A DNA stretch of 64,000 nucleotides from Rhizophagus irregularis (lineage: Eukaryota): positions 372,001 through 436,000 of the forward strand of contig NC_089429.1 of assembly GCF_026210795.1 (NCBI RefSeq). The letters are read 5' to 3'. Of the stretch, positions 1 through 64,000 are shown piece after piece. The notes under the pieces are model-generated. The model did not search any database and was not told where the DNA came from. It saw only the letters and a list, made by a program, of their open reading frames with translations. Numbering within the stretch: position 1 is the first letter of the stretch; every line of letters begins with the position of its first letter. Made by a program: the position numbers and the translations under genes.

Positions 1-764
1 TATGATTATTGTCATTTAATTAAATAAATGTAACAGTTCCTTTCTTTGTATTTTATAATGGATATTACAAAAAGGTTACAAGGATTGTTTTCTAATAATT
101 CTAAAAATAATCATTGTATTTGTTACAGCATATTCAAAAATTGTAAAATATAAAACTTTCTTTTGTAATAATTTTTGTTACAGGTTTCGGAAAAGATTAA
201 GTGTAGGGATTACTAAATTTGGTCAATGATTATGCGAAACCTGAATGAATTTTATCTATATGTAAAACAAGTAGTTATTAATCTATATAATACATATAAT
301 AATTTTTTTTTGAAACCTTATTTGTTTAACATACGGGTTATGAGTTAACAAAATTGTCAATAAAATCATCAAGGACGTTTCAATAACAACAAATTGTTTA
401 TTTTTAATGTAGTCTACGAAAAATATGAAATTAATTAAATTAGAATTAATAATTACGATTTCTGAGATTTTATATAAGTTGGTTCCTATTTGTTATCAAT
501 ATACTACCAATAAAATTTTCTGGATTTTTTGGACGCGCAAATATTTTTTTTTTTTATTATCAATAGCTTTTAATTTACTACGATTTTTTGATTGCAAATC
601 TAATAATAATCTAGGTATTCCATGTAAAATTTTATCATAATTTTAAAGAAAATAATTGAAAAAAATCGGAAAATTCTTATTAATTAATTAATTATTCTAT
701 TTATTTTTTAATAACTAAATTACATTCATATACATGATATCACTAATATTATATATATAATTTA

Positions 765-2481
765 TTAAAGTGTACACACGCTACATGATGCAGGAACGGA
801 CGTAAATTGATTTGTATGTAGGTCACAAAATGAATATTTCTGTTGACAGATACCATTCGGTATAAGACCAGTCAACCCATTAATAGCCAATCTCCTAAAA
901 AAAATTAAATTAATTAGTATATATATATACAAATATAATAATAATAATAATAATAATAACTTACAATCTGTTTAACTTTATATCACCGATTGTTGCAGGA
1001 ATTTCTCCAGATAATTTATTATCTGATAATAGTAAATCGAATAATTGTAATTTAGACAATTCAGCTGGAATTTGACCCGTAAAAGAATTGCTTTCTAAAT
1101 TTATAGTTTTCAAATTTTCACATTGAACTATAGATGGAGGTATAATACCACTAAAGTTGTTTGAATTTAAATCCAAAAATACTAAACTTTTCGCAAATTT
1201 TGATGTTATAATCGAAGGAAATTCACCGGACAAAAGGTTAAATGCTACACTAAGTGTCTTCAAATTTTTTAAATTCATTATTGAATCAGGTATACCTCCA
1301 GTATACAGATTACTACTTAAATCCAACATTATCAGACTTTGTTGTAGTGTAGGACTATTACCAATGAAATCAGGTATTACGCCAGTAATATTTTGCATAG
1401 CATAGACCAAAATCTCCAAAGAGGTTTTTGCTATAGAATCCGGAATAGGATCAGATAATTGACGATTATTAGTTAATCGTAAAGTTTTTAATGAAGTCAT
1501 CTTATCAAAAGTATTTGGAATCTTGCCAGTTAAACCGGTAGATGTTATAAATAATTCTCGTAAATTTTCCAATTGAAATAAAGAAGTGGACATTAAATTA
1601 TTTGGTAATTTATTGCCTCCAATTAAAGTAAATTTTTGTAACGTCTTTAATTGTCCTATTCTAGTATCAAGAAATCTTGGAATAATCGGAAATTCTAATA
1701 ATAATTCAACAACATTATTGGAATCATCACATTTAACTCCAACCCATTTACAATAATTAATATCTTCCATCCAATTATTCAGTTCAAACATTGTTCGATT
1801 TATAGCATTTATATATACTGATTTTAACATACAGAATTGTGTAACATTGTAAAATGAGTTATCATCCCAGCAAAATTCACAATTGAAATTTAATGGTGGA
1901 GTTGTTCCTAATAACGTTGAACATATTGTTGATTTTAGGTTTTGTTCTTGCGCTGGGGTGAAATCATTTACTAAGTTCGTTATATTTGATATTGGTGAAT
2001 TACGATAGGCTGCATATGCTACATCTAAGGCTGCTATATTTCCTAATAATATTAATATTATAATAATCAATATAATAATCAAACAACAATTCCTTTTTTT
2101 CTTCTTTTTCTTTAATAATTTTTTCTTTTCCTCTTTGGTCAATGTCGCAATTTCTTTCTTTTCTTTCTTCTTTTTCCACCAAAATAATTTGGATATTTTA
2201 GAAAATAATTTAGAAAAAAAAGATTTCTTTTTAACTGGAGGTGAATTATTATAATCATAATTGATTGGAATAAGGGTAGATGCGTCACTATGAGTATAAG
2301 TACTATTATTAATTCTATTATTATTTCTCGCTGCTGGAGGAGGATTTCTTATTTCAATTTCTACACTTTTTGGATATTGAGCTTTTACTTTTTTCTTTTT
2401 AGCTCGTTGACTTTCATAATTATCACTATCACTTTCCGATGAAAATGCTGAACGTTCTCGTTCTTCTTCTATACTTTCCAT
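765..2481 (-). CDS. Type II membrane protein with plant-type leucine-rich repeats (exons 2481-965 and 894-765)
   Basis: Charged N-terminus, poly-K, then one hydrophobic helix (CCLIIILIIIILILLGNIAAL). LRRNT cap CKWVGVKC and about 10 LxxLxLxxNxLxGxIP repeats. GTAAG...TTTTAG intron 964-895 continues in frame to LRLAINGLTGLIPNGIC...CSVCTL*. Confidence 0.9.
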
Positions 2482-4349
2482 ATTATTCGTGGTAATGATG
2501 ATGGTAATTGATTTGCTATGAGGGGATATAAAGTATAGCAGATAGGTATTTATATAAATTTTATTTAAAGGAAATAATACCAGATTATTTCACTTAATTA
2601 AATAAATTTATACGTGAAAAGGACCTGCTTCTCACGAGAGAAAAAAAAGAAAAAAAAATACTTTTTTGATATCCTTCATAATATATAATAATTTTTTTCT
2701 AATAATACATAATAATACAACAAACAATTCATTTTTTTTTTTAAAACAATATTCTTTGTTTACTTTGTGCGGGTTCTTTCTTCTGAAACCCTTTTTTTTT
2801 TAAAGTGAAACAAAACACACATTGTATATCATATAAGGGACACTTTACCTAGATTTGTACTAACTTTGTCTGTTTAACAAGTTGCGATCTACAAAGGATC
2901 CACAACGGACTTATCGATTTCTTTAATGTTAATACAGTTAGTTAAACAAAAAGGATTGTTTCACGAAGTTTCATGATTAAATACAGAACAATACTGTATA
3001 TGCCTGGAAATTTTTAAGATTTAACGTCATATTTTATCAACTCCTTACTCAACTATATTTAGAATATAAAGTATTATCATTCTGTTCATGCGTAGTATTT
3101 ATTATTAAACTAAATGCTTATATTACAAATAAAAATTGAAATCTATACAATGGTTTCTACAATAAATATATCCATATTGGTATAATAATAACTACGCATT
3201 GATGATTCTAAATAAAAATAAATTATAGTAGATTAAAGTAAATTTTAATCATTTATAATCAGCGCCAAAAAAAAATATTTATCCTTTGTAGTATTCAGTT
3301 GTTACGGTTCTTTCAAAATCCGAAACGTTTTGCCCGGTGAACTTTCTATATATGCATCCGAAAACATCCGAAACCTCCGAAACCTTAATTGGATATATAT
3401 CTTTTTGTTGATCAAATTGGGTGAAACCGCAACATTACACGAACAATATATAATTTACTCTTAGTTACATTCATTATTTTCTAATATATATCGTCTAATT
3501 GCTTTCTATAATATATTATTTATACATGGGTGAATTAACTCATGTCCCATGGTAATTAGGCAATACACGTGTAATGCCGAAAATATAAAATAGTATATTC
3601 CGAATTATTGCACCAATGAATTGCAGAAATCTATGCCGATTTGATGATCTCATTTCTGCAATTCGCCATTATGGTGTTTCGATAATTCACCAATTAAGCA
3701 TTACTGCGGTCAGCGCGGTGTTGATTCATTTCGGCAATTCGGCAATTTGACATTGCGGCTGTGTACATTTTGCCGCCGTAATATTTCGGCACCACCTAAT
3801 TTTAATTCACGTATATATTATCTTAATAAGCATCTTTTTTTCCTAAAAATAGTAACCATCTTTGAATTGAACTGCGGACCTCTTGTATTTATTCCCAATT
3901 TATCATGAATTTCGAATAATTTACAGTGTGTTTCGGTTTTAATTTTTTTTTGAAGTGATTAAGTAAAAACTTATTTTATTTTATTTTAACACTTATTGAA
4001 ATTAACTTCTTTAGGACATTTTAATGTCAAAAAAAAGGCAACTGGCCTACTAAAAAAATATTCTTTTCAATATGATTTATAAATTATTCTTATAAAGGTG
4101 TAACGATGTAGATCAATTTAGTTGAAAATCGATTTTTAAAAAAAAAATCAGATTGTTTCATTGAAAAATTCAAATCTTTAAGGAATTTACTATTAAGGTA
4201 TGAAAAAATAATTTTTTTTTTAAATAAAAAAAATGCGATTTTTTCGTTTTTTATTTGTTTTATAATGGATCAAAATAAGAATTATAAAATGAAATTATAA
4301 ATCACATGATGATTGTCGATAAATCATGTAAAAAGGTGCTAAATTGGGT

Positions 4350-4905
4350 TACTGTACATTTCGCTGAAATCCATTTCACCAAAGCCATTTCGCCGAAGGG
4401 ATGTTTCACCGAAGGATGTTTCGCCTCACCGAAGTGCATTTTATCGAATCCATTTCACCGATTCGTCCATTTCGCCGAATTCCATTTCACCGAAAATGGT
4501 AGCGAATTAACATTTTTTATAAAAAATGTTCATCGCGCAATAAAAATAAAAAATAAAAATAGATCTTTTTTCCCAGGTTATTTTAACATTCAAGTAACTG
4601 CTATTAATTGTTAAGCAATAAATAAAGAAATTTTCCTGAAAAAATTTATTCGCGAAAGTATAAAGTGAAAAAAAGGTTAATGTATTATAAACAACGTGAT
4701 AAATTTAATAAAATTTATCTAATTCAAAAATTTTCTAGTAAAGATTTCTTTATGTATTTAGTGTAATTACAATAAAATAATCAAATGGAATAAATAATTT
4801 TTTGGCAAAATTTCCGTTCGACAAAATGTTCATTCGGCGAAACGTCCTTTCGGCGAAATATCCCTTCGGCGGCGAAATGAGTTTCGGCGAAAAGTTTCGA
4901 ACTCC
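4350..4905. repeat. Probable non-autonomous TIR element with inverted arrays of short repeats
   Basis: Many (A/T)TTTC(A/G)CCGAA copies at 4358-4495 face TTCGGCGAAA copies at 4800-4895. Termini and TSD not resolved. Confidence 0.55.
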
Positions 4906-5499
4906 CGATACTGTAAGGTGATTCAATTTGTAAATTGTAATGACCTAAAAAAGAAAAAAAAATTCTTCCTATATATTATATTTATTTTACATTGTATTGC
5001 CCTATAAAAAAAATTCTGGAAAAACTCCGATAAATGATCATTTTCTAGTTTTCATTCCGAAGAAACTCAGACACATGATCATTTTCCAGACAAATTGTTT
5101 ATAGGGTTGTATTCCACAGAAATCTTTTCTCGAATTAACGCATTAGCGTTTATTCTTTATTGTGATGTATCACAAATAGAATGAATTTGGGAGAATAATA
5201 TAAATAAAATATATGAGAAAAAATACAAAAAAAGGTATTTGTGAAGAAATATATCTAATAATTCCAATTAAGTTTACCTTTTACTGGAACATATCTACAC
5301 ATGTCACCAACAATAAAAAATTATTTGTTATAACTTATTATTCTATGCAACTATATACGTTTTTATGAGTTTTTCTGAAGTTGATTTAAGAATTCACTTA
5401 AAAAACAACTTTATAAATAAAAGGTGTCAGTGGTATATTGTTTTTGAAATTCATTAAAACAAACGATCTCATTATCTTTTCAAAATTTTAATTAATTAC

Positions 5500-7796
5500 T
5501 CATTCAGTAGTCTCGCATTCATAAATTGGCGTTAGTGCATAAACGCCTGTTATTTGATATAAATGAAGTATCGGGTCGTTGATGTTATCTATATTATCAA
5601 GATCAAATAACGAATCTCTAAAAGAGTATTCGTAATTATTCAACAATTTCATGTATTTTTCACCGATCATGGGAGAAATTGGTCTTGCCAACGGTTGTAT
5701 ATTTATCGCATTGCGTACCTTTAATTAACATAAAATGCATAAAAAGTTAAATATCGAAAAAAGATCGATAATATGAATTAGTTTTTATATCTTACCTCTT
5801 CCTCCCTGATCTTTGATATTCTTTGTTCATCAGCTTCCTTCTCTCGGAATCTCCTGTGTTCGTCAGAAATATGACGTTCTTCCATAGTATCAGAAAAACC
5901 AATTGGTTCTGTTGGTGGAGGACATTCAGGTTTCCTAGGAATTTCTGGCTCAAAATTGAGGAGAGGCTGTGCATGGAATGGCTTAGGTTTTGTTATGGCC
6001 GGTGAATATGGAAAATTAAATATCGAAAAAAAGATCGATAATATGAATTAGTTTTTATATCTTACCTCTTCCTCCCTAATCTTTGATATTCTTTGTTCCT
6101 CAGCTTCCTTCTCTCGGAATCTTCTGTGTTCGTCAGAAATATGACGTTCTTCCATAGTATCAGAAAAACCAATTGGTTCTGTTGGTGGAGGACATTCAGG
6201 TTTCCTAGGAATTTCGGGCTCAAAATTGAGGAGAGGTTGTGCATGGAATGGCTTAGGTTTTATGGCCGGTGAATATGGAAAGTTAAATATCGAAAAAAAG
6301 ATCGATAATATGAATTAGTTTTTATATCTTACCTCTTCCTCCCTGATCTTTAATATTCTTTGTTCCTCAGTTTCCTTCTCTCGGAATCTTCTGTGTTCGT
6401 CAGAAATATGACGTTCTTCCATACGAGTATCAGAAAAACCAATTGGTTCTGTTGGTAGAGGACATTCAGGTTTCCTAGGAATTTCGGGCTCAAAATTGAG
6501 GAGAGGTTGTGCATGGAGTGGCTTAGGTTTTGTTATGGCCAGTGAATATGGAAAGTTAAATATCGAAAAAAGATCGATAATATGAATTAGTTTTTATATC
6601 TTACCTCTTCCTTCCTGATCTTTGCTATTCTTTGTTCCTCAACTTCCTTCTCTCGGAATCTTTTGTGTTCGCCATAAATATGACGTTCTTCTATACGATT
6701 ATCAGAAAAACCAATTGGTTCTGTTGGTGGAGGACATTCAGGTTTTCTATGAATTTCGGGCTCAAAATTGAGGAGAGATTGTGCATGGAGTGTCTTAGGT
6801 TTTGTTATGACCGGTGAATATGGTTCAGTCAGCTTTGGCTTTGGTACTTTTGGTATTTCGCGTTCTTCTGTAGGTAATATACTGAACAATAATCAAATAC
6901 ATTAATAATTAATTACCCGGCTTATGAATGATTTTCGCATTTATTTTATTTATTAATTAGTGAAGTATAACTACGTAGTGGGTTTAGACCTATCTTTAAT
7001 GCGCAAGTACGGAGATTTTGGTACAGTTAAGGTATTTGAACGTACTTTACCAGACTTTTTTTTTTAAAGGAAAAAATTGCGATTGTTAGCCTCAAAATCA
7101 CGATATTGATTTTGAAACGTATTATCATCTGATACCTTAGCATCGAATCTGGTTGGATTTTCTAAAAGTGGTGATTTGGGGGAATTTTCTTTATTACGAG
7201 ATTTACTGGCCCGCAATTCAGTATAAAATTTGAAAGGCTTTGGTACTGTTGGTACGAACGCACGTTTCTAATAGACGAATTATATTATTATAAACGCGTT
7301 AAAATGATAATATGATAATCCACTTCAAATTTATAATAATTACTTGTATTCCACCGCCACTCTTTTTAGCTAAATAATTTTTAGTTTGTGGCGATTGAGT
7401 CCTTGACATGACCCGATTAAGATTATCTTCAAACTTTTCGGCCGTTTTTTTTTCAGTTTTTGTTACTAAATAATTTTTATTTTGTGGTGTTCGAGTATTT
7501 GACGCTACTGACATGACCCGACTAAGATTACATTCAAACTTTTCGGCCGTTTTGTTTTCAGTTTTTGTTACTAAATAATTTTTATTTTGTGGTGTTTGAG
7601 TCCTTGACGCTACTGACATGGCCCGACTAAGATTACATTCAAACTTTTCGGCCGTTTTGTTTTCAGTTTTTGTTATTAAATAATTTTTATTTTGTGGTGT
7701 TTGAGTCCTTGACGCTACTGACATGGCCCGACTAAGATTACATTCAAACTTTTCGGCCACTTCAAGTTTGTCGTTATTAAAATTAGTTGCGTCCAT
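5500..7796 (-). CDS. TPX2/WVD2-like microtubule-associated protein (exons 7796-7344, 7267-7136, 7054-6975, 6881-6605, 5718-5500)
   Basis: GT-AG introns join in frame. Repeated TPX2-type motifs PTVPKPFKFYTELR, LTVPKSPYL, LTEPYSPVI, TEPIGF and PLARPISP. Confidence 0.7.
5743..6822 (-). repeat. Four tandem ~270 bp copies of an exon 3' part plus splice donor plus partial intron
   Basis: CTTAC (GTAAG on the minus strand) at 5791, 6061, 6328 and 6600. Copies are near-identical with small indels. Confidence 0.95.
7370..7760 (-). repeat. In-frame 105 bp (35 aa) coding tandem repeat, about 3.7 copies
   Basis: GACGCTACTGACATG at 7501, 7606 and 7711. Peptide unit TAEKFECNLSRAMSVASRTQTPQNKNYLxTKTENK. 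Confidence 0.95.
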
Positions 7797-10700
7797 ATTT
7801 TGTTTTCAGTTTTCGTTATCAAAAATCAGTTTAGAGCAACAAGTTTTGTTTCAGTTTTTGTTACCAAGAATCAGTTTAAAACAAAGTCAACAAGGTTTGT
7901 TTTCAATTTTTGTCACCATCTGTACTTAAAAGGGACTTGTTGATCACACACGTATAGCATGCAGATCATAATTACTATTGGCTAATTTATCATGTTTATT
8001 TACTATGCTCACACGTATGACGTAAGGTTTTTATTCTGACCAAAATATCAAAGCGAATAAACAAGTTTTTAATTGGTCCGTTAATATTAATGTTACACTA
8101 TGATTTTACTATAATTCAGTTATAACTTATAACTGACTAAACTGAGGTAAATACATTATCAGTTATACTATTGAAATAACCCTTGGTAAAACTGTTAAAT
8201 TACAACCTAGATCCAGTGTTCCACAACTTGAACCATACCTACATGTTACACAAAGTTAGTACATTGGTTTGTAACCTTTAAAGGCTATAAAATTTTATTA
8301 AGCTTGGTCTTTTTCTTTAATAAAATGTTTCCAGAATTCACGTGAGCAAGGTTAAGAACTAAATGGATGATCTTTTCCTTGTAATTTTTGTGAAACTTGT
8401 AAAATATGCAAAGAGTAAAATCTGGTGTTTTAACGTAGCGATTTTTTTTTGGACTATAAAAAAATATATCTATCCATCCCTCTATCTCATCTTAGTAATT
8501 TTCCTGAGTTGAGCGCGCTTATCTGATTTTCTTACGGCACTTGTCCTATCAAATACTGATGGTATGATAAATTCATTATCTTCTGATTGGCGAAAATTAT
8601 GTCCAATAACAAGATTTGACAAATTTAACATTTTTTTATTAATTGATGTGTAAGTTGTATCAAATTCCTGATTTTTTGAAACATAAGGGTATTTTATTAA
8701 CTCAACGTTAGTATTTGTAGGATTTGAAAGAATAAAATCGAAATTAATATTGTATCTACACAACCATCCATCAGATTTTCAACTTGTAATCACATCTTTC
8801 TAATTTTTTTTGGATACAATTGATAATAAGTGATGGTTTTCCATTAGATGGATAATATTTGACAAGTAAAAGAATCATTCTTTAATCCTGTCATGTCGGG
8901 GAGAGTTGCAAAAATATCGCAATCTGCTTCTTTATCTTGAATCATTTCCATGATATTTGATGGTAATATATATCATATATATATATATACAGTATATCTC
9001 ATTAGATTTCTAGGATAAGTTGATGAACTGTATCCATAACTATACGTAAAGTACAAATATTCCCTATATTAATAAATAAATAACTATTTTTTTATTCAGG
9101 TTGCTGTAGCGTATTTTTTTTCTCCTAACGAACGATTGCAATAAATTGTTTTAAGATTCCTAAAGAAATACTTATAAACTTTATTTTTTTTTATCCTCTT
9201 TAGCCAACTAAATAATCACCATATATGTAATTTTAAACTTACTTATATTAAACGTCCATTTATTCTATTCATTATTTTCCAAAATTTTTTACTACACAAT
9301 CTATAAAAGATTCTTTTTTTAATAATGCCATTTTAATCAATTATGATTTAACAATTACTTTAGATGACCTGAATTTCCCCATTTTTTTTGTTCACAAATA
9401 TGGAACATGCATTGAAGTTCTAAATGGGCTGATACATAATTCGTCTATTACATGCTAATTTGATCTATTTAAAACCCTTCTATCGAAAAATATGAAAGCG
9501 GAAAATGAAAAAATTTATTAGTCGGAAGTGACGAAGGACTATATATTATTATGCGAAAGTTACGTTATTGATGCATTATTAAGTAAAATAAACTCATGCA
9601 GTCATATGTGATATTTTTCCCCGTTTCCTATTATATACATATATATATGGAGGTTTAGAAAACGTTAAAGAATCAAATTCGGTAACAAAATTTTTTTTTT
9701 GGATTCAAATATTTAAAAATATGTAGTGTAGTTCTTTGATTGTGACAGAAATCCCGTACACTTTATAGAAGACATTTTTAAGATGTCTTCTGTTATTTCT
9801 ATAAAAACACCGTAAAATGAAGCACTTTTTTCCGTTAAAATAATAAATTCGAATCCTTCCATTTTAAAGAAAATTAAATAGAACGCATAAATTATCAGAA
9901 ATTCGTGTTGAACTCAAGTTCATTAATACGCTATTTTTAAGAAAGAAAGAAGATAATGATTATTACGATATTATAGAAAAGGACGAATAAGAAGAAAATT
10001 CAATTAGATGATATTATTGATAAGAGCAAGAAAGAAGAAACTATATATTTAGAAAAGAGAATTTATTGGAATGATCTAAATAAAAAATGTCATTTAGAAT
10101 GTGGACGTATCATGAGTTTTGATGGATTTCAGAAAAAGAGATTGTGAACTAGAAGAAATTGATTCAGCTCAATTTAAAATAATTGAATTTAATTCATGGA
10201 AGATTGGATGATAAAAACAAATTTATTTTCTGGAGTTGATATTAACGCACGGAATTTTGTAGGATTTTACATGACGATTTACGTGATTTACGCAATAAAA
10301 CCCTTAAATCTATTGGAAAAACAATCCTTTATAGGGATATTTTGAATTGCGATTATGATTTAAGTACCCGGAGATTTCTGAAGGATTGAATTAAAAGATG
10401 ATATCCCAAAGGATATTATTCGAAATAAAGAGGCTGATTGTGATATTTTTGTGGCTATTGTTGATGCTGATGAGAATTCAAAAAAAGTAATTATTAACTG
10501 CCATATTAAAAAATTAGAAGAATCAAAAGAGCTTATAATTCATGGTATCCAAAAAAATTTTCGACCATGTCAATGCAAATTGAAAATTGATCTGATGATT
10601 ATTGGTTATGACACTTTAGTTCCATTCTTTCAGACACTAGTCTCGAATTAATAAGAAATTCTTATATTTCAAAAATCTGGAGTTTGATACTATAAAATTA

Positions 10701-11254
10701 TCTCAATCAATAGAAAGAAGTATTCCTTACTTTGGAATTCCTGTGTTAGACAAAGACAAATCGACTCGTCAAATACTGTCATTGGACATAATTTTCGCCA
10801 ATCAGAAGATAATAAATTATATATAGATATATTTGCTATAGTCTAAAAACAAATCGCTATGTTAGTTTGCCAGATTTTACCTTTCATATTTATAAATCGC
10901 GTACGTTTGATTTTAAAATATTTAAAAAGCCATTCATTAATTTTCATAAATCGCGTACGTTTGATCAATCGATTAACATAATAGATTTTAGTCCAAAATA
11001 TATAAGTTTATTCTTATCAAAAGATAATTATAAACCAATTTTATTAAATCAAAAAACAAAGCAAGTTAAAATTAAATATATTAATTGTAAATGCAATAAT
11101 CTTCACCGAATTTTTGACTTGTTGAAATCCTGTATTCTCAACCCCTCCATCCGTAATATTGGCAAAGATAGGATAAAGTTTTCATTCATCCTGTTGGTTA
11201 AGGCTGAAATTTCACTTGATTGGGAGGAAATGGTTCTATGATATCAACATTTTT

Positions 11255-11488
11255 TTCCACAATCAAAAAATGGGCATGAAAGGTATGGCCACAGCTGAAG
11301 ATAGTAATTACCTTCAGAGGTTATTTTAAAATTTCATTATTACATTCAGAACATTGCTCTAGCTCTAGAATTTCTTTATCCCTGAGAATATCGTCTTCAA
11401 GATATTGTAAGCAAACTTCCTATAGGTTGTCAGATTTCGGAGTTTTACCTGTTTTTCTCAATGTCCTGCTTTGTTTCGAAGCTGACAT
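11255..11488 (-). pseudogene. RING-H2 finger gene remnant
   Basis: MSASKQSRTLRKTGKTPKSDNL*EVCLQYLEDDILRDKEILELEQCSECNNEILK*PLKVITIFSCGHTFHAH: CxxC...CGHxFH motif with two in-frame stops. Confidence 0.6.
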
Positions 11489-13703
11489 ATTGGATACACT
11501 AGCTTTATCAATACCTCTTGTCATCCCATTTTATTTATAGCACTTGTAATTTTCGCAGGAGAAAAAATTTCCCGGATTTTACCAGCAATTATGCACTGCA
11601 TTTTGTCATTTCACTAATCCCCTTGCGAATCAATAAAAATGACTTCAGGATTAGCATACACTTCCCCGAATCCCATATGCGAAATAATGATTGCTTGAAA
11701 AATGTCTATATTCGAATATTGTTTTTATTAGTATGATACTAGCTAACTAGCACGCCCGGAGACATGACACGGCAAAAATTGAGTCAGAAAAAAAAAGTAA
11801 TGTGCGATTCGCACGTCACACAGCTTGGCAAGATATTTTCCTGATATCATAAAGTGGTTTCACATGACTGGCTATACTCAATAACGTATGAGTAGCGGGA
11901 AGAAACTCTCATTTTATGAGTTTTTCTCTTTAAACTCACTTCATTAATTTTGTTTATCTCAATATAACTTTGTATCACTTTATTTAGAATAAAAACCAAC
12001 ATATTTTTTTCAGCAATTTTCGTGGCCATTCTGCTATGGCGAACCCGGCTTTAGTAGACGACCCCGTTTTTGGCATTGAAATTGAATGAGAAATTTTATT
12101 CATAAATATTAGCATATAAGAATTTTTTTGACTATATTAATACAATATATCATGCCGAATTTCTTACCAAACAATCAGGATAGTCCAGCTTATAAGGAGC
12201 TGGAAGGCGCTTTGCTAAGGCAAAACTACTTTGAAAAATGGCATATATTTAGGGGATGGAAGCATGGATGTAAGGTTTGCGAGGAATGTGATCATCACTC
12301 ACATCTATATTGCAAAAGGTGTAAGAAGGTTGCGGAAGGAATTAAGTAATTTGATCAATAAAGCAATGGTGCAAATTTACCAGACATTTTATAATTTTTT
12401 CACATGGGAAGCAAAGTGTGCTATTATTTTTTCGATCAAGCTTCATTATAGCTTGATAAAATCAATGCGCAGTAATATTATAGTAATCATTACATGTATC
12501 ACAGGAACAAGTAATTGCACATTCTCAAACTTTCTCGCACATTCTCAAAAATTATGTATAGCCTCTTGATGATCCTTATATATGGATAGCATTAAGTTCT
12601 TTATTATTAAATTAAGGGGATGCGATTTTCGGGATGCGATCATATTAATGTAATTTTCCCCAAAGTATATTCCAAGATTGATCCTGCAAATTGTATAAAA
12701 AAATGATGTCCTAGTTAGTAAATCTTTTTATCTGAATATAAGCAAGAATCAAGGAAAAATCAAACGAAAATTCTAATAAAATTAATAAAATTTAAAACTG
12801 CCGTTATTTGCATCATCAATATTTACAATCAAACAAACTCGTATATTCCGCAAAGTAAATAATAAAGTAAGTTAGTTTATTGCTCGGCTAGCTTCTTGAA
12901 ACATGTCATCACAATGTTAATCGATTTTCCCGCCTCTATAGATGTTCCAAAATAAAACGGACGTATTACTCTTCTTGTTATATATCGGCATTTTGATCTT
13001 CGCCGAGAAAATCGTGATTGTCGGCACGTGTCAAATCAGCACAGTAAAATTGTGGATGTCCGTCACATGCTTTATATCAAACAGCTGGCACAGTAAATCA
13101 AACAACTCCTCTTGCCATTATTTACGTAATATCATGCTTTCGATACAAAAACCATTAAGCAACAATTTTTTCAAATATTTGACGGACTTAGAGTATTACA
13201 AAAATGAAATATAAAGGTAAGGGTTAAATGAAATGGATTATTAGTGTATTGTTTATTTTTTATCAAAAATTATGTAAATATACTTATTTATTTTCTGGTA
13301 CTATAGGTTCGAAATTAATTCATCACGGAATAGTTCTCTTTCGGAGCTTAATCTTTTACATGATCTATGTGGGTGGGAGTGAAAAGGGTGATATAGATAG
13401 GCGAAAATATTGTATGTATAGTTGGGATAGGTTAGAGTGTAAGAAACTTATAGATAGAGATATTAGCAATAGAAACAAATTAGTTATAGAGAGAGCAAAG
13501 AAATAACTTGATGCTGGGACTCGCATTAAATGGCTTAGGATCCGCGTACTCCCTCCCTCTTTGATAGCATCATATATTTCATTTGCTTCTGATTATGTAA
13601 AGTTTCTGGTAACGATCAGAATCATGTGACTTTGACTGCGCACAGTAAAAAAATCATTTATGTAATACATACGTCATACGTGTCTTCACACGATATAATA
13701 AAA

Positions 13704-26073: not shown

Positions 26074-26681
26074 GTAATTAATATTTGTCTGTTATGTACA
26101 CATTTTATTTTTATTCTGATTGTTATTTAGAGGAGTTTTAGGAAGTTGTTTAAGTTCTTCCTCTTTTAATTTTACTTTACATGTAATTTCTGTTTCTTTG
26201 TTTACTATCATTAGCAAAATGAATTTTTGTTTAGACTAGCTAAACAAATTCTTTATTGTTTTAATTGGCATTATTTTTATTTTTTCCTTACATTAAGATA
26301 TAATTTTTTAAATAATAAATTTAATTCTTTAATTTTTTTAGATTGATTAACCAATAAAATTGCTGGTAAAATTACTAATAAATTTAAAATTTTTCCTGGA
26401 AACCTTTTTACAGTATTTCTTATTTAAATATAAAGTTAATATATTTAATATTCAAATATAGTATAAAAAGAAAAATATTATTAATAATTAAATAATATTA
26501 TTTATTTTTTAAAATATTTTGAATCAAAATTTAATTAAAATTCTAATATTTTATAATGAAATAAAAATATTATAAAATTATTTTTATTTTTAACTTTTAA
26601 AATTGTTACAGAATATAATGATAAAGAAAATTGTTTTAATAGATTTTTCTTATATAATATTATATAATAAATTATATATTT

Positions 26682-29600
26682 TTATGAATGTTTAATAATT
26701 TCAAGTGAATTTAGTGAATTTGAAAATTGTAGATTATTGGATGATGAATCTAAAAATAATAAAAAAAAATAAATATTAAAAATTATAAAAAAATTGTAAA
26801 AATTTAATAAAATTACCTTTAACATCATTATTTATATCATATAATAATAAATCTAAAAATAATAATATAAAAAAAAATTTAAAAAATTATATAAATTATA
26901 TAACTTAATAATAAATATATTAAATTACCTTCAGTATTTATATTAGATAACTGTAACAATTTATTATAAATAATTTCAATAGTAGGTCTTTCTTCAGGAT
27001 TTTCATTCCAACAGGCAGTATAAAGATTATAATAATCAGATGGTGTATCAGGTATTTTTTCCTCTCTTTTTTTATTGCAAATAATATGTATTGGCAATAA
27101 TATTTCATCAGTATTTTCAAATGGAGGATAACCACTTGATAATTCCCAAAGTAAAACTCCAAGACTATAAATATCAGTTTTCCATGAAAATGGTGGAAGT
27201 TGAGAGCCTTTATGTTTAAGTAATTCTGGTGCTACATATGGAATCATTCCAAAAATTTCTGTATGTATTTTAGTTTGAGTTTCCATACTTTTAGCATATC
27301 CAAAATCTGTTATTTTTGCTTTTCCTTTATGTATAACTATATTTTTTGCATGCTAAAAAAAACAATTTGATTATTAATTAATATATAATATATTTATTAA
27401 AAATATAAAATACTAATAAAAAAAAAACTTACAAGATCTCTATGTATGATTTTTTCTTTATGTAAATAATGCACCCCATTTGTAATATCAAAAGCAAATT
27501 GATATTTTTTATTCCAATTAAGAAATGAAAAATTTTTTTTGAGATAAACTCGCAAGTTACCACTATCAGCATATTCCATAACTATACAATAATTATTTTG
27601 TGATTGTAATTCTATTTTAATTAAAATAAATAAATGTTACTATGATTTTAAATTTAAAATAATAGTTTATATTTTACATACCTTGAGTAATTCCTATAAA
27701 ACGAATAATATTTTCACAAGCATGCACTCTATTTTGCATTTGTATTTCATGTTGAAATGCATCTTCTTGAATATCATTTGAATTATTTAATTTTTTAATA
27801 ACAATAAAATCATTTATTTTTGACCAACGTGCTTTAGATACAGAACCAAAATGACCAGAACCAACTTTTGATAAATCAGTTAATTCATTCCATTCTATAT
27901 ATTTAATTGCTTTTTCTTTAATTGCAGATTTTATCCATAATAAATCTTTTCTTATAGAAATATAATTATTAAAGATATCTTGTAAACCTATTAATAATTT
28001 TGCAAATGTAGGTCGATAATCTGGATTTTGTTTAACAGCTTTTTTTACAAGAATTTGATATTCCTTAGGAATATTAGTATCAGGTGTAAATTTTTCTCGA
28101 TATCCTTTAATTACTTTTTTTATAATATCAGGATTTTCAAATTCTGCATATGGAACTTTACATTCAGCAATCTCCCAAAGAAGAATACCATAACTATAAA
28201 TTTCACATTTAGTATTATATTCTTTTTCCTTATTCACTTCCAGCATTTCAGGAGAACTATATTGAATATATTTTTTATCTTTGAATAAATTATTAGCTAA
28301 TTGAAAATTTGTAAGTTTTGCAACATCATGATTTGTTATTACAATATTTTCAGAACTAATATTTTGATGAAGAATCTATAAAAGAAAAAAAAAATTAAAA
28401 TGAATTTTAATTAAATAAAATTTCTAGAATTTATTACCTTAACAGAATTAAGAAAATTTAACCCTTTGGCAATATCATAAGCAAATTTTAATCTAAATTT
28501 TATTTCAATATTTTGTCCATATAAAGAAATATATTTACGTAAATTTCCATTTTCTGCCCATTCAGTTATTAAATAAAATTTAGAACCATCATAAGTAAGA
28601 CCATAAAATTGAATGATATTTTGACAATATTCAAGTTTTTTAAGGATTGTAACTTGATTTTCAACTTGAACAATAATATGATTTTCTTTAACAGTTTTAA
28701 AAGCAACTTCATCACCATTTATTCTATTAATGTATTTTCTTAATTTATCACTTCGAGGTTTATCATCAGACATTATATAATTATAGTATGGAAGTGGAAA
28801 TTCATTAAATCTTATTCCTTTTTTATTGTCAATCAGACTATGCATATTAATTACCATTTTGATAATTTTATTCATTTCATCATTTGTATCTGTGATATTT
28901 TGATTCATATTATATTCAAATAACTCAATTATACTTTCTGTTAAAGCTTCTTGGAATTCATCATTCAAATTTTTACTTTCTAAATTAACCTTAGGATTAA
29001 TCATTAATAGACTAATACAAGTATCATATTCATTACATAATTCTATAATTTTTGATTTAACAGATTCAATTAATAGATTATTTTGTGTTAATTCTTCGGC
29101 AATAAAATTTTTCATGTCTTGAAGAACTTGAACTAATCTTTGTAAATTAACATGATTTTTTGAAGTATATAAATTATCATCAGTATCTTGTAAAATATAA
29201 ATATTAACTGTATTAGTTGCTTTGGTAATACGATCGATTAAAATTTTTGTTATTTTTTTATGTTGAACTTTATGATATAAATCCATACTTCTATTAAATA
29301 TGCTGGCTACATCTTTAATAAGAGGAAAAAATAGTTCAAAATAAATAGTATTATTTATTTCAGATATTTGTTTCATATTCATACCGGTTATACTTTCTGC
29401 TAAAATTGTTTGAAATTTTATAAGTTCCTTAATATCTTCTTTCAAAATCTTATCTTCATCTTGTTCCTTAAATTTCTTACAATTATCAAAGTTTAATAAA
29501 TCAATACAAGTATTATTATATTCTTCACGTAAATCTTTAAATTTATATTCGATTATTTTATCTTTCAAAAAATCTTGTACTGTATTATATTGTGTTATTT

Positions 29601-30693
29601 CTTCAATATATTTTTTCATTTCTTTAAAAACTTGAAATAATCTTTGTAAATGTGAAGTATCTAAATCTTTATTTGCTTGTATAACTGCAAAATATGCTTC
29701 GAACATTCGTTTAATCAAATTAAAAGTTATATTCTTATTATGTTGAGCAATTTTATACAATTCCTTAACTTCATTAAAAATTTTAGCTATTCTACTTTTT
29801 ACTAAATCCGTTAACAAAATTTTATCATCTTCTTGTTCATTAATCTTAAAATCAAAGTTTATGTTAAAATTTAATAAACTAATTTTAACAATATCATTAT
29901 ATTCATTACGTAATTCTTTAAATTTTTTTTCAAATGTTTCAGTTTCTAAAAGTTCCTGCATCGTATCATATTGCGTTATTTCTTCAATATATTTCTTCAT
30001 ATTTTGAGGAACTTGAAGAATTAATCTACGTAAATTATTATGACTATCTTCATAATGTGATGTGAATAATTCATCTTTTTGTTGTATAATTTTAATTAAA
30101 GGAATTACTTTGGAAATACGTTTCGTTAAAATTCCTGCTATTTTTTTATTATGTTGAGCTTTTTTACACAATTCCTTAACTTCATCAAGAATTTTAACTA
30201 TCGTATTTATCATTGAAGCTGTTTGAAATTTTAAAAATTCTTCAATATCTTCTTTCAAAATTTTATCTTCTTCCTGTGCATTAAATTTTTTAAAATCAAA
30301 AAAATCCAATAAACTAATACTATTATCATATTCTTTATTTAAACTTTTAAATCTTTTTTTAATTGTTTTGACTTTTAAAGATTCATTATATTGTGTTTCT
30401 TTGACAAATTTTATCATGTTTTGAAGAACTTGAACTAATCTTCGTAAACTAGTATAATAATGGTTTGAAATAATTAATTCTTTTCTTTTTTGTAAAATAT
30501 TAACTGCTGAATTTGCCATGGAAATACGTTCCATAAAATTTTTTATTATATTTTTATAATGTTGAGTCGTATGATATATATCCGTAACTTTGATATGTAT
30601 CTCAGTTACATCTTTAATAAGTGGTCCGAATTTTACGAAAGGTTCTGTGTTGTTAGTTTTGTCTTTAATTTTTTTTTTTTGATACTTATTCAT
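26682..30693 (-). CDS. Four MLKL-like helical-bundle repeats, pseudokinase and TKL-type kinase (exons 30693-28438, 28375-27682, 27611-27433, 27352-26929, 26852-26817, 26749-26682)
   Basis: Four ~140 aa repeats with (A)QHNK..I...RI and LxRLxQV..MKKxI motifs. Kinase 1 has HQN and NFQ in place of HRD and DFG. Kinase 2 has GSGHFG, HRDLHAKN, DFG and APE. GT-AG introns join in frame. Confidence 0.85.
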
Positions 30694-33473
30694 TATTCAT
30701 ATACTGTAATATCCAGTGTCGATTAGTGTCGATGATTGATAATTTGTCGTTCACAAATCACAATAATCTCTCTAATGAACTTTTTCTCTAACTAAAATTA
30801 TATTTATTATCTGCAACTCGGCGATAATTTGCATTAATCAATGGCTTATAGACAAGAAAGGTTAAATTTTTCGTCAGACGTGTTACAAAAAAAAATTCCT
30901 GATTATAGGCGCCCAATTTTAATAAAAGGCCTCCTAAAAATATATTCAAAAAAAAAAGAAAAAAAAACTCGTTTCCATACAATTCCGCAGTATTAGAACT
31001 GATATTTCTCCAGCAAGCCTGTTACAATATAGAAATATGAGCGTAAACCGTTACTTTCGAAAGACACTCCTATAGAGCTTGCCTCTGGGTTGAAGTGAAG
31101 GTTGAAAATAATTTTCAGTGGCTCTGCTCTCTTTGGTTCAATCTCGGGAGGTTTTTTCTTCGGTTTTCCTCCGTTACTGTGGCTCCCAATTATCCAGTGC
31201 CAATAACCATATGGTCATAAAATATTTTTATTTTTATTTTTTTTTTTACCGCCCATATGGCTTTCCTTATTCATGCACGTCAGTACTTGGTCAGCAGGCC
31301 AGAGCTTGCCGATCATCATCATACCCTACCCTTTTTTTGCATTACCTACACACCTTCTTTACGTATTGTATACCCCAACTATTGGCATAGGATGTACGTC
31401 AAAATTTCAATGATGATCATCCCATGGATTCTTCATGTGAATTCAGCCGATCATGACGGTTGACTTATTTTATCTATTATTAATTTTTCATCAGCTTGAA
31501 AATTTAATGGTTGGCCGAAATAGGAAAAAAATACGGTGAAAAAATTAATATTTTTTGTTTCTTAGAGTAGGTAATCTAATTTTCTACATATTAGATCTTA
31601 GATTTTGCCTCCGCCCTTCTCTCCATAGGAAGGCGTGTCATAAATAAAAAAACATTTTTTTACCCATAAAATCCAATTTTTTTTTTGTTTGTTAATGCGA
31701 ATCAAAAATAAAAAGTTTATTATCTAATTGAATAAAAAATTGGATTATCGTTTCCATCTTAGTTTTAATTATTTACTTTGTAACAGTATGGTGCTCCATT
31801 TCGATTATTTAAACTAGTAAAATTGCAAAAAAATTTGGAGCTTAATGAAATTTTTACTTTCATACGATCAAACGATCAACGGGTTTTACTTGTAAATTAT
31901 ATGGGTCTGAAACATTTTAAAAGAAAGAATTTACAAAAATTTTTTTGTAAAATTTGTCATATTTTTTTTTATCAAAAGTGAATGATTTGTTTTTTCTTGG
32001 TAAAAGTTTCATATATCTCTATAAGGAAGTAGGGTGTCTGATTAACATTAAGGAACCTCGGGTGTCTGGTGTGATAACCTAAAAATCTTAATTCCGGCCG
32101 GAATTAACTTAATTTCAGCCAAAATTAACATTTATTTTATAACTAATGATCATGATGATTATTATTATTATTCAAAGTAAAGAAAATTAAGCACCTGAAT
32201 CACTGAATGTTCTTCTTTAAGTGTGATTCTCCTATCTGATAAAATACTTTTGTAACTAAAAAAACTACATTTAACATTTACAACAGATACTGGAAATCAA
32301 ATATATACTAAAGTAAGCTAATGCATTAAGTTCAGATAATAAATGCAATTTATTATGCCAATATATGTCTAAATCTATTAATTCTTCAGCTACTTTGTTA
32401 AGTTTACAATAAATTGCCTATTTTTGTATTAGAAAAATAAAATTTTTCAATAATTCTATAATTTGCCATATTGTAGTTATTAGTTAGTATTTGAAATCAA
32501 ATATATTTAAATATATTCAAGTATTCATTTAAATTTATAAAGTGTATTTGAATAATATTTGAATAAGTTTAAATTTATTTTTATAGTAAATTAGTAATAT
32601 TTTACATACATTTAATCTGAATTATAATTTATAATTTTAATTCCATTAAATTTAAGAAATTTAATATCAAATTAGAATATTAACTACAATATATCTAGCT
32701 AAATAAATACTTAAATTAACTTATTAACTACTAAGCTTATTTAAACTTTGCTAACAACTAAAATTTTACGTAATGTATTGTACAATACTTGTATAAGTAT
32801 TGTACAATATATTTAAATTCTATAATGAATTGTACAATAGTTTTGGATTATAAATTGTCAAGTATATATTAATACACAAGCACTTGTAATTTATATAGTC
32901 ACAATTATATTTAAATAAATCATCTTACGATTTTAAACAATTTTTTTTTACTTATACATTACACAATATATATTACAATGGATTGTTATACATATAACTA
33001 TATAACTACTATGTTGTTATTTTTCATTGACAGCTAATAGTAAGTATTTTAATCTGATTAATCACGCACTTTAAGATAATGAATTACTTCTTCTTAATTT
33101 GGCTCATTAAGGAGGTTCCTAACATAATGTTAGTGTTTCATCCACTTATCCGCTGGAAGTCAGACTAAAATATTTCTTACTAATAACTTTTCACACACTC
33201 TTTCTTACTTTTCACACCTATAGTATAAAATTTTTTAATATAATGTTTGATTCATAATTAAATACAAATTTTTATGCACAACATGCAGTAAATACCTGTG
33301 ATTTTTCAAGTATTAAATTATATTACATCGTGAATTACATCATGAAGTACATAGAAAACTGAATACGAGTTACTTCAACTGAATGTTTTCTGCCAAATCC
33401 TCCATGTCCATGTCCATAAATATATCCACATTCATGTTCATGTTCATGTCCACGTCCATTTCTATAGCTTGTA

Positions 33474-33996
33474 CATCAGGAAATTTGTTTAGCGTTTTAA
33501 ATTTAGTAATTTACATTGGAGCGATGTAAAATTTCAAAATATTACACTAAAAACGTAATATTACAAAAGTTTACTTGTTCTTAAATTTGAATAATTATAG
33601 TAATTTAAGAATATCTCGCTATCTACTGATTCAATTAAGACGATCTATAGCTCATTGAATCGTCATAAGAACAAATCGAATGGTAGTAAATTCGCATTTC
33701 TACAGTTGATAGAACACTCTATAGTATGCAATAAAGTTTTAAATTAATAGAAAGTCATCTATCAAACATAAAGATACGATTTTACTACCATTCGATTTGT
33801 CTTGATGAGCTGATTCCAATGAGCTATAGATCATCTTAATTGGATCAGTAGATAGCGAGATATTCTTAAATTACTATAATTATTCAAATTTAAGAGCGTA
33901 AACTTTTGTAATATTACGTTTTTAGTGTAATATTTCAAAATTTTACACCACCTCCGAAATATTACACTAAATTACGCCTAAACAAATTTCCTGATG
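33474..33996. mobile_element. Near-palindromic MITE, TA TSD
   Basis: TA|CATCAGGAAATTTGTTTAG ... CTAAACAAATTTCCTGATG|TA with ~240 bp imperfect inverted arms. Confidence 0.9.
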
Positions 33997-34505
33997 TAGA
34001 AGCTTCCAGTGCATTAAAATTTATTTCATTGGTGAAATTAGTTTGATTATAGTGAGGAAGTATGAGATCATGTGTGATATAATCAAGTGTCTTGACCTCA
34101 TTTAAGTGAGCGTTTGTAAGAAGTGGTTCATCTACGCATTTTAAAATGTTGGTCATACAGTTCTTTTATACGTATAATATTCTGAATTTTTATTATGTGA
34201 TGCAGGGATCGCAGTAGAAATGATATTGTTAAATGAAGTCTTGCGCAGAACGCAGGTTGAAAATTAATGCTATCGGGTACATATTAGATGCACGATATGC
34301 GTACAATATATGTGATATATATGTATGATATTTAACAATACTACACATATCGGGTACCCGATAAGTGTAGTAAAAATGTAGAAAATTGGTAACATATATT
34401 GCAAACATCATATATACATCTTACATATATCGGGTAGTTAAATATTGGTCACATATTATAGACTTATTGGGTACCCAATATATTATGATATATATCATAT
34501 ATATA

Positions 34506-35457
34506 CTAAGAAACGGAAACCGTTGTAAGTCCGGAGCGAAAGATTTTGTACAAAAATCCAAATATCTTTAAAAATTCAATTTGTACAAAAAATCTGGTGT
34601 CCCTAAAAAAAATAAAAAAATGAAACGTTAGAAACGTTTCTTTAAAGTTAAACAAATAAATTAAAACCCCTCTTCACAATTTACCTTTAAAAGTCAGCAT
34701 ATACAAAAAACCCGCATTCCAGATAAAAAAATAAAAATGAAATGTTAAAAACGTTTCTTTAAAGCAAAACAAATAAAAAACAACTTACCAGTCAAGAAAT
34801 CCAGAAACCCTAGGATAAAAGTAAGAAATGAAACGTTAGAAACGTTTCTTTAAAGTCAAATAAATAAGAAAAGCCAATTTACCTTTAAAAATCTGGCGTG
34901 TACAAAAATCCTGTGTCCCTAGAAATAATAATAAGTGAAACGTTAAAAACGTTTCTTTAAAGCAAAACAAATAAAAAAACAACTTACCAGTCCAGTATAT
35001 ACAAGAAATCCAGAAACCCTAGGAAAAAAGTAAGAAATGAAACGTTAAACGTTAAACGTTTCTTTAAAGTTAAACAAATAAAAAACCCTTCACTTCTTAA
35101 TTTACCTTTAAAGTCCAGTATGTGCGAAATCTAGAAACCCTAGAAAAAGAATAAGAAATAAATCAAAAACATTCCTTTGAAGTCAATTAAAAAAAAATAT
35201 ACTCTCTAGACGAAACCAAACAAAAAAAGAGATTATCAGGTAATCATGTTTATCATAAACTTATTATGATTATTACACTTGTTTATTTTTGAAGTAGCAT
35301 AAAATTTCAATGACACAATCTGTACAGACCAATCAGAAATGACGCGTGCGGACATCGCCACGTGATCCAATATGTCATTAAGGTTCATAAACATATATAG
35401 TCCTTCGCTTCGCTCTGGACAATTATACAGATATCATACAGATATCAGACAGATAGA
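34506..35457 (-). mobile_element. Non-autonomous Helitron/Helentron-like element
   Basis: Minus-strand 5' A|TCTATCTGTCTG; 3' hairpin AACGG-TTT-CCGTT then CTTAG|T. Subterminal inverted repeats GTCCGGAGCGAA (34529) and TTCGCTCTGGAC (35409). No TSD. Confidence 0.65.
34560..35165 (-). other. Array of 6 repeated micro-exon/intron units, non-coding
   Basis: Each unit has (C/T)TAAC, a pyrimidine tract, TAG, a 21-36 nt exon and GTAA(G/A)T. Example exons: 35139-35106, 35018-34988, 34918-34883, 34809-34789. Confidence 0.7.
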
Positions 35458-37346
35458 TATATGTATGTCAAAATTGTGTAACTGGGCATATTGGATACCT
35501 GATATGTGTACAATAAATGTGATATATGTGTATGATATTTAACAATACTACACATATCAGGTATCTGATATATGTAGTAGAAATATAGAAAATCGGTGAC
35601 ATATATTATAAACATCATATAATATCTTATACATATCGGGTAGTCAATTGTCAGGTACCCAGTATATTATAGTAAAATATCAGATAGATATTATACACTT
35701 GTACAATATTTATTTTATGCAATAATATAAATACTAATAAATCCATAATTTAAATTCAATTATAATATTAATTTATTTAATAGTACTAAAAGTTTTATTA
35801 TTTTTAATTAATAATAAAAAATTACAAAAAAATAAAATTACAAAAAAGTATATAAAAATTATTCAAGCCATATAAACAATTAGAATTATGTATATCTGTT
35901 ATCTACAAATAATGTGTTCGGTTATTTGCTGCTTATTTTTATCTTTTTAATATTTAAAAGAAAGAAATAGAAATAGTAAAGTATATTAGTAATAATAAAG
36001 ATATTAGTATAAATATTGTTAAACGAATTTGTAAGATAAAAGGAATGATATTAGAAATGTTAATAAAAGAAAAGAAACATAAAAAATGGTTAGTAATAGA
36101 AAATGTTAGTATATTTAGTAGTAAAATATATTAGTAAAAACAAACATTAGTAGGTTAAAAAAAAAGAAAAGAAGTATTAAAAATATTAATAATTTAAATA
36201 AAAATTAATAAAAAATATACCTTTATATTTATTTCACCTTTTTTTGAAGTTTGCTATTAAATAGCAAACTTATTAATTCATTTTTTTAATAAAATAAAAA
36301 AATAAATATTTAAATTACCTTGATATGCGTTATTTCCATATTCTTCTAAAAATACATGATTAGATTTTCTTTTTCTTGAAATTACTATATATAAACCAAA
36401 TTAAACTTTGATTAAATTTTTCTAAAAGAATGTTTAGATTACCTTGACATCTTTTAATTTAGATTTTTTTTTTCTTGAATTCGCAGATATAGAATTACCA
36501 TCTTTACGTATAGTATCAAAAAATGTCCGCTCTTGATGTGAAAGATACTTAGGAACCACCTCGTCTTCTGATTAATGAGACCCTAAGTCAGAGGAGGCTA
36601 GCCTATCAGGTACAAGTACCCTACAACTTCATCCCTAAGTAGTCAAAAATCTTGGGTGGTTTCAGACCACAGCGTACTACATGATTAGTCTTTGGACATG
36701 TTGGGATTTGATAAGTGAAAGAAAAAATAACTCCAGCGCCAGCGTTTTGTAAAGAATAATAAAATAATATTTTTAAGTTAGTTCTTTCTTTAAATTTTTG
36801 AAAAAATTTGTTTCTTAAAATCATAATATTGTAAAAAAATGCTGGTTGCTACAACTGACGGACAACGACAAATTGTCAGGCTACCTCCGGACAAAGTAAT
36901 TGGAAGGCAGAAAATGTCATAAAATATCCAGCCCTATTTCATAACATTTTCCTCCAGGATAAAGCAAATATTACAAAAGAAATTGTAAATATATTTAACA
37001 AGCAATAGATACATGGCCGTTGAAAAATATATTTACATTTCATATTGTAATACTACAGTCTAACAAAGAAAGACAAGAAATTGCAAATATATTTAACAAG
37101 CAATAGATACATGGCCGTTGAAAAATATATTCACACTTATACCACAAAGAAAGACTTAAACTACAACATATTGTAAAGAAAAATATGAAAAATACGTGTA
37201 TATCCTATTTTCATATCTTGCTTAATAGCTCTACTATTATTTAAAAGCAGCTTTTCTCTTTTTTGTATGTGGGTAGATGTGTACATTTTTCTTTTCTTTT
37301 ATTCTCTTCTTTCGTATGTGAGTGGTAGGTACATTTCGTGAATAGA

Positions 37347-37643
37347 AGGACCCCGGATATCTAATATAAAGGTCATAATGGACTTTTGGCCAAAAACACC
37401 CCTTTTTGCTGAAACTCAAAAAATCGTTTTTTGTAAATATCTCAGCATCCAGTAATTCAATTTTAATGAACTTTTTTTTGATTTGTAGCCCTCATTTAGC
37501 TCTACAATTTAAAAAAAAAGTTCATCAAAATTGGACCACTGGATGCCGAGATATTTACAAAAAACGATTTTTCAGCCCCCGAAAAATGGGCCAATCTGCC
37601 GAAAGTGTGACTTATGACCTGTTTTGGAGATATCCGGGATCCT
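37347..37643. mobile_element. Palindromic MITE with 8 bp TSD TGAATAGA
   Basis: AGGACCCCGGATATCT ... AGATATCCGGGATCCT; long internal inverted repeat 37420-37572. Confidence 0.85.
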
Positions 37644-39221
37644 TGAATAGATATGTCTTACTATATTGAATATATAAACTAAAGTGGTAAAGTATTGTTA
37701 ATATTGTAAAAGATAATTAAAGTATACTTGAATAAAAGAGAAAAGAAGTGACAAACAAAAATACTGTAAAGAAAAGTATAATATTTTTAATAAGAAAGAA
37801 AAGTGTATCTTTGAAAATAAACAAAAAAAATCACGCATTAGTAAACACAAATTTTATCTATTTTTAGATATCATATGCATATAATCAAAATGATCTTAAT
37901 TGGTTTATATTATTACATTATGCATAAAGATCAATGTGATTTTATTGGTTAATTTTAACCTTACAATAAAACTAAAAAATATTTAACTGATCATTACACA
38001 TACACATATTTTTATTTATCAATTTATTTGAAACATGTTAATAATATCTAAATAAAAAATTCTATAAATAAAAAATATAGAGTTAATATTTTTGTTATAG
38101 CAATAATTGTAATTATATATTTTTGCTATTCATTGATTGTAAAACAAAGCAATTATATTTAAGAGGTATTTTTCTTTAAAAAAAATGTAATATTTTAAGT
38201 CATATTCCTTAATTATATTGCAATTATACCTATATTAGTATATCGGTATATGAATATCAGTATATTAAATATCACTATGTCAACTGAAGACAATACGAAT
38301 TTCATGTGTAGTTAATTTTATAAGTTTGTTATCAATCATTTGTCTAATTGTTCGATACTATCCTAAAATGGCGTAAATTAAGATCGAATTAAGTTCCATT
38401 TACGGTATATATTAATATCCAGTATAATGATATATTTGACCAGTTATATCAGATGAAAGAATTCATATGTGCTGCATGTGATGTTGACTAACTAGACTAA
38501 CTAATTTTAGTTTCAGATTTAAACTATTAAGAAATGTTTCAGTCAACTATGTTTCACGCTTTTTATCGTTTGTATAATTTATTGTAAAATATGTATTCAA
38601 TCCAGAATTAATCTATAAATTAAATTTTCTATTTAACAATTAAAATAATGCAAAAGTAATAATAAAAAAAGCAATGAAGTGAAATTTCAATTTTTTATCT
38701 AAAATATGAATAAATTTAATTATTCGCCAATCAACCCTTCTATAATTCTTTAATATTCTTTAATAAGTACAGCTAAATTAAATGAATCATAATTTTAATA
38801 ATAAAAATTTAGAATAAAAAAAAAATAAATAAATAAAAATTAAATTAAAAAAGTTTATAAAATAATAAAATATAATGATTAAGTCGCATGGGAGGAAATA
38901 ATCATCCCCAATAACATAAAATAATTACTCCTATTACTTTAGACTTAATCAAAAATTCTTTTTAGACTGTTCTTTTATTTTGTGACTAAGTAAATTACTT
39001 TATCAAATTTCAAATTCAGGAGTCAAAGTATCTACCATGAATTACTTGAAAAATAATTCAGAAATTTATCCTATCAAACATAAACAGCAAAACAATCTTC
39101 AAAGAAAATTCGTATTTCTAATTTTATTTATGATTTCTATTCCAAAAAATCTTCATGTCTTAAACCTCTTCATCCTCTTATCAAATCTAAAATAATTTAC
39201 AAATTAGATATTTATTTATTT

Positions 39222-40620
39222 TTAAAAAAAAAATAAACAATAAAAATATATATTTACCATCTTTGTATCTTCTTTTATCTGTTGAATTTTCTGATGATTC
39301 CTCCTCAATTTAAATTGAAATTGTGCTTTTTTAAGTAAAATTCGGTTTGGATTATGACCTTGAGAATTATAAAGATCTTGTATTTTAATGATTGTATCAT
39401 TATCATTATTTTTATGAAAATCCTCAAATTTTTTAGATAAAAAATTCGCATGCACAAAATAAACTATACTGAATCTTATCCCTCTAATAATCGGAAGGTT
39501 GCCATGTAATAGCAAATAAGAAGAAAATGCAACAATTTGTCCTGATTTTAATTTTACCAGGATTTGAAGTTGAGGAAAACATACCTCAAAATCTTCCAAA
39601 GCTACCAAAAAACAAAGTCCATTTGGATCATCATTACTATCCCAATGGTAATTACTGATTACGTTAAAATTAATAGCTATTGTGGGAAAAATTCCAAAAG
39701 TTCTCGGTACAAATGGTCCCATTGTTAACTTGCTTAGTTTTGTATAATAATGTTCATAATATTTGTTAACAAATCTGTTTACACTATTTGATATTGGTTG
39801 TAATGCAAAAAGTAGATCGTTAACACAATTCTGATGATCAATATTATGAGAGCTGGCAGTATCAAAAGTAGTATATGGAAGATCACCATAACTAATGAAA
39901 GCTCCAAATCGTTCAGCAAGATTTTTCCAAAAACTTCTACTTCGATAGGTTGGATTGTTCAACATATGAAAATAATAACTATTTATGGCTTTGGTTGCTT
40001 CAATGACAGCATTAAAATCATCAAGTCCATCCAGATGAACCAAAGTTTTACCACAACCATCAACAATACATTCAGAATTTGTTACATAACAAAAGTTCTT
40101 AATATTATTATCTTGTGCTGATACAATCATTTTTTTTTTATTTATAGTTGATTTTTTTTTCTCAATTTCTAAAATTTCTTCAGATATTTCCAAAACTTTA
40201 GAATTTCGAATTTCAGCAGCATGTGAAAGTCTCTTCCATTGTGATTTAAGATGTTGACGTACATCTCTTTTACTAATTGGCTCTTTTAATTCCAACTATC
40301 AACCAAATTCAATCCACATATCTTTATTATTGTTCATTAATTGATTATTAGTTGATTCAGTAATACTTTTAGCAAGATTATAAAATTTTAAGGGAATTTC
40401 AGGAATTTCATTATTATTTTTAGATTGTCTTGATTCCCTTATTAAGCATTCAATTAATAAATCCATTACTGAAATATTTTTCATAATTGAAATTGTTATT
40501 ACATTAGAAGATATTCGGCAAAGAGCGCAAAGCGGAACACTTAACCATTCATTTTTCATATATCGAACTATATCTGAGGTACTTAAATCTCTGGAACCTC
40601 CTTGAGTTCGATGCTTAAAT
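39222..40620 (-). pseudogene. TET/JBP-like 2OG-Fe(II) dioxygenase pseudogene
   Basis: HWDSND ... LLHGN ... RFSIVYF (HxD...H...RxS). Tandem stops TGA TAG at 40301-40296 link two ORFs in frame. The usual GGxL segment appears deleted (EDFEVCFP). Upstream exons likely. Confidence 0.75.
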
Positions 40621-42628
40621 TATACAATATAGATTATTTTATTTATATTTTATATTTTATGACATATCAAAGATAATATATACCTGCAAAGGATTAAATA
40701 CTATATTTGTTTTTACTTCAACAGGCGAGAAGGAACTAACAGATGAGAAACTAACATCATCTTGAGTTTGTTGCTTAATTATAAATTAAAAAAAAAAAAT
40801 TTGCCTCATTAAATTACTTATTTATACTGTATAAGTATTAGATCTAGTAGTATATAAATGGATCATCATCCTGATTCATTTATATATTAAACTAGATCAG
40901 TAAATCATCCAGTTTATAAATGATAATATCATATACCTCTATAAGATCAAAAGCTATTGTTTGAGAAGAAGAATTCGTATCTTGAACTTGCTGTTTAATT
41001 ATAAAATTCTGATATTAGATTATAGTGGAATTGTTTATATTTTTAGAAGTAAAATGAAAAGTACCATAGATGTCTTTTGTAATCGTTTCTTTGCATTGTA
41101 TTTGGTATGTCTTGAATGTTTCATCTTTTTCTTAAAAGAAGCTAAGTAAGTCTAAAGTAAAGGATAAACCCAAGGAACAAAATCAAGATAACAAACCCAA
41201 AGAATAAAATCAAAAGACAAACTAAAGAATAAAATCAAGGTAAAATAAAATAAAGTTAATAAGGAACAGAACAAAGAGTTAAAATAAATGAAAATAATAA
41301 ATTTACATGTTTTAAAATCAACTGGAAGACTGAAATATCATAAAAAAAAGAAACATTAAAAGAATAAAATGCAAGAAATAGAAGGATTGGAGCGAAAAAA
41401 ACTTACTGTGTGAACGTTCTTAATAAAAATAAATAAATATCGCCACCGGTCTTATAATGAGGTACTAGTGATACTCAATATGTCACTGATTTGCAATATT
41501 GATATCTAGGCTTAGCGCAGATCGGTTACATAAAAACACAATATGAGATTATTCTAACTATATATCCTAATTTACATATTTATAAGTATACTTCTCATTT
41601 TCAAATGCCGTAATATTACGGCACAATGCCGAATTGTGTATTGACGCAACGTAATTCATTTATACTGACATAATTACATCAGGAAGTCACGGAAAAAATG
41701 TTCATCAAATGTACATCGGCCACTTGATGTACATCATAAAGAAATGCTGAACATCGGACCCTGCAATGTACTACCGATGTCACAATATTTGATGTTCATT
41801 GCCAATTCAAAATATTCATTACCCATACATTACGATGTACATTATTTTAAAGATAATAAACATCATATCAATATTTTAGGACCCCGAACAATATATATAT
41901 AGGTCAGATAAAAAATTCAAAATTTACTAAGGTCAATAAGCAAATATTTTTCATGTCTGCTAAGCAAACTTTTATCTAACCCATAAATTTTTTACACTGC
42001 TAAGCAATTTATTTTATGACATATATATATTTATATATAATTTTTTTATAAAATATGTATATAAAAAAAACTAAAAAAACAAAAATTTTTGAAATAATGT
42101 ATGGATAAAGCTATTATTATTTTTTTGTAATATTACAACTTATAAATGTTTCTTATTAATATTTCGTATATCTGTTCTGTGACTTTAGAGCGTAATTTAG
42201 GCACTTTAGTCAAAGAAAACATCCAAAACCTTCTTAAGTAAAGTTGTTCAGCAGGTTCGAATCTACTTACATATAAATTTTTATCATGATTGAATAGATA
42301 TTTATGGATTTATTCATGTTTTTTGTAACGCTACCAATACGCGGAATTTTTATTTTTAAAATTTACTGTAAAATTTGTCAAAAAAAATATTTTTAAAAAA
42401 TTTTCTAAGTAAAAATGAAATAACTTTTATTGATTATTACAAAAATTATAGTGTAAAATTATAAAAAAACAGAAAAACACTTATTTTTCCCTTCCCACCC
42501 ACTCGTTGCTCTCATTTTAAATATATATTTTTTATCGCCATTTTCAAAATTATGCGATTTTCAAAATAATCAAAAAAAAAAATTTGAATTTGAATTTTGT
42601 GTAACATTGTGATCTTATGCATCAAATT

Positions 42629-45076
42629 TAGGGATGTTAACAGTTTATGATTGGATGGTTCGAACCGCAGTTTGATCATAGGACCGGTTTCAGTTCAGTT
42701 CGAAACGTCAAACCAAACCAGGCACCGAACCGATAGAAACCGGTTTAGTGAACCGGTTTTAGATCGGTTCAATTAACGGTTACGTGTATCTGCACGCGTA
42801 ACTTTTTACAATAAAAGAATAACGGATTTTACATTCTTACATTTTTTTATATCACCTTGCATTATTACAACTATGTCGGGAGTTTTTGAAAATGACGATA
42901 ATAATTTATCAGATGATTCCTTAGCATCTGATGATGAAAGAATTATAAATAAGAAATTGTCAGCAGATGTTTGGGAGTTTTTTCAAAAAATTCAAGATGA
43001 GGAAAGTTGGTTAATTACAAACTATAAGTGTATTTTGTGTGCAAAACTTTATTCACCTGGTAATCCAACATCTACACTTCGACGTCATTTAACTAAAAAA
43101 CATCCATCACATTATAAAAAACCTGAAACCCGCCAAACTACTTTACGTTTTAAACCTTACTCTCCATCAAAATCTAAACCTATCACAGATTCTTTGGTTG
43201 ATTTTGTTGCAACTGATTTGCAACCTTTTACCATTGTTGAAAATCCCTGAATTCAAATTATTAATTAATAAATTGAATCCCCACTATATTTTACCTTGCT
43301 GAACAAACCTTAAAGGAAAAATTCATAGAAAATTATAAAATGAGAAAAAATGTGTTAATTAATGAAGTCTCACAAATTAACTCAAAAATCTCTCTTACTA
43401 CTGATATTTGGACTTCAGAAATCTCAAAAGATTGTTATCTTGGAGTAACAATGCATTATATTAACAACAATTGGGAATTAAAAAATCTCTTACTTGATTT
43501 AATTCCTGTAAATGGTTCTCATACAGCTGGGTTAATTACTAGCAAGCTTTTACAAATTCTTGAAGAGTTTAGTATCAGTAATAATATTCTTGCATTAACT
43601 ACGGACAATGGAAGCAACATGATAGCACGTGGTAATCAACTAGCAACTGAATTAGATCAGGAGTTTAATAATATGGCTTTTACTCATTACAGATGTGCTG
43701 CACATATTATAAATTTAGCAGTAAAAGCAGGAATGAGTCATGTTGGAAATGAAATCAAAAAACTTCGTCAATTTGTTGTTAAAATCAAGAATTCACCATT
43801 ATTTTTGGATAAATTATCAGAAATTTGTACCCTTAAAAAAGTTAAATTTCTTAAACCAATTTTAGATATAGACATTCGCTGGAATTCCACATATTTTATG
43901 ATTAATAGACAAATCTTAATGCAGGGTGTTTCAGAATTACTTGCAACAACAAATGTTGAAGAACTTGGAGATTTATTTCCAACAATATCTGAATGGCGAC
44001 ATATTAAGGTATTTTTTATTTTATAAATTATTATTTATTTTATTTTATAATTATATATTTATTAATTATTATTTTTTTTTTTACAGGAATTAGCAAAGGT
44101 ATTAGAACCTATGTATGAAGCAACCAATTTATTATCATCATCAAAAAATCCTACACAAGGTGATATAAGATTGGTTTTTAATGGAATGTTTAAAAAATTG
44201 GATCATTATCAAAGAGGAAATCACCATACACAAAAGGCAATAGCATCAGCAATTTGTAATAAATTGAAAGCCTATTGGGACAAATATTTGAATCAATCTT
44301 CCATTACTTCTTCAATATTAGATCCACGCTACAAAACCACATTATTTAGTCATAATGATATAACTGAAATTATTAGTAAATTACAAGAATTATATTTGTC
44401 ATATTTACCCTTAAATAATCAAACCATACCATCAGCACCAGCACGATCATCTCGTGATTATTTTCTTAATTTACTTAATCCAAATAATATTCGTCAAGAA
44501 GTATCGCATGATGAATTAGATCGATACTTAAATTCTCCAGTAGATAGTAATACAGGTTCTTTAATTTGGTGGAAAACTTATGAAAAGGATTACCCAGTAC
44601 TATCTCAAATAGCTAAGGATTATTTAACAATCCAAGCAACGTCGGTTCCATCAGAAAGGGCATTTTCAATTTCGGGATTAACTATTTCAAAAACTAGAAA
44701 TAGGTTAGATCCTGAAACGGCAAGGGCAATTATATGCATGAAAAATTGGATATCAGAAAAAGAAAGAATGGAAAATTGAATCAATACTTGCAATATGTCT
44801 TTTTTTTTTCCTTTTTTTTACATTATGTGAAATTTTGTTGGTAATTTTTTTCTTATAATAAAAAATTTTTTGACGATATACGATATATTTAAATTCATGA
44901 TCTGCATTACACAATTTTGTATAAAATACTATAAATATCCGGTCTAAACTTCGGTCTAAACTTCAGTCCAAACTTCGGTTCAAACTCTGGTTCTAAACCT
45001 ATAACGGTTCGGTTTTGTACTCAAACCACCAGTTTTTGGACCGAAAACCGGATGGACCGAACCGTTAACATCCCTA
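42629..45076 (+). mobile_element. hAT transposon 1, 8 bp TSD ATCAAATT
   Basis: TIR TAGGGATGTTAAC at both ends; TSD at 42621-42628 and 45077-45084; AACCG-rich subterminal repeats. Confidence 0.95.
42873..44779 (+). pseudogene. hAT transposase (BED finger, DDE core, dimerisation domain), disrupted
   Basis: VWEFF..CILC..LRRHLTKKH, TTDIWT, TTDNGSN, RCAAH, RWNST, SVPSERAFS. Intron 44009-44086. Two +1 frameshifts and a TGA in 43245-43305. Confidence 0.9.
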
Positions 45077-46066
45077 ATCAAATTTAAAGATTAAAAATAT
45101 ATCGCGTAAAAAATTTTATAGCGTCACGTAAAAATGTCTTCTATTTCACCAAGAAACTACCAAATTGGAGTTTGTTTTACATGCCAATTGTGTATGTATT
45201 GTGGTTTAGACTTAACATTAAATAACTGTAATTGTGATAAATCCATCAAACCAACCAAAAAAAATCGTACTAAAGAAGTAGCAAATTTTCGAAACTTAAC
45301 TTACAAGCCAGCCATTGTACATGAAAAAATAAAAAACACTTTATCAAATAGCAATCAAAAATATGGATATAAGCTGGATATAGAACTGCTGTATAACTGT
45401 ACACTTTGTTCAGCATGTAATAGTCAAATTAACAGAAATGTTAAAGCAGCTGACAAAGAAAAAAAAATATTATAGTTATTCCTTCTTCACCAACGGATGG
45501 TACTTCTCTACCTTCTACACCATTACAAATGGAATTTAAATTGCGCATGTCTATCAAACAAAATAAACAAGTGTTGCCTTTTGTAATAATTAGTTTTACT
45601 TTAGATAATCCAAATTTTATTAATTTTAGAGATAAACTTGAATCATATATTTGTGAACAAGTTGGACTAGTTTATAGAAATGAATATACTTTAGCATATA
45701 AATCACATTCAGAAAGTGGAGCTGGAACACTTTTAGGTAATGAAGAAGCATTTGATGAATTTCTAAAGGATTATCAAAGTATAGTAGCGGGAAATAAGAA
45801 AGTAGTAATTATTGTTATACTTAGAGAATTATCAAAAAAACGTTCACATGAGGTATTTATTTTTGAAAATAATTATTTGTATATATTAATTATTCAATTA
45901 AATTTTTAATAATATTATAGAATGAAGTTTCAGAACAGGAATCTAATGATGAATCAGAAAATGAAGCTTATCAAAATACCAAATCTAAAAAACAATTAAA
46001 AAAACATATCAAAAAATGTATACCTAAAGAAGCTACTTTAAATGAAAATGAAGCATTAGTTGGATC

Positions 46067-49000
46067 TAGTGATACCGGGCGAAACTATTTTTTTCAATCC
46101 GAAATATTTCGTCTTTTTTTTTTGAAGGATAAATTAATTCCGAAACCTAAACTTATTCCGAAACTTAAATGTATATCCGAAATGACGAAATATATTTATA
46201 GTACAACATAGTATTTAAGGTTTAGTAAACTAGCCAATTATAATATAATTATTTTATTTTACGTTTAGTATATGTATAATTTTAATAAATTTCAAAGAAA
46301 ATGTAACACAATTTTCAACATATTATTATCAAAAAAGTTATAAGCATGTGAAAAAAATACGATTTCTAATATAAAATTGATTATAAAGTGTCTCCTTCTA
46401 ATTCATTATCAATTGAATATTGTTGAATTAATTCTTCAACATCATAATTACTTTCCATTTCTACATTTTCATCACTATCGTCTAGTTCATCTTCACCATC
46501 AGTTTCATTAACATCATCATTAATATCACTGTCATCCGAATTTTCACCATCATTATTCAAACATTTTACTGCATTTTTTAAATTAAACATTTCTTCAATA
46601 ATCAAAACCCGTACTTCATGATTAGGAATTTCTGAAATAGGAATATTTCTTCTATTATCAATTTCATCTTCCTCCTCTTCAAATTGTAAAAATGTTGAAT
46701 CATTAATCATTTCATGCACTTCATCCTCTCGTATATTGTTGACTAACATAAGCAAGCTCATTTTTAATATTAGATACATAAAACGACCGAATTTTTGCCA
46801 TAGCCTCAACCTTTAAAAGTCCTAATCGTTGCCGTCGTGTACCATATAACCAGCCAAGAGTGGAAAAAATTCTTTCGCATCCTGCACTATGTGGAGTGAT
46901 AGAAAACACCATTATAGCCAATGCAGGAAGATAATCATACTTGTCTTTGATTGTAAGCCACCAACTCATTGGTGTTTCAAGATGGCTATCAAACTCTTGA
47001 TTATATGGACTCTTTCGCAATTCATAATTACGCATTTGTGCCAAAAGACGATTACATGACCTCCTGTCACCACCATTATTTTGCCAAATCTGAGCCGCGG
47101 TAGTAGCGATAGTTTTCCAATATACTGCTTTTAACCCACGTGCTATTAAATATTTATAAAAAAATCAATTTATTTTCTTTTAATAAATAATTTCATTAAA
47201 AAATTAGGATTTTACTAACCGCGATAGGCAGGATGTAAAAAATATGCCAAAATATAGATTTTTGGATCAAACTTGTCCCAATATTTGTTAAATGATTCGA
47301 TACAATGTTGATGAAATTCTACCATTCCTCGAGAAGGTAATTTTTTAATAGTATTTGCTATTAAAATCAATTGAAGAAAAGCAATCGCAAAAGGTTTGCA
47401 TTAGCGCTTTCAAGTAAGGTAATTGCAGTTTTAATCGGCTTTAGAACTTTGGTTAATTTATCAACGTTTGAGAAAAATTCCGAGCTTCGAATATTTCGTC
47501 TAACACTTTTATTTGTGATTTCATTAGGATTATTCTTCAAAACCTATAAATATTTTACAAAATATTATTAATAATCAGTAATATTACAATAACAAAATAA
47601 GAATTTATAGATATTGAAATAAACTCACATGTTCTAGTGCCATTCGTAAACGAGATACGGAACTTACAGCTTCATACATGGAAGTCCATCTTGTTTCACA
47701 GTATGTTTTAAGCCCTCCTCCTACGATTTGTAATGTAAGTAGTAACATCGGTCAACAATTTTCCTACTATATGAGAACGTTTAAAGAATGATGTAATCTG
47801 ATTACAGCCACTGATCGTTATTTTAGCCAAATCATGTTCTAAAATTAAAAAAAAAGGTTAAAAAGATGAATTTTTAACAATAATTCATAATTATTTTATA
47901 GAATTTGAAACATACCCATAATCTGTTTGGTTACTAAATTGACGAAATGAGCAATGCACCGAAGATCAATAATGTTTGGAAATTGGTTCGTAACAATTTC
48001 CCTTGCTTTAACGCAATTCGCGGCATTATCAGTAACTAATGCAGAAACTTTTTCAGGGCCAATTTTTTTGATAATATCCGTAATTTGGCCTGCAAGAAAA
48101 TCTCCTGTATGATGATCGCCTGAGTAGTCACGAAGAGCATAAAGGTATTGTTCTCGATCAGGAGTTAGGATTACATAGTTATAAACAGAAACACCATTCG
48201 GATTTGTCCAGCCATCAAGTGCTTAAAGAGTTAAAGAGTTAAACAGTTAGAATTTAAAATTTTAAAAATTTTTGTAAATTCATTTGATAACAAAACTTAC
48301 CAAGTGTTAAATTCTCAGAATTTTTAATGATCTCCTTAATCTTGTCATTAATTCTTGCTGTTTCTTGATTTAAAAGCCTACCACTTAGCAATTCGCTTGT
48401 TGGAGGCTCATATCCTGGTCTCATTTCGTGAAGAAATTCAATAAAAAATGGATTCTCAATAATTGAGAACGGAATACCACAACATATAAATGCGCGCACA
48501 AGAGCACGAGTAATAGAAGCCTTTTTTTGAGAATTTATGTTAGTTGACTCAAACCAATCAGTCAACTCCCGCTGGTCCACCTGAGTTTTTCTTTTTTTAC
48601 TATTTTCTGGCGAAGAAAAGGTATCTTCCCTTCCAAAATCCCGCGCAGAAACTACACCTAAGTAGAACGAATGAACAAGTTCTGGAACTTCTCTACAGTT
48701 GTTTGCTAGGTGATCTTCTAGCTCATTTGGATGACCACGAGGCCAATATGTCCTACAATAATTACATTTGGCCGAAAAATGACCAGCAGACTTGAGCGGT
48801 TTCTTCTCATAATGTCTCCATACTTCACTTTGAGGACGACCACCTTTCTTCTTTTGTTGTTCAGTTGGAGTGTCCATTTTTTATAGAATATTGAACGTTT
48901 ATGAATATAGCAAAACAGCGAAAGTAATACATTGACGTGACTTTTGGCAATATATAAAGTCATTTGGTATCTCGTGCGGTCGTGCCTCGTGGGTTTTTTT

Positions 49001-49805
49001 CTATTTTAACAGTTATTGATTATCGTTGATTTGATCATAACGATAATTAAAGTTTCACAGTCCGTAATCAAAACTGTGCTACATGATAATCCAATATAAT
49101 ATTGATCAGATGATCAATTTTTTTCAACTCAAAATTCGTCTTCGTCTAATCTAACTTGGAAGTTGGAGTAATCTGACAATTTCGCAGATATAGTAGTAGT
49201 CGGTTCTTAAACAACAGTTTAACTTTAGGACGTTCAAAGTATGCTGAAGGCAGAAATTGTGACTCGGGAAGGTTTTGTAGTTAGAGTAATTATAGATTTA
49301 GTTACGAGGACATTAAAGTACGCCGAGGGCCGAAATTGTGACTTGTAAAGATTATAGTTAGATTTGATGGATTAGTTGATTTATGAGGGATGGTAAGTTT
49401 GGTAAGTTAGATATAGAATGCATCGTGTTGGTATATAGAAATCTATAAAAGGATTGGTACAATTTTATTCATATGGGATGAAAGATTATGGTATCGTCAC
49501 TATCGTGAGAGGGATTATTTTATGGTGTATAATATAATAATATTGTTATAAAGCTGTGTTTATTTGTTAATATTTTAGCATATTGTATGTATAATATTTA
49601 ATAAATTTTACTAAATTGTGTTTGAAAACGTGTCGATATATTTGTAAAATAAAAAAAAAACTAAAAATATATTTTTCAGTTTAGTCATAATTTCGGTTTA
49701 GTCATGTGACGAAATATTTCGGAATTTCGTAATTTGAAATGCATTGACGAAACAATTTCGGTTTCGTCACATGACTAAATATTTCGGTTTCGCCCGGGAT
49801 CACTA
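46067..49805 (-). mobile_element. hAT transposon 2, 8 bp TSD GTTGGATC
   Basis: TIR TAGTGAT(A/C)CCGGGCGAAAC (18/19); TSD at 46059-46066 and 49806-49813. Confidence 0.95.
46381..48877 (-). pseudogene. hAT transposase (BED finger, DUF659-type core), multi-exon, frameshifted
   Basis: VWRHY..CNYC..HLANNC, LDGWTN, TDNAAN, RCIAH, TRWTS, SAGCERIFS and an acidic tail. Frameshift near 46730. Confidence 0.88.
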
Positions 49806-50651
49806 GTTGGATCATATGTGATAAAATTAAATGATAAGTATATTTGTGAGATTCAGAATCACAAACGTTGTTTTATTAAAGAAGATCGTTATTTATCTTT
49901 AACAAATTTTGCAATTAGTTTATGGGCCAAAGAAATTGTGTGTATTTAGTATTGGAATTATCATTATAAATACATTTTTAATAACATTAAATTCGTTTAT
50001 TATAGGTAAACAAAAATGCAGATTTGGGTACTCCTCTTAATCATGCTATATTTAGTATGATGCATTCAGTAAAGGTAACTAGAAAAGATTCTTCTAATAT
50101 TGATAATTATCCTCAATCAATGACAGCATATCCTCAATATTCTCAACAAATGTATTTTCTGTCGCCATTTTCATATAATTATCCTGATTGTGATTATAAT
50201 ATTCAAAGAAGAACTTTAATTTCACAAATATCAGATCATAGCACATCAGTTAATTCACAAATATCAGATCATAGTTCAATAAAAAAAATAGTGCCGAATA
50301 TGGAAGATTTTCTAAAAAATTTAGATCAAGAATTTGGTGATGATAAATTTACTTGTTATCTATCTATTTTTGAAGAACAAGAAATTCTTGTTAATCAACT
50401 TGCAAGATTATCAGATTCTGAATATATTTTAATGGATGTAACAATTATTGGACGTAGGCAAATTTTACGTGATGAAGCAAAAAAATATGAATGATTTTTT
50501 GTATATATTTTGTTATAAACTTATAATATAATTTGATTAATTTCTAATAAATAAAGTTAGCAATATTATAAATAATATATTCTTAATATTTTAATTTGTA
50601 ATTCTAATAATTATAAACATTATTTACAAAAAATAAAAACTATATTTTATT

Positions 50652-51756
50652 TTATATATAAACCGATTTTTCAAAATAATTTTTTGCTATTTCTGATGTA
50701 ATTTGAGCTAATGCAACTAAAATTAAATATATTGGATCAAAATAATCTACAAAATCTCTGTACCTTTTTAACCAAGACTTTAATGCTGAGAAGGCCGTTT
50801 CAATAGGATTAAAATCTGGTGAATAGGGAGGCAAATAAAGTACTCTACCACCAATTTCTTCTACTGCTGCAACTAAATCATCATTATGATGTATACGTGC
50901 ATTATCCATAACCAATACACTATGTTTAGCTGGATATGGATTCATTTGAGGTAACTTAATTTAAAATAAATAATAATATTAATAAAAAAATTCAATTATA
51001 AAAAATAATATAATAAAATATTTACCAATTGTGTTAAAATAAAAGTTTGGAATCTTTCCTTATCACAACTTCCTTCCATAATATCAACAGCAATAAAACC
51101 TTCTAAAGACAATGCAGATAAAATCATATAACGCTTTCCTCTAATAAAAACAACACTTTTTTCTGCTCTAGTATTAACAGGAGAGTAACCATATAACCTG
51201 GTGAGTGTTCTCTCATCCTTTGAAGATTCATCAATAAAAATTAATTGTTCAGCAGTATAATTCATTCCAATATTATACAAATAAACACCACGTAATATCT
51301 CACTTCTTTCTTTAGCTGCTTTTTGTATTTTCTTTCTAGTTATACCGCAAAATTGAAGAGAACGCCATAATGTTGGCACAGAAACTAATTTTCCTGTTCT
51401 CTGTTCCTTTTCATGTACCAACTCATCAAGATACCAATCTATTTTATCTTTAACCAAACTTTTTAACGCCTATAAATTTGTAAACTTTGTTAAATAATTA
51501 TTATAAAATAATAAATCACAAAAGAGTAACCATCTAAATTTCTTACCGACATATCTTGTGTTGTAAAAATTTTTCTTCTTTCCACTCTACAAATAAATGG
51601 GTCCTTTACACATTCCCATTTTTTAAAAATCCTACAGACTTTATTGACAGTAGTCTCGCTAACATACATTCTTTTAGCAATTTCATTTTGTGTAAAGCCT
51701 TCAGCCTGACAATAAATAATACGCCACCTTAAATCTTCGCTTAAACTTTTTACCAT
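50652..51756 (-). CDS. DD34E Tc1/IS630-family transposase, apparently intact (exons 51756-51547, 51469-51026, 50954-50652)
   Basis: N-terminal HTH; FIDES, VMDNA and PPYSPDFNPIE with 34 residues between D and E. All three exon lengths are multiples of 3. Confidence 0.9.
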
Positions 51757-52349
51757 CTTGGTTTAAAATTGTTTTAGTAAGAATTAGTATACTTGAAAAC
51801 TTAGACGTGAATAACTAAAATACTTACATTTTATAGAGTTTTTTGTGAATTTGCGAAATCCGTTTTAGTAAGGGTTAGTATTTTTGAGAATTCGAAGGAA
51901 AAAAATACTCATATAGTTATAAAACTTAGACTTTAGTAACTAAAAGTCTTATAGTCTAAAAATATAAAAGGAATTCGCAATATTTGTTTTAAATTTTAAA
52001 AGGAGTTCGCAAAAAATTGTGAAATTCGCAACATTTTGTAATACATTGTCATGTGATGTAGATCGCATAATTATGAAAATGGCGATAAATGTTACACGGA
52101 CGCGTATATGATTTATAATTTTAATGTTATGCAGATGTGTATTTGTTTTATCAAAAACATGTTATACGATCACGTCTAAAAATGTTCCCTGTATTACGTA
52201 TACAATTAACTTATTCTTTGTATTAAAAATAGTAAATTTTTTGTTTGTAACTTTGTTTACATATTTTATTGGATTTTTTTAATGTGAAAATGTAAATATA
52301 TATTATATTATATATATATATTAAAAAATTCTATCCTGCTACGCAAATA

Positions 52350-53457
52350 CAGTCAACTCCCTCTATAGTCACTCCCGTTATAGTCACATTCTACTATATA
52401 GTCACACCAGTTGAATGTTCAAAACACTTTATTATTAAAAACTATCCTATATAGTCACAATCTATCTATAGTCACTATCACACCTATCCTCAAAAATCTT
52501 ATATTAAAAAGAACCGTTTATAATCACAGTTATATAAAGAATATATTAAATAACTTGGCATCTAATAATCGTACAAAGATGTATCATAGCTTGTTAGAAT
52601 CGTCTCACTGAGATGAATCGAATGGTAGTAGTTTTATCCTTTTGCGATCACTGGCTGATGAGTTATTCAACAAAATGTTAAGCATCGGCATTATTATATT
52701 TCTTGATTTACGTTTACTGCGCCATTTAACATTTTGCTAAATATCTCGGTATCTAGTGATTGTAAAAAGACGATTAATAGCTCGTTGGAATCGCCTCATC
52801 AAGACGAATCGAATGGTGGTAAGCTCAACTCTTTGTGATCAATATTGACGGAGTTACTACTTAAAAACCATTTAATATTTTTTAATTTCGGAAATTGATC
52901 TAGTGATTGGATTTCAATGTATTTTATACCATTAGATTCGCCGCATTAAGACGAATCGAATGGTAGTAAGATTGTCTCTCTAGGATCAATATTGGCAGAG
53001 TTATTACACAAAAACCATTAATATTTTTTTAATTTTGGAAATTAATCTAGTGATTGGATTTCGATGTATTTTATACCATTAGAACCGTCTCATTAAGACG
53101 AATCGAATGGCGGTAAGATCGTCTCTCTAGAATCAATATTGGCAGAGTTATTACACAAAAACCATTAATATTTTTTTAATTTCGGAAATTAATCTAGTGA
53201 TTGGATTTCTATGTATGTTATACCATTAGAACCGTCTCATCAAGACGAATTGAATGGCGGTAAGATCATCTCTCTACGATTAATATTGGCGGAGTTATGA
53301 TACAATAAAGTTTTGAGTATAATTTTAGCTAAAATTATGTTAATTTTTAGACGGAATTATGATATACTAATATAAGAAATTTTTTATATAGTCACATCTC
53401 TTTATAATCACCAAATATGGACTATCCCAAATGTGTGACTATAAAGAGAGTTGACTG
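52350..53457. mobile_element. pogo-type non-autonomous element with internal ~146 bp tandem repeats, TA TSD
   Basis: TA|CAGTCAACTCCCTCTATAGTCAC ... GTGACTATAAAGAGAGTTGACTG|TA. GAATCGAATGG module repeated five times. Confidence 0.92.
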
Positions 53458-53608
53458 TATATATCTGACTATTAATAATTTAATACTCTGCTACGCATAA
53501 TTATATCTGACTATTTAAAAATTATGTTATCAAATAAGCAATAATAAATCTCACATAAGAAAAATTTTTATATGTTGGTTAAGCAAACTCAAACCCTACC
53601 TTTATATA

Positions 53609-56185
53609 CAGTCGTCCCCCTCTATAGTCACCCCCTATATAAGAACACCCCCTATTTAGTCATATCATTGTCAAGTCCCGTTTTTTTAAATATTAAAATG
53701 CCCCTTTTGTAGTCACAAATCGATTATAGTCACTATCACACTAATAGTTAGTCCCGATATAATAATTAACATATGAAAATTTCCCCTTATATAGTCATAT
53801 CACGTGATTAACAATGTATTCGGAAAATATATCGCGCGTTTTGTGCATAAAATGAATTTTCCTTTTAAGTTGATAATCACCACATGTTTCGAACTTTTTC
53901 TTTACAATTTTTATTTGAAAATGTTTTATTTTTCGATTTCAAACTTTTTTCATTACATAAATTCATCCTTTTACAAAAACTATCTTTTTCACTTTTTTTT
54001 ATATCTAATATAATGCCACCTATACGTTTACAAAAAGCAAGGAGAATTCGTTCTGCCATTAGTAATGAAATAAAAAAAGAAATATGTGAATATATAATGG
54101 CAAATAGTAATGTGAAACAGGAAGAAGTTGCACTTTACTTTAATACAAAATATAATGAATTAAACATTGATAGATCAACTGTATCAAAAATATGGCAAAA
54201 TCGTGAAAAGTGGATGGCAGTTCTTTCAACTTCACAGACTGCATGTACATTTCGTCATCGCTCAGTTCAGTATCCAGAACTTGATAAGGCCTTGCAAATT
54301 TGGACAGCACAAGCAGTGACCGCTGGACTTCCTTTAACTGATATGATTTTACAACAAAAAGGAATAGAACTTGCACAAATGTTAAATATTGGAGAAAATC
54401 AAATAAAATTTACTAATGGTTGGGTGTACAGATTCAAAAAACGGAATGGACTTCAAAGAGTTAAGTTTTCAGGTGAGGCTAATAGTGCCCCTATAGAAAC
54501 TCTTCCAGAAGAACGTGTACGTCTTCGTGCACTTTTAAGCTAAGTATGACAAGGAAGATATTTATAATGCAGATGAAACTGGGCTTTTTTTCCGAATGGA
54601 GCCAAACCAAACATTGAGTACTGGTGCAGTTGCGGGGCGTAAAATGGTAATTTTTATTGTAATAATTTTTCGTTAAAATAACTCTTTAAATGTTTTTTAT
54701 TTTTCTGTAATCACTTTTTGACAAAATAATTATTTTCTGTAGGACAAAAGCCGAGTTTCTGTTTTATTTTGTGCTAATGCTACAGGATCTCATAAAATTC
54801 GTCCTTTGGTAATTGGAAAATCATTAAATCCCCGATGTTTTAAAAATCTCAACAAGTCAACTCTTCCAGTCATTTATCGAGCCAATTCAAAAGCATGGAT
54901 GAGATCTGATATTTTCATTGAATGGCTTAAACACCTTGACTATTACTTTCGCACAATGGATAGAAGAGTTTTACTTCTTATTGATAATGCAGGATCCCAC
55001 TTTAATCCAAAAAGATTTAAAAAAAATGATGATATGGATGATGAAGAAATTTCAGAATCTGATGACGAACAAGAATCTAAAAAACAAAAGAAAAAAGAAA
55101 AACCTGCTGTTGATCTTACTAATATTGAGCTTGTTTATCTTCCACCAAATACAACCGCTCATCTCCAACCTATGGATGCAGGTATTATCCATAGTTTTAA
55201 AGCTAAATATAAACAAGAATTTTGTAGACATTTAATTCGGCAGTTTGATTCTGGAGTTGATCATGTTAAGTAAGTTTAAAAAATTAACATTATTTTTCTA
55301 TTAATGTTATTAATTTATTATTTTATTTAGAAATAAGTTAAACATTAAGGAGGCAATTGATTATATTGCTGAATCATGGAATAATGTCACTCCAACAACA
55401 ATTCAAAATTGTTGGATCAAAACAGGTATACTTCCATCTTGTGATGATGATAATACGGATGAAGAAGATTTAGATGATGATGAACTTGAAAATCTTCTTA
55501 TTAATTTGCCGGAAGAAACTGCTGATGTATTGGAATATTTTCAGTTGCTTGATCGTGAAATTCCAACTGAAGAGCACCTTACTGAAGAGCAAATTATTGA
55601 TATGGTGCGAAATGAAGAAAATCAAGTAGAAGAAAGTGAAGATGATGACGAAAATGAAGAAATTCCTCTGATATCAGGTGAAAAAAGCAATTAATGGGTT
55701 GGAAACTTTTGTTAATTATTTTGAACAACAAGAAGATTCCGAGTTTAATATTGGTGATTTGCGTATTTTTAGAAAATACTTACGAGTAATTAGAGTTAGA
55801 GAGATCAATGCAAAAAAGCAAAGTACACTTGATGGTTTTTTTGATAGGTAAATAACATTAATATAATTTTTAATAATTGCGAGATGTAATACTTTTATTA
55901 GTTATAATAGTTATAATAGTTATAATAGCGTAAAATAATAAAATCGGATTTGATATACATATTAGAAGGCAACGTGCTTTATTTTTATCATGTTATATAA
56001 TTATATTTAATTTTAAAATAAAGATTATTATATAAAAATAACAAATAAAAAAAAATTTATAGTCACGCTAATACAAAAATTTTATATATATGTGACTATA
56101 TTGTAAAAGTACAAGTATAAACGCCCTCTCTATAGTCACAGCATTGTGTGGTCCCAAGAGGTGTGACTATAGAGGGGGACGACTG
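53609..56185 (+). mobile_element. pogo/Tigger-like transposon, TA TSD
   Basis: Perfect 23 bp TIR CAGTCGTCCCCCTCTATAGTCAC flanked by TA. Confidence 0.95.
54013..55851 (+). pseudogene. pogo/CENP-B-like DDD transposase, frameshifted
   Basis: HTH domains (STVSKI, GWVYRFKKR), NADETG, LIDNAGSH, LQPMDAGII; two introns. Single-base insertions near 54538 and 55678. Confidence 0.9.
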
Positions 56186-57304
56186 TATATTGTTCAGGGT
56201 CCTGTTTAGATATCAGAGTCTCAATTTTTAGGTGTATTTTTAATGTGATAAATCGGGTACCTGATATGTAAAAATGCCCGATATATAACTGATTAGTCAC
56301 TGATATATAGGTACCTGATATGTACCTGATAGAATCGATTTTGACCAGTGATACACATATCGGATACCTGATATATATTATATAACATATTGGTAACTAA
56401 TAGTTTGGATATCGAACACCTGATAATTTAACTACAGTATATTTGAAGTTTCGCATTAAAAATCAAATCAGGTACCCGATATGTACCTAATTGGTTACTG
56501 ATATATAGGTACCCGATATGTGTATGATAGATTCTTTTTTGACCTGTGAGATTGTGATTCAGATAATCCATCTCTTAAGTTAATATTAGATTTGTAATAC
56601 AAAAGGCATTTTCTGATTTATCAGTTACATTTGAATTTGACTTTTTGATAGGTGATTTGTCTGATTCCTCAAGAGATTCATTATTAAAAGAGGTACTATT
56701 ATGAGGAATATTAATATCCATAATAAATTCATCAAGAGGTGGATCATCAAGTAGATCATTATGTGCATTATCTGCATCATCAAAACTTTAACTAGACAGG
56801 TTGGACGAATTTCCTTTTTTTTTTTCTGCTCAGGTTATTAAAGTTAGATCATCATATAAAATCATGGAAAAGAAATTAATAAATTAATATCTTACTGGAT
56901 TCCTCAATAGTACTGTTTGATATTCTTTGACGTTTATGTATAGTTTTATTTTTACTCGTAGTATTATTTGTTTTATTACTGTTGTATGATTTTGAATGAG
57001 TTATTCTTATCATTGTTAGAAAACAAATGCAAAGTTGTAAAAATAGGGAGTAAAAAAAAAATAAAATAAAATAATTTTTTAACAAGGCAAATTTTAATAG
57101 ACTATATAAATAAAATTATTAAACTAATTTAGACTATTTTTATACCGCAGTCACTTTAACAACCAATTGTTATTAATAATATATATAATTGTTAATAAAT
57201 GAATAATTAATAAGATCTGTGTGACGTAACCTGCATGATATATTTTATGTAAGATGATGCCAACTGACACTAGTTACTTTAATTTGTATTTATTTATTTC
57301 ATAT

Positions 57305-58910
57305 TGTTATCCTGTCAACGATTAAAGTCAACTGAAAAACTTTAACGCTTTAACAAGTTAACTGGAGTTTAACTTAATAGGAGAGTCTTAAGTTGATCAC
57401 AAATAATCACGTGAAATAACGTTGGATGTTCAGTTAAAGAAAATAGGTTTTTATTAAAATAATGTAAGGTTTTAAATATGACGAAAAATATAGATAATCT
57501 CTTGGTTGCGAAATTAACTATCTTGAATTATACTACTGGGAATAATACTCTTTTCGTATAACTCGAATACTACAATACAATTCTTAACTAACTGACTGAC
57601 CTCCCCTTCTACTTGGTAAAATCCTATCCCTATTTATAATAAAATAAAAATCAAGAATATTTGATAAAGTAAATAAAACAAATATAATAAATAAATAAAT
57701 AAAATAAAATAAATAAATAAGATAAAATAAATATATCAAATATAGGGCTTCAATCAGTTTCGGTAATTACCGAACTGATCTGATCAGTTTCAGTATCAGA
57801 ACGGTTTTAGTATTCTGATTTACCAAACCGAACCTTTCAGTAAATTTACCAATTAGTTTCGGTAACTTCGGTTTTGGTATCAGTTTTACAATTTACTGAA
57901 CCAATTTACTGAACTGATATTTTCGGTATCAGTTTCAGTAAATTTTACCGATCACTTCAGTAAATTTTACTGATCATTTCGGTAAATTTACCGAACTGAT
58001 TTGCTGAACATTTTGTGACGTTGATAAAAAACGTCGCGAAATGTTTTTTTTTGACAATTTAATAAAAATATTGCAAAATGTTTTTATTTGTTAATTTATT
58101 TAAAAAAAAATGTTTCGCAACATTTTTTTTTGATAATTTAATAAAAACGTTGCGAAATGTTTTTATTTGTTAATTTATTTTAAAAAAAACGTTTCGCAAC
58201 ATTTTTTTTCATAACTTAATAGAAAACGTTGCGAAATGTTTTTTATTAGTTAATTAATTTAAAAAAAAACGTTTTGCAACATTTTTTTTGATAATTTAAT
58301 AAAAACGTTGCGAAATGTTTTTATTTGTTAATTTATTTTAAAAAAAACGGTTCACAACATTTTTTTGATAATTTAATAAAAACGTTGCGAAATGTTTTTA
58401 TTTGTTAATTTATTTAAAAAAAAACGTTTCGCAGTTTTTTTTCATAACTTAATAGAAAACGTTGCGAAACATTTTTTATTAGTTAATTTAATTAAAAAAT
58501 GTTTCGCAACATTTTTTTTTCAATAATTTAATAAAAATGTTGCGAAACGTTTTTATTAGTTAATTTAATTAAAAAAAACATTTTCGCACGTTTTTTAATA
58601 AAAAACGTTGCGAAAACGTTAAAAACTGAACTGATAATGAATCGGTAAATCGGTTCAGTTTTCGGTATTTACCGGTCAGTTTTGGTTTTGGCAAAAACTG
58701 TACTGAACTGAACCGATCGGAGCTCTAATCAAATATAACAAATAAAATTAATAAAATTAATAAAATAAATAAATCAAAATATCAAATATATCAAATTTAT
58801 CAGATTTATCAGATTTATCAAATAAATTAAGAAAATCAAGAAAATTGAAAAAATCAAGGGATCTACAAAATGATCTACAAAATTGATCTACATAAAATTA
58901 CTGCGCTACA
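57305..58910. repeat. Dispersed repeat, solo-LTR-like (TG...CA), copy 2, containing a hAT MITE
   Basis: Starts TGTTATCC and ends GCGCTACA; homologous to 24450-25438. No TSD recognised. Confidence 0.65.
57743..58727. mobile_element. Non-autonomous hAT-type element, 8 bp TSD ATCAAATA, with internal ~78 bp tandem repeats
   Basis: TAGGGCTTCAATC versus reverse complement TAGAGCTCCGATC; TSD at 57735-57742 and 58728-58735. Each repeat has GTTGCGAAA/TTTCGCAAC inverted halves. Confidence 0.88.
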
Positions 58911-59229
58911 TTTCTATTTTAACAATATATTATATCATTATATATTCATAAAAAAAAAGTAAAAAAAAAATAAATAATTATTTCTACACTATTTTCTATT
59001 TTTTTTCAGTTTGCAGATCTTTTTTTAAGCTTTTTTAACTTCTTTTTATTTATTTTAACAAAGCTTATCTATTAATTGGTTATATTTTATTTTTTCAGCA
59101 AAAATTTTCCCTTTTCTTTTTTTCCATTTCTCCTATTTCTATTTCTCTATTTCCTTATTATTTTCTATTTTCCTTCTACTTGTACTTAATTTAAAAAAAG
59201 GTTGAAAAGCACATCATGCAAGATAATGA

Positions 59230-61170
59230 AATGTTTCTATTTTTTGATTTTTTTTTTACAGTTCCTGGATGCGACATTTTGGTAAGTTTGTTAAGATTTA
59301 TTTTTTTTGTTTTATTTTAATGAACGATTTTTAATGGCTTGTTTCTTAATTTTTTTAGATGGTTTGGTTCTATGAATACTTAAACATATAGGAATATGGT
59401 AGAAAGATTTTTTCATAATTATTTATTTTACAATACAAAATGCCAGGCCTTTGAACACATGAAATTTTAGTAGAAGGACTTAAAATTTTTTTTAGTTGAG
59501 ATCTTTAGAACGCATAGTAGTAAAATTAGAAAATATTCTTTTTTAACATTTTGATTTTACTTTTTTTTTAGACACGTAGTATTTAGTAGGAGATTATAAG
59601 AATTATTTATTTTAAATTTATTTCTTTAAATGAGACATTTCTAACATTTCAATTTTTTCATTTTTGTAGATGATTAATTCTTTAAGATACTTGGATGCAT
59701 GAAAAATTCTGTGAAGAGATTTTTATTTTTATTTTTTTAACAAAACGATCATTTATTTTGTTTTGCAGATGATTGGTTCCTTGAAATACTTGGATATGTG
59801 GAAAAGTCAGTAAGGGAATTAATATAAATAACTCTTTCAAACGAAATAATTTTAACGTTTTACTTTTTCCTTCTTTTTGTAAATGACCAGTCTTCTGGTA
59901 TCTGAACGTGTGAGAATTCGGTAAGGAGAACTAGTTAATATCGGCCATATTTCACATGTATCATGTAATTAAAATTAATAAATATGATGAACAACTTTTT
60001 TTTTTAACTTTTACCACTGTACCTTTAATTTCAAATTGTTTATCATTTTATCATATTTCGTTTCCTTTTCTTTTATCCTTTCCTTTGTCCTTTCTTTTCC
60101 TCTTCCTGTCCTTTTTTCCTGTACTTTCCATTTAAATATTCTTTATATTTAAGTAGTTCTCTCAATCTTCCCTGACATTACATTTCAGTAAGTTCATATT
60201 TTTTTTTCTTCAATTGTTTTTATTGAATAGTTTCTTAGTTCTTTTTTTCTTTTTTTTTTTTAGACAACTAGGTATGCAGTCTTTGGTCTTTAGGCTAATT
60301 TATAGGATTTTGGTAGGAATTTTATTTTTCTTTTAAATTATTCTTTTAACAAACCATTTACTAACATTTCAATTTTTACTTTTTTTAGATGGATTTCTTT
60401 AAGACTTGATATTTTCCTACAAGCTTTTTCTTTCTTAACAAAAGTTTAGCAATTAAACATGTGTTTAAAAATTTAGAGTATATTAAAAATATTGATAACA
60501 AGATATTATTTTACGGTTTTGTATATATTTTTATTGAAGTTATAAAAAAAAATGATATTCAATTTTTTTTAGTACTGAATTATTTTTATTAAAACATAAT
60601 ACTGACATTTCGATTTCCTTTTTTTAGATGGCTTAATTCTTGGACGTGTGGGAATTTGGTAGAAAATGATTATTTTTTAATTATTTTTTTAACAAAACGT
60701 TTGCTAACATTTTGTTTTTTCTCTTTTTTAGATGGCTTCTTCTTTGGATATCGTTAGAGATGCAGATTACAGTGTGTTTAATTTTAATGAAATGCTAACC
60801 TATTAATGAAATAGATCTTTAGTTCTTTGAATGTAATGTTTAGATGCAGAATTTTGGTAAGATATATTTTTTTTACTAAGTTACACAAATACTAACTTTT
60901 TTTTTCTTTTTTTTAGACAATTGGCTCCTTTAGATGCGAATTTTGTAAGTTATTTAACTTTTTTCTTTAAATTTTTTCTTTTAGCGAATAGTCACTAACA
61001 TTCATCATCTTTCCTTTTCAGTTGGTTGGCTTGAACGCATGGAAAATTTGGTGAGACTCTGTTCTAATTATGCATTTCAATGAAATATTTTATAACATTT
61101 CAATTTTTTCTTTTTTTTAGATGATCCAGGTCTCTAGATGTTTGGGGATTTGGGATTTGGGGATTTGGGT
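59230..61170 (+). other. Array of about 15 related micro-exon/intron units, non-coding
   Basis: Recurrent CT(A/G)AC, T-tract, YAG, a 20-41 nt exon and GT(A/G). Example exons: 59262-59281, 59359-59398, 59670-59710, 59769-59809, 60628-60658, 60917-60944, 61022-61050. Confidence 0.75.
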
Positions 61171-61697
61171 TAAAATCATAGGCTTTCTCACCAGCTGGCA
61201 AGGTGTATGAAATTTCTTTAATTTATAAAGAAAGCCTTGCTAAAGTTATCTTTAGAATAGGTCTAGTAATATATTGCCTTAATTGAGCGTGGCTACGAGA
61301 GTTTATAATTCTTAAATTGCCTTATTCCTATTCATTACACACATATATATCTTATAATTAATTATACAATTTATTTTTAGAGAAAATTTATTTTTCACCC
61401 AGGTGATTTCTCACCCAGTCACATGATAATATTATATTAATATAATTATTATAAATAATTTAATTGGTTAAAACGCGCTCCTTACTATCTATAAATAAAT
61501 AAAAATTTTACCTTAGAGAACGCGGGTTCAATTCCTGCGCCAGGCTTTAATTTTTTTTTTATTTATAGCATCATGCTACATGTATCGCAGGTCATTGGTG
61601 CAGCAGATATAACACGTATAACGCATTTTCTTTGTATTCACACGGTTAGTAAAGTCATATTCACGTCGTGTTTTTTTTACTTTTATGCTCTCTAATC

Positions 61698-63989
61698 ATG
61701 ATTTCTGAGGTTATACCACCCATTGAATCCTCCAATTATGATAATCATGATAATAATGAAGATAACGAAAGTACTACGCTATTTGCTGAAAATATTTTAG
61801 GTTTTAATTTTAAAGATTGCGTAAGAAGTTTACCTTTAATTAACACCCCGATCAAGCTTGAGGTGGGAACTAGCTTTTATTCTATGACAATAGCAATTCA
61901 CTATATAGAACAATTCACTCTTCAGAATAATTTTGCCATTTTTAAGCATAAAAGTGAAAAGTTTTTGGATGGTACTTGTAGAAAGAAGGTACTTAAGTGT
62001 AATTTAGGAGGAAGGTATACTCAAAAACTTTCAAGGCCAACATCAGATAAAATGACGATGAAGGGAAGCAAGAAGCAAGGGTGTAAGTGGCAGATAAATA
62101 TAACGCGACCGTCAAATTCATCAATAGTAACTGTAACACAATTTCATTCTGAGCACAATCACAAAATTTCTACCGAAACTTTGCAATTTGCTCCTACTTA
62201 TAGAACTTTTCCTGAAGAAATAATGGATCAAATTGAGTTTTATGTTATACATGATAGATGTGACGCGTCAATAGTTAGAAATCTTTTGCAACCCAAGTAT
62301 CCTGACCATGTATTCCTTATTCAAGATCTTGGAAATGCTATCCAAAAGATTAAATGGGAAAATGGAATAAGCCTGGACGATGCAGCTTTTTTATTATTGA
62401 AGCTTTTTGATTTACAAGCTAATAATCCTGCGTGGTTTGTAAAGCTATTATTAGATGATACAAGTAATCGTCTGATCAGTATTTTCTGGATGTTACCAGA
62501 GCAACGCGAAAGATGGATCAAGTTTTATGATATCATCATTCACGATAATACCGCAAAGACCAACAAGTATAATTATCCGTTAAGTCTTTTCATTTTAATC
62601 GATAACTACAACAAGAGTAGATTAGCTGCTCAGGCGTTCTTGCAAGATGAAAGACAGGAATCGTACGAATGGCTACTTCGATGCTGTCTTGAAGCGTGTA
62701 AAATTTCTCTATTAACCTTTGTTACTGATGGAGATTCTGCGATGATTGCAGCTGTTTCCACAGTATTTCCTGAAGCCCATCATATGCAATGTCTATTTCA
62801 TCTTTATCAGAACCTTCCAAAAAACCTTCGTTCATGTTTAGGTTCGTCACTTTATCAAGAATTTCTTAAAGATTTTAGGGCAGTTCAACGTTCCCACTGT
62901 GAAAAAGTATTTGAGCAAAGATCTCAAAATCTAGTTGAAAAATATGCTGCAGAAGAAAGATATATATCTACAGTACTATTAAATCGAAAGCATACCTGGG
63001 TAAAATGCTTTACATCACATCATTTTACAGCAGGAACACAATCTACATAGCGTGTTGAATCAGAAAATGCATTAATTAAAAAAGCTATACAGTCAAGCTT
63101 TTTTCTCTTGCAAGCTCAGGAAGCTATTGAGAATCGGCTTGAATTTGAATCTATTAATACGCGTTATTCTATTTGGAAAACTTCAACATTACAATATACA
63201 CAGTCACTTATCATTCAAACGTTTTTTAGTGGCATTGACAGCATTATGAAGAAGTATCTTACTCAGCCTATTCATGATGCACATTATAAACAGATGTGCC
63301 AATCTGTGTGTTATTTCATGCATCAAGTATCAATTGCAGAAGCTCTAACATTGGATGATGATTCATTTAAGCCAATCTTTGATGGAGAAGACTCTGCTGA
63401 AACTTTTGCCGAAATAGATGAAGATAGGGAACTGGACTTGCAATCACTAATGGCAATGGTTAATATTGATGATATCATTGAGATATGGAAGATTTCTAGA
63501 TATAATTATCCAAAGACCTACCAATTCGTGATTCTTCTTAGTACTGGTGAGCATTTATGTACTTGTTTTATGCTCATCACTCATGGTATTGTGTGTCGGC
63601 ATTTTTTTAAAGTATTTGTTAAATCATCCAAAGCACGTTTTCATTTAACATTGATACCTTGCCGTTGGTATAAAGATGAATATATTAGTTTAAGTGAGGG
63701 TTATTTTAATGAAAAGGTTATAGGCAACAGAAATTTTAATTATAGTAGCACCTTTGAATTTACCAGAAAGTATACTATAAATGATCTTTCAGAAGAATAC
63801 TCCAAACAAATAACGCGAAAACAACTGAAATATGGCATTTTAATGGGTGAAGCAAAAAAAGCCATTCAGTTTGCAATTTGTGATGATGATGAAGAATTAA
63901 TCAAACTTATAAAGGAGTATAATAAAAGGAAAAAAACTCAATACATTCAGGCGGAATCAGTTAAGCAACAAAGAGCTTTAGCAAATTGA
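61698..63989 (+). pseudogene. MULE/FAR1-like transposase with SWIM finger; in-frame stop
   Basis: FAR1-type GCKW...HNH; HDNTAKTN, VTDGD, CLFH; TQST*RVES (TAG at 63048); SWIM motif CTC...GIVCRH. Probably continues past the window end. Confidence 0.9.
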
Positions 63990-64000
63990 TTAGCAGAAAA

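What the first reader, a model, noticed from the sequence alone, without database searches (positions are those of the whole stretch)
34506..35457. Helitron-like element whose cargo is a repeated splice cassette
About 600 of 952 bp are alternating A/B units, each a branch point, pyrimidine tract, AG, 21-36 nt exon and GT. They run in the element's 5'-to-3' direction with no ORF. Splice signals are mostly retained while exon lengths vary. Inference: the element makes a heavily spliced non-coding RNA, perhaps to look like a host gene and escape silencing, or to feed small-RNA production.
Basis: partly seen in the sequence, partly recalled or inferred. Interest (0 to 1): 0.7.

Follow-up and report, generated by a model that had tools for sequence, protein, structure and literature searches.

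The report
Jumping element carrying spliced intron repeats
In what is likely a root-symbiotic (mycorrhizal) fungus, a small non-coding jumping element carries tandem repeats of a short intron plus a tiny exon, and RNA from sister copies has those introns spliced out and runs on past the element's end; the repeats are likely passengers, and a role in dodging silencing is untested.

Summary
The splice array is real, and it is used. On the minus strand lie five near-identical introns (69-87 nt) that alternate in A/B type and separate 21-36-nt exons, with no ORF. RNA-seq from two studies shows removal of introns I2-I5 (e.g. 289 reads at the I5 joint, 163 skipping I3+I4 around the 21-nt exon). None of the 15 DNA joints shown (of 47) is such an intron loss. 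The spliced reads come from sister copies, not this one, and run through the 3' end into other flanks.

The element is 917 bp (34506-35422), not 952. It starts with TT, not TC, and has subterminal inverted repeats, two hairpins and a 3' CTAG (TTAG here) at an A|T site. These are Helitron2/proto-Helentron-like ends with a HINE-like central repeat.

This copy has lost 2 of 12 splice dinucleotides, and no excess conservation of GT/AG was shown. Introns are more alike than exons (47/68 versus 8/28 invariant columns). The best reading is captured non-coding exons amplified in tandem and carried as passengers. The anti-silencing and small-RNA ideas are untested. I found no description of a spliced central repeat in ten literature searches.

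The parts
34506..35422 (-). Non-autonomous rolling-circle element, 917 bp, inserted between A and T without target duplication
   Evidence: Loose ends at 34504/34505 and 35423-35427; DNA joint 34504->35422 with 1 shared letter in one contig; end sequences
35400..35422 (-). 5' end: TT, 5' subterminal inverted repeat (35408-35420) and a weak GTCC...GGAC hairpin
   Evidence: fold -2.3 kcal/mol, 25 of 200 shuffles as good, so not beyond chance alone
35329..35371 (-). Promoter-like motifs (CACGTG at 35364, ATTGG at 35371 and 35333); function inferred only
   Evidence: Motif scan; the same two motifs sit before the 3' end of L001
35207..35220 (-). Upstream exon E0 (5' limit uncertain); a further donor-like site lies at 35276
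   Evidence: Joint 35017->35206 in 22 reads and 35037->35277 in 13 reads, both 'between: not known'
35140..35206 (-). Intron I0 (67 nt); donor reads GA in this copy, GT in most sister copies
   Evidence: 35205 T>A in 37 of 37 covering RNA reads and in contigs of X15, X16, X19 but not X17
35106..35139 (-). Micro-exon E1, 34 nt (A type)
35019..35105 (-). Intron I1, 87 nt, GT..AG; its exact removal is not among the 15 joints shown (of 28), but its acceptor is used
34988..35018 (-). Micro-exon E2, 31 nt (B type)
34919..34987 (-). Intron I2, 69 nt, spliced
   Evidence: Joint 34917->34988 with one letter between: 16, 21, 19 and 53 reads in X21-X24
34883..34918 (-). Micro-exon E3, 36 nt (A type)
34810..34882 (-). 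Intron I3, 73 nt, spliced
   Evidence: Joint 34808->34882, ends CT..AC: 4, 8, 14 and 7 reads; also inside the double joint 34722->34882
34789..34809 (-). Micro-exon E4, 21 nt (B type), kept in spliced reads
   Evidence: Its letters stand between the sides of joint 34722->34882 in 21, 29, 29 and 84 reads
34720..34788 (-). Intron I4; acceptor AG lacks one base in this copy and is spliced in sister copies
   Evidence: One base put in behind 34720 in 15, 16 and 11 reads of X21-X23; double joint 34722->34882
34685..34719 (-). Micro-exon E5, 35 nt here (A type)
34603..34684 (-). Intron I5, 82 nt, spliced
   Evidence: Joint 34597->34695 with 15 letters between, which place the cut within 1 nt of the GT..AG ends: 54, 68, 47 and 120 reads
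34506..34602 (-). Last exon E6, including one exon-like repeat without intron and the whole 3' terminus; RNA continues past it
   Evidence: D14; depth table; loose end at 34494
34506..34542 (-). 3' end: subterminal inverted repeat (34529-34542), hairpin (34512-34524), CTAG motif (TTAG in this copy)
   Evidence: 34509 A>G in RNA and in 56, 48, 47 and 22 DNA contigs; same end in L001
35423..35457 (.).
   Evidence: the flank-to-flank alignment scored 75 for a cut at 35423 and 67 at 35458

Best explanation
This is a 917-bp non-coding element with rolling-circle (Helitron2-like) ends whose middle is a tandem array of short introns and micro-exons; RNA from sister copies has the introns spliced out and runs on through the element's 3' end, and the array is likely a captured piece of a non-coding, intron-rich transcript that was amplified by tandem duplication and travels as a passenger. 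Shown: the ends, the multi-copy family, unit-number variation in DNA, GT-AG splicing of I2-I5 with the 21-nt exon kept, read-through into a flank, no long ORF, and two dead splice sites in this copy. Inferred: mobilisation in trans by a RepHel transposase; capture of one intron+exon unit (from a host non-coding gene or UTR, or from the parent element's own leader); expansion by slippage or unequal exchange, first single units and then AB pairs; splicing happens simply because each duplicated unit keeps a complete short intron. Not known: whether transcription starts inside the element or is read in from outside.
For: Splicing in three polyA runs (at most 2 samples) and one run of a second study. 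In X24, depth rises with exon share (rho 0.89); bins without exon have depth 1.4-3.1. DNA joints are unit gains and losses with new exon variants, and none of the 15 shown of 47 is an exact intron loss. Many family members share only the ends (joints 34541->35391, loose ends at 34541 and 35391), so the array is not needed for spread. L001 has the same 3' end behind a different tandem of intron + 79-104-nt exon units, so cargo is exchangeable. A second, older non-coding intron/micro-exon array with no clear element ends lies at about 59000-61200, so such units exist in this genome as a source. This copy has lost 2 of 12 splice dinucleotides and has TTAG for CTAG. Central tandem repeats are usual in HINEs (PMC4067079, PMC7492417; passages), and spliced read-through Helitron transcripts are known in maize (PMC4528327; abstract).
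Against: Introns are better kept than exons across units: 47 of 68 versus 8 of 28 invariant ungapped columns, mean identity 0.88 versus 0.72 (E4 left out and the exon-like start of E6 used; columns are not independent; reversed-sequence baselines 0.73 and 0.63). In DNA, depth falls with exon share in 4 of 4 runs (rho -0.90, -0.95, -0.93, -0.68). Pure drift does not predict this, so some constraint on, or separate spread of, the intron is possible. Splicing in X24 is nearly complete. Five of 5 acceptors visible in variant DNA units are intact, though one of those units has lost its donor (table 5c, 12 of 38 rows seen). No source gene and no autonomous partner were found.
Confidence: 0.58

Rival explanations
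1. The 5' part of the element is a promoter and the array is a spliced 5' leader, so each insertion starts a new transcript into the flank (HelibatN3-like), or the cassette is the leader of the parent element's transposase gene.
For: CACGTG and ATTGG motifs within 100 nt of the 5' end. Joints reach 35206 and 35277, so exons extend towards the 5' end. One flank dominates the read-through in both studies: 88, 82, 69 and 119 reads, agreement 0.95-1.0. HelibatN3 does this in bats (PMC4778049; passages).
Against: Depth at 35240-35333 is only 0-6 per strand, and 0-1 in X24, where the spliced chain is most abundant. No strong start peak was seen, and the libraries give equal depth on both strands, so a start site cannot be read. 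This copy's own flanks have no reads.
Confidence: 0.17
2. The array is kept by selection as a splicing tag: exons are mere spacers, and efficient splicing makes the element's RNA look like host mRNA and escape silencing, or else routes it into small-RNA production.
For: Introns are more conserved than exons across units and more widely shared in DNA. Splicing is efficient in X24. In Cryptococcus, poorly spliced transposon introns trigger RNAi (PMC6232588; passages), so good splicing could matter. Helitrons in Rhizophagus irregularis do yield small RNA (PMC8647823; passage).
Against: Two of 12 splice dinucleotides are dead in this copy. There is no deficit of variants at splice dinucleotides (1 seen, 1.07 expected). 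Sister elements without the array share the ends and are abundant. Eight of 30 listed transitions are at CpG-type sites against a 14.5% background (p = 0.06), a weak hint of past methylation. One flank dominates the expressed reads, whereas a tag should help many copies.
Confidence: 0.13
3. The intron is itself a spreading unit (introner-like) that lands between unrelated short exons, and the element merely picked up a cluster of them.
For: Intron bins have several-fold more DNA depth than exon-rich bins. In X17 an unrelated ~24-nt exon with its own donor follows the I5-type acceptor, and in X19 six contigs leave that acceptor into mixed sequence (loose ends at 34602 and 34605). A profile of the 59-61 kb units hits the 3' halves of the element's introns (best E 4e-4) but only one other place in the window (E 1.2).
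Against: The exons E1-E6 are homologous to each other, which is what tandem duplication of a whole unit gives. The introns have no terminal repeats or target duplication that I could see. The intron profile finds nothing at E < 0.05 outside the element.
Confidence: 0.06
4. The spliced chain encodes a short peptide or the tail of a host protein.
For: E3 and E4 are multiples of three, as is E5 in the read variant; one frame of the window's E1-E6 chain has a single stop in 71 codons.
Against: E1, E2 and the window's E5 shift the frame. The three frames hold 3, 1 and 4 stops, and the longest ATG-started run is 46 codons. Exons vary more than introns. Variant exons in DNA are 35 or 36 nt (read by eye).
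Confidence: 0.04
5. The joined forms are DNA (retrocopies or deletions), not splicing.
For: X24 is labelled 'GENOMIC RNA-Seq' and may be DNA; 32 of 47 DNA joints were not displayed.
Against: The same joints occur in three polyA RNA runs together with unspliced reads. They fall at GT..AG ends of four introns. None of the 15 best-supported DNA joints matches, and DNA depth is highest inside the introns.
Confidence: 0.02

Closest known systems
HINE / DINE-1 non-autonomous Helentrons with central tandem repeats (PMC4067079 and PMC7492417; passages)
   Same: Non-coding; subterminal inverted repeats; short inverted repeat with the 5' arm; 3' stem-loop; central tandem array of variable unit number; exchangeable arrays between shared ends
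   Different: Inserts at A|T and ends in CTAG rather than at TT with T-rich ends; the central repeat is a working intron+exon unit (the word stem 'splic' occurs 0 times in PMC7492417's main text)
proto-Helentron of Phytophthora (PMC4067079, PMC11417382; passages)
   Same: 5' TT, 3' CTAG, A|T target, no duplication
   Different: HELIANO places its left inverted repeat about 3.6 kb inside the 5' end and reports it only from Phytophthora; here the repeat is at the very end, the host is a fungus, and no RepHel was seen to place it in the tree
FoHeli1/FoHeli2 Helitron2-type elements of Fusarium oxysporum (PMC5148889; passages)
   Same: Fungal; asymmetric terminal inverted repeat; hairpins at both ends; the quoted FoHeli2 5' hairpin has the same GTCC..GAAGGAC core
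   Different: FoHeli start with TC and end in ATTTT; no splice array reported in the passages read
HelibatN3 of bats and gene-capturing maize Helitrons (PMC4778049 passages; PMC4528327 abstract and outline)
   Same: Non-autonomous rolling-circle element whose captured splice signals are used and give chimeric or read-through transcripts
   Different: Those carry one donor or pieces of coding genes; here one non-coding intron+micro-exon unit is repeated in tandem and both donors and acceptors lie inside; promoter activity is not shown
Introners, including Helitron-derived ones (PMC12130899; passages)
   Same: Families of near-identical spliceosomal introns linked to a mobile element
   Different: There the element is the intron; here several introns lie inside one element with homologous exons between them

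Membership tests
Canonical Helitron (HLE1) | 5' TC | tested here: not met
   The end is TT at 35422; the TC at 35457 lies in flank
Canonical Helitron (HLE1) | 3' hairpin and CTRR | tested here: met
   Hairpin 34512-34524 (weak alone: 22 of 200 shuffles as good); the family reads CTAG, this copy TTAG
Canonical Helitron (HLE1) | A|T target, no duplication | tested here: met
   Flanks A and T; one joining contig, 'between: not known'; T after CTAG in L001
Canonical Helitron (HLE1) | No terminal inverted repeats | tested here: not met
   35408-35420 pairs with 34529-34542
Helitron2 / Helentron / HINE (HLE2) | Asymmetric (sub)terminal inverted repeats | tested here: met
   5' arm 2 nt from the end, 3' arm 23 nt from the end
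Helitron2 / Helentron / HINE (HLE2) | Hairpins at the 5' and 3' ends | tested here: met
   Both predicted, each weak on its own
Helitron2 / Helentron / HINE (HLE2) | T|T target and T-rich ends | tested here: not met
   A|T and CTAG
Helitron2 / Helentron / HINE (HLE2) | Autonomous partner with HLE2-clade RepHel | not testable with these tools
   No genome is held for the window; no RepHel-like ORF noticed among the 23 window ORFs of 120 aa or more (read by eye)
proto-Helentron | 5' TT, 3' CTAG, A|T target | tested here: met
   against PMC4067079
proto-Helentron | RepHel of Helentron type without endonuclease | not testable with these tools
   The element has no ORF and no partner was available
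HelibatN3-like promoter-exon donor | Spliced chimeric RNA leaving the element | tested here: met
   Spliced reads, and reads running on at 34494 and 34505; that single molecules do both is inferred from continuous depth
HelibatN3-like promoter-exon donor | Transcription starts inside the element | tested here: inconclusive
   Unstranded reads, low depth at 35240-35333, no clear start peak
Introner | Near-identical introns at unrelated sites of host genes | tested here: inconclusive
   Loose ends show unrelated exons beside the intron, but exons within the element are homologous

The most novel reading that the evidence does not exclude
A rolling-circle element in mycorrhizal fungi carries a selected 'splicing tag': a stack of standard host-type introns separated by throw-away micro-exons, which gets its RNA processed as host mRNA, lowers silencing, and seeds new multi-exon non-coding transcripts wherever it lands.
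Probability: 0.13. Interest if true: 0.78.

Novelty: new variant of a known kind. Interest (0 to 1): 0.48.

Why it matters
Central tandem repeats of HINE-type elements have been described as satellite-like filler. Here the repeat unit is a working intron plus micro-exon, so one small element spreads ready-made multi-exon structure around a genome. In arbuscular mycorrhizal fungi, where much repeat DNA is unclassified (24% of the R. irregularis genome in PMC8647823, passage), this could be a source of spurious or newborn multi-exon gene models. It also gives a natural test set, array-bearing versus array-less copies with the same ends, for the open question of whether splicing shields mobile DNA from RNAi and methylation. 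The end structure (TT start, terminal inverted repeat, CTAG end, A|T target) extends a combination that HELIANO's authors reported only from Phytophthora.

Tried and rejected
No genome is held for the window, so no genome-wide copy set could be built. Exact-pattern scans gave 1 metagenome locus (L001), 0 in viral contigs, 0 for the intron core in prokaryote genomes, and 2 prokaryote hits for a 19-nt end pattern that lack the rest of the end and are taken as chance. L001's record could not be searched for a 5' end. The run search listed no RNA holder on record; this is no evidence either way. Rfam has no match inside the element; 5 weak miRNA-family hits lie in the AT-rich flanks, far below gathering scores. 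Tandem Repeats Finder does not report the array as a whole. A hairpin+CTAG at 61266 as a 3' end for the second array was rejected, since 12 of 53 CTAGT sites in the window have a similar hairpin. The test of GT/AG excess conservation was inconclusive because only 40 of 199 variant rows were shown. CpG decay is only suggestive (p = 0.06). No protein search was made with the spliced exon chain, so the short-peptide reading is untested by homology. No RNA was laid on the 59-61 kb array, so its splicing is untested. Earlier-findings look-ups by sequence, by a long word list and by place returned nothing.

Full report
Setting. The window is AT-rich, with kinase, LRR and transposase-like ORFs (read by eye). 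The only two kinase relatives with a species name, among 22 hits, are Rhizophagus proteins at 49-54% identity. The host is therefore likely an arbuscular mycorrhizal fungus; this is an inference. No genome was available.

The array. On the minus strand five introns, I1-I5 (87, 69, 73, 69 and 82 nt), separate exons of 34, 31, 36, 21 and 35 nt, and a sixth related intron I0 lies upstream. Donors alternate GTAAAT and GTAAGT, and AB pairs recur at about 200-220 nt. A complete donor-branch-acceptor pattern occurs 4 times on the minus strand and never on the plus strand; 2000 resamples gave a maximum of 1. No frame is open for more than 61 codons unspliced or 63 in the exon chain.

The element. RNA reads and DNA contigs stop matching at 34504-34505 and at 35423-35427. 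One DNA contig joins 34504 to 35422 with one shared letter (40 nt on the short side, letters between not known). The element is thus 34506-35422. It begins TT after an A, carries a 13-14-nt inverted repeat 2 nt from the 5' end and 23 nt from the 3' end, has a weak hairpin at each end, and ends TTAG before a T. The family letter gives CTAG in 602 of 604 covering RNA reads and in 56, 48, 47 and 22 contigs of four DNA runs. By the definitions in PMC11417382, PMC4067079 and PMC5148889 (passages) the ends are mixed. The inverted repeats and double hairpin are as in Helitron2/HINE. The TT start, CTAG end and A|T target are as in proto-Helentron. The element fails the TC test of canonical Helitrons and the TT-target test of HLE2, so I file it only as Helitron-like.

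Splicing is real. Raw reads of three polyA runs (X21 and X23 are one sample) and of one run from a second study were laid on 34300-35700. The joints were: I5, 54/68/47/120 reads; I2, 16/21/19/53; I3+I4 with the 21-nt exon between, 21/29/29/84; I3 alone, 4/8/14/7; E0 to E2, 9/9/4/0; E2 to an E5 variant to E6, 17/5/2/12. Fifteen of 28 joints were shown, and exact removal of I1 is not among them. In four DNA runs none of the 15 joints shown (of 47) is an exact intron loss; those in the array are gains, losses and variants of whole units. Both strands have equal depth, so the direction rests on GT-AG alone.

Limits of that evidence. The reads are mostly 90-99% alike (229 of 2204 are 99+%), and this copy's flanks have depth 0-1, so they come from sister copies. 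No indexed run held more than 0.45 of this copy's words. Reads run on past the 3' end, and one flank dominates in both studies (88, 82, 69 and 119 reads). The RNA is therefore a longer read-through transcript, not a self-contained element RNA. Where it starts is open: joints reach 35277, and promoter-like motifs lie at 35329-35371, but depth between 35240 and 35333 is low.

Selection or passenger? Three results speak against selection on splice sites. Two of 12 splice dinucleotides in I0-I5 are dead here. One of 27 listed variants in 34603-35206 hits a splice dinucleotide, against 1.07 expected (40 of 199 rows visible). One variant DNA unit has lost its donor. Sister elements that share only the ends are common, and L001 has the same 3' end behind a different tandem of introns and 79-104-nt exons with stops in most frames. 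Two results speak for some constraint. Introns are more alike than exons (47/68 versus 8/28 invariant columns; identity 0.88 versus 0.72, with reversed-sequence baselines 0.73 and 0.63). DNA depth falls with exon share in all four runs (depth is not a copy number). This inversion is the most interesting unexplained point. It fits non-coding exons, and it could reflect selection for splicing, homogenisation, or separate spread of the intron.

A possible source. At about 59000-61200 (+) lies a longer, more diverged array of the same build, with 15 acceptor-like sites by one scan; two of three exons tested have stops in all frames. It has no element ends that beat chance. Its profile matches the 3' halves of the element's introns weakly (E 4e-4 to 0.7) and not the exons. 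Non-coding intron/micro-exon stacks thus seem to be a wider feature of this genome. Their splicing was not tested.

Mechanism. The most likely reading (0.58) is a non-autonomous rolling-circle element that took up one intron+exon unit of a non-coding transcript and amplified it in tandem, as HINEs do with central repeats (PMC7492417; passages). The units are spliced when a copy is transcribed, which gives chimeric non-coding RNA, as maize Helitrons do (PMC4528327; abstract). The rivals are a promoter-plus-leader cassette (0.17; compare PMC4778049, passages), a selected splicing tag (0.13; precedent in PMC6232588, passages), an introner-like intron (0.06; PMC12130899, passages), peptide coding (0.04) and DNA-level joined forms (0.02).

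Novelty. Ten searches (titles and abstract starts seen) showed no report of a spliced intron/micro-exon central repeat in a Helitron-like element or in mycorrhizal fungi. In the main texts checked by term, PMC8647823 has no 'intron' or 'spliced', PMC10234402 has no 'helitron', and PMC11952901 mentions Helitron once. Supplements, repeat libraries and subscription journals were not seen and may hold this family. Verdict: a real, RNA-supported new variant of a known kind, with the proposed purpose unproven; interest 0.48.

Noticed in passing
window 59000-61200 (+): A second, older array of about 15 intron/micro-exon-like units; many exons start with ATG, and two of three tested have stops in all frames. 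No element ends beyond chance; weak likeness to the element's introns.
   Followed up: partly
L001 1-800 (-): Same 3' terminus (with CTAG|T) preceded by four tandem intron + 79-104-nt exon units unrelated to the window's array; no matching 5' end seen in the 1.5 kb held.
   Followed up: partly
window 21270-21296 (-): A sister 5' end (A|TTGTCC... hairpin, 7 of 200 shuffles as good) with no matching 3' inverted repeat found in the window.
   Followed up: partly
window 34505 flank, run X24: 45 reads leave the 3' end into sequence that looks like the 5' end of another element of the same kind, suggesting head-to-tail neighbours.
   Followed up: no
window 34602-34605 loose ends, runs X17 and X19: The I5-type acceptor is followed by unrelated sequence in other loci, in X17 by a ~24-nt exon with its own donor.
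   Followed up: no
window 34280-34505 and 35423-35740: The element sits inside a host repeat with two units about 290 nt apart once the 917 bp are removed, rich in short palindromes; multi-copy in DNA runs.
   Followed up: partly
window 34545-34602 (-): Two exon-like repeats follow each other without an intron, as if one intron had been lost precisely or an exon duplicated alone.
   Followed up: no
window 57745-58727: An element with terminal inverted repeats and an internal 79-nt tandem array (about 7 copies) inserted in a repeat that also occurs at 24450-25520.
   Followed up: no
window 26879-30696 (-): Large kinase gene with an internally repeated N-terminal helical region, typical of expanded mycorrhizal kinase families (family label recalled; relatives).
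   Followed up: no

Follow-up and report, generated by a model that had tools for sequence, protein, structure and literature searches.

What is made from a long row of very short exons, if not a protein, is the question raised by the region upstream of a transposase gene near the right-hand end of the window, the 64,000-nucleotide stretch of Rhizophagus irregularis DNA analysed here, which is A+T-rich and full of transposon genes. Positions 59262-61152 (G+C 24.5%) hold, on the plus strand, 16 tandem units of an intron plus a micro-exon (E1-E16), which we refer to as the ladder. The units are spaced 81-132 nt apart, except for two longer steps of 239 and 271 nt. A strict rule of acceptor, 12-55 nt exon and donor, which was written after the sequence had been seen, found eight ladder units on the plus strand and none on the minus strand, whereas 1000 dinucleotide shuffles gave 0.93 ± 0.98 units with a maximum of 5. 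A preliminary description had reported micro-exons of 20-41 nt; such exons were confirmed, with an actual range of 14-49 nt. Their lengths are mostly not multiples of 3, as had been noted (2/16 are, or 3/16 if E10 runs to its read-supported end at 60520), and the reported common exon motif is present across the ladder with a mean consensus match of 66%. A lone copy of this motif lies at 36681-36711, with neither an acceptor before it nor a GT after it.

The individual exons differ in how well their splice signals are kept. E1 (59262-59281, 20 nt) lies between CAG and GTAAGT, and E2 (59359-59398, 40 nt) between TAG and GTAGAA. E3 (59440-59469, 30 nt) and E7 (59883-59920, 38 nt, donor GTAAGG) have AA in place of the acceptor AG in the window copy. 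Both signals are present around E4 (59572-59585, 14 nt, TAG/GTAGGA), E5 (59670-59710, 41 nt, TAG/GTGAAG), E6 (59769-59809, 41 nt, CAG/GTAAGG), E8 (60154-60187, about 34 nt, AAG/GTAAGT), which was placed via gene models of other copies, and E9 (60264-60312, 49 nt, TAG/GTAGGA). E10 (60389-60520) has lost the homologous donor at 60414, and its part from about 60477 on may represent one more decayed unit; reads use the donor GTATAT at 60520 instead. E11 (60628-60658, 31 nt, TAG/GTAGAA) is followed by E12 (60732-60771, 40 nt), in which TAG is combined with the weak donor GTGTGT, and by E13 (60815-60856, 42 nt), which has an AG without a T-tract and the donor GTAAGA. After E14 (60917-60944, 28 nt, TAG/GTAAGT) and E15 (61022-61050, 29 nt, CAG/GTGAGA), the ladder likely ends with E16, whose motif part of 32 nt (61121-61152) has the acceptor TAG, lacks the homologous donor GT and continues into a short repeat. 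The donor GT is thus intact in 14/16 units and the acceptor AG in 14/16. The preliminary description had about 15 units keeping branch point, T-tract, AG and GT; AG and GT stand in most of the 16 units, but E3, E7, E10, E13 and E16 each lack a signal, and a CTAAC or CTGAC branch point was found in only 6/15 units scanned.

Searches for structured RNA in the ladder were negative. Rfam gave no match within 59230-61266 at E up to 5, the tRNA gene scan called 0 genes, and the hairpins of the three exons folded were not significant (z = -0.45, 0.02 and -0.02). Box C and box D occurred together in 0/14 ladder introns, and a snoRNA host gene was rejected on this ground and on the lack of an Rfam match, H/ACA being judged by Rfam alone.

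The intron bodies had been described as diverged, but they proved still homologous. When the T-tract was excluded, alignment of the 3′ halves of 13 ladder introns gave a mean score of 3.0, compared with -0.5 ± 0.4 in shuffles and -5.3 for 73 other acceptor-like sites of the window. The common splice signals therefore partly reflect common descent. A second array on the minus strand (34545-35200) contains six units whose introns carry the ladder's 3′ module but whose exons differ from those of the ladder. A profile built from 12 ladder units matched five of its introns (E = 4e-5 to 0.14), and the alignment score between the two arrays was 4.6, compared with -1.0 ± 0.4 in shuffles; as judged from these alignments, the two arrays have an intron module in common while their exons differ. 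The preliminary description had seen here a distinct array and a recurring class. The recurrence holds, with 12 gene models in two species, but the arrays are more closely related than had been noted. Inverted 13-mers at 34529-34541 and 35408-35420 bracket the second array (three matches in the window, 0.18 expected), and no such pair flanks the main ladder. The preliminary description had taken the class to be TE-borne; of the two arrays, only the second has such flanking repeats, and it may be a non-autonomous DNA element carrying a ladder. A microsatellite-like run (35425-35460) and a promoter-like stretch (about 35330-35370) lie next to it, and all of these, together with the 13-mers and the array, are located between two 135-nt direct repeats 1207 nt apart.

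Raw reads under the R. irregularis label were compared with 59200-61170 at 84% likeness, which yielded 652 reads from four runs, 570 of them fitting only partly. Read joints fell at the predicted sites for 6/15 neighbouring exon pairs, in three of the four runs and two studies. E1 was joined to E2 in five reads (two from X17 and three from X21), with the sequence upstream of E1 retained; E2 to E3 in two (X17); E10 to E11 in four (X21); E11 to E12 in five, across a 73-nt GT..AG intron (one from X17 and four from X21); and E13 to E14 in five (one from X17 and four from X21). Two further reads (X18) joined E13, E14 and E15, and 25 of the 28 letters of their middle exon were those of the window. 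Run X19 had no ladder joints among its reads. There were at most 23 joint observations in the 652 reads, 15 of them from X21, some of whose reads were probably counted at two joints. The other nine junctions, including those of E4 and E5 and the E12-E13 joint, had no read among the joints listed (two more rows of the joint table lie outside them), and the comparison method likely misses reads composed of several tiny exons. X17 and X18 are poly(A) RNA on record; the RNA status of X21 is a guess. Introns were retained in many ladder reads, and because the read library is unstranded, the strand of the ladder is assigned from GT-AG.

At 60753, 42 of 52 reads carried a letter other than that of the window, indicating that most of the RNA stems from close copies and not from the window locus. 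Similarly, since the acceptor of E3 is AA in the window copy, the E2-E3 reads would come from another copy. Close copies of the array are transcribed and spliced, and the expression claim covers these family members, not the window locus. Splicing of the ladder, as put forward in the preliminary description, is thus borne out at 6/15 junctions, mostly from close copies. The joined read forms may alternatively represent a processed DNA copy. In addition, abundant read classes with loose ends at 60685-60728, 60914 and 61065-61120 had only the intron 3′ module in common with the ladder and then continued, without splicing, into other exon-like sequence; the module family may thus be transcribed from additional loci.

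The spliced product showed little sign of coding. In a 936-nt spliced model the longest ATG ORF had 55 aa (shuffles: median 41, 95th percentile 76), and 24 of the 29 ATGs of a refined 796-nt model opened ORFs of <20 codons. Stops numbered 7, 7 and 13 in the three frames of the read-supported chain E10-E15. When 60627-61172 was translated through its stops, none of 226 candidates gave a protein of 100-319 aa that matched at E up to 10, and a shorter stop-read-through ladder frame matched two short gene models. An LRR gene made of alternating 31- and 41-nt exons was rejected because the lengths do not alternate and there was no Pfam match.

Database searches returned 12 short hypothetical proteins (67-126 aa) built from ladder exons: by name, nine were from R. 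irregularis, one was nameless but clustered with such a record, and two were from R. clarus, on different contigs. According to these gene models, the array is present at several loci across the two species. One locus has two isoforms and a locus-tag prefix identical to that of a model of the window MULE, but lies on a different contig, which suggests a second chromosome of the same assembly. The models preserve exon order, although their frames conflict (E6 is used in all three frames, and two frames each occur for E7, E14 and E15) and their N-termini differ; a few short exon assignments in this comparison are cross-matches between similar exons. Pfam gave 0 matches for the 4/12 models scanned. 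One frame path through E11-E16 recurs in 5/12 models from both species, with about 40 of 48 predicted residues identical (~83%); we did not count it as constraint because gene finders give like paths on like DNA. Of the read differences listed, the seven exon variants checked (in E12, E14 and E15) were all non-synonymous in the commonest model frame. A search of 1.84 billion representatives gave eight matches, all in Rhizophagus, in clusters of 1-2 members. Two DNA pattern scans of metagenomes gave 0 and 7 matches, all 7 judged chance from their flanks; such scans gave 0 matches in viral contigs and none in plasmids. Judged by sequence, the ladder RNA likely encodes no protein, and the 12 annotated hypothetical proteins are probably erroneous gene calls on parts of a single spliced, non-coding array. 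The preliminary description, which had seen no ORF, is upheld by the longest ORF lying within the shuffle range, by the stops in all frames and by the conflicting frames of the models.

On its right-hand side the ladder is followed by a separate, very high-copy repeat of 151 bp (61165-61315) with imperfectly paired ends and AT on both sides. It contains stem arms at 61180-61188 and 61229-61237, a smaller hairpin at about 61241-61256, and CTAG followed by T at 61263-61267. The contig depth in X5 rose from ~40-250 over the ladder to 3,000-15,000 at 61224-61272 and was higher at 61272 than at 61257. Reads of three runs matched through 61298 and beyond, with flanks that vary on both sides. The depth jump and the varied flanks indicate that the stem and CTAG belong to this separate repeat, which appears MITE-like, its class being unassigned, or may be the shared end of some larger element. 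The repeat also occurs in poly(A) reads with many different flanks, has small hairpins (z = -2.3 on the minus strand) and has no Rfam match.

The stem and CTAG had been read as a possible Helitron 3′ end. Helitron1 ends, as described in the available part of PMC5148889, have CTRR and a short hairpin 10-12 nt before the end. The locus resembles such a terminus in having CTAG, then T, and stems nearby. In contrast, its CTAG is internal, as the enclosing repeat continues ~50 nt past it, and its stem, which encloses a loop of 40 nt, stops 25 nt short of CTAG. Both elements of the proposal thus exist, but the Helitron end was rejected. No Rep-helicase domain was found among the 16/23 window ORFs scanned.

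Further downstream, 61380-61697 (plus strand) is likely the left end and 5′ region of a MULE whose other end would lie outside the window; this inferred left end (~61380) is downstream of the ladder. A tRNA-T-arm-like stretch occurs in it at 61517-61545, with a weak tmRNA match at 61521-61538 (E = 0.07) and no tRNA gene called. The FAR1-MULE transposase gene occupies 61698-63989 on the plus strand. Over 96% of its length as query, the ORF at 61698 matches a Rhizophagus irregularis record with 100% identity, which marks the DNA as R. irregularis-type. The gene has an in-frame stop (63048-63050) that database models skip via a predicted intron, whereas related proteins read through the stretch. 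Read depth was 0 in ten bins over 61840-64000 in X17, X18 and X20, although X5 contigs of the same organism label contain the transposase. X20, a sister run of X21, is RNA-like in that it lacks the transposase.

Upstream of the ladder lies a repeat that we class as solo-LTR-like (57305-58910), with a second copy at 24451-25516; the copies are 80% and 71% alike in two pieces, and no target duplication was found for the copy at 57305-58910. It is interrupted by a putative hAT-like MITE (57743-58727), which shows an exact 8-bp target duplication and contains a 79-bp array. Five molecules in X18 begin at 58906, and the motif of the MITE array resembles a motif just before the ladder branch points.

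The preliminary description had also proposed that splicing itself is selected. Taking the exon consensus match as 0.66 per site, the retention of GT in 14/16 units had a binomial P of 0.0003 and that of AG in 13/16, with E13 uncounted, a P of 0.002; at 0.75 per site the values were 0.009 and 0.035. This test is open to ascertainment bias, since the units were partly found by their splice signals, and the introns are homologous. Selection on splicing is therefore suggestive only, and the proposal is weakly supported.

We favour, with moderate confidence, the reading that the locus is a tandem intron and micro-exon array whose close copies give spliced RNA and likely no protein, and that it likely belongs to a dispersed ncRNA family independent of the neighbouring MULE. 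A unit of ~100 nt, intron plus exon, would have been duplicated head to tail, and the whole array would then have been copied to other loci. The LTR-like repeat, the 151-bp repeat and the MULE would be separate, later insertions around the window copy, itself partly decayed. RNA polymerase II presumably reads through the array, and the introns of 40-110 nt would be incompletely removed. With its 29 ATGs in 796 nt and short ORFs, the product may be turned over fast. Selection, if present, would most likely keep the act of splicing and not the product, for example so that a repeated locus stays gene-like and open; we put this step forward tentatively and think it rather less than even in likelihood.

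Its main rival is a neutral, decaying tandem repeat, whose signals were inherited from one real intron and whose splicing is a by-product of stray transcription, with no selection. The six splice signals lost or crippled in the window copy fit such decay, as do the low read depth, the frequent intron retention and the absence of a conserved fold in the three exons examined; moreover, homologous introns would share their signals even if nothing had selected them. However, the retention of GT and AG exceeds that of exon positions (P = 0.0003-0.035), and exon order is common to models from two species, so we consider neutral decay unlikely, if still a serious contender. The weak donors, lost acceptors and retained introns could also mark a small-RNA precursor, in which weak, tightly packed introns stall spliceosomes, RNAi is recruited and related repeats are silenced. 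Analogy speaks for it, as poor introns and stalled spliceosomes recruit RNAi in Cryptococcus (PMC6232588, as available in part), and 41% of R. irregularis small-RNA loci lie in unannotated regions according to the available part of PMC8647823. Nevertheless, spliced poly(A) products exist and the ladder has no Rfam match, which leaves this reading quite improbable.

The gene models invite a protein-coding alternative, a micro-exon gene family that makes variable short peptides via exon skipping, as schistosome MEGs do. The 12 annotated proteins, the locus with two isoforms and the E11-E16 path in five models from two species are what it would predict, and 96 codons become reachable if exon skipping is unrestricted. 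The Schistosoma MEGs described in the available part of PMC10526429 have exons that are mostly multiples of three, introns of 100-5000 bp and secreted products with a signal peptide. The ladder is similar in its rows of very short exons, its multi-copy family and the possibility of exon skipping, but its exons shift frame, its introns measure 41-233 nt and no ORF is kept. A MEG-type gene was rejected on the 2/16 multiples of three and the lack of a single conserved reading frame. The 7/7 non-synonymous variants, the stops in every frame of the read-supported chain, and the small clusters confined to Rhizophagus also argue against coding, and we regard a micro-exon family as very doubtful. The preliminary description offered another alternative, a many-intron, uATG-rich 5′ leader that would damp expression of the MULE transposase. 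The ladder shares the strand of the transposase and precedes its ATG at 61698 by 550 nt, with only two overlapping AATAAA sites (61494 and 61498) in between. Yet the transposase had no reads in three runs that contain ladder reads, the high-copy repeat and the likely MULE left end intervene, and X5 ladder contigs are, by a rough measure, ~3-4 times deeper than transposase contigs (38, 38 and 27 versus 9 and 7). Such a leader would measure 1229 nt with 33 ATGs, and 0/74 transposase relatives align convincingly to ladder exons. Zero depth over 61840-64000 in X17, X18 and X20 speaks against co-transcription with the transposase, which would be expected of a MULE 5′ leader or of Pack-MULE cargo; the leader was rejected, and the proposal is highly improbable.

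An extension of the favoured array reading is that Glomeromycota carry mobile non-coding elements with an "intron ladder" as cargo, one spliceable module in tandem with exchangeable exons, by which a repeat would be taken for a host gene by the splicing and RNAi machinery and so stay transcribed and unsilenced. The idea is compatible with the module shared by two arrays, with the 13-mers that bracket the second one and with the dispersal of copies in two species, but we think it improbable. In C. elegans, nuclear RNAi is hindered by introns (PMC5554785, in the part available); for R. irregularis, both RNAi and the CG methylation of repeats are described (PMC8647823).

We compared the ladder with known systems. 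One intron module was found in two arrays with different exons within the 64-kb window. Introners, or introner-like elements, are near-identical introns dispersed in unrelated genes. The ladder likewise has one intron sequence type in many copies, also in a second array with other exons, but its copies lie in tandem and its exons, too, are homologous, a pattern that favours module duplication over insertion into unrelated genes. Another comparison is with the FIRRE lncRNA. In the available part of PMC4820808, 7/13 human and 11/23 mouse FIRRE exons are copies of one local repeat, the RRD, which has a nuclear-retention function. Like FIRRE, the ladder RNA is transcribed and spliced, has by computation no conserved ORF, and many of its exons are copies of one repeat. 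Unlike FIRRE, whose repeats are largely at one locus (PMC4820808), the array is multi-copy, with models on different contigs in both species; its repeated unit is an intron plus exon of ~100 nt, and a sequence relation is not expected. By analogy, the ladder would work like a repeat-built multi-exon lncRNA such as FIRRE without being a member, and its novelty relative to FIRRE is a dispersed family with an intron-exon repeat unit.

Within R. irregularis, the ladder resembles the Class B orphan genes and unannotated small-RNA loci of PMC8647823 in consisting of domain-less, repeated, TE-proximal models in repeat-rich regions; those are treated as genes or unannotated loci, and the word intron is absent from the main text of that paper in the part available. 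No description of the ladder structure was found in the literature searched, including the available parts of the AM-fungal genome papers PMC10234402, PMC8647823 and PMC11952901. Nor did we find a paper joining Rhizophagus irregularis with micro-exons, or introners with Glomeromycota. The ladder family may be present as an unclassified repeat in the curated libraries of PMC8647823 and PMC11952901.

The ladder family thus names part of the unclassified-repeat and orphan-gene fraction of AM fungi. Its many independent splice sites, its lack of an ORF and its several loci in two species make it suited to testing directly whether splicing is itself under selection. Should ladders shield repeats from RNAi or methylation, they would represent a transposon-host strategy of a new kind, in a symbiont of central ecological importance.

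Several other features of the window were observed. A 357-aa ORF at 39222-40295 on the minus strand, in a transposon-rich stretch, shows weak similarity to Tet/JBP oxygenases (E = 0.001, which falls short of the Pfam cut-off). Also on the minus strand, 26700-30700 contains an MLKL-N plus kinase gene and then a 103-bp two-copy repeat with minus-strand donor-like sites. Tandem arrays with 88-96% identity occur at 5743-6823 (270 bp), 7404-7758 (105 bp) and 52788-53305 (147 bp).
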